Below are positions 1 through 64,000 of a stretch of DNA of 64,000 nucleotides, in pieces. Numbering within the stretch: the first letter of the stretch is position 1; every line of letters starts with the position of its first letter. The translations under genes were made by a program, and so were the position numbers. The stretch is from Oikopleura dioica. Its lineage: Eukaryota > Animalia > Chordata. Below the pieces are notes generated by a model, which worked only from the letters and a program-made list of their open reading frames with translations, ran no database searches and was not told the DNA's origin. The stretch lies in contig OU015566.1 in the NCBI GenBank assembly GCA_907165135.1, forward strand, positions 5,580,001-5,644,000, in the 5' to 3' direction.

Positions 1-1733
1 AATGCATGCGCGCTGTGCTCGGATGCAAACAGCGCCACCACAAGTTTGATGTCAAGGATGATCTCTTTTTTCTAGTGCTTTTTGTTACCTTTACTGAGTT
101 TTCCGGCATTTTGGCGAAGATGAAGATTTGCCTCGAAATCTGGATTGGTGGATGTTTGCCGTCTCTCTGTTTCAGTCGAATAACTGTAGTTTCTCGATCA
201 GTTTTGAATTAATTCTTTGTTTTTGAAAAGATAAAGCTTTGAATTGCAGATTTTTTTTTCGCCGCGGAAGTTGTTGCTGAGTGAGCTTCTGCGAGAGGTA
301 TGATCTGCCAGGTTCAAAACGCAAGATATTTAGCAAGCGAGGATCCGCCTTGCCGTGGCATACAAGATCAGTGGAGGGCGCCCCCTCGCCCAAGCAGCCG
401 CAGTTGAGGGCAGCCCGGAGCCACGCAGCCCAGCTAAGCTCTTGCTACCTGCACGAGACTCTACTAATGGATTGGAACTCGACTATACTTGTTGCTGCGT
501 AACTTGACCGTATTTATATCCAACCGCCCGCCTCCTTTAAAACTAAAAATGGAACTCAGTTTATAGACAAATAAAATTGTCCCTCTTTGAAAAAGATTAT
601 TGTATCAAGATAATTTCAAATTTAAATTGCATTTAATTATTTGAAGAATAATAAAAATAATTAAAATTTGTAATCGATCCATCTTTTTGAGCAATAATTT
701 TTATCAAATGCGATATTGGCTTCAAAAGCAATTGAGTCAAATAAAAGCCAGTTGCAAAACGATACACTGCATGCCGATAAAACAAGCATTGCCTCCTGCT
801 TCTTGTTTTCGCCTTGAAAGGGAAAATGGTCATTTCTGCGGGGAAGTCCTGGAGGATTTTATTGCACCGGCGACTAACCTTGCCTCGCTCCCGCTTGCTG
901 TAAATTTTGTAGGAAGAAGTTTCTTTCCTAGAATTTTATTTTATCGTTTTTGCTTCTTCAATTCTCAATTTCAAATTCACAAAATGAAATGAAGGATCGA
1001 TTTCTGGTTGTATAACTAATATTCAAATTTCGTCTTTCTCCACAGAAAAATCAAAATTCGCAGCTGGAATCAAAAAGGGCAGACGGGTTCATTGCCAGAC
1101 TCGTCAGAAAAAAAGAGAATCTTGGATCATGAGATCCGAAAAAGAAGTCTTAAGATTGCCCATTCAGTTTCGGAAATTTAGCCCAAGATTGTCAACTTTA
1201 TGCAAAGAACCTTTTATGTCCAAAAAGCAATTTTTGGTTACAAATTTCAGCATGAGTCGACAATCTTGGGCAAAAATTGAGTAAATCTGAATTTTATTCC
1301 AAAAAAAAAGTTGTCAGAAGAGATTATTTGATTCCGGTTAATAGAAGCTGCCAAAAACGAGTGATTCGATTTGCACCCCCTGTAGCTGCGATTGCTGCTG
1401 CCACTGTAGCTGCGTGAGAATTAATCTGTGTGCAAAAGCATAGGATCAACGCAGTGGGAGGCCTTATCTACCGCCATATTTGTGCTAAGCAGGGTTTTGT
1501 AACGCTATCGCATATTTTTCACTTATCACAGGAGAGTGAGAAGACTGATGAGTTTTATTCAATATCGCCCTCTTCTGACCAGCATGAGAGCGAACTTGCA
1601 TCTTCGAGGAATCCGATAATCGACAACGAAACAATTTCAAGTCAGAAGCAAAAATAACACGGGGGTTCGAACTTGGAAGAATAATCATCTGATCTTATTT
1701 GAAAAACTGTATAAGAACCTTCAAAAATATTGG

Positions 1734-2067
1734 CTAGCCAATCAGATGCTAGCATAGCCCCATATCAAGGCCCCATTTTAACGGATTTCTTAGATGATGT
1801 TCGGAGAAGTTTGCAATTAGAATTGGTACAGGACCAATTCTTCTATAATATAGCTAGAATTGGTCTTATACCACCTACCTAGTGGGGGGGGGGTCCCGGC
1901 GGCGTAGCCCCTTGGTAAGGGTTAGGGGTATCATACCAATTCTAGCCAAATTATAGAATAGTTGGTCCTGTACGAATTCTTATTGCATACTTCCCCGAAC
2001 ATCATCTAAGAAATCCGTTAAAATGGGGCCTTAGTATGGGACCAATGCTAACGTCTGATTGGTCTAG
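1734..2067. mobile_element. Foldback/MITE-like element, ~140-bp imperfect inverted arms around a G-rich core containing GGGTTAGGG
   Basis: ctagccaatcag...ggtcttatacc at the left is the near reverse complement of ggtatcatacc...ctgattggtctag at the right. Confidence 0.8.
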
Positions 2068-2189
2068 TCGGTCCTGCACTAATTCTAATTGCAACCTTCT
2101 ATTTTGGGGACTGTCTTGTTGAATTTTAACCCGTTTAAATGGTGCTCAATTATTGAGCTGGGCTGGTTGACTGAAATATATCCACTTAG

Positions 2190-2620
2190 TATGATTGGCA
2201 GTAGCACAATCCATTTCCTAAAACGCCAGGGTCGTAATTTTCCGCATTCGTGCACCCGGTCCCTTATACAGCCGAAAAAATATCGATGTCTATCATAAAC
2301 ATCATCGTATTTTCCACGCCATCGTAAAAATACAAATTCGGGTCGATCATTTCCCTTTGATCAAGTGATGATTTGCTTCTTCTCAGATGCAAATTTCACG
2401 ATCTGCGGAAATTGCATTCGATCTGAAGGAGTTGCTTTTCATAAATACGCTTTTTCAACTTTTTAGGTCAAAAGCACTAGATTTTTATGGAGGTAGCAGC
2501 GGAAGAGCGGGGTAGGAGCGGGGATAATCCTGCGACTCAGCTGCAATAAAAAAGCAGGTACTTCAACTGCTCAACTTTTCGTTTATGACTTTTGGATGAT
2601 ACTTCTTCTTTGTCTTGCAT
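2190..2620 (-). CDS. Probable exons of an unidentified gene
   Basis: Open minus-strand segments near splice-like signals (LSRRIIPAPTPLFRCYLHKNL; RIYEKQLLQIECNFRRS; GNDRPEFVFLRWRGKYDDVYDRHRYFFGC); no family recognised. Confidence 0.3.
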
Positions 2621-2706
2621 TATCGCTGCTGGCCGTAAAAAATTACTAGGCGGCCTTGAAGAGCAATTTGAAAACGGATTCTCCTAGGAAATTCATAGCT
2701 CAATTA

Positions 2707-2907
2707 CAATAAAAACGCCTGGTCTGGGACGGTCAAAAATACGCCTGGTTTGGGACGGTCGGGCCGTTTAAAGATCAAAGGCACACGCCCAGGGGGTGAT
2801 TTTTAACTTATTGCGAGCGAAATTGGCGCTAGAGAAGAAAATGAAAAAACGCCTGGTTTGGGACGCTTTTGTTGATTAAGGCCGTCCCAGACCAGGCGTT
2901 TTTACTG
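2707..2907. mobile_element. Tc1/mariner-type MITE
   Basis: TIR CA(A/G)TAAAAACGCCTGGTCTGGGACGG at both ends, TA on both flanks (2705-2706, 2908-2909), internal copies of ACGCCTGGTTTGGGACG. Confidence 0.85.
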
Positions 2908-4769
2908 TAATGGGCAACTAAGCAAAAAAAAATGAAGAAGTACCAAAATATGATCGACACCAATTTGTGTTTCGAAGGTATTTTCTTTAAGAACGTACTA
3001 GACTAAGTTCGCAAGCACAATACCTTGGCTTATGAAAGGCGAGTTACACAACCTCACTACATATATAAAAATATTCTCGCTCTCTCTCTCACTTTGAATA
3101 TGTGTTAAATGATATAACCGGGAGTGTGGAACTGGTGTAGTCGTTGTAATTGAAAGTTAAATGCTTTGACCCTGTTGAAGGGTCCGTTTCCTTGCGCAAC
3201 GATTTGCTTCAGTTGCCGTTGAATACTTCGAGCAATGCTCAAAGCACCATGTCTAAATCTCGATAAAAATGCTCATTCTTACATTATGGTTATGGAATCA
3301 ATACGCATTCCCGAATCTCGTTTAATTATATATCCCCGTTTATCGGGCACAGATTATTCAAAGAAGATAATTTACATAGCAAGAAGAACATCGCAACAAA
3401 GATGCCTCTCTCATCAAAATAATCTTTATGAATACCAAATACTGATAAACAATCTTCGAGAAATATCTAATTCAAAAATTCAAAAGAAAAAAAACGAATG
3501 ATTCGAAAAGCTAGGAAAAAAGTTTTCAGATCACCCCCTCCCCCGACGATTGTGGGCAAAAGCTGAGGAGGGAGGGGGTTCTAACTCGTCTGTGATTGCC
3601 AATCACTGATTGGTGGAAGCAAAATTACTGACCAATTATTATTTGAGAGGAACACCCCCCAATAATAATCACCCCCACTGTCAAAGGGCTACATTCTTCA
3701 CCCCCATAGCCCCCCAAAAATAATTTTGTGGCTTGAAAATTGAAGCATTTCATCATCAGTTTCACTGTTAAAAATTCGTATTTTGCAATTTTTCGCCCAT
3801 CGCGTAATACTCCTTAATCCGCATGTTCCATGCCAACGCGTAAAACACAAAAATTAATCATCGGCACAAAGGGATTAAAAGTGTGAGATGATTTTTTCAT
3901 TTTTTGACGGAGCGGCGCGACTCCCCGCTGCGCCGGAACTCGCTGCCATCAAACGAGAAATCGGCGGCTAATCCGAAAGCGAGAGAGTGAGGCCTCTCCA
4001 AAACTCGTTCGGGGACACTTCCAGGCAAGGCGCGAAATCAAATGAAAATTTGCAGATTACTGTCATCCGACGATTAATTTTCTTTTGATTCCTTTTCTCA
4101 TGGACTCGCATTTCCGTTTATTGTCAGTTTAAGGGTTAACCCTTAGGGTTAGTAACCCCTTGGCGCATGTAGTGATAAAACAAAGCCTGCTTCAAGTTAT
4201 ACTGTATAAATTGGCCATTTAATTAATCTGAAAAAAACAAACAAGAAAAAAAATTAAGGGTATCATGATGAAATCGCAATTGAAAAATTTTAACCCGCTG
4301 CCGCAGGCATGCACAAAGCTAAACCTATTTCGGCGAATCCTTACCCTAACCCTAACCCCACTTTAACCCTTTATTTGAGAACATGCAGTATTTTGATTCC
4401 GATTCTGAATATATTCGCGTTGCGAGGAGATCCGCGGAAATAATTTTCACCAAACTAAACAGAGCATGAAAAAAGACGGCAATTCATTACTAGCTCGCAT
4501 TTTTAACAATGGTGCTTTTGCCAGCAACGCTAAATCGAAGCAAATCGCAAATTGACTAGAGCTGAAATTGAAAATGGGCGACAATGAAGAATTGCACCAG
4601 CGGAGCGTGACTACTTTTTTTTTGTGTGCGGAATAAGCTTCAATGGCTCAAGAAATTTACATGCCGCGGCGCATTTGCCCCGACCTTGGCCAACAAGTTT
4701 AAGTGAAGCTTCGTGCGACTGCCCTGTTTAGACTAATAACTGCCAAGGCTTTCATTTCAACTCGTGCAG

Positions 4770-5610
4770 CAAATTCCGACTTTGTTTTTACATTACTACT
4801 GCCTCTTATCAAAACTTTCCTGAAACCATTCGACTGCAAATTGAAAGATGATCAGCGTTATATAAAAAATTCTGATTTTTTTTTTCTGTCAGAACTCTCG
4901 ATTCGTAGATCTTTTTTATATAATTTGAGTTATATAAAATGTTATATAAAAAAAGTTACATAACGAAAATAAGCACTGGTAATCCAAGTTAGCAACAGTT
5001 GAAGTAGAATCTTCACAAAAGTAGGTCAACTGATGCAATTCTCGTGAATAAATTGAGACCGAAATTGGCTTATTAGGTTAGGAAAATGTGTATCGAGCTG
5101 AGTTGAGCTGAGCTGGCCTTTTGAGAGATCATTTAGCTCAGCTCAATCAGCCAGCTCAGCTCAGAAAATTTGCAATTCTGGCCCAAAACGTCTCTCCTAT
5201 TCCTGCATGTGTGGCTCAAAACGTCGCTCCTGCTGGTGCATGTGTTGTCCAAAACGTCTTTTTGGCCACGTCGCCTAACTTGAAAATTCAATCGGAAAAG
5301 TCCGATTTTGTTGTTACATTACTACTGCTTCTTTATATAAAAAATTCTTGATAAATCATTCTCTGATGTTGGAAATTCAGAATTTCAAATTCTGCATTTC
5401 TGAAAACGTTAATCCTGCAAATAAACGAACTCAAAAATTCTGTCTGTTTTTTTGTCAGAAGCTCTGACTCAGAACTCTTCCATCCGGAGATCTTTATTAT
5501 AAAGTATTAGTTATATAACTTGTTATATAAAAAGTTATATAAAAAAAATGAGCACTGGAAATTCAGGCTTGGAATGGAAAGACTTGAAGTAGAATCTCCA
5601 GAAAAATTGG
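4770..5610. repeat. Diverged direct repeat with ~530-bp offset; a (GAGCT)n MITE fragment at ~5095-5180 lies between the copies
   Basis: tccga(c/t)tttgtt..tacattactactgc at ~4775 and ~5300; gttatataa...agcactgg...ttgaagtagaatct at ~4930-5010 and ~5510-5600. Confidence 0.6.
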
Positions 5611-5726
5611 GCACAAACCAAGAAAAGGAAGTGAGTTTTTGAATAGCCAATAAGATTGTTGTACTTTGCCTACCGGCCAATCAAAACCTAGATCCAGATA
5701 ATCACTTTCTTTTCTTGGTTCTGCCC
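5609..5726. mobile_element. Small MITE-like inverted repeat
   Basis: GGGCAcaaaccaagaaaaggaagtga ... tcactttcttttcttggttcTGCCC. Confidence 0.6.
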
Positions 5727-6549
5727 AAAAATTGACCAATTCATAAGATACCCATCATCAATTGAAGAATCATTTGGCATTATTTTCGATCAAAGCATAA
5801 AAAAGTATTCACGGCTCCTATTTTCGTATATTCGTGCGGTTATGGTGCTCCGTCATGCACTGACGGAAGACGAAAAAAATCAAAAAAGGAAGAAAGATAA
5901 CGACCGTGCGCAGAAAATTGGACGGGGCGTTTAATCATCTGGAACCTATATAATGACCCTACCGGCCAATCTCGCGGAAATATCGATTCGAGGCCATTTC
6001 CTGGCGAGTACCTGGCGATACAGCAGAAAGAGGCGATAAGGGGGCTGGGCAGTGACAGGATAAAGGGATCTGAATGATGATGACGCGTAAAACGGGAGTG
6101 GATTGATGTCCTGGAAGGAAGTTGATAACGGGTGAATATCTTGAACTGATACCCTTAAAATAATCCTCGGAAATTCTCTTGTTTCCAAGGGATTTTCCAT
6201 AAATTGTCGACTAATTGGACAAAGAATTGCCGAAATCGACAATTTAGGGCCTTACACACCTAGCTTTACCGACACTCTTAGACTTATAAGATCCATCTTC
6301 ATAAAAGAAGCCATCGAAAATACACTCATCACAAGGCGACCTGCTTAATTCTTCTTTCCCTTCTTCTTTTCTTTTTTTCCTTCTGTTGTTAATTTCAAAG
6401 AACAACTCGGCGTAATAATTGCTAAAGAAAGAAAAGCGGAACCCAGCGAAGGGAAAAGTGATTTGTCTTTCTTTGGGTGCTTGTGAGATCTGAGCCTGTA
6501 CCGCCCAAATCCGCCTTGGCGGTCGTTTATGCTTAATTCGACTGCGGAT

Positions 6550-7892
6550 TAGTGCACCTTAGACGGACCTCCGCTTTCAATCAGCTGGACAGCTTTCTTT
6601 TGGTACTCAAGCGCGGTGCAAGGCGGACAATGGGAGACAGCCCAGCGCTCCAGAAAGTAATAAACATCCTGATTGATGGGCAGGGTAAATGGACGGATAA
6701 GGGGGTAGAGAGGGGCTATCATTGGAGCCTATGATTCGAACCATCCAATATCTCTAGAATCTGGGGTAGTGGTTAGGGTTAGGGACGTGGAACTCTTAAG
6801 GGGGGTCCGGGCGAAGCCTCCTGGTTTAGGCCTAAGGGGGTCCCGGGGGCGTATCCCCCTGGGTTAGCTTTATGGTTAGGGGTAGCTCGAATGATAACCC
6901 CTTACTACCGATAAGGGGGCCATCATACTATGCCATGGAGATATCTCCAGTTTCTGTGACTTATTCATTGAGACGAAGATTTTTGATTCTTTCGTTCTCT
7001 TCGTGGAAGTCATTTTCTTTCAGGATTTTCCACGACGTCTTTATTCGAGAACCGGGAGAATAGATAGCCTTTATATATGGAACAAGATGTAGATTCTATT
7101 CTATTTGTTCTATTTATTGTTGTTTGATCATAAATATATAATGACTGGTTATCGCTACTTTTATAGGAGAAATCTAGCATCCCACTTATCTCCTAAAACT
7201 CTGAGATCAAAGCGCGCCACCGCCCCTTTTTAAAGAGGCAAAAAATATTTGAAAATAATGACGATAGAGCTATACAAGCAGAATAATTAACGAGTTGCTA
7301 GAAGTGCTCGCCTCTCTTGTCTAAACTGGATTAGAAAGGGCACTTAGCCAAGTACTCCACGAACAAGAAATGATAGATCGATCACCGCCCATTAGTAGTC
7401 CACATACAAATCAAACATATTAACACGGCAATTAGCATTTTTAAGGCGGCCAGCTTTGAATTAGACCCAATTTTTCAACCAAAAAAAAAGGTTGAAATCA
7501 AGGATGAAAATTCTAGAGCAGCCGCTCTTCTATGATTTTCTTCCGGAGTTAGTGCAGTGACACCCTTATTCTTCCAAAAGAAAAACAGTAGATAAAATAA
7601 AGATTTATTGATTTGAGAAGTTGCTGTCTACTTTTGGGGGTAAAAAGCTGACTTAGATAAAAAGGCAGCTTGAAAATCGCAGAGGAAAAGAGCAGTTCTC
7701 CAGCCAGTGTCGCGAAATCGATCTCCTTGAGTTGCGCGAATGCAGTTTTGCTCGTATTTCTGGTATACCATTTTCATAATCGATGCCGGGCCGCAGCTCA
7801 TCCGGGCACCCCATGCTCAAATTATGAATTCGGATCACTGATCCATTCTCGATAATTTTCGCGAACTCGTAACTCTTCATTGATTTTCTCAT
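6550..7892 (-). CDS. Candidate multi-exon gene of unknown function; one exon contains HCPPC
   Basis: Open minus-strand segments at 7653-7892, ~6955-7060 (SRIKTSWKILKENDFHEENERIKNLRL) and ~6550-6690 (YFLERWAVSHCPPCTALEYQ); joins not resolved. Confidence 0.3.
6689..6925. mobile_element. MITE with a TTAGGG-containing core; same family as 29225-29413
   Basis: Arms gtagagaggggctatcattggagc / gctcgaatgataaccccttactac; core ggttagggttaggg...gggtcc...gtagctcgaatgataacccc shared with the 29.3-kb copy. Confidence 0.65.
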
Positions 7893-8345
7893 TTCGCAAA
7901 GCTGATTATGAGAAAATTTTTAATTGGATCATTTTCAAAAAGGAGTAATTGAGGACTTGCTTATCGGATGCTCCGGGAGGTGCGTTTTTTGATTGCGATT
8001 AGGGAAGCCATTGCTCGATTTGTTGTGCTCTGGATCTGCTTATCGCGATCACCTGTTACTCGGCTATCGGGCACTTGCCATAACTGCCACTTTTTACACA
8101 TTTGTTTGAGGGAAACGAATCAAGAAGGTTTAATGAGATTATTTTTTAACTTTCGGTTTGATTTGCGATAGTGGCTTATACGGTTCAAATTATTTGAAAC
8201 TATTAGTGTCTTAGTAAAAATTCATGACTAACAAACAATATAATTCTTGCCGCCTGCGCATATTTTACGATCTCTGGTCGAGATGGTTGATAGAAGTCGT
8301 CAATAAGAAAGTTGTGAGAGATTACCAACACAAGAAAGAATACCG

Positions 8346-9389
8346 ATGTCAAATGAATCGCATTATGCCGAAAGCGAAAGTGTTTTAACGGAGGAAAGTG
8401 AAGCACCTAATTCTATATTAATTGGTATGACAAAATTAATTCGAAAAAAAAAATATTTTCCAGATCAACTGAGATCAAAAATAGAACAAGAATCAAGGAA
8501 GGTCAACGAAAAAGTACAAATACTACAGATAAAGCTTTCTGATGCCGAGATAGAGAACGCTAATTACAAAAAGCGAATCGCAAAACTTGAAAATACCGTC
8601 CACACCCAAGGGCACAAGATAGACCAACTAGAAACGTCACTTGAAGAAAAAATCTTGGAAAACGAAAAGCAAAGACTGAATGTCAGCAGTGGGTCGAAAA
8701 TTGTCAATCAAGCACAAAAGAACCCAGGGACAGTCGTTTTACAAGAAAATTTCGGCTTGCATGAAAAACAGCTTGAGATTCTTCAAGAATACAGGAATAT
8801 TTTCAATTTAAAAGTATCATATCCTTTTTGTCTCTCATTAAATTATAATTATTATTTGAAAAGCTAAGAAAGTTGTCTTGGCCACTTTACCGAGGATGAT
8901 GAGAGTGAATATCAGGGTGGAAAATTTTTTTTTGATCATACGTCTTTTGCGCTCATGATGAAAGCTTACAAAAACGGATTGAAAGAATTCACCCTGAAGG
9001 TTCGTCGAAAAATTAATTTAAAAACTGATAATAAAGAATTAAATAGCTCAGAGGTTCAGATGAAGACTTTTCAGTTGGAAAGTCAAAATTTCATTTCTCC
9101 AATGAAGAAATAGATCTACCGGACGGTGAACTAAAATGGTGTAAACGTCTTTCTATCACTCACGAAGGTAACCGTTTCTGAGAATCTGTTTTATTTATAT
9201 TCAGGGCGAAAACTTCGATTCAAAGCGAGAATTCAAGTCATGAATTCTGTTGCGGGTTTTGAACAGAAAATATACGATTGGAAAGAAACTGATTCTGAAG
9301 GTGTTCACGAGCAGATTCTTCTTTCAACGGATTGGGAAGTGCTAGGAGGAACATGGTATAGCAGATATCATCTGACTTTTCTTGAATAA
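8346..9389 (+). CDS. Tandem-family copy A: unknown protein with N-terminal coiled coil and a C-terminal globular domain, 280 aa
   Basis: Exons 8346-8424, 8464-8794, 8873-8999, 9047-9167, 9205-9389 sum to 843 nt with no internal stop; intron 2 is GA-AG; structure conserved in the paralogs. Confidence 0.85.
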
Positions 9390-9523
9390 ACATTAGTCAA
9401 AAATTCGAAGCAATATTTCAGCTTCATTCGACATTTTTACCTAAAAGTTACCTCGAAAAAATCATCAGCAAATTACCTGAATCTACCTGTACTCGCGTCC
9501 AAATCATCTTTTTCTTCTTATAC

Positions 9524-9621
9524 CGCACGGAAACAGTGCGGTGCCAAACCAGAGTGTGTGCCTAAAAGTGCTCGAACTTGACGAATTGATTATTTTCGCA
9601 CTTGGATGCGAGGACCAAAAT
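9524..9621. other. Highly conserved 98-nt block downstream of each family copy (also 11609-11706, 14428-14525, 17995-18092)
   Basis: Near-identical in four copies; conserved AG|ATTTT acceptor on the minus strand; small hairpins CCGCAC/GTGCGG and TCGCA/TGCGA. Confidence 0.7.
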
Positions 9622-9787
9622 CTTTTTCAGGAGATGAATGAGAAATCTTGCTTACTTATCTAAACTGGTCAAAATATATACGGAAAAGCGCCAAAATAGT
9701 GGATGCAGGAAAAAGCAAGTTCGGGTGGCATAATCGGAGTCTCAAAAACAGAGGCGCCCAGCAGGGAGTCTCTCACTTTCCTGCAGC

Positions 9788-10123
9788 CAGTGTTCCAAAT
9801 TTGGCGAAAAATTTTTGAATTTGAGCGAGCGATGAGCGAGTGGGAATTGAGCAAGGGCTGAGCGAGCAAGTGGCTGAGGGGATTTTTCAAAAATCGGCTA
9901 AGCGATTGAGCGAGCGACGTTTGAGCGAGATCTGAGCGACATTTGAGATATAAACGTCGCGCAAGCGTCGCTCAAACCTCGCTCAAACCTCGCTCAGGTC
10001 ATCATATTTTTGAACATTGAGCGCGCGAGCGACTAAGCAGTTCTCTATAAAAATCAGTTGACTGGGCGGAGCATGAGCGATCGCTCAGATGTCGCTCAGC
10101 GCTCAACCAGAATTGGAACCCTG
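9788..10123. mobile_element. hAT-type MITE with GAGC/GCTC-rich interior
   Basis: TIR CAG(T/G)GTTCCAA; 8-bp TSD cctgcagc/ccggcaac (6 of 8 match); paralogous repeat units have the empty site cactttcctgc.gcgctataaatt. Confidence 0.9.
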
Positions 10124-10431
10124 CCGGCAACGCTATAAATTGACCATCATCTTTTGCAACTCATTGTAACAATTTAAGAGCAGGCTTTCAAATAAGCCGA
10201 AATGGCGAAAATATGAACTATAAATTATAGTCTATAATTTAACATTATGAGGCAGGACACAAATCAGAATTATATTCTTCTTATTAAATTTTTCTTTCTG
10301 AGATTCGCGGCATGAATTATTTGCGTACCTTTTCTTAGCTAAATACTAACCAGTGTTTATAGCTTCTTTCTTCCCATTTTTTGATACATTTTGAGCAGAT
10401 ATCCCAAAAATCAAAAGAGAGAGGCATATAA

Positions 10432-11453
10432 ATGTCTGAAAAATCTTACTACAGCGAGAGTTTTCTCTCCGATGATACAGTTGTTCCAAACTCAGCATTA
10501 ATTGGTGAGGAAAATTATCGTTTTGATAGAACTTTTTTGGGTGTTCAGAACAACTGAGATCTGAAATGAAAGCTGAATCAAATAAGGTCAACGAGAAGGT
10601 ACGACTGCTACAGCTAAAGCTTTCTGATGCCGATATGGAGAATACTGATCATAAAAAACGGATCGCAGAGCTTGAAAATACTGTCGAGAACCAAGGGCTA
10701 AAAATAGACCAGTTAGAAAAAACTCTTGAAGAGAAAGTATTAGAAAACGAGATGCAAACGCTCAATGTCAGCAGTGAAATGAAAATTTTCAAACCAGCTC
10801 AGAAGCCTGCTGCTTTTCAAGAAAATTATGGCTTGCATGAAAAACAGCTTGAGATTCTTCAAGAATACGGGAATGTTTTTAATAATATCATTTTCTTTTT
10901 GTCTTATTATTATTTTTATTTGAAAATTTAATAAAGTTGTCTTGGCCACTTTACCGAGAATGATGAGTTTGAGGATTATGGTGGAAACAAATATACTGAT
11001 CAAACGTCTTTTGCGCTCATGATGAAAGCTTACAAAAATGGATTGAAAGAATTCACCCTGAAGGTTGGCCGAAAAATAAACTTTTAAATTGAAAATAAAT
11101 GACTAAATAGGTCGGAGCTTTAGATGAAGACTTTTCTGTTGGAAAGTCAAAATTTAATTACTCCGATGAAGAAATAAAACTACCGGACGGTGGTATAAAA
11201 TTGTGTAAACATCTTACTATCACTCACGAAGGTAACTGCTTGTGAGAATCTGCATTATTTATATTCAGGGCGAAAAATTCGATTCAAAGCGAGAGTTCAA
11301 GTCATGGATGTTGTTGCGGGTTTTAAAAAGAGAATATACGATTGGAAAGAAACTGACTCTGAAGGTGTTCACGAGCAAATTATTCTTTCGACGGATTGGC
11401 CTCACAGAGGAGAAGAATGGTATAGCAGATATCATCTGACTTTTCTTGAATAA
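10432..11453 (+). CDS. Tandem-family copy B
   Basis: MSEKSYYSESFLSDD start, same five-exon layout including the GA-AG intron, ends YHLTFLE*. Confidence 0.8.
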
Positions 11454-13502
11454 ACATTCATCAATATTTTTAAACAATATTTGAATCTTCTTTAATATTT
11501 TCATCTACAAGTAGCCTCGAAAAAGCCATGAGCAGTTGAATGAGCGAAAAAGCGCAAATAGCTGGCGCTACCAGTAATCGCGTCCAAATCATCCCTTTCT
11601 TCCTTTACCGCACGGAAACAGTGCGGTGCCAAACCACAGTGTGTGCCTAAAAGTGCTCGAACTTGACGAATTGATTATTTTCGCACTTGGATGCGAGGAC
11701 AAAAATCTGTCTAAGGAGATAAATTAGGAGTCTTTCCTTCTACAAGTAGTCAAAATATATTTGGAAAATGGCCAAAAATCAAGATGCAGGAAGAAGCAAA
11801 AAAAGCAAGTTCGGGTGGCATAATCGGAATCTGAAATAGCAGGGGCGCGCAGCAGGGAGTCTATCAGTGATAGACTATCACTTTCCTGCGGCGCTATAAA
11901 TTGGCCAACATCTGTTGCGACTCATAATTACAAGTTCAGGAAGCCTTCCTTAGGGCTTACGAATGCGCTCTGTTCTATTTCTTCAGTAATGCGCTGTATC
12001 TTTATTTAGAGTAAGATTCAGCAACTGAACAAGTGTGGGAGAGAAAAGGCAAAAGCACGGGCGATATCCGGTTATTATTATTTCAAGCAGCCTGCAGGGG
12101 GCATTTGGAGCTCTTGACTGTGCAAACCACTTTGACGAAAAGACTCTTCAACTTTTTGTTTTGTTCGCATTTCGCAAATGTGAGATCCACGCCGCATGTG
12201 ATCATCTTAAACATACAAAAGAAACATGAAAAATTATCTCCGACTCTTAAATTGCCATAACTGCCGCTTTTTACACATTTTTTGAGGGATACGAATCAAG
12301 AAGGCCTAATGAGATTTTTTTCAAACTTGCATTTTGATTTGCAATAGCGGCTTATACAAATTATTCGAAACTATTAGTGTCTTAGTGAAAATTCATGACT
12401 AACAAACAATATAATTCTTGCCGCCTGCGCATATTTTACGATCTCTGGTCGAGATGGTTGATAGAAGTCGTCAATAAGAAAGTTGTGAGAGATTACCAAC
12501 ACAAGAAAGAATACCGATGTCAAATGAATCGCATTATGCCGAAAGCGAAAGTGTTTTAACGGAGGAAAGTGAAGCACCTAATTCTATATTAATTGGTATG
12601 ACAAAATTAATTCGAAAAAAAAAATATTTTCCAGATCAACTGAGATCAAAAATAGAACAAGAATCAAGGAAGGTCAACGAAAAAGTACAAATACTACAGA
12701 TAAAGCTTTCTGATGCCGAGATAGAGAACGCTAATTACAAAAAGCGAATCGCAAAACTTGAAAATACCGTCCACACCCAAGGGCACAAGATAGACCAACT
12801 AGAAACGTCACTTGAAGAAAAAATCTTGGAAAACGAAAAGCAAAGACTGAATGTCAGCAGTGGGTCGAAAATTGTCAATCAAGCACAAAAGAACCCAGGG
12901 ACAGTCGTTTTACAAGAAAATTTCGGCTTGCATGAAAAACAGCTTGAGATTCTTCAAGAATACAGGAATATTTTCAATTTAAAAGTATCATATCCTTTTT
13001 GTCTCTCATTAAATTATAATTTTTATTTGAAAAGCTAAGAAAGTTGTCTTGGCCACTTTACCGAGGGTGATGAATATGTAACTCATGGTGGAAAAAAAAA
13101 CTACTGATTATACGTCTTTTGCGCTCATGATGAAAGCTTATGAAAATGGATTAAAAGAATTCACCCTGAAGGTTCGTCTAATAATTCATTGAAAATTAAC
13201 GATTAAATAGTGCGGAGCTGAGGATAGAGACTTTTCTGTTGGAAAGTCAAAATTACATTTCTCCAACGAAATGATAAAACTACCGGGCGGTGATCTAAAA
13301 TGGTGTAAACGTCTTTCTATCACTCACGAAGGTAACTGTTTCTGAGAATCTATTATACTTATATGCAGGGCGAAACATTAGATTCAAAGCGAGAATTCAA
13401 GCCATGGATGCTGTTGCGGGTTTTGAAAAGAAAATATACGATTGGAAAGAAACTGATTCTGAAGGTGTTCACGAGCAGATTCTTTTTTCGACGGATTGGC
13501 CT

Positions 13503-14255
13503 GTAAGTTAGCCCCTTAAATTAGAAAATCAAGGAGCGGGGCTGAGACGGCCCGAAGGGCCGTCAAGCCCTTAAATTAGAAAATCAAGGAACGGGGCTGA
13601 GACGGCCCGAAGGGCCGTCAAGCCCCTTAAATTAGAAAATCAAGGAACGGGGCTGAGACGGCCCGAAGGGCCGTCAAGCCCTTAAATTAGAAAATCAAGG
13701 AACGGGGCTGAGACGGCCCGAAGGGCCGTCAAGCCCTTAAATTAGAAAATCAAGGAACGGGGCTGAGACGGCCCGAACAAATTGAGACCTCCTTTTCAGA
13801 AAATGACCTGTATCAGGTGATCACGTGGTCAGACCAAAAAATTTTCAAATACAATTTTTTTCGTTGGGGTCAAATACCTATTGTCCCAAAATTTCAGCCC
13901 ACAAACTACGAATGTTCTAGTGGAGGACTTAATGTAAATTTCTTACTTTGTTACATAACAGTGTTACGTAACACTAAAATGCCGATTGTGAGTCATCGGT
14001 GAGAGCTTCACTAAATTTTTTTTTTGAATTATGATCAGAAGCCGACTGCGCATCGATTCCGACCAAAAAGAGCACTCAGACTTGAGGCGCTCAAAAGATA
14101 GTCCTTTATGGGGGCGAAAAGGGTTGAAAAACGAAAAAAAAGTTTTCAAAAAAAAAATTTTGTTAAGAACTCGGGTATGATCTTTCACCATGCCGAGTTT
14201 CAACAAGATAGGATCTATAGGGAAAAAGTTGATTTTTTTGTAAATTCACCCTAAG
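13503..14255. mobile_element. Transposon-like insertion in the last exon of copy C, carrying the 55-bp array
   Basis: Absent from copies A, B and D; replaces ~14 nt of exon; no matched TIR pair or TSD found. Confidence 0.6.
13513..13777. repeat. Tandem array of ~4.8 x 55-56-bp units, each with a GACGGCCC-GAA-GGGCCGTC hairpin
   Basis: Units start at 13513, 13568, 13624, 13679 and 13734; nearly identical, no spacers. Confidence 0.95.
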
Positions 14256-14881
14256 TATGGTATAGCAGATATCATGTGACTTTTCTTGAATAAAGATTAG
14301 TCGCTACTCCGAAATACGATCTCATTTTTGCTCTGAGAAAAAGCAATGAGCAGTAGAATGAGCAAACAAACGCAAAAATCTGTAGTTAGCTATACCCGCG
14401 TCCAAATATACCTTTTCTTCTCCTTACCGCACGGAAACAGTGCGATGCCCAACCACAGTGTGTGCCTCAAAGTGCTCGAACTTGACGAATTGATTATTTT
14501 CGCACTTGGATGCGAGGACCAAAATCTGTCTCAGAGATAAATTAGGAATCTTGCTTACTTATCTAAACTGCCAAGCGGTCAAAATATATCTGGATAATGG
14601 CCAAAAATCAAGATGCAGGAAGGAGCAAAAAGAAGCAAGTTCGGGCGGCATAGTCGGAATCTGAAATAGCAGGGGCGCCCAGCAGGGATTCTATCACTTT
14701 CCTGCCGCGCTATAAATTGGCCAACATTTGTTGCGACTCATTATAAGATATAATTATTAATAACAATTAAAGAAAGGCCTTACGAGTTTGCTCTTTTCTA
14801 TTTCTTCAGTAATGCGCTGTATCAACAACGATCGAATAAGGGTCTCTCTTATGATTCGATCAATGAATATCTTTTTATTTA

Positions 14882-16086
14882 ACATGGGCGACCCTTTGTT
14901 ACTCGATAAAACGCTGGCGCTTTTGGGTTAGTTACTCAATAAAACGATGGCGCAGCAAAAAAAAATTTAATCGGTAAAACGATGGCACCCTTGTTAATCG
15001 AGGCGCGGGGCTCTCTTGCATGACGTCATCGGAGGACTCTTGCTGAAAAAAATAATGGAAAAGGGGAATCGAGCTCGCTCCCGCTACTCTCTAAGTGGTA
15101 TCACTAACCACTCAGCTAGACTAATTTGTTAGGAGACCCACATTTACAAGGGTTTATTGTTACATTTTCTCACATGGGAGCTGAAATGGTTCTCTCAGAA
15201 AATCATTGAATTGAGCTGAGCTGAGCAGGGCATTTCAGAAATCACTGACGTGAGCTTCTTGGCTCGGCAAACTGAGCTGTGCTGGGCTCGGCATCCTGAC
15301 CTGTCTAAAAACCTTAGACAGGACCTGTTTCCTGTTTTTTGGCCCTGTCCTGTGTAGCTGACCAAAATTGGGATTAAAATCTCGAAACCCTGTTTCTGTC
15401 CCTGTCCCTGACTAAAGACATGCCTGTTTTTCCTGCTCAGGGCCTGAGTTGAGACAGATTCCTGTGTAATTAGGTCAGGAAACAGGCTTCAATAGTCTAG
15501 ATTCACAAAGTAATTTAAAAGAAAAAACGCCAAAAACATAATTACATTATTTTAATGTAATGTTAATTTTGTATTTTAAACAGATCGTAGCGTTTTATAT
15601 TCAGGAACTTCATTAGAGATTCAGATTAAAGCGTCGAAATTGATGTTAAACCGGTTTACTTAACCAATTCTATTTTAATAAAGTGAAAGTGATGCTTGTA
15701 GGTTATTACTACTTACTTACTTTTAACCCATATGTTACGAAGTTACTTTTACTCATTATACCTTAAGATTTGAAGTCAAGAATCAATTGCCAAGAAAATC
15801 AATCAGCCCAATAGCCTATCTCCCCAAGAGCTGGGCTAGGAGCATTTCCGTGTATTCAAAGTGCATGTCTTCAACTTATCTATCTTCCAGCAAGAGAGTT
15901 CTCCGATGACGTCACGCCAGAGAGCCCCGCGCCTCGATTAACAAGGGTGCCATCGTTTTATCGATTAAATTTTTTTTCGCCACGCCATCGTTTTACCGAT
16001 TAACAGAGGGCCGCCCGCCACAATTTTATTGAGTAACTAGTTAAAAAGCGCCAGCGTTTTATCGAGTAACAAAGGGTCGCCCATGT
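14882..16086. mobile_element. Long-TIR non-autonomous DNA element (~170-200-bp arms) with TA or TTAA-like flanks
   Basis: ACATGGGCGACCCTTTGTTACTCGATAAAACGCTGGCGC... at the left and its reverse complement at the right; GAGCT- and CCTGT-rich fragments inside. Confidence 0.85.
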
Positions 16087-16496
16087 TAGCTTACAAGGAT
16101 TCCAAATCTTTTTTCAAATCTGAAATATCTCATCTTGAACACGAGATACGCAACATTCTATTGGCCCGCTAATGCACTAGCGCTCGATAGAAATGCACTA
16201 TTAGTAATAGTCTATTACTAATGGTCTATTAGAAAGGTCATTTTTTAATTTCCGATTTTATATATCAAACTATATACTGTATTTTCGTGAAAAAATCTCT
16301 ATTCGCTGACTTTCGCGGGTAACAAAAAAGGCTTGATTTTTGTTACCCGCTCCAAAGTTGCAAACAGTCAAAATGAAATCGCGGTATTTGCATTATTTCT
16401 CTTAGTTAAATATAAACCAGCGTTGATGGCTTCTTTTTTGCCCCTTTGTTCTTCCGCGCCGATATTCTTAGAATATAAAGAGAAAGACGTGGATAA

Positions 16497-17830
16497 ATGT
16501 CTGAAAAATCGTACTACAGCGAGAGTTTTCTATCAGAGGATTCAGTTGTTACGAACTCAGCTTTAGTTGGTGAGGAAATTTATGGTTTCGCTGATAATTT
16601 TTTTTTTGGTTTTAGAACAACTGAGATCTGAAATGAAAGCAGAATCAAATAGGGTCAACGAAGAAGTACGAAGGCTGAAGGTCTCACTTTCGGAAGCATT
16701 GATAGACAACGCTGATTATAAAAAACGGATCGCAGATTTTGAAAATACCGTCGATACCCAAGGGCTCAAGATAGACGAGTTAGAAAAAACTATTGAAGAG
16801 AAAATGTTAGAAACCGAGATGCAAAAACTGAATGTCAGAAATGAAATGAAAGTTTCCAAACCAGCTCAGATGCCTGCTTATAAGTTTTGCTTTTGCATCG
16901 TTTTCGCACTGGGTTTTTGGCTGATATTTAAACCCTTGGTCCTATATGAAAATTACGGCTTGCATGGAAAACAGCTTGAGATTCTTCAAGAATACGGGAA
17001 TGTTTTTAATTTAAAAATTATCATATTCTTTTTGTCTCCGAATTAATAATAATTATTATTCGAAAAACTAAGGAAGTTGTCTTGGCCACTCTACCGAGGA
17101 TGATGAGAGTGAATATCATGGTAGAAAAAATTTTACTGATAAATTGTCTTTTAATTTCAAACCAGCTCAGAAGCCTGTTTCTTTTCAAGAAAATTACGGC
17201 TTGCATGAAAACCAGCTTGAGAGTCTTCAAAAATACGGGAATGTTTTAATTTAAAAATATCATATAAGTTTGTCTCTCATAAATCATAATTTTTATTTTA
17301 AAAGCTAAGAAAGTTGTCTTGGCCACTTTACCGAGGATGATGAGAGTGAAACTCATGGTGGAAAGAAATATTTTGATAAAACGTCTTTTGCGCTCATGAT
17401 GAAAGCTTATAAAAATGGATTAAAAGAATTCACCCTCAAGGTTGGTCGAATAATAAATTTTATAATTGAAGATAAACAATTAAAAAGGTTGGAGCTTTAG
17501 ATAAAGACTTTTCTGTTGGAAAGTCTAAATTAAGTTACTCCAATGAAAAAATAGAACTACCGGGCGGTGATTTAAAATGGCGTCATCTTCTTTCTATCCT
17601 CCACGAAGGTAACTGTTACTAAGAATCTGCTTTATTTATATTCAGGGCGAAAAATTCGATTCAAAACGAGAATTCAAGTCATGGATGCTGTTGCGGGTTA
17701 CGAACGGAAAATATACGATTGGAAAGAAACAGATTCTGAAGGTGTTTACGAGCAGATTATTCTTGGGACGGATTGGCCTGAACGAGGAGGAGAATGGTAT
17801 CCAAGATATCATCTGACTTTTCTTGAATAA
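16497..17830 (+). CDS. Tandem-family copy D, with an in-frame internal duplication and a hydrophobic insert
   Basis: MSEKSYYSESFLSED start; exon2-end/intron/exon3-start duplicated in frame (~16960-17330); ends YPRYHLTFLE*. Confidence 0.75.
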
Positions 17831-18313
17831 AGATAAATCCTTATCAAAAATAAACATCAAAATTATTTCGCGCTGCGAGTCCCATTTTATCTGTTAAATA
17901 GCTATCAAAAGCTAAGAGCAGTTCAATGAGCAAACAAAGCGCAATAGATGAAGCTACCTTAACTCGCGTCCAAATCATCCCTTTCTTCTTTTCCCGCACG
18001 GAAACAGTGCGGTGCCAAACCAGAGTGTGTGCCTAAAAGTGCTCGAACTTGACGAATTGATTATTTTCGCACTTGGATGCGAGGACGAAAATCTGTCACA
18101 GGAGATAAATTAGGAATTTTGCTAACTTATCCTTACTGGTCAAAATGTATCTGGAAAAGGGCCAAAAATCAAGATGCAGGGAGGAGCAAAAAAGCAAGTT
18201 CTGGTGGCATAATCGGAATCTAAACTAGCAGGGGCGCGCAGCAGGAGTTCTCTCACTTTCCTACAGCGCTATAAATTGGCAAACAGCTGTTGCGACTCAT
18301 AATAACAATTTAA

Positions 18314-19068
18314 GGATATACCCGATGAAATTGAACTTTCATAGCGCCTAAATACGAAGTCGGATCATTTTTATTTCAAAAGCAGTCCTACCTAAAATTG
18401 TGCGTTAAATTAAATTCTGGTACTTTTTTAGAAATTTTTATTAGAATTTCCCTCTCTAGAGCGATTTGAAAACGAACTCTCTCGATTTCTCGAAATTTTT
18501 CCAGTAAATCGCTAAAACTGAACCGTATTCTGTATTGCAATGATGCTAAGCTACAAAATTGATGGGATCAAATTCTTAAACTTGATCGAATTTTCATTCT
18601 AGTGTTCTCTTCTTTTATACCCTTGTTTTTCTTCTCTGCGGGTTTTTTTGCGTGCTACCAATCAGAGCGGTGCGCTCAACCACGCACTTTCTCTCGGAAA
18701 AGAGGAGTCGAGTGAGTGAGCACCCAGCGCGCCGCTTTGTAAAGCTTTCAGGCGCTGAGTAGCCCTCAATGAAATGGCTCTAGAATCGGCTTCCTTCGGA
18801 ATTAAGGAAAAGTAAACCATCAAAATTGTAGATAACGGTCTAAAGAACTTATCTATCGAAAAATCTCGACCGATTTATACAAAAAATTTCGAGTAATCGA
18901 GAGAGTAAGATTTGAAATCGCTCTAAAGAGAAAAAATCAAATGAGAAAATATGAAAAAGTACCAGATTTGAGTTCTACGTGCATTTTAACGTAGAATTGC
19001 TTTTGAAATATAAATGATCCGACGTCGCATTTCGGCGCTATAAAAGTTCAATTTTATCGGGTATATCC
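18314..19068. mobile_element. Kolobok-like MITE (GG...CC termini, TTAA target)
   Basis: TIR GGATATACCCGAT(G/A)AAATTGAACTTT; exact TTAA duplication at 18310-18313 and 19069-19072; paralogous units show a single TTAA. Confidence 0.85.
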
Positions 19069-19074
19069 TTAAGA

Positions 19075-19378
19075 AAGGGCTTGCGAATTCGCTCTTTTCT
19101 ATTTCTTCAGTAATCCGCTGTATCTTTATTTACAGTAAGATTCAACAACTCAACAAGTGTGGGAGAGAAAAGGCAAAACCACGGGCGATATCCGGTTATT
19201 ATTATTTCAAGCAGCCTGCAGGGGGCATTTGAAGCTCTCTTGACTGTGCAAACCACTTTGACGAAAAGACTCTTCAACTTTTTGTTTTGTTCGCATTTCG
19301 CAAATCTGAGATCCACGCCGCATGTGATCATCTTAAACATACAAAAGAAACATGAAAAAGATAACTCCGACTCTTAAA
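19075..19378. repeat. Duplicate of the 11940-12250 inter-copy block, marking the end of the tandem array
   Basis: Near-identical sequence from agggctt...gaat to ctccgactcttaaat. Confidence 0.85.
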
Positions 19379-19489
19379 TACCAGATGCTCTCGCCAAGGT
19401 TGTCGATGGCAAATTTGAGATTGTAGGCCCAAGATTATCTAATTCAATTTTTAAATTCCAGCGGTTCATTTTCATTGGTCAAAAGCTCA

Positions 19490-19700
19490 CAAAAATTTTA
19501 TATTCGGAAATTCGACTATCTTAGGACCAAATTTGGGCATTTTGAGAAATAATCTTGGGCCCAAATCAAGGAATTCTTGGTTAATCATCTTTGGAAGTCC
19601 CTTTTCTAAAAGAAAATACTGTCTTAAAGTTCATTACTGATTCAGACAAAGCACAAAAGCCAGAAAGTTTGAGCCCTTCTCTAAGTTGCTCCATCTGTTA
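19490..19700 (-). CDS. Probable exon of an unidentified gene
   Basis: Open frame QMEQLREGLKLSGFCALSESVMNFKTVFLLEKGLPKMINQEFLDLGPRLFLKMPKFGPKIVEFP. Confidence 0.3.
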
Positions 19701-20289
19701 ATGAATAATAAATAGTTGGCTATACTTTTTGGAGCCTTATTGATGGAAAATTTAACAACTAACGCGAATTAATTGTCTTCTGGGCGAACGTTGCTTGCCC
19801 CGCGGCGCGTGCTCAAGAAGAACTTGCCCCCGAGGGATGAAAAAAGGAGAAATAGCCCTTCGTTGAATAAAAAATGAACACTTCTAGCGCGTAGAGAGAA
19901 TGTTGGAGGCTCAAGTGCTCGTGTCTTGATTTTGAATATTTTTTTTCTTCAATGCTTTTGTGAAAGAGAGAAAAAATATGGTGTTCTGCGCGTGTTTCTG
20001 CCAAAAATGTAAAATTATTTTGATTCTTTGTGGAGTGCTGTTTATTTTTATTGGAGCAGGGATTGTTCTCAGGAACGGGGTTTTGGAATCAAGGAGGAAA
20101 AACGGAGGATGAAAATTTATTCTTCGAGCTTATCACGAAAAATTCTTATCAAAAATTGTGAAATAAAAAACTGAAGAAAAAAAAAGAAAAGCTTCAGTAT
20201 TAACTTAATTTTAAAGAAGCTAAAATGGCAATTACTGTATTTATTTTTATAAAAATTATTTTTTCAAAAAATCCACATTTGAAATCCCA

Positions 20290-20990
20290 CAAAAAGATTG
20301 GCGCTTGTCCCCGAAGGAAATCCGCCTTGGACTCGTACCGACACTTATCTAGTCGTCATCTTCAGCGGAGCATGGTTTTCGACTGCCGTATGCCTAACTG
20401 CCATGAATCAGTCTACTTTTTGCTTCTGCTGCATAGAGGTTCATGCATCACTTCTTTTCGATTACAAAATAATTTTTACACAACCGAAAACTGCTAAAAT
20501 AAGCAGTTACGTGACTAGATCTAACAATAATTTCAGAGCTCTGCTGCCAACTCGTCTACTTCAAGTGCAGTGAACCTTCAGGTTCGTAATTATAATTTTC
20601 CGATAAAATGCCATTACGGCTATTTTAGAACCTGACCACCCGAGTTCGCCGGTATAGCTTTCAGGTACAAACGAGATCAAACGATTGCAATAAATGTATT
20701 CTTGGGAGCAATTTATCGTGGGATAAAATTGATCAGATGAACTCTTAGGGTTCGTTTTTACGATGATGCAATTTGCGCAACAATTGTTTTATACCCTCCA
20801 AGTGAACTTTTCAGACGCAGCAAGCACCGTCAGCAGATTCGATAGATTCCCCGACAGGACGAGCCAGGTTAACATTTTGAATTAATGAATTCCAGGCAAA
20901 TCTCAATGTTGAATTTTTAGGTTACTCGGGCGAATACGCAAGCACAGGGTTTCTTATCCACATCCTTCCTATCCGCTTACCCAGACGTAA
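20290..20990 (+). CDS. Small multi-exon gene; probable membrane protein with a Cys-rich segment
   Basis: TM-like YLVVIFSGAWFSTAVCLTAM followed by FCFCCIE; several short segments bounded by AG and GT. Confidence 0.35.
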
Positions 20991-21051
20991 GTACCTTTCG
21001 TGGGTCGGGATTTCGTTGATTCCCTTATGATAAGGCTTATCCAGAAGAGAT

Positions 21052-21507
21052 CAGAGTTGCAAATTTTGCTTTATTTTTGCTGAGCCGAGCTGACCTGATC
21101 TGAGTAAAAATATCTCTGAGCTGAGCTGGCCTTTTTCGGAGGTCATCGAGCGGAGCTGAGCTGAGCAGATCTTTTTTTTAAGGTAGTTGAGCTGAGCTGA
21201 ACTGAGCGGAGCGTAATTAGAGCTGAGTTGAGCTGCTTGAGCTGATCTGAGCTCTTTTTTACTGTGTTTTTACTAGTTAGATTGTGATACAATCATTAAG
21301 CTGAGCTGAGCTGAACAAAGTGATTATTGTCTGAGCTAAGCTGAGCTGAGCTGAGCAGAACAGATCATGTTCGAAGATAATTGAGCTGAGCTGAGCTGCG
21401 TGAAAATTGTCTGAGCTGAGCTGAGCAGATTATATCATTTTTATAAATCACTGAGCTGAGTTGAGCGACCGCTCAGCTCACTCAGCTCAGCAAAATTTGC
21501 AACTCTT
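21052..21507. mobile_element. hAT-type MITE filled with (GAGCT)n arrays
   Basis: TIR CAGAGTTGCAAATTTTGCT; degenerate 8-bp TSD gaagagat/gatgaaat (6 of 8 match). Confidence 0.8.
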
Positions 21508-22372
21508 GATGAAATCAAGGAAGACCGTATTTTTTTGGTGGAGACTGGGGTAAAGGATCCCTGAATTAATCCCTCTCACATGAACCGTTTTGAATAAGAC
21601 GCTAGCGAAAATGTCGGTGAATGATGTAGGATACTTTAGAACCGATGGTTTGCAAGGCAGATTAAAATTAATTTGAAGCACTCAGCCGTGAAAACGAGAG
21701 TATCTTGCGCAAGATACAATATCCTCTAAAGCACCACTTTCAATCATATAATTTCTTTGTTCTACTAAATGGAGTAATTGGTACAAATTTAATCCGGTTT
21801 TATTTTTATTTGTTTTCTCTATATTTTCTCCGAAGGAAAGGGTGAAATAATGATGCTTTCTAGGCGCGAGCTGATTCAACTCAGCAATTTGGAAATCATC
21901 GACGAATCAAATCAGGACAACGGTACGAAATCAACAAGGAAAGTCGCCATTTTCAAAACGTTTTTATAGATTCTAGAGCGCTTTCGCTCACACCAAAATC
22001 CAGCACGGAAAATCTACCAAAGAAACAAAACACATGTGAATTCTGAACTTGTAAAATTTGATACCTTCTTGTAAATAAAAAAGAGAGAAAAGCCGGAACT
22101 CACAACAGTCAGAGTTGAGTCAGATCAAGCGTCATTCATGGTCAACATAAAGCACTGCATCCTAGACGGCAGACAAAAAACGACGGCCGTGGAAAACTTG
22201 ATACTTACCTTTAGTATCTTTAGTTTATCTAGGTCATCTTTAACGGTTCATATGATGGTGAAGATTCTCTATATTATGCGTTTTGCGCAAACTAAAAAGT
22301 CAAAGTTTATTAAAGTATTTTTTTATCGTCACAACACGGGAAAATGGAAAAAGCTAACAGGAGAAGGTTTAC

Positions 22373-23448
22373 TTGGCGGCCAAGAGTGTTGACATCATTT
22401 CTTCTGGGGTCATTCGGATTCTCTTGAGAGCGGGCTTCTTCATTTTCGCTAGAAAAAAAATTGAGTTGAGAAAAAATGAAGTAAAAATCGATCTCGATGC
22501 TCTTAGAGTTCAATTTTACGCAACTTTGAAAACATCTCGTATCTTGTGATATCGATTTTGATGCAAAGTAAAAAGTCTCTGCGAAACTTACCTTTGAGTT
22601 CGGCATGCTTTCGCTTGAGTTCTTCAGTTTCCTTGTTGTTCTTTTCGATCTTGTACTCAGCATCGTATCTTTGTTCGTCGGCCTAAATTCGGTACTTGAA
22701 ATCATGGAGGAGAACGCATTCCCGTTCCCATGCTTTTTGGTTTCATAATTGCTTTTGTAAAGTGGTTTTATATAAAAAGCCTTAGTTTTTGTATTAGTAT
22801 CAAGATAAAAATATTGCATTTGGTATTTTTATGTTGTCAAATTATTGAGCTCTTTTTGATGCAATTATAGTGATATAATTGCAACTTCTCGTGAGAATAA
22901 AATGCCGACTAACGGTAGCTAAGTGAAGATTTAGTAATTATGTTGAAAAGTCAAGCGTTATAAATATGAACCCATAAAAAGAGTTACTGTATGATAAGTA
23001 CCTTGTCGATGGCAGCGTGGAGTTCTCGGCAAAGCTGTTTCAACTGCTCCTCATCCATGGAGGTGTATTCGGGGAGGGGCTAGATTTCTTAGAAGTCAAA
23101 TTTTGAAACTAACCCATTACGAAAAAATGGCCAAATTGTTGGGGATTCAATCAATTTTGTTTTCTTCATAATTCAATTGAAAGATTTGGAGTAAAAATAA
23201 CGTTGAAAAATTAAATCAATGATTTCCTCGATAAACCAATTATTTGGTCGTTTGGTGGAGATGGGTTAAATAAAACAGACCTTTACTCGCTCCTTGAGAG
23301 TTTCTTCTCGGGCACTGGCAAGAGCAGAAGCTTCTTCGGCAAGAAGTTCTAGTGATTTCAGTCGTTTAGAATTCATAAATTATTGCTGTCAAAAAGCACC
23401 TTTGGCTTTCTGGAGAAGGGACTTTTTGACGGCGGCAAAGTCGGTCAT
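22373..23448 (-). CDS. TNNI: Troponin I, short form; 3' end unresolved
   Basis: Spliced exons give MTDFAAVKKSLLQKAKELLAEEA...PLPEYTSMDEEQLKQLCRELHAAIDKADEQRYDAEYKIEKNNKETEELKRKHAELK.AKMKKPALKRIRMTPEEMMSTLL, matching the TnI IT-arm and inhibitory/switch regions. Confidence 0.85.
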
Positions 23449-23730
23449 TTTCAATCTGTCAAGACGCCCCTGTCTATTTCTCTACTAGTCGAGAGGAACT
23501 CGAACGCTAGAAAAAAAGTTGAACAAGCGCGAATCAAGCTGAGCGAGTGCCTCTTCAGCCCTCTGAGTCATTTCTCCTCAGCCAAGGTTTCACTTGTTAG
23601 CTGCCTAGATTTACTCACTTTTACATTTGTCAAACTCATGCTATTTTTAGCGAGGAAGTCAGAGCAACCGTATTGAAAATACTGAAATTGTCATCATGGA
23701 AAATCAGAATGACTGCGGAAAATCTTTAGA

Positions 23731-24569
23731 CTAATCGACTTCCATTTGCGCCATAGACCGGAAGATACGTCCGACGGGCTTCTCAAAGTTTCCGTGATGA
23801 AGTAGAGCGAAAAATATATTGAATTTTAAACTTTAAAATTCAATATATTTTTAAAATTAAAAGTAAAAATGGTTTTTAATTCTTCGATTTCAATTCGGTT
23901 TAATTCTGATCATACCATGAGATTTTTTTAGAGAGGGAGAAGGCCCCTGGTACTTTCTACGTCGTAGAATCCGACATTGCTTTTCTGTTCATACTTTCCA
24001 TTGAAATGTTTCCAATGTTTTCCAATGTCTTGGACCAAAGCCGTTTCATACTTTCTGTCGAATTTCCATTGAATCAACTTGAGCCAAAGATGGGTAAAAA
24101 TTCAGTGCTTCTATCTCTTTACGGTATAAGAACAAAGAAAGAGTAACTCCTATCGATCCTATTCCTTTCCATCCTTGCTGGAAAGCTTCACAAAAAGATA
24201 TAAAAGAGATAAGAATCACTGGAATATCCCCTCAGCTTGGCAAAAATCAGAAAGAATGGAAAGAACCGCGGAAGTTCCGTTCCGGTCATATCTTACCGTC
24301 AGACAGAAAATGAAGAGAATTTCAACACGTAATTTTATGAATTTAAATTTTAAATTTTAAATGTCTAATAGACAATGACTAGATTATTGGCAATTACACA
24401 AAATGAAATCTAAACGTTTTCTTCCTCGAATTAAGAATCTAAATGGAAAGGCTCTCTTCATAATTCGTCGCCGGTTGTTGTCAATCAGCCACCAAATCAT
24501 GTCCGATTCGTCGTGGCTCTTTTTCCACCACGAACCAGCTCTTGCACAATCATTTTCGCTAATTTTCAT
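23731..24569 (-). CDS. Unidentified multi-exon gene just upstream of troponin I
   Basis: Protein-like open segments (SDMIWWLIDNNRRR; KRLWSKTLENIGNISMEKYEQ; ALLHHGNFEKPVGRIFRSMAQMEVD*); joins not verified. Confidence 0.3.
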
Positions 24570-24759
24570 TCATAAGACGATTTCGCCAAAGAGAGAGAAA
24601 TTAAATGAAAATGAAATATTTTGGACCGATTTTCGCGTCTTTAGGAAGTTTTGTCCAAGGAAGTCATTTTAGAGCTGGCTCCGTTACTTTTATACAGGTA
24701 GAAGTCACTATCAAGAAGAAAAGAAAGTTTCTGATCGAGAGATTCATCGAAATTTCTAG

Positions 24760-27700
24760 CACCCACATGATGAAAATCTGCTAATCATCGAGCGCACACG
24801 CGCCTGGAGACATGAAGCCGCTGGATATGGCGGCGACGGATGCACAAATCGAGATATCCTGGAAAAGAAAGTTTCCGAAGATAATGATGATGACGCTTTT
24901 CTCGTTTTTCGAAACGGCGAGGAATATTGCTACAAAGAATCTGGCGAGAGCTGCGGTTTTCAAAACGCGACTTATATTGTCACAGACATTGAAAACACCC
25001 AAGCGCCGAGCAATAACTACTGCTACGGGTACCAGCGAAAAGTCATGGCGAAACCAGATCAGCCATTCAAGGTATAAAAAGATCCCTGAAATCCTGGAAG
25101 AGAACATTTTTAGGTGCGCTGGAGTTCATGCTGCTGGGTTTATATGACGACCGACATGGGCAGCGTCGTCTGGGGGGATGAAATCAAGCTCGTCGGCAGC
25201 GTCTACGATTTGAGTAACAACAGCCCCGTCGTGAAGGTCCCTCCCTTGTGGAGAATCTTACACGGCTGCGAGTCGCAAGATCTCGAATTGGCCCCCTTCG
25301 ATGCCGACGGCGACACGATAAGGTGAGTTTCCGCGGCTTTCGAGGGTGAAAATCGCAATGAAATTTTATTTCAGATGCCGGTGGGCAGACAGCTTACTCG
25401 ACGAAGTTTCTATTCCATCCTCCCACGACGACTTTCGCTTTGGTTCGTTGATACTTGACTCTGAAACGTGTGTGCTTTCGTTTGACGCAGCTTTGAGTGC
25501 GGTTGATGGAGTCAAGGAAGAGTTTTAAGTCGAGTCAAGGATGCCTTTGAATATTCAGACAGGATCTATTGAACGAATCCTTAGGGCAAAATAGAACTTT
25601 CTAAAAGCCTGTCGCGATCATGGTGGAAGACTTTGACGAAAATGGAAATATCAAGAGCTCCGTTCCAGTGCACTTCCTCGCTATCGTCTGGACGCCGGAA
25701 GAAGAGTATGTCGGCATTGCGGAAGAAGTCACGATGCGACGAGCTGGCAGCAATAAGAATCGAGTGAGCTAAATATTACGCAATATTTGATTAAAGAAAG
25801 AAGTACTTTTAGACATTCTATTTTGACTTAAACACTCGCTTACATAATACCCATGTGTTCTCATACTTTATAGAAGCACAGTCGATATTCTCAAGAGCAA
25901 ACCAAAACTTAAGATTCTCTTGTTCATTCTTTAAAAGACCTTTACATTCCCGGATCTCTTTGGCGCTGAAGCTCATGACGAGCACAATCATGATCCCTCA
26001 TTCTTGCCTCCTTTATCCGTCCATCCACAACCTTCAAGCAGCCAAAACAGCATGGAAAGAGTTCTTGGAGCTTACGCCCCCGTTCTTGCTCCAGACTACT
26101 GTCTGACTGTTCCTGAGCTGTCTTACAGAAGACTGAATGAAGTACCAGAAAGATGGTACACCGACTCGTACCGAGAACTCATCGTCGATGATACGATTCA
26201 AGGATCGAAATGGATTGCGATGAGAGCAACGACGGACAACGGCTACATCGTCCGATACATAACCGTAAAACCAGTCGGGATGAAATGCACCTCGATCAAT
26301 GCCAAGGGCAATGCTGCTTGCTACTGGGACCCAGAAGACCACCAAGTGGGGCCACATGTTTTCTGCTTCCAGGTAAATATTAAGGGCGGCACCTTTATAT
26401 TGCATTTTCATGCAAGCTGTTTGAATTTCATGGGCAGATGGGGGGACTGATAAAGATCAACAAAAAGGGCCATATGTTTTAGCAGCTGTGAGCTTAGTAT
26501 AAATGTTGCACAGGAGCTAATTTTTTATCCAAATTTGTGAAATGAAACATGTTCATCGAGAGGCTTTAAGATTGCTTTGATGCGTTTTTATAGCATTTAC
26601 TTTTTTTATAAGATGAATCTTCTGTTTTATCAGATTCCTCCACAAAATAGAATGGTTAAATAAAATTCAAATAAACCAAAAAAAAATCACCGATCGTAAA
26701 ATTTCCTCTTTTTTTGTTTTAGGCAGAAGACTCGATGGGAATGATGAGCGAGCGAAAGTGTATTTACTTGATCCCAAAGCACAGACCGCAAGTGATTGAT
26801 ACAGAAACAATGGTTGAGCATTTCATGCCCGGAACAGCGGAAATTTTGAAGAATTACGGCTGCGCTCAAGTTGGTAAGTTTTCCATTTCTTTTTTCAGTA
26901 GTCCGTGTCGTGAAATTTATCTGAAAAGGAAGCTCTAGCATATCAATGAATTTCATTCACGAAAACTTACTGTCTAATTTCAAATTAACAAATTGATGCA
27001 CAAAATTTTCGCATGTCTTCGCACTTTCTCTAAATGGATGATTGTGTCCTTCATGATTTCTCATTATACGTTTGAGTGTTGATTTCATACACTTTTTGCA
27101 GTTGAAGACATGCTTCCTCGTAGGTATAAAAAGCAATTTTTTTAACTGTCCCTGATAATGAATCATCGACAAATCATAAACCGTCAAGACTTTTCCCAGC
27201 GCTAGAAACGGTAGAAAGAAAAATAACAAGTTCATTCTCCTTGTTCGAATTCCAGATTCAGGTCTTTTTATAAAGGTCTAGTGCTGATTACATTAAACTT
27301 TCATCCTATCGCGGTTTACCCGATGCCGTTAACTATTAACAAGTTCAGCGTTCTTTGACGGTGTTTTATGTCGCTCCAAATTGTTTGTCAAAACACATTT
27401 TCGTGGATATCCAGGACAAGAAACTTTCTTCCTGTTCCAAAATAAATCTTGTTTTCAGACGAATTTGATCATCGAACAACTGCCGCTGGAATTCCTCTGG
27501 ATTCTGTCGACCAGGCACTTCATGAGTGGAGATTATGTGTTAAATGTGCTATTAGGACCGGAGTTTATTATTTGCCAATTATTCTAAGGCGGACGAGTCA
27601 GGAATCGACAAAAAATTTCGACAAATTTTGCGTGGAAATTTTCAACCAATAAGAAGCCTGGATTGGGCGCACCGGCGAATCAGCAGCAGGGTAGCCGCCC

Positions 27701-28264
27701 ACGTAAAATTTGCTGATTCGCCGGTGTGCCGAATCCAGCCTGCTGATTGGTTGAAAATTTTCATGCAAAATTTGTCGAATTTTTTTGTAGAATCCTTACG
27801 CCACCCCCTTTTTTGCGGAGGAGATATTTTCAACTCTGGAAAGAACAATCGGAGGAATACGAAGCTTTTACAACTATCACGAAGTACAGAACTTTTGCGG
27901 TAAGCTCGATAAAACAAAGTTAATCGATCAATATTAAGTACTGAGGGTCGGCCCTTTAGAAATGTGGTTAAGGGTCCATCAAAGACTGATAATTTTTAAT
28001 TTTAATTTAGAGGACGCGGAGGGAACTTTAAAACGAGCAGTTTGTGAGTGCGATAAATCCCTAGCGATCAAAATTACAAAGCTAGAACTGATGAACGAAT
28101 TGACTGACTATGATCATTCACAGTGTTTGCCATTTGGACACCATGAAACAACAGGACAGGTGGTTTATTTATGAAGTGTTGGATTTAACCAATTTCAGTG
28201 TTGTTTGGACGATTCGGGCCTGTTTTACTGGAAACCAAAGTGGCAAACTTGCTCTGCTTACTAG
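24760..28264 (+). CDS. Large, probably extracellular protein: beta-rich DADGDTIRCRWA-type domain plus a C-terminal PLA2-like domain; 5' end not defined
   Basis: Exons encode NNSPVV...PFDADGDTIRCRWA, VAIMVEDF...SSVPVHFLAIVW, YWDPEDHQVGPHVFCFQ, then KNYGC, GIPLDSVDQALHEWRLCVKCA, RAVCECDKSLA, CCLDDSG...AY*. Confidence 0.75.
27588..27808. mobile_element. Palindromic MITE of the GGGGTGG-TIR family, intronic
   Basis: Internal foldback; shares cgacaaattttgcgtggaaattttc.accaat with 31090-31247. Confidence 0.75.
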
Positions 28265-28352
28265 TTTCTATCAAAAAAGATTCTGTAAATAAAAGCCGAC
28301 GGAATTTATGCTTCATACTTTCAAAAGAGGATGAAATTTCAACTCTTCAAGA

Positions 28353-28454
28353 ATGACCGTTATTCCATGGATTTACTTCGATCGCGCTCTTGCTAGACTA
28401 GGGCTTTCCCTCAAAGACGCCATTCTTTTCCTTGGCGGGATTTTAACCGCACTC
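28353..28454 (+). CDS. Possible first exon of a small membrane protein
   Basis: MTVIPWIYFDRALARLGLSLKDAILFLGGILTAL followed by GT. Confidence 0.3.
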
Positions 28455-28941
28455 GTAAAAAAAATGAATGTTTCCACTCTGACAGATTGATTCCGTCTAG
28501 ACTGCTTTCTTTCCGGAAGGATTAAAAACTCCTTTTCGCGAACTGGCTCAAATATCATAAAAATCATTTTCAACTCTGCCGACTAGTCAAAACTGCGTCA
28601 GATCTCAATATTTTTTCTTTCTTGTTTTTATTCAAATATAAATAATAAATAAAAGTTTATGGGCCATAAATTATGGCGAATTATAAGCGCAGAAACACAG
28701 AAATAATACTCTTTTTAACAGAAACTATATATTAAATATTTATAAAGCGGCATTATTTTTAGAATTGATGTTATGCGATTTTTGAAGTGATGCGTCGAGG
28801 AGTCCCTCCGCATTCTTGGGCAGTTTGGTGTTCTTTCTAATTGTTTTTTCTTTTTTGTTAGTTGTGAAGAGCCTAATACGCGCTGGAGGACGCCATCGTC
28901 TTGCCTGCGGGAAATTCGAATATCGTCGTTTTAGCGTTTTT

Positions 28942-30005
28942 TTATTCATATTCTGTGGTGAATATCGACGAAGCAACGAGTTCGAGTTTATTTTCCTTTG
29001 CCCACGTTTTCGGATCAAAGCCACATCTGTAAAAAGAAACGATAAATTGCTTGTTAAGCAAGTGAGTAGCTTTACCTTTCGCCTTCCGTGGTAAGCTCTC
29101 CGTAAGGGTATCGCTGCGCGAAGAGAAGAAATTGATAACGATGCTTGCCAGAGCCCTTGGCTGGTGTTGGAGGATTGTATTCTGAAATTTAAAAATATAA
29201 TTAACTGTTGAATTATAATCAAATGATGACTGTAGGCCCCATCCGTCCCTTGTAGGGGCTCATCCGTCGTAGAGAGGGGTTGTCATTCTAGTGGTTAGAG
29301 TTAGGGACTGAGAATTCTTAACGGGGGTCCGGGGGTGTTGGGTGTAGCCCCTGGGTTAAGTTTAGAGGTAGCTCGAATGATAACCCCTACTACCTCATCC
29401 CGGATGAGTCATCGGTCAAGTCTAACTCTAACTCTCACCCTCGCCAAGATGGCCCCTCCCCCAGGAACCCCTATTCCCTCAATGGTAGCTCCAATCCTTA
29501 TTTTACCTTTGAGAACTCTCCCTTCAGTGTTTTGCCAATTGACTCCATTACGTAAATGCCTTCCTTCAACTTCGGAAACAGCCCAATGCAGCCAGTAACG
29601 GCATCGCGCAGCATTTGGTGAAGGAGCATCAGCATCAACCATCATGACGACATACTTTCCATCCTGAATCAGAAAGTGTGGAAAGCGTTACATAAAGAAA
29701 TTTTTCCAATAAATCATGAAAAACTTTTTTCCATTTCTACTCACCAAGGCTGCCTCGTCGTAGCGCACAGTCGGCTCGTACTTGTTTTTCTGAAAGTAGC
29801 TATAAGCCGCTTCGACGAATTCTGCGCCATCTGTGCGCGGCGACGTGCATGACACCACGTACATGGGCATCCTATCATTACGCCAAAGCGTATAATACGC
29901 GTAAAACGAGAGATCTCCCCTCTTCGTGCACTGCGAATTCATGGGCCACGCGATTTGTACTGGCGCTCCGTTGTCGAGTCTTTCTTGCTCCAACGGTGAA
30001 ATTTC
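28942..30005 (-). CDS. PEBP: Phosphatidylethanolamine-binding protein (PEBP family); 5' exon(s) upstream not resolved
   Basis: YVVMMVDADAPSP..RYWLHWAV, EYNPPTPAKGSGKHRYQFLLFAQ, RCGFDPKTWAKENKLELVASSIF match the PEBP DPDxP, WLHW and GxHRY motifs. Confidence 0.85.
29225..29413. mobile_element. Intronic MITE of the TTAGGG-core family
   Basis: ggggttgtcattc / gaatgataacccc inverted arms; core shared with 6689-6925. Confidence 0.65.
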
Positions 30006-31089
30006 CTAAAAACACAAAAATCTTAACATCGAATTCTCCTTTCAATCGGAATTTAGATAACCCTAAATTAGGGTCAGTGTTGATTTAATGAAAATCGAAA
30101 CTCTTAATTCTTGTGGGTTCGCGAAAATGGCCACAAAAATGTGACAATTTCGACCAAAATTTTGGTCAAATTTCCGATTAATCAAATAGCCGCTGTTGGC
30201 CGGTAGAAACTCAGTTTTCAGAAAACTTTATCGTTAAAATTGGGCAATTTTTCGTTGAAAATGATGAAATTTTCAGCTTTAAAATTTTTCATTACAAAAA
30301 TCATGGAATTTGAAAACTCCAACTGTTATTTTCTTTTTAGAAAAAAACCATTTTTATTGAGGAATTACCTTTTTAACTTCTTCTTGTTTATTACTATTAT
30401 CATTCTCTTCATTTTCTTTATGATGATGATGTTTCGCCTTTTATCGACAATTCCATTATAATATTTCTTTATTTTCTCCATTTTTCGATGGCTCGTCATC
30501 AGCCTAACCGTCAAAACGACACAAAAAGTATTAAAATTTTGAACATTGAACAATTCTTTCGAATCCACAGTTGGGACACCATTTTGCTTTTTTCTTTTGT
30601 TGCTCTGTTTTTATTTTTCGTGGGTTTCGTCTCTATGGGTTTTGATCAAAGATTTATGTCTTATTTTGACGAGCTGGAAGAGCCTAAAACTTTTAATGAC
30701 AAAAGTAACTCGTATTTCACAAATGCGCTGGCCCCAGGGCGCTGGGAATTTTCGGCGGCGGTGGTGCAGGCTGCCCCCGCGGATTCAAGTGCCACCTAAG
30801 CATACTTTTGCGCGCTACTCATTTCTCGCCTCAGTCGTATTTTTATCCTTCGTAGGAAGAAGATACTGACGCATCGTCTTATTTTATTGCCTTCTGATTA
30901 TGATTACAAAAGACGGAAAAAATTATGATGATAAATGTGGACAGAATAATCACACGGCTTGAAGATTGATTAAGGGGCTCGAGTGGGTTATTTGTTTGAG
31001 AAAATTTTATTTGGGAATAAGCGGATAGACACAAAGTGGGAACTTATTTTGTAGTCGAAATCAACAAGGAGTACGAAATCCGATGTATA

Positions 31090-31247
31090 GGGGGTGGCGT
31101 CTGGAACCGACAAAAATTTCCGACAAATTTTGCGTGGAAATTTTCGACCAATCAGAATCCTGCATTCGGCAAACCGGCCAATCAGCGGCCGATTAGCCGC
31201 CCACGCAAAATTTGTCGAAATTTTTTGTCGGTTCCTGACGTCACCCC
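31090..31247. mobile_element. MITE of the GGGGTGG-TIR family
   Basis: TIR GGGGTG(G/A)CGTC(T/A)GGAACCGACAAAAA at both ends. Confidence 0.8.
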
Positions 31248-32564
31248 GTTTAGGATTTGGGATTTTGAGTCAAAATTTTTGTCTACTTCACCTTTAACCC
31301 TTAACAACATTTCTGCCAAATAGTTTGCTAGCTCGGAATAGTCGCTGGGGAATCGTCTGGAGTTAAGAATATCTTAAGCTTGCAAACTATTTTGACCCCC
31401 TTATCATTACTAATTCCAAGCGATAAGGGATTTTCCCTTGCTAGACAGTTATTAATCCTAATTAGGATTAGCATTTGCTACTCGAAGAAACGATCTGAAT
31501 CCTCCTAAATAAAGTCCGTAAATAGAAAAAACTTCGCCCAGGCGCTGAGTAAGAGCGCTCGTTTCGGGTCCTCTGGAAGTCCTTGAGTCCCGGCCGCATT
31601 CCACTCCCCCACCTGGCCGGGGAATAATACTACCCGCCAACGGGACACAGTATTGGGTTGCGCAGTAATTACGCGCACGGCGCCACGCATAATCATGTTT
31701 CCTACGGCCGCTTATTCAACCACGGGAACTGAGGCGAACAGGAACGATATTCCAAGTTCTTTTTCAGACAGAATGAAGCAAAGAAATTTCATCAAAGAAA
31801 TAAGTGTCCCAAGCCTGATCATATTTTTTCATAAATTTCTTCGAGATCATTTTTTTATTTCTTCAAGGTTTTCTTTTTTGTAACTTCAAACTTCTCTCAA
31901 TTTTTTCTCTTTTTATCTTTCAGGAACCGCCCGTTCTCGGACAAATTGACCGTGACTAACCGCAAGAACCCACAATTTGAATATGACAAGTTTGAATTTT
32001 CCCTAGCTTTTCAAAAAAAGCGAAAAATCTTTTTCTATCAATTCTTGCTTTGAAGCGTTTTTATAATAAGGAAAGCGTCCGAAACGAAGAATAAATAATC
32101 CTAATGAGAAATTGTTTTTTAAATCGTCGATAAATCAGAGTAAAATTTATGGAGGAGGTGGCACGAAACGACAGAAAATGCGGCAATTTTAGCCAAAATT
32201 TTGGTCAAAATTTAAGACCAATAAGGTGTCAGCATTCGGCCGTTAGCTCAATCAGGCTCCATCGAAAATTTTTTCGATAAAAGACTATCGTCTTAGTCTA
32301 GTCTATCGTCGATAGACTATCGATTAGAACAAGAAGTCTTCGTTCGATATTTCTAGTGCAAAACTCTTCAGCGCCAAAGTTCACCAGATCCGTCTTCCTC
32401 CTTCAGAAGGAGACTCTTCTATCAACGACTTTCCATTCTGAGCCAACGCTCCAACTATTTTCCTTGTTCCTCCATCTGGATTTCGTATATAAAACGCGAA
32501 AACAACGATCATTGTTCCACACAGAGAATAACCAGCGAAAATTTAAATTCCAGAGAAAAGAGCT

Positions 32565-33765
32565 TTATTTGATTAATTTTCCAACAGAATCGACAAAATC
32601 CAAAAACCTCGACTTCTTCGTCTTCAAAAATCCCCTGTTGATCATGGCAGCTGTAATTGCAAGGTCAAACACGCGCCTGAGGCCGCTCTGAAAGCAGTGT
32701 CAAAAATCCACAAATCAGGGAGGAAGCATTTACTTGATTGATGGCAGAGCACTCGACGATATCGTCGAATAATTTTGATTTCTTGACCTTGAGAATGTCT
32801 TTTGATTTGACCATCTTATCGTGTGGCAAAAGGTTGAGTTTTGCACTGATGTCGCCGAAGAGATCTGATTTTGTGCCGACCAGAATTATCGGACAAGTTG
32901 GATTGTTTTTGCGGATTTCTGGATGCCATTTGTACTGTCAGAAGCTCAATACTGAAGGAAGTTTTGAGAAAAAGAGCGGGTTTCGACAACCTGAGTGAAA
33001 AACCTGAGTCAGGGTCTGACTGCTCTTTAATAAAACCCGCGCAGGCTTTTAAAAAATTGATAGTAAAATATTTTTTCGAAAGCGCTATGCGACTTTATTT
33101 AAAAAAAAGCCGCTGCGCGGCTTTCTATAAAGATCAGTCAGACCCTGACTCAGATTTTCCACTCAGCTTGCCGAGCCTAGAAGAGAAAGCAGTCTCAATC
33201 TTCATTGAAAGCTTTTCCTGTGCATTCTGCAACGAATTGAGCGAATCTAGCGCAAAGCAGCAAAGAATACAATCAGCTTGTGGATAAGCAAAGACTCGTA
33301 AACGTTCGTGTTCATCTAAAAAGTCAGGGTCATAAAATCGCAACTCCTCGAATTAGTGATTCGAAATCTGTCACCTTGTCCGGCTGTGTCGGTGATTTCG
33401 AGGGAATAAGATTTGTCCTCGACGTTTATGTTGTAGCAGTATGTGTCGTACATTGTTGGTTGATAATTTGATGACCATCTTTTCTAGGTTTGACATTCTT
33501 CTTCTAATATATTTTACGAAAGGCAAAACGACAGAAAATCGTCATTTTTGACCAAAAATATGGCCAAAAATGAGAATTATCTTCTTCATAAAATCAAAAT
33601 TTATTGATCAAACCTATCCCTATCCGCAGCATAACTCAACAAAAGCGAGGTTTTTCCAATAAATCCATCCCCGACCAAAACTATTCTCAATTTTCTCTGT
33701 CTTCTCGTCGACGCATCCTTCTTCTTCGTACTATCAGTAAAAGTCACTTGTTTTCTCTTGTCCAT
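32565..33765 (-). CDS. Atypical Rho-family small GTPase
   Basis: GDGFIGKT P-loop, YQPTMYDTY switch I, DTAGQ, LRVFAYPQAD, ILVGTKSDL, ECSA; ends TKKSRFLDFVDSVGKLIK* with no CAAX. Confidence 0.85.
32991..33166. mobile_element. Small foldback MITE in a Rho-gene intron
   Basis: ctgagtg...ctgagtcagggtctgactg arms inverted at both ends. Confidence 0.75.
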
Positions 33766-34171
33766 TCTCCTTGATTTCGCCGTCGAGAAGTGCCATATAA
33801 AATAATGACCGCGGAAATGATTCTCTTTGTTTCAAATCCGCGAAAGTTTGAAGAGCTGCGCCCGGCCCAGCTCGCACGTCTTCAGCGCATAAAAGACCAA
33901 CACTTGGCGCTTAGAGATAAGCAGCCGATCATCGTTTTTTGCTAGTGTCTTTGCGATTGGTATCAACGAAGAGAATAAAAATTGAGATTGGAAAATGATT
34001 AACTAATGAGACATTAGAGTTAAAATAAGTACTTACTAATTATAAGTAATAAGTTACAAGAGGGATTTCTTGGCGAAATCGTTTTGCGATGAAAATCCTT
34101 GTTTTTTTACTACCGATTCGGTAGTACCGACTAAACAATAAATAACATAATATTTCATTAAGGCTCATTCA

Positions 34172-34567
34172 CAGTTTTTATGGAATTACATCAAATTTGT
34201 GGACATTTATCAGATTTAAAAGGGTTAATTTGGGACATATTCAAAAAAGAGGGTATCGAATTCGTGGACATTTTTCGTCAATGGATATCTTTGACTCCTA
34301 AATTAATGGTCAAACTCTAGTTATTGAAGCTAATTTTATCTGCAAACAATTGTTTTTCGTCAAAAATCTCAATTTTTGTTAAGAGATACGTCATTAGCTT
34401 TCTTGTATTTTTTTTTTCTTATTATTATTATTTGGAAAAATCATCGATTTTACCTTCTCGGAAAAAATTTAAAATTGGGACATTTTTTTCGAAGCTCTGT
34501 ATCAAATTCGTGGACATTTTTCAAAATCTAGGGGACAAAAAATGTCCACGAATTCCATAAATAACTG
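34172..34567. mobile_element. Tc1/mariner-type MITE
   Basis: TIR CAGTT(A/T)TTTATGGAATT...GTGGACATTT; TA on the right flank, CA on the left. Confidence 0.7.
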
Positions 34568-34808
34568 TATATAGGAGTTTATGACAAATGAGAAAATGAT
34601 TGCAAATTAATAACAAAAAAAAACTGTATTAAATAATATATAGCTTCAGAAATTTGCTGAAAAATCATGAATTAAATTCCGTTAAACTCGTAAGTAAGTC
34701 AAACATTTGGTTGGAATCTCCTTCGCAGACTTCAAACGCGAGATTGACATCGTGTTCGTCGAATCCCATCTAGATTTGGAGAATCTTATGTACGAAAGAA
34801 TAGTTAAG

Positions 34809-35354
34809 TCATACCTCTATAAAATGTGCGATGCATCGTTCTTGTTTGTCTTGCATCAATCCTTTCACATTCTTATCTTCACGTTTGTCATTATCTTCCT
34901 GAGGAATGAGCTGAGAGACCCCTCTTGAAGAGAGATCAAGACGTCTATGGTCCGATGGCGCCGTCGATTTTGATGATTCTGTAGGATTCAGACAATCTCT
35001 AGCAAAAATTCTTAATTGATGCAAATTCAGACCATCTAGATGCTCGGTAAGTCTCGCGATCGCACATTCGTATTCTAACATTTCGGTGTGAGTTCTGACA
35101 TTTTGTCCAAACGTGTTCATTGCATCTGATATGATTCTGTTTTTCAAATCTTCTGTTTCTTTTTCAATTTTTTCTTTTTGAAGTTCCAATTTATAATTGA
35201 TTTTATCAAGACTTATTGCAAGTTTCGCAAACGATGATTCTAGTTTTGCGATTTTGGCTGGATTACAGTCATTTTCTTTGGGTAAGGACAACAGATCTGA
35301 TCCAACCATATTAATTAAATCATGAGATTGATTTTGATTTTTGCGAGGCGACAC
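34809..35354 (-). CDS. Unknown coiled-coil protein; may have further exons
   Basis: 181-codon ORF with heptad-like LELQKEKIEKETEDLKNRI. Confidence 0.5.
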   Translation of the reverse strand: MSPRKNQNQSHDLINMVGSDLLSLPKENDCNPAKIAKLESSFAKLAISLDKINYKLELQKEKIEKETEDLKNRIISDAMNTFGQNVRTHTEMLEYECAIARLTEHLDGLNLHQLRIFARDCLNPTESSKSTAPSDHRRLDLSSRGVSQLIPQEDNDKREDKNVKGLMQDKQERCIAHFIEV

Positions 35355-35576
35355 AAATTTGAAGAGCTCCTTTAGCGCTTAATGAAAAAAGTTGAAACTT
35401 ATGTAGCGTCATGAATAATTACTTTTTGTGACCTGCGGTATCTTATCTTTCTTCTGTTTGTCGTTTGACAAATGATTATCTACGAAGAAGGTTCAAAGAT
35501 AGAATAAATACAGTCGACTCTGGCAATTACGAGTAGCATATTTACGAGTATTTTAATTATTTTTTAAGCACGATTG

Positions 35577-36586
35577 TTAAATAATTGAACCAACTATCAT
35601 CATATGAAACAAATTTCGTGTTGCGTCTTCGTAGTTGTTCATTGAACTGGGCTTAGAATTCTCCGAATCAATTAGTTCGAGTGAGTAAGCCTTCGGTAAA
35701 AGATACCATTTTTCTTTCTCCATACAACCGAACTTTTCATTCACCATTTCCAATACACTGTCTTCATAGAAAAGAATTGCCTGTCCATTTTTGATGTTAT
35801 GATAATCATATTCGGCAGCTGATATATAATACGGATTCGTCAGCGGTATTCGAAGTATTGGTGGAGACTTATCCGAAAACTGGGTGTTTTGAATAACAAA
35901 CTCATCATTTTCGATTCGGTCGATTGTCATCTGGTGGAAATCCGGACCCTCGCTGTTCTTGCAAATAAATGCGCCTGTGACGGTTAGAGGTCTTATGAAT
36001 TTAAATTTTGGATGGAGAAAGCCTAAATTGAAAAATCAATTTTCAAACATCGATATTTCAAATTTTTACAAGAATATACATTTCTATACTCACATTTCGA
36101 ATAGATGCAAACTGAAGGAGGCATTGGATCAGGAAGAATATTTTCCAATCTACTGTTACACCCAAGCTCACGAATAATGTCCCAACCACTAGGCATAAGA
36201 TATGTTTTCATGCAGATTCGTTTTAAAAGAAGTTCAATATCAACTGTTTGATGTTCTATCTCTTCATTGCGATGATTGATGTTGAGTCCAGCTGTGCTTC
36301 TTGGATAGACGATCATAGTCAAAGTAAGGAGAATATTTTCAAACGAAACATCAACCTGATGCGACTCGGGTAAGTCATTTTTGATTGCGTGCATAAGAAG
36401 GACTGTTAATGAGACTGGTCCGCAAAGCTGAGATTCTTTCTGATTGAAAATTTCATTCGGCAAATTTTCCATATCAACTGCGACAAATTTCGTTATCTTC
36501 TTTTTCATTGTTGATGTTGTACAAGATTTTGTAATATTAACTTCTAGGGCGAAGTAATGTGAGTCATAATCATCTTCATCAAACAT
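35577..36586 (-). CDS. Papain-fold (clan CA-like) cysteine protease-like domain, two exons (36586-36094, 36022-35577)
   Basis: NQKESQLCG (Q six residues before C) and FHQMTIDRIENDEFVIQNT (H to N = 16 residues), the same spacing as papain Q19/C25 and H159/N175. Confidence 0.6.
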
Positions 36587-37279
36587 AAAAAAATTTTCTT
36601 TGAAAAGGAATTTTCATGACTGTAAAAAAATTTTGACGATTTCTCAAGCTAATGTTAATGATTATTCATAATTATTATTCATAAATTTGTCATTATAGAT
36701 TTCGACTTCAAATAAATCATAAAGTGAAAAGACCTAAGCTGGAAGAGTGACGATTTTTCTATCAAAGTCAGACGACTTGTCATAATCAAGGCCAAGACCG
36801 ATATGATTAAAAACGCCATCGATTGGAGTATTACGGAAAGCTTTATTTGGCCCGAGACATTCCTTTAAATATGGTTTAAATATTTTATGTATTCATTTAA
36901 TTCTTTTTTAATATTTCAATATAATATTTTTCCATAATATTTATGATATTTGTTATATATATAATATACATATAAAGTATATATATAAGGTCTCCACGCA
37001 AAAAAAATACTCAAACCGGGAGCAGTCTTTTGAATTTCAAAGTTTAAAAGCTCTTTTTGTAGCATTTGAGATGAGGAATCAGAATCTTCAATAAAAATGG
37101 TAGGTGCAAAAAGAAATTCTAGAGAAAATTTTGATTCTAGATATTTCCGGTCTGATTTCAATCGCGATTATCTCTTAAATTTCTTTTTGCATCTACGATT
37201 TTTATTGGAGATTTAAAATCAGCAGCTCAAGATCTACGCATATACACATATATATATGTGCGTATAAAGTTCAGTAGTT

Positions 37280-38936
37280 TCACTTCAACAGGCACTGAAG
37301 ATGGTATCAAACCGAAAACGTTCTGCCGAAATCTACTAATTAACTCATCAACATTTATCTGAAAGATGTCATTTACAAACTCATATCTAATATATATAAG
37401 AAATTCGTAAGGTTGTACGATACCTTTACAATTTTATCAATTTTATGCCATTCTATCTGGGTAACTGGTTTATATAAAAGTGTCCAAGCAGTCCACCAAT
37501 CACAAGATAAAAAGATCCAAAGTGAATGAAAAGCGAACATCCCTGTTGATATTTGCTGCTGAGCGGCAAAGCCAGGAGAACCAGCATCTTAGTTAAGTCA
37601 GATCCTAAGAGTTTCGAAATCAATTTTTACTTACATAAACGGGGCGACATTCTTTGCGAGCCGCGTCTTACATATCCCATTTGAAAAACTCCACGTCTTC
37701 CTGAAAGATCAGTAGTTAGTCCGAAGTCACAAAGTTTCGGAACACTGCCAAACATCAAAATATTTTCCATTTTCAGGTCGTAATGATAAATGGTTAGAGA
37801 CCGCAAATACTCAATTGCACTTGAAATCTCGATTGATATTTTTTGGCGAGCATGAACATCCAATTCCTCAACTATGCGTTCGCCATCATCATCATGCTCA
37901 TTGCCTTGTGGCTCAAGTTTTTCTCGAAGTGTTCCATCTGCTTTTTCCATTATAGTTATCCAGCCTACACAATCCTGCTGTATCTTATCAGAATCATGAT
38001 AAAGCTCGACATTGACAAAATTTTGAACAATATTATTGTGGAAAGGGATCTTGAGATCGTCATCTTTATCAATATACGCGTTTCCATTACGGTCATGGTT
38101 TATAGAAAACATCTTTATGAAGTTTTGAATGATACTTGAAGCAGCCTTAATTATTTTTTAAAACAATTTTTTACAATCAACAACTTAAATATTTTACATA
38201 ATAATTAAAATTGAGCATAATCATCTTCTTCCTTGTCTATTTGTATTTTAAAATTCTTAGGAATATTTAGCTCTTTCTTAATTATTCTTTTTGTAAAACC
38301 TCGCTTGTTTCTCATTACCATTTCATTTTTGACATCAAAGTTAATTTTTTCAGTAGCTTGCTCAAAGTCTACAAAAAAAATTAGAAATTTTAAAATACGA
38401 TTATTATTACCGCATGACAAATGAATTTCATGATGAGTCCTTTCATACGAGAATTTTTCTGTGAAAAGCAATGGATCAAAATTTTGAACACGTATTGCCA
38501 ACTCAAGTCCATCAAAATTTTCACCGAGGACTAATGCTTCCCCGCCTTCTCTTAAGACTGACAATTCTCGATTGTCAATTTTCCATGTTCCATATTCTTC
38601 TTCCATGTCCCAGCGATCGATGCGAATATTCACAAGATGAGGATTCTCCGCAAGAATATGTTTTTGAAATTTCGTAATCTCAACAACTGCGAGCTTTTTT
38701 TCATCGGCATCAAACAAATGCAATTTGTCTCCGGCAAAAATCATAAATCGCCACCTGTTAGCAATCAATATTGGTGCGGGAGAATACGGGGAAAAATCGT
38801 ATCTTTCGATTGACGAAATAACCTGGCATTTTGGAGTTTTCGTGGACTCTCTCTTCAGCTTTGGTATATTTTCTGCCAGCCATCGTCTTACTCGGTTTCT
38901 GCTTAGTTCTTGTGGGAAATTTTCTTGAAGTGACAT
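37280..38936 (-). CDS. Divergent non-RD protein kinase, multi-exon
   Basis: LREGGEALV Gly-loop-like motif, AIRV (R at the VAIK lysine), FHNNIV, ITIMEKADG hinge, HYDLKMENIL, CDFG, YAGSPGFAA. Confidence 0.8.
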
Positions 38937-39586
38937 CAAATTGAAAAAATCATGAAACCTACAAGGACGTTTTTGAGAAAGGAGAACTTTTGATGATTGA
39001 CTTGTCGCCTTTTCGTTCTTGAATACAGTTTAATGCGTACAATATTTGACTCTCAGCTTTTAAATTTTTTGTTTTTTTATTTTAAGAGGCGTCACAAGTT
39101 CTCAAAGCCGACTAAGTCTCTTGCAATGAATCCTACAGTCCATTCAGCAGAAAGAATCGCACGATTTTTGCGATTGCGCATCGTTTTACGTCATAAGGTT
39201 CGTAAAGAATGACATTGGTGTAATGATTACATATGTTATGTTATATCTATAAAATGTTTTTCGATAACTCCAACAGAACTTGCATGCAAAATAGATGTTA
39301 TTTATAAGTTTTTGAAAAACCATGGTTTTCGGATAATTCGAATCTGAAAATTTTTTTACTCTGGAATATTCGAAACGTTAAATCAACAGAAGCTGATAGC
39401 TGCAAGCTAGTAGCTATAAAGTTCACACACCAAAAATGTAATGAAATCAAGCGTCAAATCCGCCGTTTTGTCCTCAACTCTTTCTTCTTATTTCGGTCCT
39501 TTCAGATCTCTTCCGTAAAACAATATTTATACTTCTTTGTAAAAAAAAACTCGACAATCTTACAGATTTCTCGGCTCAGACCAACA

Positions 39587-41824
39587 ATGAGAGAATTTGG
39601 TCCCGCAACATTATTTTTCGGTGCCTTTTTTAGGATTTCTAATGCTCAATTTGAAACACTAGATTTTCTCTTTGACCTCAATGAGAAACGGCCAGAGTTT
39701 TCTCCAGCTGATAGAATCGAGCTCAATCTCGACGAAGGGACCCTTATCGGCTACGAGACGACCTCACAAGTTTTGCGAGGCACAAAATACCAGTTTTTCA
39801 AGCAGATTCCTTATGCAAAGTCTCCCGAGGGCTCCCGCCGTTTTCGAAAGCCAGAGCCGATCGAGCAATTCGAAGGAGGAGTTTACGATTCTGTTTCCCC
39901 AGGAAAAGCAATAAACGCCTGCCCTGGGTACTCTTTTGGGCCTGATGCGCTTTTACCCGCGCTAGAAGATGGCGTCATTACCGAAAACTGTCTTGCCATG
40001 GACATTTATCGCCCGGCGAGGACTAACAAAACAGATCTTCCAATTTTTATCTGGATTCACGGAGGAGGTCTCTTTTCCGGAACATCAGCGTACTATCACT
40101 TCGCCCGGTTGGCGCAAGAAGACATCATCATTGCAGCGATTCAATACAGACTCGGTATTCATGGCTTTCTCAGCTCTTACAGTCCTGATGGACTGACGGA
40201 TACTCCTGGTAATTTCGGACTCTTGGATCAGCAAGCAGCGATTGAGTTTGTTCACCGAAACGCTAGAAACCTCGGAGGCGATCCGAATAAAATAACCATC
40301 GGTGGGGAGTCTGCTGGCGCCTGGTCCGTAGGGTTCCAGTTGCTAAGTGACAAATCAGCGGGTATGATCAAAACTGCTATTTCTCAATCTGGCTTGGCAA
40401 CCTTTGACATGTCCCCACAAGAGTCAGAATATGGAAATATGGCGATAAAGAACCTCTGCGAGAAAACAAGCTCGATGATTGACTCTCCCTTGAACTGCTC
40501 AGAAAGCACTGAAGAAATTGTTGATCAATTCCGTGGCTTGAACACGACTGAAATTCTGAAGCTTCAATTAGCGGACCAAGCATGTTTGTTGGAATTTCCG
40601 AATCATCCGGATTGGGCACCAGTTGCTTTCGATGGAGAGTTCTTTACGGAAAACGCGAAGAAAAAACTCGAAGAAGGAAGAGTAGCAGAAAACGTCAATT
40701 ATGTGATTGGAGCAAATTCGTTTGAAGGAAGCTTGATTTGGTACATTCTCTTGGGTTACTATGGAGATGCTGCCGTCACTACATATGCTTAGGGATCCTC
40801 GAACTCGGATAACTTTCTAAATATTTTTTATATTACCACTCATTCGATTGACATTAGTTGAATCCTTATGAAGATGATCGACTGAAAGTCTTCGACAATC
40901 TTGCTGGCTACAACCTCGCTAATGATGAAATAACAACAAGCAAACGCGTGAGATTTATCCCAGAAGAAGACCGAGAAGAAGTCTTTGAAAACTATTTCAG
41001 GAAATTGATATTTACTAAAAACTAACTGTCAGTTTTGACCGTTTTCATATCGTATGAACAGACTCATGAGCGACGAACCGTGGTTGAACTGTGATGACAT
41101 CAAAAACTGCACCGCTCAAGAGTACCAGATTTTAGCTGCAAAGATCATGGGTGAAATGGCCTTTGTTCTTCCATCTTTTGAGCATGCTCTTCTTTACTCT
41201 GACCAATCCGCAGAAGTTTCAGTTTATTATCTGAATGTCGATATGCTCTACGATGCGTTTATTTAGGGTTTCCAATCGATTAAAAATCATTAAGTCTATC
41301 AGTTGAAAACCGATCAAAGGGAGACATCATTTCCCATTCCAGCAGCTGGCCATGCTGAAGACCTCATGTTCATGATGGATGTTCCAAATATGGAGGTAGA
41401 ATATGATGAAGGAAGCGTTAATTTGACTCTCTGGGAAATTCTTCACAGCCCTTCCGAAAATCCATATCCGCCAAAAGAATATATGATTCAAATGGCAGAC
41501 ATCTTCATCAACCATTGGGCTTCTATCATCAAGGTTTGAAATCAATCTTTGGAGGGAGCTCTAGAATTCTCTGTTTCGCTAAATTTGTATTCTCAGAGCG
41601 GAAAACCCGAATCGTCTTGGAATCAGTTCACCCGCGAAAACATGAATTATGTTGAATGGACCAACAACGACACCCATGCTCTGGAAGTCATGCACTCTGG
41701 CCTTCCACCAACAATCAAATATATGATTGAAACTTATGGTCCTCAAGAGACGAGTTCGGCCTTCCCTGTATCCAACTGTATCCTGCTAGTTTTACTAACC
41801 CTGACTCTTTCCATAACTTTCTAA
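39587..41824 (+). CDS. Type-B carboxylesterase/cholinesterase-like protein, secreted and probably GPI-anchored
   Basis: Signal peptide; ENCL, WIHGGG, YRLG, GNFGLLDQ, GESAG (Ser), NSFEG (Glu), GHAEDL (His); hydrophobic C-terminus CILLVLLTLTLSITF*. Confidence 0.92.
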
Positions 41825-41871
41825 CTATAATAAATTATTATTAATAATAGAAGTCTCGATATCCGTCTTAT

Positions 41872-44800
41872 TTATTCGCCACTTTTAAAATAGCACAGAG
41901 GAGAGAATTTTTCAGTTGGATCGAATTTCTTGACCTCCTTATTCGCTGACATAGCACAGCACTCATCTTCTCGGCAAAAAGTTGGGCTCCAAACTTCATG
42001 CTTAAAATTTTCAGCGAAATATTTCTTTGAATTTCATACATTTCGAAGAGATATAAAGTCGATCTCAGTAACGTTCAAAAACTTCAAAACATTTGGGTCT
42101 GAGACTCGCTCGGCTAATGATTTCATGGAAGCCATCATGATCGGAGGCACAATGGCGCACGCTTGATCCATTGGTAGCATCATGAGGTAATTGAAGTGGA
42201 GGTTTGGTTTGCACTCGTACATGGCAATCTTTTATAGGGTCTTATGAAAATATCTATCAGTTGAGCATTCGTTATGGATAGGGATTCTCACGGAAAAAAA
42301 ATTGTACTCAATTTTCGTGAAACTTTCACACTAGATCTAATTTTTTCCGCTGATTCTAAATATGCAAAAATCATTGTCAAATTCTGAGGTAGTGGCAAGC
42401 TATAGCCTATAGCCGATAAGATCGGTAGGTGGTAAGCCCTAGTATTTGGTTCGTTTTGGAAGTAATCCTTGACTATGAGTTGGCTAATTCTTAGCAAACG
42501 GGTAGCTTACCACTTCCGGGAGCTTTTTTGTTCAGATAACCCGCCGTTATTTGTGACAGATTCCCTACAGTAAGTCAAAGTGTGCACCCACCGAGATTAT
42601 GGGGCGCGCTCATGTTTTTCATGGGCCTCCCGCGGAGCGCGTAAAGCACTACCGCGCCGTCACTTTCAGTCAATCATCGGTTGGTTTCAGAGGTTCTAGG
42701 GCTCCCCCGGTTTTCAAACTTACATATGTTCTAAAGAAAGGTCTTTTTTTGAACATATATAAAAATCAGAACTTAAAAAGGTTGGTTAGGGCTTCAAAAT
42801 GTAGAGAAACCAATTTTTGGGCCGCGCTCGCCGTGCAATGCACTATCGCGCCGCCACCAAGACTCGATCAACGGGACATTTGAAAGCCTTCTAGTTTTTC
42901 CCCGGTCTTCAAACTATGAGTCATAGTCTATGACAGACTCTAGAAAAACGTCTGTTCTTTGACATATCTCAAAATCAGAGATTCAAAAGGTCGGTTAGAC
43001 ACATAGAAAGCCGGTTTTCTTTGGATTTTCGAGAAAACTTCGCTTTTTTGATGAAAATTTACGTTTTTGAGGTCAATTTATGAACAAGCGTCATTTTTTC
43101 ATAAATTCAGAGGTTTTTCACTGAAATTCTTTCAAGTTACGCGAAATAGATTGCCGATTCGGCTTCATTTTATCCAAAAGCTTCATTCTATCCAAAGCTT
43201 CATTTTATCCAAATACTTCATTTCATCCAATTTTTTGGATAAAATGAAGCAATTGGATAAAATGATGCTTTTGGATAAAATGAAGCCCAATTTTCAAAAA
43301 ACCAGAAATTGGATAAAATGAAGCCTCTGGATAAAACGAAGACAAATTTTTTCATGTTCTTATTTGGATAAAATGAAGCATCGGGCTTTAATGAACCTTT
43401 TTTTCTGAGAATAACAATTTTTATAAATTGTCTCTGAGACCGATCAATTATAGGACGTTTTCAAAGAAACACCTAATGATTAAAAGTTATATTCAACAAC
43501 AAATTTATACGAATTTTTGTAATAAAAATAACAAAAACCAACCAAGCGAACTTACGGATGACCGTCCTCGACCTTGTAAAAGTATTGTCAGTGTCGATTC
43601 CAGAGTTCCAAAAAACGCAAAATTCTCGCGTGCGCGTGCGTGCGGAGAAATTTAAAATTTCGCGTGCGCGTGCGTGCGCGTGCGGAAACGACTTTCGAAC
43701 ACGCGTGCGCACGCGTGCGTGATCATGCGCGTGCGCAAAAAGGGATAGAATTGTCGAATTTTAGCTTTTTTTAGCCTCTCTAATTTTTTAAATCGTTAAG
43801 TATAGAACAATTATTGCTAAAAACAAATCAAAATTGTTTTAAAACATACGAAAACCAAAAATTTTATGTATTTGAATCCACTCTGGAAATTTTTCGGCAA
43901 AAATTTCCTAAAAACGCCAAATTTTCTAGGATTTGGAGCACGCGCACGATCACGCACGCGAGCGCGATCCCAATCTTCGCGTGCGCGTGCGTGCGCGTGC
44001 GCAACAATTTTCAAAATCCGCGTGCGAGTGCGTGTTTTGGAACTCTGGTCGATTCTAACATGAGGTTGACTGGTTGGGCACGGGAGATACGAGAATCTGA
44101 GCGACGGTGGCTTTCAAGGCCTTTTCTGAAAATCAGGTACTCTTGATAAAGGGTTGAAAATAATTTGAAGGGGATAAATCCATGATGTACATTAAGATCT
44201 CGACGAGACGATCATTTTTATGTATCGCATGCCATGATAGCTCAGGCGACATGAAAACGCGCCTTATTATAAAGGACAAAAAATGAACTTATGATTGATG
44301 ATAAATTATGATTCTTCAAAATCAATCTTTATAGAATTTAGAAGAAAAAATTTTTTCGAAAAATTTACTGAGAGGGGGGTCGAGAAGGATCACAAAAACA
44401 AAGACATATCAATCTTTCTTATTTTCTTCTTGAAAAGCACAGCTTCATTTTATCCAATTGCTTCATTTCATCCATTTTTTCCGTTCGAAATAAAAGTGGC
44501 TTCATTCTATCCATTGACTTCATTTTATCCAAAACTTCATCCTATCCAATGACTTCATTTTATACAATGGCTTCATTTTATCCAATTTCCGGGATTTTTG
44601 AAAATTGGGCTTCATCTTATCCAAATGCATCATTTGATCCAATTGCTTCATTTTATCCGAAAAAAAATTTGGATGAAATGAAGTATTTGGATACAATGAA
44701 GCTTTGGATAAAATGAAGCTTTCGGATAAAATGAAGCCGAATCGGTCAATTTATGAACAAGCGTCATTTTTTTTCATAAATTCAGAGGTTTTTCACTGAA

Positions 44801-45447
44801 ATTCTTTCAAGTTACGCGAAATAGATTGCCATCATTTTGGGCGAGAAGCGCCTCGCCGCGCGCCGTTTTTCCGTGAGAATCCCTAGTTATGGACCTTTTC
44901 CTGGTCTCCCTTGAGAAAAGTCACACATTTTTTCTTACTGTCGTAAGCCATACTCGGGCTCATTTCCATATAATCGGCGTTCCGTGTTTCTCTTGCCAAA
45001 GATCCAAAAATTTCTGTGCGCGTCTAAGAATTCTTCACTATCCCTAAATATCGCTTTTGCAATTGAAATATTAGCAAGTTTAGAGCCAGCTTCTTCGCAG
45101 TACTCTTTGCTTTCAGCTCGAGTTTTCCGCTCGCGGCCTTGAAAAAAAATATTCAAAAAATTTTCTAATTAAGCTTTACTTGTGAACCAGACGAGTCCTT
45201 CAGGAGTTGTGCATTTTCGCAGCGGGTGGGAGCATTCCGGAAAGATAAAATTCAATGCTGTCAGAGTGCTTACAATCGCCAAGAAAAAGAATGAAACTCG
45301 AAAGCTCCATTTTCTCGGAGTAAATCGTCCTGTTTGCACTTTTTCATCTTCTTCATTAGTGCTCACAGTTTGAGATTCAGTCATTTGTTTGGTCGAAGAG
45401 ACGACGGTCTCTTTAAAAGTATTTTCCATCGTAGCTTCTTTAGACAT
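41872..45447 (-). CDS. Type II membrane C-type-lectin-like protein interrupted by a hAT element
   Basis: Cytoplasmic N-terminus, TM VSFFFLAIVSTLTALNFIF, KTRAESKEYCEEAGSKLANI, and a Cys-containing last exon ending FSPLCYFKSGE*; middle frame unresolved. Confidence 0.55.
43156..44743. mobile_element. Foldback element with arrays of GCTTCATTTTATCCAA, flanked by an 85-87-bp direct repeat
   Basis: Ends GATTCGGCTTCATTTTATCC / GGATAAAATGAAGCCGAATC; direct repeats at 43071-43155 and 44744-44830. Confidence 0.9.
43601..44047. mobile_element. hAT-type MITE with (GCGT/ACGC)-rich interior
   Basis: TIR CAGAGTTCCAAAA; perfect 8-bp TSD GTCGATTC. Confidence 0.95.
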
Positions 45448-45501
45448 GAACGTCGATATAAGACGGCAAAATGAGAGCTTAAATGTTGAAGCACAAGTCT
45501 C

Positions 45502-46000
45502 TCAGCCGTGAAACACTGTCCTATCAACTTGATACCAGTAATTATTATGAACAACAGAGGCTCTTTTACTAAAGTAATGTTTATTGGAAAGCTTTTGCTC
45601 GAATACAATAACCAAAGGAATCATTATTCTGATTCGTTTTTACCGCAATATTTTTCGATTCAACGACCGAAAAGTTCTCGGTTTTCAACGAGAAAATTCG
45701 CTGTGAACGGTAAGGGAAAAAGGAGCGCGCTGATAAACAATCTTGTCATAATAAATTTGACTTTGAGTTTCGGAGAGCCGGAGAATTATCAAGAGACTTA
45801 CATTAGCGAGAAAATAAAAGAATTGAGAAGACCTTTGCCTTTGGAATCATAACGACGTATGAGATGGAAAAATATTCTGACGAAATGTCGATAGAACGCG
45901 TGGATAGGAGGATAAGATTTTTGAAACTTGTTGAGTATTTTTCTTATGGAATTGTTTTTTCACTCTCAATTTGTTACCATGTTACTTTGCAGTCACCAGT
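45502..46000 (-). CDS. Unidentified gene, weakly reminiscent of LETM1-domain (LETMD1-like) proteins
   Basis: Segments KFQKSYPPIHAFYRHFVRIFFHL, LFPLPFTANFLV, FEQKLSNKHYF; stop lies 55 bp before the lectin-like ATG; resemblance from memory only. Confidence 0.3.
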
Positions 46001-46229
46001 GCTCATCTTTTCTGGTAAAAAACAGAGTTTCTGACCGGTTTTAATGCTGACTTCAAGGCGCTTTGACGATTCTTTGTGCTGTCTTCATAAGAAAAAAATT
46101 GACGAAAATGAATTGATTCCACTATCTTCCGTAAAAACCCCTCCCTGCTCCACTGCAATAACTTTTCGATTTTTACTCAAACTAAAAATCAAATTTCAGA
46201 AAAATGGAATCGAGACAAAAATGCAAAGA

Positions 46230-48054
46230 ATAATGAAAATTAATAAGCAACTAAATCTTTGTTATCTTACTGGCATTGCTGCTACAGGTCATTGGTTACT
46301 ATGATTAATATAATTTTAAACAACTAAAATGAGTCATTTTAAATGACCATGAAAAAGTCTTCCTTTTCACAAAGCTAACTGAAAAGAAATTCACGATTAA
46401 TGATCCCTACAGCATAAATTATCCTGACCAAAGAAACTTCAGTCCAATTTGGTCGAATTCTCTAGGAGAAACCGATCTATTTGTCGGCATTCCAACTGTC
46501 AAAAGAGCTGCGGAAAGCTACCTCAGAGGTACTGGAAAGTTCTTCTTTCCAAATCAACATGAAATATGTTTTAAGACACACTGACTTCAATAAAGAATGA
46601 TTTGAGGACCTTCAAAGATTCAGAAACCTTCAAAATCTCGATTGTTCTTTTTGTCGGAAAAAGTGACAAAAATTATTTCGACGAACTTGTGGAAGAATAT
46701 CAAGATGACCTGAGGATCGCTCATTGCTCCGCTCGCTCGCTCGCTCGCTCCGCTCTGAAATTTTTTCGAGTCGAACAACTCGTCGCTTGCTCCGTTATTT
46801 TTTTTCGAAAATTTCAACCCTTGCTTAGTGACGATTTCGCGATTCTTATGGCTCCTGATGATTATTACCACAAATATCTTGTCAAGCCGATAAGGTTCGT
46901 ATTGTGAATATTCAATAAAATAAGCCCAAAAAAGCCCGACTTTTGGCGATTCCATGGAGCGAATGTTCTGGCGAACGATGCAAGCTCTCGACTACATTTT
47001 CCTCTGGGAAAGCGCCATCGATTTTCCACTTTATCTTCAACTCGAAGACGACGTTCTAGTCAGCCCTGGTTTCTTCCATTTCATCAGCGGTCATTTGAAA
47101 AGCCTTGAAAACCGAAGAGATTGGTTTTCACTCGAGTTTTCGCCGCTTGGCTTCATTGGCAAAATGTTCAATAAAGAAAGTTTGCAGGCGCTGACGCAGT
47201 ACAGCAAGTTATTTTTTGACGTGAAGCCGATTGATTGGATTTATTGGAGTTATATCAGAATGAAAGTTTGTTCTCCGGAGGTGACGAATCTTTTTCAACT
47301 CGAAAAAAACATTAACTTTTAAGTGGGACAAAGACAGATGCGAACGGGAACTTCGAAAAATTGTGATTCCCTGCAGCTCAAGAATTCCACTCCTCAGACA
47401 TATTGGCTCGATTTCATCCCTCGACGGAAAAGTCCAGAATCTAGTTGACAGGCCGCAAGGAAACCCCGAAGTTTCGAAACTCCGTTGCACTGATAACATC
47501 GACTTATCAGAATTGAAAGCAATTTACTAGTAAGTTTTCTTCCTTGATTCCAGTTTCAAAATACTCTTTAGCTCTTCGAAAACAATTAAAGTTTTTTCAA
47601 TGAAAGACAAGAAAACAACAATTGAAATTTCATTCCGCCACCTTCAGTCGCCAGAAAAGCTCATTTTTTACCATGGCTCCTCCCAAAAGCTTCCTGGCGA
47701 GCTGAGTAATCAATCCAAATCGAAAATTCCTTACACAACAAAGATATATGCAGATATTTATGGAGAGGGATGGAAACATGTTCTGGACTTTTTCCAGTGC
47801 AATCACGGGAAAGGGCTTAGATTATTTTCAGAGATCTTCAGACTTCTAAGAGTAACAACTTTTTTCTACAAGAAGTCTCTTTCTTGAAATCAAGCCCGAC
47901 GAAAAGATCCAAAACAACGACACTTGGTGTTAAAACCTCTTGCTCGATGAACAAACTAAGTTCCGAAAAAACTATCATCAAAGCAATCAAAATCGAAGTC
48001 TCGAGCGATCATGAACCTTTTCTTCTTCATAAAATTGACATCTTTAGATCATAA
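46230..48054 (+). CDS. MGAT4: MGAT4-like alpha-1,3-mannosylglycoprotein GlcNAc-transferase (GT54), paralog 1; 5' end and one junction unresolved
   Basis: LFVGIPTVKR, WRTMQALDY, YLQLEDD, LEFSPLGFIGKMF, KPIDW, HIGSISSLDGK; last exon ends FLLHKIDIFRS*. Confidence 0.8.
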
Positions 48055-48115
48055 CCAGAAAATTCCTTCTGAGTTGTTTTTTTTTTATGATGAACATTAT
48101 TACAATTATTCTAAA

Positions 48116-51100
48116 TCATCCAGCAATGGTTATTTTGTGTAGCATCACGTGAGTTCTTGAAGGAATTGCTAGCCTCAGCGCTTTTACAAGTTTTTTGCTC
48201 GGATTGAGTCGTTGAAGATCGCAAAGAAGCTTTCCTTTTTCTTAAAAGTGTCATTCAACTAGAGTTTTTTGGCTGCCGGGGGATTTACCTGAACGGGGGT
48301 TTGACCTGGCAGGTAAATCCGACGCTCAGGTCAAAACCCCGTTAGGCAAATCTGACGCCAGGAAAATTCCCCGTTTTGATCAAAGTTTCATTGGGGTGGT
48401 GTCTGGAGTCGACAAAAAATCCCGACAAAAAATTTTGTCGAAATACCATAAAAAATTTCCAAATCGGGCTTCGGCTGTCGACCAGAAAATTTCGACAATT
48501 TTTTTCCGCGAAACAAAAATGAAACACAAACTGATCCCTCTTTAACCCAGTCAATCAAAAATGAAAGGGATCACAAAATGAAAATTTTGCGATTTTTCCT
48601 GTCGAAATTCCATAAAAAATTTTCAAATCGGGCTTGCGCTGTCGAAATTTTTTTGTCGATTCCAGACACCACCCCGTTTCATTCATTCTTAAAAATGATT
48701 TTAATAACAATAATTATATTCAAAATCTATCAAAAATCAAATTTTTGCCGATTTTCTAGTTTAGGATTTCTAGTTTTATGACACAGTTTAAGAAAGCCAC
48801 GTAGCTGAGCATAATTTGAACACTGTATCAAGGGGTCTGGGTCGTGCCCGAAAGGCGATTCATGGGACCGGAAGTTCCGAAATGGGTACCAGAACTCTTC
48901 ATTTGAGTCATCGGTAGGCTTGAAAAAATGCTAGTAAAATACTACTGACCTGCCATCTAGTGCCAAGGGTTAGGGTTAGGGCTAGAATAGTGAAAGGGGG
49001 CGCAAGAATGGCACACTCCACTTTGTGTCGGGGTCAAAACTTCGCACCTGGAAAGAACGAGCAGGATCTCCTGCCGAGCAAATAAGATGCAAGGGTCCGC
49101 CGACATGTGCTAACTCCTGCAGAGACTGCTCTCAGCGCAAAATCGGAGCTGCACTCGGCACGAGATGTATGAGCCATTGTCAATGGTCCATTGAGTAAAT
49201 ATGATCACAGGACAGATTGAGCTCAAGATTAGGATCAATCTCAGTCGCGGATAAGCTTCAAATATGAAAAAATTGAAGACTCAAAAATAAAAATTGGTCA
49301 ATTCTTGCCTCAAGGGGTAATCGAGGGCGTAGATTCCGATTTCGGCGTCAAAACTGACTTCAAAAGATCCCCACCACGGTTTTGGACGAAATGGTCCTCG
49401 CACGGACCAAAATTGTTAAAACCAGGGTTAAGGGTATCAAGTAAATATTTTTTAATTAATCTTACCCTACCGAATTGTCATTTTTAGCCGACCCGCAAAA
49501 ACACCTCAGGAACCCTCACCCTAACCCTAACCAAGAGTAGTCGAAGTGTAATCTAAAGATAGCTAAGCGATAGATATCTACAGTTTTATTTCTTTTTTCA
49601 AAACTTCAAGGCATTTCTGCGCGAAAGCTAATTTTTCGACTCTCGTGAGGTGTAAAATAACTAGGATGGCCACACAAAAAAATCTTATTATTCGTATCCT
49701 TAATCTTATCCTTATTTCGCCAATCGTAAGCTAAAAATTAGGCAAGATTTGTCCAACTTATATTTTTTCGCATTATTGTCAATAATTTATCGAGACTTAT
49801 ACGCGGCTGAGCTTGATCCTGATCTTGGACTCAATATGCCCTGTGATCATACACTGTACTTACTCAATGGCTCACACATCTCATGCCGAGTGCAGCTCTG
49901 ATTTTGCGCTTAGGGCAGTCTCTGCAGGAGTTAGCACATGTCGGCGGACCCTTGCATCCTATTTGCTCGGCTGGAGATCCTGCCCGTTCTTTCCAGGTGC
50001 GAAGTTTTGACCCCGACACAAATCTTCGTTTCAACCGGACGGTTTGGTCACTCCTGAGGTTTACACCGTTTTAGTTCACGAAATCCCATTTCCGGGACAA
50101 AATTAGACTTTCTAGCGACCCAAGCGGCCACTGTGATGCAGGTCAGCAGCATTTTATAAATCCATTGACGTGTTCTTGAGTCCATTTCGGAACTTCCGGT
50201 CCAATAAATTGCCTTGCATGAGACTCCTTCATATTGTGCCAAAATGAAAGCTCAACTTCTTAGCTTTCTAAAGCTGTATCATAAGACCCCTAAGCATCGC
50301 TAGAAAAATCGATTATCTAACAACCCTAAAATAATTAATTTTCTAAATAATTAATTGAATCAAAGTCAAGTTGAAGCGTTACATTTTTTCGTTAGAAAAA
50401 CGGCGCTTTTACCTGAACGGGGATTTGACCTGAGCGTTGAATTTACCTGTCAGGTCAAACCCCCGTTTAGGTAAATCCGACGCCAGGTCAAACCCCCGTT
50501 CAGGTAAATCCGCCGGCAGCCGAGTTTTTTTGTATAAAAATACCTTGTTTATCATGAAAACAAGCTTTTCCCGGCGGATTATTTGTCCAACTGGTCTGTT
50601 CGCTTGAGGTTATCATGTCAATTTTAATATCAGCTGGAATAATCTGATGAAAATCAATGGTTCCAGAGGTAATAACGAGATTTTGCGGGGACTGAAGATG
50701 GCTGAAGTGAAATTCTATCGTGGTGTCTTTTTGAGAAGCTTGGAGAAAAAGACCTCTCTTCCCATAATAAAATTCGAGAACATCCTTTTTGTTCAAGTTA
50801 GTCACAATTTTTCCCGCCTCAATCGTCGGATTCAAGTCGCCCAAGTGCGAAATTTTCCCCTGAAGGGATGAAACGCGCCCCACGTGATGAAGAAAGTTCT
50901 TTCCGTGAACTGGAACTGCAACTTTGTCCACAAGCGATTTGCATCTCTCCGCGTCGTATGAGGGCAGACAAGCTTTCATTTTCACGAACGCCCAGTAGAT
51001 CACGTCGATTGGTTTGATTCGATAGAAAAGCTTCGTATAAGTGATGAGATCATGAAGACTAGTTTTTCTGAAGAGCTTTCCAATAAAGCCCATTTCGGAG

Positions 51101-51734
51101 AACTCAAGTGAGACCCAATCTGGGTCGTCTTTTCTCTGCTGGATTTGCATCATCAGAAATTGGAAGAATCCACGGTCGATGACCAGATCATCCTCAAGCT
51201 GAAGAAAGTAGTCGTACTCGAGGCCAATGTTCCACATGAAAAGATAGTCCAGGCATTGCCGGGTTCTCCAGACGATGCGATCGTCTGAATCTCCCCAGTT
51301 GTGCTTGATGTCGACAAGATCGGATCCGTAGTAGTCAGAGGGAGCAACCACGATCTTTGTTGTTTCCGATTCGTATTTATCCACGAGCTCGGCATAGTAC
51401 TCTTCATCATTGGCTACAGAATAAGTAAAACTTGTTTTCATATTGGGAGTACCTCCGACATAAAGTAGAACTTTGATGTCAATAACGTTTGAAAAATTTT
51501 CTGTAAAGTGATTAAGGTCATTCAGTAAATACTGCATTGTATCGCTGAGATATTCTTCTCCGTGTCTCTTGATTGTTGGAATCCCGATCAGCAACGTTGG
51601 GACTTCAAGTTCTTCCGAAGAGACGTTTGAATCTTCTGGCAGCAAGGGCCCATGCTTGTTATTTAACAATTTTATCAGCAAGAAAGCTGCGAAAATTCCG
51701 ACAAGAAAAACCCTCGAGTAATCGAAGATTTAAG
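48116..51734 (-). CDS. MGAT4: MGAT4-like GlcNAc-transferase (GT54), paralog 2
   Basis: TM VFLVGIFAAFLL, IGIPTIKR, WRTRQCLDY, FLQLEDD, LEFSEMGFIGKLF, KPIDV, HVGRVSSLQGK; last exon 48240-48116 (EKGKLLCDL...HVMLHKITIAG*) follows a 2303-nt intron. Confidence 0.88.
48271..50521. mobile_element. Mutator-like non-autonomous element filling the last intron of MGAT4 paralog 2
   Basis: TIR GGCTGCCGG.GGATTTACCTGAACGGGGGTTTGACC; perfect 9-bp TSD GAGTTTTTT; inner inverted-repeat pairs ~48750/50310 and 49022/50022. Confidence 0.88.
48393..48675. mobile_element. Nested MITE of the GGGGTGG-TIR family
   Basis: TIR GGGGTGGTGTCTGGA(G/A)TCGACAAAAAA. Confidence 0.8.
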
Positions 51735-51994
51735 CATAAATCTCCGGCAAAGTAAGAATATTTCTCTCAATAGCTAAAGATTGCATTCTGATCAACGTCA
51801 ATAAAATTTTAACAATCGGAGAAAAAGTCACTGAATATTTTCTGCAAGGCAAAGCAGCGCCTTTTGAAAACTGGATCAAATAGCCGAAACGAAGAAATCG
51901 GAAGAATACCACCAGTACGCGCACTTTATTGTTAGAAATATAGTTTTTGTTAGGAGAATGTAAGGGTAACGAGAGATTATTAGTTCATAAGAAA

Positions 51995-53055
51995 TCAACA
52001 ACCGCCAATAGCAGTGAGGAGATTGTCCATGCAGCATTCTTGGGTGTCAGCATCGTAAAGTGTTGATCCGCAACACTGTCTTCCAGTACCGTTCTTGTTC
52101 ATTTTGTATGGATGGCTACATAACAAAATAAATAAAATAAAAGGCAAGATACTACCGATTCATTCCGGATCCGCAGCATTTTTCTTCAGTTTCTTCCTTG
52201 TCGATCTTAATCCGTTTATCTGGATTTTGATGACTACATTGAGATCTACTGAAGCCTCCAAGTTGTTGACTGTGCTCGATTTTCCAGCCATCATCACTAT
52301 TTTCCGCCTCTCTAAGTCGGAGGGTGAACGCCTTGTCGCACTCACAGATTTGTCTTTTACAGGTTCCTTTTGCATCTCCTTATAAGATTATTAGAGTTTA
52401 GACTGAAATGATACTCTTACGGCATTGGATCTCATTATTAAGCTTGTTGACTTTAAATTTGTATTTCGTCTCTGGTTTGCATTCGGCTCCATGGTCCATT
52501 TCGGCGCATCTGTAGCATTGTTTTTGACGCTTGCAAACTCTGTCCACATTGTCTTGCTTAAGGTTAGGGTAGGCAAATGCACAGAGTCTCCAAAATCTTC
52601 GTATAAGAAAAACGAAAGTTATTGATTACAGAAAACGCTGAGCATTTGCCGAACCTAAACGGAACGCCCATCCCTTTTTGAAGCGGAAAATTTCCCATCT
52701 GGAAACACCAGCATCCGTATTGCCAGAATTTCTGGAGCGGATCTTCTGACTTTCCCCTCTTTTCGAACTCTATCACCATGGTGTCGATGTTATCATGTAC
52801 TAATTCACAGTTGTAAATCGTCTGGAACAAATAAAAATTGATTACCAATTCCCCTTATACGTTCCGATTTATAACTTGTCCTGGTTTATCACGCAAATTC
52901 GGTATATCAGAATCAAACATGTCTGATATTTCGTAGTAACCTCTGAAAACTTCCGTAGTACTAACTTCAGAGGCTGGCGTCGTCTCAAGAGATCGACGAT
53001 GACGTGAGAAAGTTGCGAAGGTGGTTGAAATCATCGCAACGAAAAAACGAATCAT
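51995..53055 (-). CDS. Secreted PLA2-like protein with a Cys-rich (CCG...CC) tail
   Basis: Signal peptide, RHRR, QYGCWCF, DNVDRVCKRQKQCYRCA, CKRQICECDKAF, CCGSG...QCCGSTLYDADTQECC; no catalytic His-Asp. Confidence 0.85.
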
Positions 53056-53608
53056 CTTACTTTTTTATCAAAAGTGCGAACTTCTGTGTTTATTCGCCCA
53101 CTTTATAGAACTCGTGGCTAATACAGGATTAACGAAAATAAGACTCAAAAAGTATCAACAGATTACTGTTGGTTCTATTCTTACGCTGACCGGAGCGTAT
53201 TTGACCAGGAAACTTGTCGATTCAGGTTCGAGTCATCGTCTATTATTACAGGGTTCCTAACTGCACAACCGGATACTCCGCGTGGTCCGACACTTGTCCC
53301 TCCAGCCCGCTAAAGTTGCTGTAATAGATCCCACCTGCAATGTCAGTCCTGCAACAAAGAAACAAATTTGACGATTTTCTTCAAAGTTGTATCGAAAGAA
53401 AACAGTCCGCGTTTGTACTGTCCGTATTGTGAAAAATTTTATTAGAAGCTGGCGAAAGTAGAAAAGAATAATAACGAAAGAAATGAAGAAATCGAAGGCC
53501 AGATGAAACGAACTGATAGTGGGAACTTTTCGGGATTCTCTTTTTTACAAATATTGCAGAAGATAGAAGAGGGATGAACGTTTTCTGTTGTTGATTGCAC
53601 ATGTTTGC

Positions 53609-56600
53609 TCATGATGGCGGCGGGGCATTGGCTACTCCTGCAGAACCCTAGTAAATCAACGGTAAATGAGCGAAAAAGGCGATATTCGAACCTGTGTCAG
53701 ATAACCAGCATGGGCGGTACCGGATTGAATCGCCAGAACTGGCCTGTCTTCAATAAATAAGTCGTGTCTCTGGGAAGAATAGGATTTCCAGATTTCAGAC
53801 TCGTCGAGGATTTCAGCGACCTAAATTTCTTTCTTTCTCTGGTTCAACTTTTCATTTTACCTGCGGCCCATATTCAGGACATTCCATGAAGGCCTTCAAA
53901 ATCTTGACAATCTGCGCTTTTGACGACTTATTCACGCGATTCAGAGACAATTCCTAAAGCGACTGTAAATTTAGAAAATTATCGAAAAGGTAACCTCGAG
54001 GAGAGCTTTGACGAACTCGCCATCGTTTGAGATCGCCTGGGCTGTAAGGTTTGAATTACTGTGGTTCGTAGCTCGGAATATCGTTTCGAACGCTATCATC
54101 GCCATTTGATCGTCAATAAGACATCGCTAGAATCACATTACCATCTAATCAATTTGCCATGGCTACCTTGAGAGCTCTGAGCGAGCCTTGAATCTCGCCG
54201 ATTTGTCCAACGCAACTTGATTCCATGCACAAAGCGTTGAGTAAAAGAAGAATAGGTCTTAAATATTGCGTTTCTCCGAGTCGCTTTATCAAAGTCGGTA
54301 GAATTCCCATGCCAGGAACTACAAAAATCATCAGCAAAAGCGATCAAGAGTAAGGCCCTACCGAGTTTTGAAAGATTAATTTGAGTAGTGAAAAGACCGC
54401 AGCCAGCTTCGGAAAGTTGATCGAGCTCGTTTTGATCGACATTTCCGTTCGTTGGTTCTGTCAGATCCGTGATTCTGTCGAACAGCTGCGTGATGAATTC
54501 TTTCGGCCTTCTCAACTGCCAACCAGGGTTTTGAAGCAGGAGTCGGATATAAACACCACCAAGGATAAACTCCTTGTTTGGAAGGAACGATTCAGTTGGG
54601 GGTTTCCAGTCGATCTCGGGGTTCTTTGCTTGTTGCTGCGAAAGATCTCTGGCACTGCGTTCCAAATAAAGAGAAGTCTGCTGACGGGTCTCTTCGCTCC
54701 AGATCAATTCGGGGTTTTCGTGAATTCCTTCGTAAAGCGCTACCGAGGCTTCGGCATTGTCGGCCATGGCATCGGCAAAAATTGGTGGAAGAAGCTTTGA
54801 AAGAGAAATTCGAACGCGCGGGCCGGATAGTCGATCAGATATTGCCTGATTAAAATTGATAACAAGAATAATTTTAGTCGAATTCAAACCTTAGCGAGCA
54901 AAGCAGCAGCTTCTTTCCTCACAGCTGGCTCGGTGCTATTCGCAAACAAGTTTGTCGTGTACAAAACACCTCCAGTTGGAATAAATTGTTTCACTATTTC
55001 TGGATGTGAGCTCAGCGCGCTCAGGACTTGAAGGAAGAATTGGTGCTCTTGAGCAGTCAACCTTTCGACAACGAGCAAAATTGAGCTGAGAAGACGTTGT
55101 TGCGCGATAGCAAGGACGACTTCTTGGACCGAAGCGACGATTCCGAAAATTCGAAGGGTGTTCAGCTGGATCTCGCTTGTCGTGTGATCGTTAACGAAGA
55201 AGCTGCTGAGGAGACGGAGGCTGTTTACGCATTGCAAGGAATAGGGCTGATTCGCGGAGAGAACATGGAAGACTGAGCTCAGGGCCATTGAGGTTTGATT
55301 AAGTCGAGTTGGATCAACAGTTCCGTCGACTCCGATCGAGGCGAAATATTGAGCTTGATTACCAAGATAGTCAAGAAGCGATTTCAGATAGCCCTCGGGA
55401 TCAGGAAGTTGGAATTGCGGCTGTTCGTTGAAAACGCGGACGAAAACGCCTTTTTGAAAATAGAAATTATTCTTTTCTAATGAGAAACTTACCATGAACA
55501 ATGAGCTCTTCTGAATGTGCTGAGATCTTGAAATTCGCCATCCTCGATAAATCAACTTCGCTTGCATCTCTCAGTGCTGTTTCCCGCTCTTTCTCCAAAA
55601 AGTCCGCGAGTTCGTTTCTCGCCATTCCTTCCCAAATAAGAAGCGGTGTTTCTGAGTTCGTTGTGAACAGCTTCAACATCAGCGCGAGATCTCCTTGCTC
55701 CATTAGACTGACGAGGTAGGAAGTCATGCAGCAATCCAGGCAGCGGCGGATATCCGCGTCTGTTTTTAGAGTTGGCAAAAGACCGGCGAGGACGATGATC
55801 GCATGGAGAGCTTGCTTTGCAAGTTTGTTTTTCTGCTCTTGTTTGTTGCTCTCCATGTCTTTTTCGATCCCGGCTTCTTCTAACGTGTAGTCGTATTCGA
55901 ACAGATACTCCATCAAAATCGGTAGCACGCCTTGATTGATCATCGATTTACGAAGCTCTGGAATCATTCCAAACGCAGCTACAGCTTCTACAGCCGCAAG
56001 TTGAAGTTGTACAAGGTGTGAGCAGAGAAGCCTGATGATATCTTCCAATAAGCTCTCTGGTTCTTCCGTCAGGCTTGCAACGCAAGATGGGAATTGCGCA
56101 GACATCGTCAGTGTCCTGCAGACAAAGAGACAGACCTTTGCGTCCAAGTCAGTGGCTTCGGAAGATTTTGAAAGGGTTCCCATGCAACGATTGAGCGATC
56201 TTCGCAACTCAAACAAGCCCTTTTCCCGATTCAACTCTTCAGCATTCAATGCCGAGCAGCAAACGGTGTAATACGCTAGCTCGACCGAAGGCGATAGAAG
56301 TTCCGCATCTACCTTTGAATAAAGCTGTTCGTCGTCAGTTTCAGACTTGACAGTTTCAACCAGCATCGGATAGCCGGCGTACTTGTACGGCTCGAGCTCA
56401 GAGCGATAGTTTTCGAACAGAATGGCTTGGGCCTTGATGAGTAAGCGGATGTTGACAGGGTTAGGCCCGTCGACTTCATCTGATTTGGCAGCAAGTTGCT
56501 CGTACGCTTGGTTCACTGCTTGGAACATTTCCTTGCCCTCTGGATTTTTATCCGGATGGTACTTTTGTGCCATTTTGAAATAGGCCTTTCGCACTTTTGG

Positions 56601-59600
56601 TTCCGAAAACGGCCCAGCAGCAGGGTCAAGTCCTAAAGTTCGCAGAGCATCATCTTCTGACAGTCCACCAGGTTCCTTGTTCAACTCGGCTCGCCAGTTA
56701 TTAAGGGTGTCTTTCAATAAACGCACAGGGTCGCGAATCGGCCACTTTGGAAATTTTTGTGTGTTCGTAAGATGGCGCAGGTAGTAATAGCCACAGAAGA
56801 GTTCTTTCTCTAAGCTTGGGTAGATAATTTGAGGAAGTGGAATGTATTGGTAAATGGCACGGGTATTGGCGCGCAGTCGGGGCGAAAAATCTGCCACATG
56901 CGCCGCTATCTTTTCGATCGCTAGAAAAATGATTAGTTTTAAAATTTATGAAGAAATTCTACCTTGGCGTCTCATTTCAGAGTTCCAAATAGCTTCAGGT
57001 GTGTCGAACTCGCCAAGGAAAATTTCAGAGAACTTCTCGACCGAATGGTTTTCAAGATAGTGGATCATCGCTTCAGGAAGAATTTGACCGAGGATGGAGC
57101 GGGACTTCAACGAGTTGGACATGATTTCTTCTGATTTGAAACTTTGCAAGAGATGGGTCATTTTGAGGAAGACTGCGATTGGAAGAACGTTGTTGCCAGT
57201 GTACATGATGATGAAGTAGAAAACGCCGGTGAGGTACAATCGGGGCATGAGAGGCGAGTCGACCAAGATAAGCGGTAGCAGCTTGGCTACTTTTTCAACC
57301 AAAGTGACGTCGAATGTCAAGAGGAGTTGGACAAGGTGTGGCAAAGCGTCGGACATGCAAAGAAGCTGCTTGACTCGTGGTGGTGGACGAATAAGTTGCC
57401 CATTCGTGCCTCGCGCCGGATATTGCTCGCACATTTTTGTGAAAATGTTCAAAATCGTCGCGCTGAGCTCCGATTCCGACAAGATCGGCTCGCCCTCGCC
57501 CAAGAGCGTCCATTTTAGCTGAGGGACCTCAACGAAGCATCTCCAGCCGTCCATGCCTTGTGCCCAAACTTTGGTTCGTTCAGTAATGTCGCCTTCTTCA
57601 TAAAGTCGTTTCATCTCGCTCGAGCTAATGGGCCCTGTTCGATCCTTTTCTGCAGTTGAACCCTTGGCCGACCCGTAGTACCACTCTTTTTCCTCCAGTT
57701 CTGCTTCGAGCTCTTCACCAGCGATGATGGCATTCCGCTGAAGCACAGTCGTCTTTGGCCTGTTTTTCTGCAAGTGAGCGAGCGTTACCAAATCTATCAG
57801 CAGTTTTACTCCACCAGCGTTAATCACTAGCTTCACATTATCCCGATAGAGCATCAGTTTTTCAATGAACATGACGAATCGATCTCGTTCCGCTTTATTC
57901 TTCGTTGTCTCCAAAAGCTTGACAATGTAACCAGCATCTTCGAACAGGCCGATTTCTTCATAACAGCGCTCGTATACGATCGCCATTGCGTGAAGGCACT
58001 GTACTTTCATACTCGAAGAAGTGGTGAGCAAAAACCGGTGATAAAGCTGGGAGAAGAACGCTGGAGACTGATGGATAGTAAGTCCGGATTGTTTGCCATC
58101 CATGTCCAGTAAAACACGGAGGTAGTAATCGCCGACCTTGACCTCTGAAGCTAGCGAGTTGAACATCACCTCAAACTCGGCATAATTCCAAGCTGCGTCT
58201 TCGTTACCGATAACTGCCACGGCGTCTGTAAAGGTTCTGATTTCGTTCTCAAGTGTCACTCGTAGTTCTTCTCGTGTTTTGTAGTTCCAAATTAAATCGG
58301 GCTTTTGATGATCTTTGTAACACTGATAATAAAGCAAGTTCCAGTTCTCCTTGATTTTCGTATTTTCACGGCGGCGGCGGAGGACGATCGGTTTCGGTTG
58401 TGATGCTTGTACTTCTTCGGGCGGCTTGGATCTGTTTTGGATACCTCGCCAGTGAGCTAGAAGCGCTTTTGTCTGTTTTTCACGGCTCTTTCGACCTCCA
58501 AAAGTTGTGTTTCAACCGCCGAGATTTCACTCATTTTTGTCGCAACTTTCAAATTGTCTCGATCGAGCATTTCACCTTCATCAGTCAAAACGACGGACTC
58601 GCTTGATTCCAGACAGCGTAGAAGGCCGGCTGGGAGAATTTGTCTAAGAAGCTTTTGCGTTGGCCCAAAGTTCGTCGCCCAAAGAGCGATTAAACGTCGA
58701 GAAAGACCTCGATTAGCAGCGGCACGAGTCCCAACAGAAAAGAGCGCAGAATGAGTGTGGATCAAAAACGCGCCTTCATCGATCGCAAGAGTTTGCAAGT
58801 TCTTGACGACTTCTGGAGACCCCTCTTCAATCATCGCTTGCATCAGGAGACCAGCTGACTTTTGAATAGCCAAACTTGGGTGTTGAAAGAGCTTGAAGAA
58901 CGATCTGCCCAAGCCGGCGATGGAAGTGAGCATCCAGTCGAAATTCTCGCCCGCTGTCGTTTCAGAAAAGGGAGGGCAAATGACGAATGTGAATAAATCC
59001 AGCAAAGCAGAAATGATCAAAGCGCCAGAGTTTTTGTCACAATGAGATTTCAACTTCCCGAGAAGGAGTTCCAGAAACTTTTGCGAAGACAACAAGGAGA
59101 TTTTGTTCAACTGTTCTTGTCGCAAATCAGCATTGTCATGCATCGGGCACATAAGTGCAGCAAGAGAATCAACAGCTGCACAAAGGACAGCATCATCATC
59201 TGCTTTTAGCGCTTCCACAACACCGGCTCCGAGGGAATCTCTAAAACGCGCGAGTGTTGTGAACGCAGAGAAACCAGCTTTTGAGCTGACCAATCTTCTC
59301 AAAGCGAAAAACTTGGCTTCTGGGTCCTTTACTTTCGCGGAGAGAAGGGCAGAAATCGCCATTTCGATTAGTTTTTCTTTATTTTGCGCAAAGAGACGCT
59401 CTTGACTAACGGCAAAGGCCAATCCGGATGCTGAAACATTCGCGTTGAATCTCAGGACTGCATCGTCTACGTCGTTGCCTCCTGTTCCGAGGAATTTGAG
59501 AAGAAGGGTTTCAATATCTTCATCAGGGCCAGCATAGAGAGGTGCCCATCGCATGTGTGGATCTCCTGGCGAGCTTTTGACGCAAACATCGCGATTTCCA

Positions 59601-60553
59601 GATCCACGGACAGAGTCCAACAACGTTGCTAGAAGAGAATCACGCTCGGGAGAAAGATAACAGTTTTGTCTTCTATTGTCGAACTCGATGATAAACTGTT
59701 GGGGATTTGCTTTCGATCTGGCAATTCCAGCGATGCGCTGAAGTGAGCGAAGAGAAGCAATAGAATAAGTGGCTGGATCTCGCTCGATAAGGCAGTTTTC
59801 CGTGAGGCAGAGAGCGCGACGCGTGCTTGGACGACCATCCGGCCGGGTTTTTGTTACGTTGAACTCAACGTATGAAGTAAGAGCTTCATCAGTCGAGAAG
59901 TCGCCCATTCGTCGCGAATGAAAGTCGACAGATGAGATTCCTGGCTTTATTCTTTTCAAGCCGATGCAGAGATTTGCCGCTGCTGCTTCTTGACAAGCTT
60001 GGATAATTTCATTCCTTTGATTCGAGCCAAGAAGGTAGAGCCGTTTGTGCTCTTCGTAAACAACCACGAAGCCGCCATTGACATCGGTGACTTCTGTGAA
60101 TCCTTGTATTAGGCGATAGTCGAATCGGTGCTTGATCTGTCCTGTTTTGAGAACGACGTACATACTGGCAGGGCCAACGATGACTGTACAATGGTCAACG
60201 CTCTCGTCCCACTTGTGCTTCACAGCGTTGAATCTCGCCACATTTGCGAGACCGGCCATTTTCTCATAAAACTGCATCGCCTCTGTCATCAACTCGTCTC
60301 GATGCTCAGTCGAGAACTTCATCGTCTCCACTTTTCCCTTTTTCTTGATGTGGATAAGGAACTCGCTTTGGGAGCGCGACTTTGAATCGAGACTGATTGT
60401 ATTGAGCTCGTCCCATCCCCAAGCGTTCGTATCTTCATGTGGGGCGGATGGGTTGAAAGTTTTCAAACCTTTCTTGGTAATCGCAAAGAGCCGCTTGTAT
60501 TTGCCACGCCAGCTGTGCTTCGTGACATAATAAACAGCCTGTGTTTCACTCAT
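53609..60553 (-). CDS. DNAJC13: RME-8 / DNAJC13 endosomal J-domain protein
   Basis: YYVTKHSWRGKYKR start, IWN repeats, GYF-like WAQGMDGW, J-domain with HPD (KYHPDKNPEG), QRHDLFI end; one frame break at ~58467-58480. Confidence 0.97.
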
Positions 60554-60600
60554 TTTCTTTATTTTTCGTACTCAAGTCATTTTTTTCTATCTGAAAATAA
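60554..60600 (-). promoter_or_regulatory. Candidate trans-splice acceptor upstream of RME-8
   Basis: ttattttcag lies ~37 nt upstream of the ATG in the short TRIP12-RME-8 spacer; a cis-spliced 5' UTR exon is not excluded. Confidence 0.4.
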
Positions 60601-60885
60601 ATTTATAGTAGATTTTGAGGCGTAAGAGCAGCTCTGAGTGCAGTTTTACAAGAATAAGGATAATAATAATGGTCGCAGAAAAACAGGTTTCCTTTCAAGT
60701 GAGGGTGTATCCATCAGAGTTATTAAAAAAAGGTTAAAATAATAATACGATCTTGTCTTTTTTCCAGTTGTTTTCTTTTCAATAAGTGGCGTTGAGTGTG
60801 TTGGGTGTCTTTTTTTATTACATATTTTCGTTGCTTATTCCAATGATAATTGAAGTGAGTCATAGGTACTGTCGTCTTCTCTCGT

Positions 60886-63800
60886 TCAAGAGAGAAGGAA
60901 TGCGCCCTGGCCTTCGGAAATGGCAAGGAGCAGTTTTTCGCGCATCAGCTTAAAGGGTGTTCTCTTCGATGATTTCAACTGATTGATACCTGAAGCGTCG
61001 GATAGTCTGGAAGCTTGAGATAATTCTGACAAGTCATGACGGACGGCAGATTATCCTCTGGATTCTCTCCTTCTTCGACCGTCTTTTTCACCACCGTCAA
61101 AGGAGGGTTCAGTGACTAAAAATCAGAAAATAGAAACAAGAGTTAAAATGGAAACTCAGCGCGGGTATATTTGTCCGACACTGGCGCGTGAAAAACATAC
61201 CCGCGCGCATTCTTATTATTTACTCGCGGGCCTGTTAAAGAGGATACTGAGTAATCTGGTGATTTTACTAACCTTGAGCCCGCCGACTGGGAGATGAGGA
61301 GAGCCCGTTGAGAAGCGGAGGAAATCCGCTTGCTCGTCACCGGTTAATTCGGAGAGAACGGTGTTGAAGAACTGAACTGCTCGGCAATTTGTGGAGTAAC
61401 CATGGTCGAAGCGAATGGCAGTTTCAAGCTCAAGAACCTAAAAACCGTTTTTAAATAAAAATCGCCTCTCATTTACTCACCGTCCATCGAGCTCTTTCTG
61501 ACCCGCAGAAAATTCTTGGCAGCTCCCATGGATGGAAGATTTTCAAATGCTTGATGTCGCACACTTCGCTGAAGCCGATCTTTATCGCTTGAAATTGTCG
61601 TCGAACACCCTGAACTCAAAATATAACTCGAGGTTCGACAAACTCAAGTACCTCAAGCATCGTCCAGTGAGTAACAAGATCGATGTACTTTGAAAGATTG
61701 TCGCCATTGACGGCTTTGCTTGCACCACTCTTCATCAACTCAAACTTGTTGAAACCGGGGAGGACGAAGTCGAGGTAAAGCTCGTCGATGCTGTCAACTT
61801 CTCCATTTGCTAAAAAAATATTTTAAATAGGAAAACAAAGGAGACCGCTTACAAGAGAATGTTTGCAGCTGCTGAAGAGAACGAGCCAACTGGGCGTCGA
61901 GTTCGTAAAGGTCCCGGAACTTAAGCGTCTCTTCTTCGGACAAAAGATAGCGACAGAGTAGAGGCGAGAGAGGTAGATCGAGAAGACGGCTATCTTTAAG
62001 AGCTCGGCCGAGCAGTTGTCCGAAGAACTGAAATCAACGATGAGAACGATCAAAAATTGAAGAGAAGGTACTTTGAACTTGTTGGTGATGTGAGTAACGG
62101 TACTCTTTTTGCAGGACTTTGCGATAGGATTAGGGAAAAGTCCTTCGCCACGGGTGGTGGAGTCGATCACTTGAGATTTTCCTATTTCTTGGTTCAGCGA
62201 TTACTTGATCAAAAAAGAGAAAAAAAAATGAACCAAGCCTTTTAGATTATCTTCAATTTGGCGATGGCCTCTCCAAAGACCCAAGTCTGTTCTTTGGATC
62301 TCCTTTGACACCTTAAATAATCATGAGACGCTGGTAGAATGTTCTGAAACTAACCAAAGTGTAAAACTCAAGTGTAGGACCGAGGCCAGTGCCGACTTCA
62401 TCCGAATATTGAACTTCGATGTAGGCGTTTGAATTTTTCGTTTTGTTAAGCAGCTCTTCAGCGTCTTGTAGAATTCGGCTTCGGTCGACGATTTTCTTTT
62501 CCCGCGAGCTGCGCTCCGAGTTGAGTCGTCGACTGGAGCTCATATCGTGGTCGGGGTTGCGCTCGACGAACTTGGCGAGGGCGCGTTGTCGGTCAAACGC
62601 GGTAATGTAGAACAGATAGCGTCGCAGGTCAAAGGGCAAAAGGAATGAACTGTTTTCAATGAGATCAGAGAGCCAGCTGGGCAGCGTACCCGAGAGTACG
62701 TTTAATGGATCCTAAATTGTTTTTCTTTGAATTTTTCTTTTGATAACCAACAAACCTGAAGTTGACGCCAGACTTTTGAAGTGATGGAATGGTTTTCGAA
62801 TTCCTCGGGTTCGATGAGCATCTTCTTGCTGCAACTATTGCTGGGCGAAAAGAGCGTTTGCCAGAAACGCGAGAGCCCGAATAAACCACGCAAAAGCCCA
62901 ACTAAATACGTATTTGAGAAAAAAAGAAATGAAGAATGATTCCGTACTAGCAGAGAAGAGGGTCGCTTCATCGTTTTGTTTTCCGGTCAAGCTGGTAAAA
63001 TAAGGTCTGATAGGGTTTTCTTGTGATTTGACGACTCCGTCGGTCCAGAGGGGCGAATCGGATGAAAGGTGCTTGATCTCGTGAATTTTTGGCTGCTTTT
63101 CTTTTTACTATCTTGATCCATGCTCTGAAGAAAGACCATAAGTACTTTTTATCGTTCCGCCGTTTAAAATTTCTTCCTAACTCATATCCAAACCGGACTT
63201 TTAGTCTAGTATACCTATCGTCTAATTTTGCCTAATATTTGCGCCCAACAAGAGTGGGTTATCAACTACAAAATACCTCTTTTGGGATAAGCTTGTAAGT
63301 AATCGTGAAGGTTCGTCCCCAGATCATATTCTGATATTCTTCGTCATCGGAGAGTTCAGAGCCAGACTCTTCACATTCTCTGATCGCCTGGTAGATTGTT
63401 ATGTTCGGCGCCAGTTTTTGGCCATTGATGAAAAGGTCAAGGAGTCGCTGACCCCGAGCGAAGGCGATGAATGAGGGCTGATCAGACTCGTCATCGGATT
63501 CTTATTATCGTTTATCAATCAAAAAGAGATGAAGCGAAAGGATACCTGAGTCGTTTTCTTCAGAGTCGGAATTGCGAACTTCTGTGACGGAAAAACCAAA
63601 GCCCTTCATCACCAAATGTCGTTCAATGGCAGAAACGGGCGCAAGAGGGTCAATTTTAACAGGTCCACTCGTCCATTGCTTCGTCTTTGGGCAACTTGGG
63701 TCTTTTTGAAGGACACATTTGACCTTTTTCTTTTGCTTAGTGTTCATAATTCTGTGAAACAAAAACGAATCAAGCAACCTATTGAACACTTTCCTGACTA

Positions 63801-64000
63801 TGCTGCGAGCCACCGGTCATACTTCGCCCATGTTGAATGTCAAACAATTTGACTGGGAACTTTTCCACATGCGAGACGATTTGGTGAATCTTAGCGACAA
63901 GCTTCTCCAGGAGCTCTGTGTTTTGAGGGATGACAACATCGGTAGTGTTCAATTCGGATTCTTTTGGCAGCGATGCGAATACTCGGAGAAACTCTTTTTG
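60886..64000 (-). CDS. TRIP12: TRIP12/UFD4-like HECT E3 ubiquitin ligase, 3' part; runs off the window
   Basis: [61 protein letters not shown]...EGQGAFLLS*. Confidence 0.95.

What the first reader, a model, noticed from the sequence alone, without database searches (positions are those of the whole stretch)
35577..38936. Candidate kinase-papain-protease fusion (non-RD kinase followed by an intact Cys-His-Asn domain)
Seen in sequence: a divergent kinase (HYDLKMEN, DFG, Arg at the beta-3 Lys position) is followed on the same strand by NQKESQLCG and FHQM...VIQNT. Q-to-C is 6 residues and H-to-N is 16. Established: these are the papain Q19/C25 and H159/N175 spacings, and non-RD kinases are enriched in innate-immune signalling. 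No signal peptide or propeptide is visible, so the protease would be cytosolic. Inference: a single phosphorylation-coupled protease module of a kind I cannot match to a named animal family. The frame across ~37280-36600 could not be joined by hand, so two adjacent genes or a decayed copy remain possible.
Basis: partly seen in the sequence, partly recalled or inferred. Interest (0 to 1): 0.8.

Follow-up and report, generated by a model that had tools for sequence, protein, structure and literature searches.

The report
Interrupted kinase–papain-fold peptidase gene copy
This is a divergent copy of an unstudied gene family, named so far only from the tunicate Oikopleura dioica, whose single protein joins an odd kinase-like domain to a papain-type cysteine peptidase. 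In this copy about 0.72 kb of non-coding DNA splits the two halves, so a fused protein from this locus is not shown.

Summary

- **Family.** The locus belongs to a real family. Public sequences hold at least 57 cluster representatives, and 29 retrieved proteins carry both halves. All named ones are Oikopleura dioica "unnamed protein products".
- **Fusion in relatives.** In three independent loci the linker and the peptidase N-half lie in one exon or one unbroken ORF.
- **Peptidase fold.** No Pfam model or PDB sequence profile recognises this domain. An AlphaFold model of a relative aligns only to clan CA (papain-like) cysteine peptidases: all 50 top hits, Z up to 9.8. Gln, Cys, His and Asn sit where papain has them.
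- **Kinase half.** It keeps the catalytic-loop Asp, Lys and Asn and the DFG motif. It has Arg at the beta-3 Lys position in 35 of 35 family members, so it may be a pseudokinase.
- **This copy.** The ancestral linker exon is interrupted by about 724 nt (37295-36572). That stretch carries a stop (TGA 37229-37227), an AATAAA signal and a 180-nt hairpin. Only weak or non-canonical splice pairs restore the frame.
- **Expression.** Not tested.

The scan has already noted this family many times on other DNA of the same genome. The family is interesting; this copy adds a probably disabled member.

The parts
38411..38936 (-). Exon 1: start codon, about 125-aa N-terminal region and the kinase N-lobe (EGGEALV 38549-38529; AIRV with Arg at the beta-3 Lys position 38498-38487)
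   Evidence: It aligns to family members at 37-44% identity. The donor G|GTAATA is followed by a 42-nt intron (38410-38369). Removing that intron matches the length of relatives (HLSC-DFEQ versus HLLS-DFQA).
38319..38368 (-). Exon 2, a mini-exon (D)FEQATEKINFDVKNEM
   Evidence: Homologous to DFQAATDSTQKDNA in P0003 and DFENIKLCQY in L003.
37635..38049 (-). Exon 3: kinase hinge, catalytic loop HYDLKMEN (37785-37762), DFG (37728-37720) and the start of the activation segment. An alternative in-frame acceptor at 38145 would add 32 residues.
   Evidence: Pfam Pkinase 2.9e-10, 40.4 bits. Homology starts near 38067. Splice sites are listed.
37424..37587 (-). Exon 4: GSPGFAAQQ (in place of APE), CDWW, and the end of the kinase C-lobe (…IDKIVK)
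   Evidence: 47-nt intron with T|GTAAGT…ctaAG. Matches positions 1-30 of the linker profile at E 1.8e-11. 48-56% identity to family members.
37296..37358 (-). Exon 5a: start of the linker (INVDEL…GLIPSS). As assembled, the frame runs on to TGA 37229-37227.
   Evidence: It begins right after the conserved phase-0 intron, as in L001 and L003. The likeness to CNVQ.L…ISLPxSS is seen by eye only; the profile match is not significant.
36572..37295 (-). Interruption of the ancestral linker exon (about 724 nt): stop TGA 37229-37227, AATAAA 37196-37191, a hairpin, the strong acceptor-like tttttttacAG at 36631-36621, and an in-frame TGA at 36616-36614
   Evidence: Stops in all frames. No family homology inside it. 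Relatives are continuous here. Places 36946-36990 were not analysed.
37059..37237 (.). Imperfect palindrome (hairpin) inside the interruption: 78-nt arms, 76% complementary, 23-nt loop
   Evidence: The RNA fold is -55.4 kcal/mol, z = -6.5 against shuffles.
36094..36571 (-). Exon 5b: conserved linker end (SHYFALEVNITKS 36562-36524) and peptidase N-half with Gln/Cys (NQKESQLCG 36445-36419), YPRS 36307-36296 and SGWDIIR 36190-36170. The ORF is open from 36613; the first ATG is at 36586.
   Evidence: E 1.5e-32 to relatives. Linker profile positions 60-113 at E 1.4e-18. 47 of 60 family-conserved positions are identical.
35577..36022 (-). Exon 6: peptidase C-half with His (FHQM 35939-35928), Asn (VIQNT 35897-35883) and WYLLP 35708-35694, then stop TAA 35579-35577
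   Evidence: 71-nt intron with T|GTGAGT…tttAG; the junction codon is TGC. 43-49% identity to relatives. 14 of 15 family-conserved positions are identical.

Best explanation
The locus is a divergent copy of a lineage-restricted gene family. Named members come only from Oikopleura dioica; the rest are unnamed marine metagenome fragments.

**Ancestral product (one cytosolic polypeptide).**
- An N-terminal region of about 125-150 aa.
- A kinase-fold domain. It is non-RD (H-Y/F/C-D). The catalytic Asp, Lys and Asn and the DFG motif are kept. Arg is invariant at the beta-3 Lys position, and Gln replaces the APE Glu.
- A conserved linker of about 60 aa, predicted to be disordered.
- A very divergent clan CA (papain-fold) cysteine peptidase with Gln-x5-Cys … His-x15-Asn.

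**Inferred working of intact members.** The peptidase half is a Cys-His-Asn peptidase or isopeptidase. The nucleotide-binding kinase or pseudokinase half tethers and gates it.

**This copy.** The single exon that in relatives runs from the linker into the peptidase has been interrupted by about 724 nt of unrelated DNA that holds a 180-nt hairpin. As assembled, the kinase frame ends at TGA 37229-37227, followed by AATAAA. The peptidase frame restarts after an in-frame TGA.

**Most likely reading.** This is a recently interrupted copy that no longer makes the fused protein by ordinary splicing. Both halves are still undecayed.
For: **Family membership.**
- The peptidase exon finds 57 representatives.
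- The word searches returned 40 (P0010) and 44 (P0003) proteins; every one that carries a name is Oikopleura dioica, the rest are unnamed ENA/JGI entries.
- 29 of these carry both the H.D.K..N–DFG motif and the Q-x5-C–YPRS motif at constant spacing.

**Fusion in relatives, independent of gene models.**
- L002 has one unbroken ORF from the activation segment to the stop plus AATAAA.
- L001 exon 8595-9128 and L003 ORF 4719-5225 cross the junction.

**Peptidase fold.**
- The model of P0105:380-707 has pLDDT 73.6 and pTM 0.71.
- All top-50 VIA hits are clan CA peptidases: xylellain Z 9.8, Der f 1 9.4, cathepsin B 9.1, PCAT1 8.9, ComA 8.6. Most alignments start at residues 88-91, around the conserved Gln.
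- Cys97 opens helix 97-113. His239 lies in strand 235-247. Asn255 follows strand 250-254.

**Conservation across the family.**
- Peptidase: Gln 41/43, Cys 39/41, His 31/34, Asn 27/30.
- Kinase: Arg 35/35, Asp 40/40, Asn 40/40, DFG Asp 39/39.

**This copy.**
- It keeps 156 of 196 family-conserved positions: 81% in the peptidase half and 73% in the kinase half.
- The interruption has stops in all frames, no homology inside it and a hairpin at z -6.5.
- Only weak GT, GC or GA donors paired with AAG-type acceptors keep the frame.
Against:
- O. dioica tolerates GA-AG and other non-canonical introns, above all in new introns (PMC4122922). Eleven in-frame G*-AG joins exist.
- This gene's own well-supported acceptors include weak AAG types.
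- Both halves are free of frameshifts and stops and keep all catalytic residues. That fits continued selection as well as a recent break.
- Catalytic geometry was judged from secondary structure and alignment ranges of a relative's model, not from distances. This copy's own joined domain was not folded.
- No enzyme activity of any family member is known.
Confidence: 0.55

Rival explanations
1. The copy is functional and still fused. The roughly 640-730-nt interruption is a newly gained long intron, possibly seeded by a hairpin or foldback element. It would be removed through non-canonical or weak sites, so the locus makes the full kinase-peptidase protein.
For: - In-frame joins exist. One is the donor C|GTAGAT (37237) with the acceptor ttttcaaAG (36598). 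Another is a GA-AG pair that uses the GA of the TGA stop (37228) with the acceptor at 36574.
- About 12% of O. dioica introns are GA-AG, and these are 3-fold enriched among new introns.
- The gene's other acceptors are equally weak: ctaAG, and either ttaAG or tcaAG.
- Both halves are intact, and the peptidase half keeps 81% of conserved positions.
Against: - The best splice-like sites near the edges are out of phase. The donors TCA|GTGCCT and GAA|GTGAAA are phase 0, and the strong acceptor tttttttacAG leads into stops in all three phases.
- About a third of random donor-acceptor pairs are in phase, so the 11 joins carry no weight.
- Every join that keeps the GLIPSS stretch adds 12-35 non-homologous residues, partly encoded by TA-rich simple sequence.
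- Only 2.4% of O. dioica introns are long.
- Every relative examined lacks an intron here.
Confidence: 0.28
2. The insertion split the fused gene into two adjacent functional genes. One is a kinase-only gene ending at TGA 37229-37227 with AATAAA. The other is a peptidase-only gene starting at ATG 36586, possibly the second cistron of an operon with spliced-leader trans-splicing at 36621.
For: - A stop codon is followed 31 nt later by AATAAA.
- A strong acceptor-like tttttttacAG lies 35 nt upstream of the first ATG of the peptidase ORF.
- 27% of O. dioica genes lie in operons that use trans-splicing.
- The peptidase half is well conserved.
Against: - An mRNA starting at that acceptor would first meet an out-of-frame ATG that opens a 13-codon upstream ORF overlapping ATG 36586. 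That ATG itself sits in a poor context, preceded by a run of T (read).
- No stand-alone peptidase or kinase version was identified among the relatives. Shorter database entries begin inside the kinase C-lobe or are single exons.
- The gap of about 570 nt between AATAAA and the acceptor is, from my own knowledge, long for an operon.
Confidence: 0.12
3. The second half is not a peptidase at all. The Gln/Cys and His/Asn spacings would be chance matches in a non-enzymatic domain.
For: - No Pfam or PDB sequence match.
- Foldseek gave no hit below E 0.088.
- One annotated relative (P0003) has Ser at the Cys position.
- A few relatives have Thr or Ile at the Asn position.
Against: - All 50 best structural matches among 48,161 chains are papain-fold cysteine peptidases, across eight or more families.
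- The atlas shape search returns C39 and C1 clusters.
- The four residues are conserved in 90% or more of members.
- They sit on the canonical secondary-structure elements.
Confidence: 0.04

Closest known systems
Unnamed Oikopleura dioica proteins, e.g. CBY13560.1 (E4XV29), CBY31701.1 (E4Y7V1), CBY31442.1 (E4Y742), annotated 'Protein kinase domain-containing protein' or 'Uncharacterized protein'
   Same: Same domain order, same motifs (EGGEA, A-V/I-R, H.D.K..N, DFG, PGF..Q.Q, CDW, Q-x5-C, YPRS.AGLNLNP, SGW.IIR, FHQM.LDRIEN..QN, WYLLP.AYS) and shared intron positions.
   Different: Only 40-57% identical to any of them. It sits on a long branch with unnamed metagenome sequences. Its linker exon is interrupted, while theirs is continuous.
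Peptidase family C39 (double-glycine bacteriocin-processing domains of ABC transporters: PCAT1, ComA)
   Same: Compact papain fold (Z 8.6-8.9, rmsd about 3.2 Å over 126-128 residues). From my own knowledge, C39 has a Gln six residues before the nucleophile Cys and a His followed about 16 residues later by an acidic or amide residue, and the peptidase is fused to an ATP-binding module.
   Different: C39 is bacterial. There is no sequence-level match. The third catalytic residue is Asp there and Asn here. This family has an extra helical insert and sits C-terminal to a kinase fold, not N-terminal to a transporter.
Papain family C1 (papain, cathepsin B, Der f 1, xylellain)
   Same: Best structural scores (Z 9.0-9.8 over 151-167 residues). 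The Gln19/Cys25 and His159/Asn175 spacings are identical (established knowledge).
   Different: PF00112 does not match. There is no signal peptide or propeptide, whereas from my own knowledge C1 enzymes are secreted or lysosomal zymogens. Sequence identity to the C1 hits is 7-14%.
Cytosolic clan CA isopeptidases (UfSP1/2, ATG4, ZUFSP/Mug105)
   Same: Cytosolic papain-fold enzymes without a propeptide. Z 6.2-7.8.
   Different: Lower structural scores than C1 and C39. No sequence match. No ubiquitin-like-binding features were tested.
KSR-type pseudokinases and non-RD kinases
   Same: Arg replaces the beta-3 Lys, as in mammalian KSR1/2 (from my own knowledge). The HRD Arg is absent, as in non-RD kinases.
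   Different: Only generic protein-kinase similarity: B-Raf, DAPK1, CDK9 and TTK at E about 1e-7 over the catalytic loop, and IRAK4, CDK and CDPK by fold at E about 4e-6. No orthology to any named kinase family.

Membership tests
Oikopleura kinase-like / papain-fold peptidase fusion family (unnamed) | Kinase-like half with Arg at the beta-3 Lys position, H.D.K..N, DFG, PGF..Q.Q and CDW | tested here: met
   This copy has AIRV, HYDLKMEN, CDFG, GSPGFAAQQQ and CDWW. Family column counts are; coordinates are.
Oikopleura kinase-like / papain-fold peptidase fusion family (unnamed) | Peptidase half with Q-x5-C, YPRS.AGLN.N, SGW.IIR, FHQM..DRIEN…QN and WYLLP.AYS | tested here: met
   All are present in this copy. 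E 1.5e-32 to relatives.
Oikopleura kinase-like / papain-fold peptidase fusion family (unnamed) | Both halves encoded as one polypeptide, with the linker and the peptidase N-half in one exon | tested here: not met
   As assembled, about 724 nt with stops in all frames separate GLIPSS (37296) from D(Y)DSHYF (36571). Relatives are continuous.
Clan CA (papain-like fold) cysteine peptidases | Papain-like fold: nucleophile Cys at the N-terminus of a helix, His and Asn/Asp on adjacent strands of the beta domain, and an oxyanion Gln upstream | tested here: met
   Tested on the model of relative P0105:380-707, not on this copy. All top-50 structural hits are clan CA, Z up to 9.8. Cys97 opens helix 97-113, His239 lies in strand 235-247, Asn255 follows strand 250-254, and Gln91 is upstream. 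This copy keeps all four residues.
Clan CA (papain-like fold) cysteine peptidases | Cys, His and Asn within bonding distance; catalytic activity | not testable with these tools
   The tools return no model coordinates, and no biochemistry is available.
Peptidase C1 (papain family proper) | Match to PF00112, plus a signal peptide and an inhibitory propeptide | tested here: not met
   No PF00112 hit in this copy or in 50 relatives, even at E ≤ 10. The N-terminus is hydrophilic, and the domain lies C-terminal to a kinase.
Peptidase C39 | Match to PF03412 or PF13529 | tested here: not met
   No hit. The similarity is by fold only.
Eukaryotic protein kinase superfamily (PF00069) | Pfam Pkinase match above the gathering score | tested here: met
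   40.4 bits against a cut-off of 31.7 for exon 3. The fold model of a relative matches protein kinases at E about 4e-6.
Eukaryotic protein kinase superfamily (PF00069) | Full catalytic set: beta-3 Lys, HRD Arg and Asp, catalytic Asn, DFG Asp, APE Glu | tested here: not met
   The beta-3 Lys is Arg (35/35 in the family). HRD reads HYD. The APE Glu is Gln (40/41). The catalytic Asp, Lys and Asn and the DFG motif are kept. The domain is therefore an atypical kinase or a pseudokinase.

The most novel reading that the evidence does not exclude
The 0.72-kb interruption is a very young intron created inside a formerly continuous exon, perhaps by a hairpin-forming element, and removed through Oikopleura's permissive GA-AG or weak-site splicing. 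The locus would then still make a fused protein. The family would be a new class of cytosolic enzyme in which a kinase or pseudokinase domain gates a novel clan CA peptidase, for example in a fast-evolving defence or self/non-self system.
Probability: 0.25. Interest if true: 0.7.

Novelty: new variant of a known kind. Interest (0 to 1): 0.45.

Why it matters
- I know of no other case where a protein-kinase fold is covalently joined to a papain-fold peptidase. That rests on my own knowledge and on two blank literature searches.
- The peptidase half would be a new clan CA family that sequence methods cannot see.
- The family has expanded to dozens of copies. Named members come only from Oikopleura dioica, a fast-evolving chordate, which suggests a lineage-specific and possibly conflict-driven function.
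- An intact member is a tractable target for structure and activity work.
- This locus adds a divergent subfamily member and a dated-looking event. A continuous exon has been broken by a hairpin-bearing insert while both halves remain intact. RNA data would decide between intron birth, gene fission and gene death.

Tried and rejected
- **Word-index protein search** with the peptidase exon found nothing. Its length window cannot see the full-length relatives, and the exhaustive search then found 57.
- **ESM Atlas feature search** gave only weak leads at or below 0.83. Several were cysteine-peptidase clusters.
- **Read laying.** There is therefore no expression or splicing evidence.
- **Foldseek against the PDB** with the peptidase model gave no hit below E 0.088. 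The exhaustive VIA search was needed.
- **PDB sequence profile and Pfam** on 50 members gave no peptidase family.
- **Search for a near-identical ortholog or allele in metagenome contigs** found none.
- **Exact look-ups** of this copy's ORFs and of a neighbouring gene's ORF were not on record. The species was therefore not established independently.
- **Transposon hallmarks.** The edges of the interruption show no terminal inverted repeat or target-site duplication above shuffled controls. No second copy was found in the window or in L001 and L002.
- **Missing linker piece.** No other segment of the interruption matches linker profile positions 31-59.
- **Literature.** No paper holds 'Oikopleura', 'kinase' and 'cysteine peptidase' together. 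The three 'Oikopleura' plus 'kinome' papers concern CDK1 or Fam20.
- **Joined spliced protein of this copy.** I did not build it or send it to any tool. Exons were searched apart by reference, and a relative with a naturally continuous domain was folded instead.
Full report
**Observation.**
On the minus strand, open frames carry the reported motifs.
- The start is ATG 38936-38934 and the stop is TAA 35579-35577.
- Kinase motifs: EGGEALV 38549-38529, AIRV 38498-38487, HYDLKMEN 37785-37762, DFG 37728-37720, GSPGFAAQQ 37582-37556.
- Peptidase motifs: NQKESQLCG 36445-36419, FHQM 35939-35928, VIQNT 35897-35883.
- The first Gln lies six residues before the Cys, and the His lies sixteen before the Asn.
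- Pfam recognises only the kinase part (Pkinase 40.4 bits against a cut-off of 31.7).
- No copy of either half lies elsewhere in the window.

**Gene model (supported by homology).**

| Element | Coordinates | Note |
|---|---|---|
| Exon 1 | 38936-38411 | start codon, N-terminal region, kinase N-lobe |
| Intron | 38410-38369 | 42 nt |
| Exon 2 | 38368-38319 | mini-exon |
| Exon 3 | 38049-37635 | an in-frame alternative acceptor at 38145 would add 32 residues that relatives lack |
| Intron | 37634-37588 | 47 nt |
| Exon 4 | 37587-37424 | end of kinase C-lobe |
| Intron | 37423-37359 | 65 nt |
| Exon 5a | from 37358 | start of linker |
| Exon 5b | to 36094 | linker end and peptidase N-half |
| Intron | 36093-36023 | 71 nt, junction codon TGC |
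| Exon 6 | 36022-35577 | peptidase C-half and stop |

The very short introns match the published O. dioica peak of 47 bp (PMC4122922). Exons were searched apart, by reference.

**Family.**
- The exhaustive HMMER search with the peptidase exon found 57 representatives, 37 of them at E ≤ 1e-10.
- The named ones are Oikopleura dioica 'unnamed protein products' such as CBY13560.1, CBY31701.1 and CBY31442.1.
- Word searches with two relatives returned 40 and 44 proteins. Those of 560-795 aa are all O. dioica; the rest include unnamed ENA and JGI marine fragments.
- Twenty-nine retrieved proteins carry the kinase catalytic loop with DFG and also the peptidase Q-x5-C…YPRS motif, at constant spacing.
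- This copy is only 40-57% identical to any of them. It sits on a long branch with unnamed metagenome sequences.
- It keeps 156 of 196 positions that are at least 85% conserved in the family: 73% in the kinase half and 81% in the peptidase half.
- The scan had already noted this family many times on other DNA of this genome. I used those notes only as leads and re-derived the points above.

**Is the fusion real?**
In relatives it is, and this does not depend on gene prediction.
- Metagenome contig L002 has one unbroken ORF. It runs from the kinase activation segment through CDW, the linker and the whole peptidase to a stop followed by AATAAA.
- In L001, the locus of CBY13560.1, one exon (8595-9128) runs from the first linker residue into the peptidase. 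It follows an intron at the same place as this copy's 65-nt intron.
- In L003, the closest relative at 53% identity, ORF 4719-5225 does the same.

**This copy's junction.**
- A profile of the family linker (115 positions) matches exon 4 over positions 1-30 (E 1.8e-11). It matches the peptidase ORF from SHYF onward over positions 60-113 (E 1.4e-18).
- Positions 31-59 have no significant match anywhere in 37430-36540.
- By eye, INVDEL…GLIPSS (37358-37296) corresponds to CNVQ.L…ISLPxSS and sits exactly after the conserved intron.
- About 724 nt lie between 37295 and 36572, with stops in every frame.
- As assembled, the upstream frame ends at TGA 37229-37227, with AATAAA at 37196-37191. An in-frame TGA (36616-36614) precedes the peptidase ORF, whose first ATG is at 36586.
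- The insert contains a 78-nt-arm hairpin (37059-37237; z -6.5).
- It shows no terminal repeats or target duplication at its edges and no second copy in the window or in L001 and L002.
- I enumerated all G-N donors and AG acceptors. Eleven joins keep the frame, all with weak sites. One uses the GA of the stop codon as a GA-AG donor.
- The strongest sites are out of phase. The strong acceptor-like tttttttacAG (36631-36621) leads into stops in all phases.
- O. dioica does use GA-AG introns (about 12%, enriched in new introns) and operons with trans-splicing. A new intron or a gene fission therefore cannot be excluded.
- RNA could not be consulted. 

**Peptidase fold.**
This copy's domain is split by an intron, so I folded a relative's continuous domain (P0105:380-707). 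The family alignment used for it included this copy's two exons as separate rows.
- The model has pLDDT 73.6 and pTM 0.71. The core from residue 95 onward is confident.
- Foldseek found nothing below E 0.088.
- The exhaustive VIA search against 48,161 chains returned only papain-fold cysteine peptidases in its top 50:

| Hit | Z |
|---|---|
| xylellain | 9.8 |
| calotropain, Der f 1 | 9.4 |
| cathepsin B | 9.1 |
| PCAT1 | 8.9 |
| ComA | 8.6 |
| staphopain | 8.0 |
| UfSP | 7.7-7.8 |
| ATG4 | 7.3 |
| ZUFSP | 6.3-6.7 |

- Most alignments begin at model residues 88-91, around the conserved Gln91. In ComA, PCAT1, cathepsin B and Der f 1 the chain ranges begin at or next to the residue I recall as the oxyanion Gln (my own knowledge).
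- Cys97 is the first residue of helix 97-113. His239 lies in strand 235-247, and Asn255 follows the next strand.
- The atlas shape search gave C39 and C1 clusters.
- The tools return no coordinates, so I could not measure Cys-His-Asn distances.
- By sequence the domain matches no Pfam family in any of 50 members and no PDB chain.

**Kinase half.**
- The family profile matches many protein kinases only over the alpha-E–catalytic loop–DFG stretch, at E about 1e-7.
- The full-length model of P0105 (pLDDT 79, pTM 0.81) matches protein kinases generically: IRAK4, CDKs and CDPK1 at E about 4e-6.
- Across the family, the beta-3 position is Arg in 35/35. The catalytic Asp, Lys and Asn are 40/40, and the DFG Asp is 39/39. 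The HRD Arg is absent, and the APE Glu is Gln in 40/41.
- The domain is therefore under constraint but is either an atypical kinase or a nucleotide-binding pseudokinase.
- The high pTM hints that the domains pack together. The conserved linker is predicted to be disordered.

**Verdict.**
At family level the architecture is real, and I found no description of it in the literature. At this locus the two halves are separated by an insertion into a formerly continuous exon. My estimates:
- About 55%: a recently interrupted copy that no longer makes the fused protein by ordinary splicing.
- About 28%: still fused through a new non-canonical intron.
- About 12%: split into two genes.
- The remainder: chance motifs or an assembly error.

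**Context.**
A carboxylesterase gene lies head-to-head at 39587. An MGAT4-like gene lies at about 50.5-51.7 kb, and an RME-8/DNAJC13 gene at 54-60.5 kb. These are ordinary host genes.

Noticed in passing
window 8075-18270 (+): A tandemly repeated block. Two 173-aa ORFs (8346-8867 and 12517-13038), which look like coiled coils, are 99% identical. The surrounding DNA repeats at 78-93% identity with a spacing of about 4.17 kb. Pfam gives no match.
   Followed up: partly
window 37059-37237: A 180-nt imperfect palindrome (78-nt arms, 76% complementary; RNA fold z -6.5) inside the interruption of the linker exon. It could be a foldback or MITE-like element. No second copy was found in the window.
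   Followed up: partly
window 34809-35354 (-): A 181-aa open frame rich in charged, heptad-like sequence starts about 220 nt downstream of the peptidase stop, on the same strand. It may be the next gene of a dense cluster or an operon. Pfam gives no match.
   Followed up: no
window 39587-40792 (+): A carboxylesterase family gene (PF00135, E 7.9e-71) lies head-to-head with the kinase-peptidase gene. The two start codons are about 650 nt apart.
   Followed up: partly
window 54138-60553 (-): An RME-8/DNAJC13 gene in a few very long exons (RME-8_N E 4e-231, DnaJ, GYF_2), in a stretch of higher G+C (46-48%). An MGAT4-like ORF lies at 50500-51681 (-).
   Followed up: partly
P0003 (CBY13560.1), residue in the motif DQKWSNLSVP: This annotated O. 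dioica relative has Ser at the position of the nucleophile Cys. Some family members may therefore be inactive or serine-type variants. A few others have Thr or Ile at the Asn position.
   Followed up: no
L001:3984-7804: In the locus of CBY13560.1, the intron that corresponds to this copy's 42-nt intron is about 3.8 kb long. Family introns can therefore grow by large insertions.
   Followed up: no
It is a short TA-rich stretch inside the interruption. It was left out of all later analyses.
   Followed up: no
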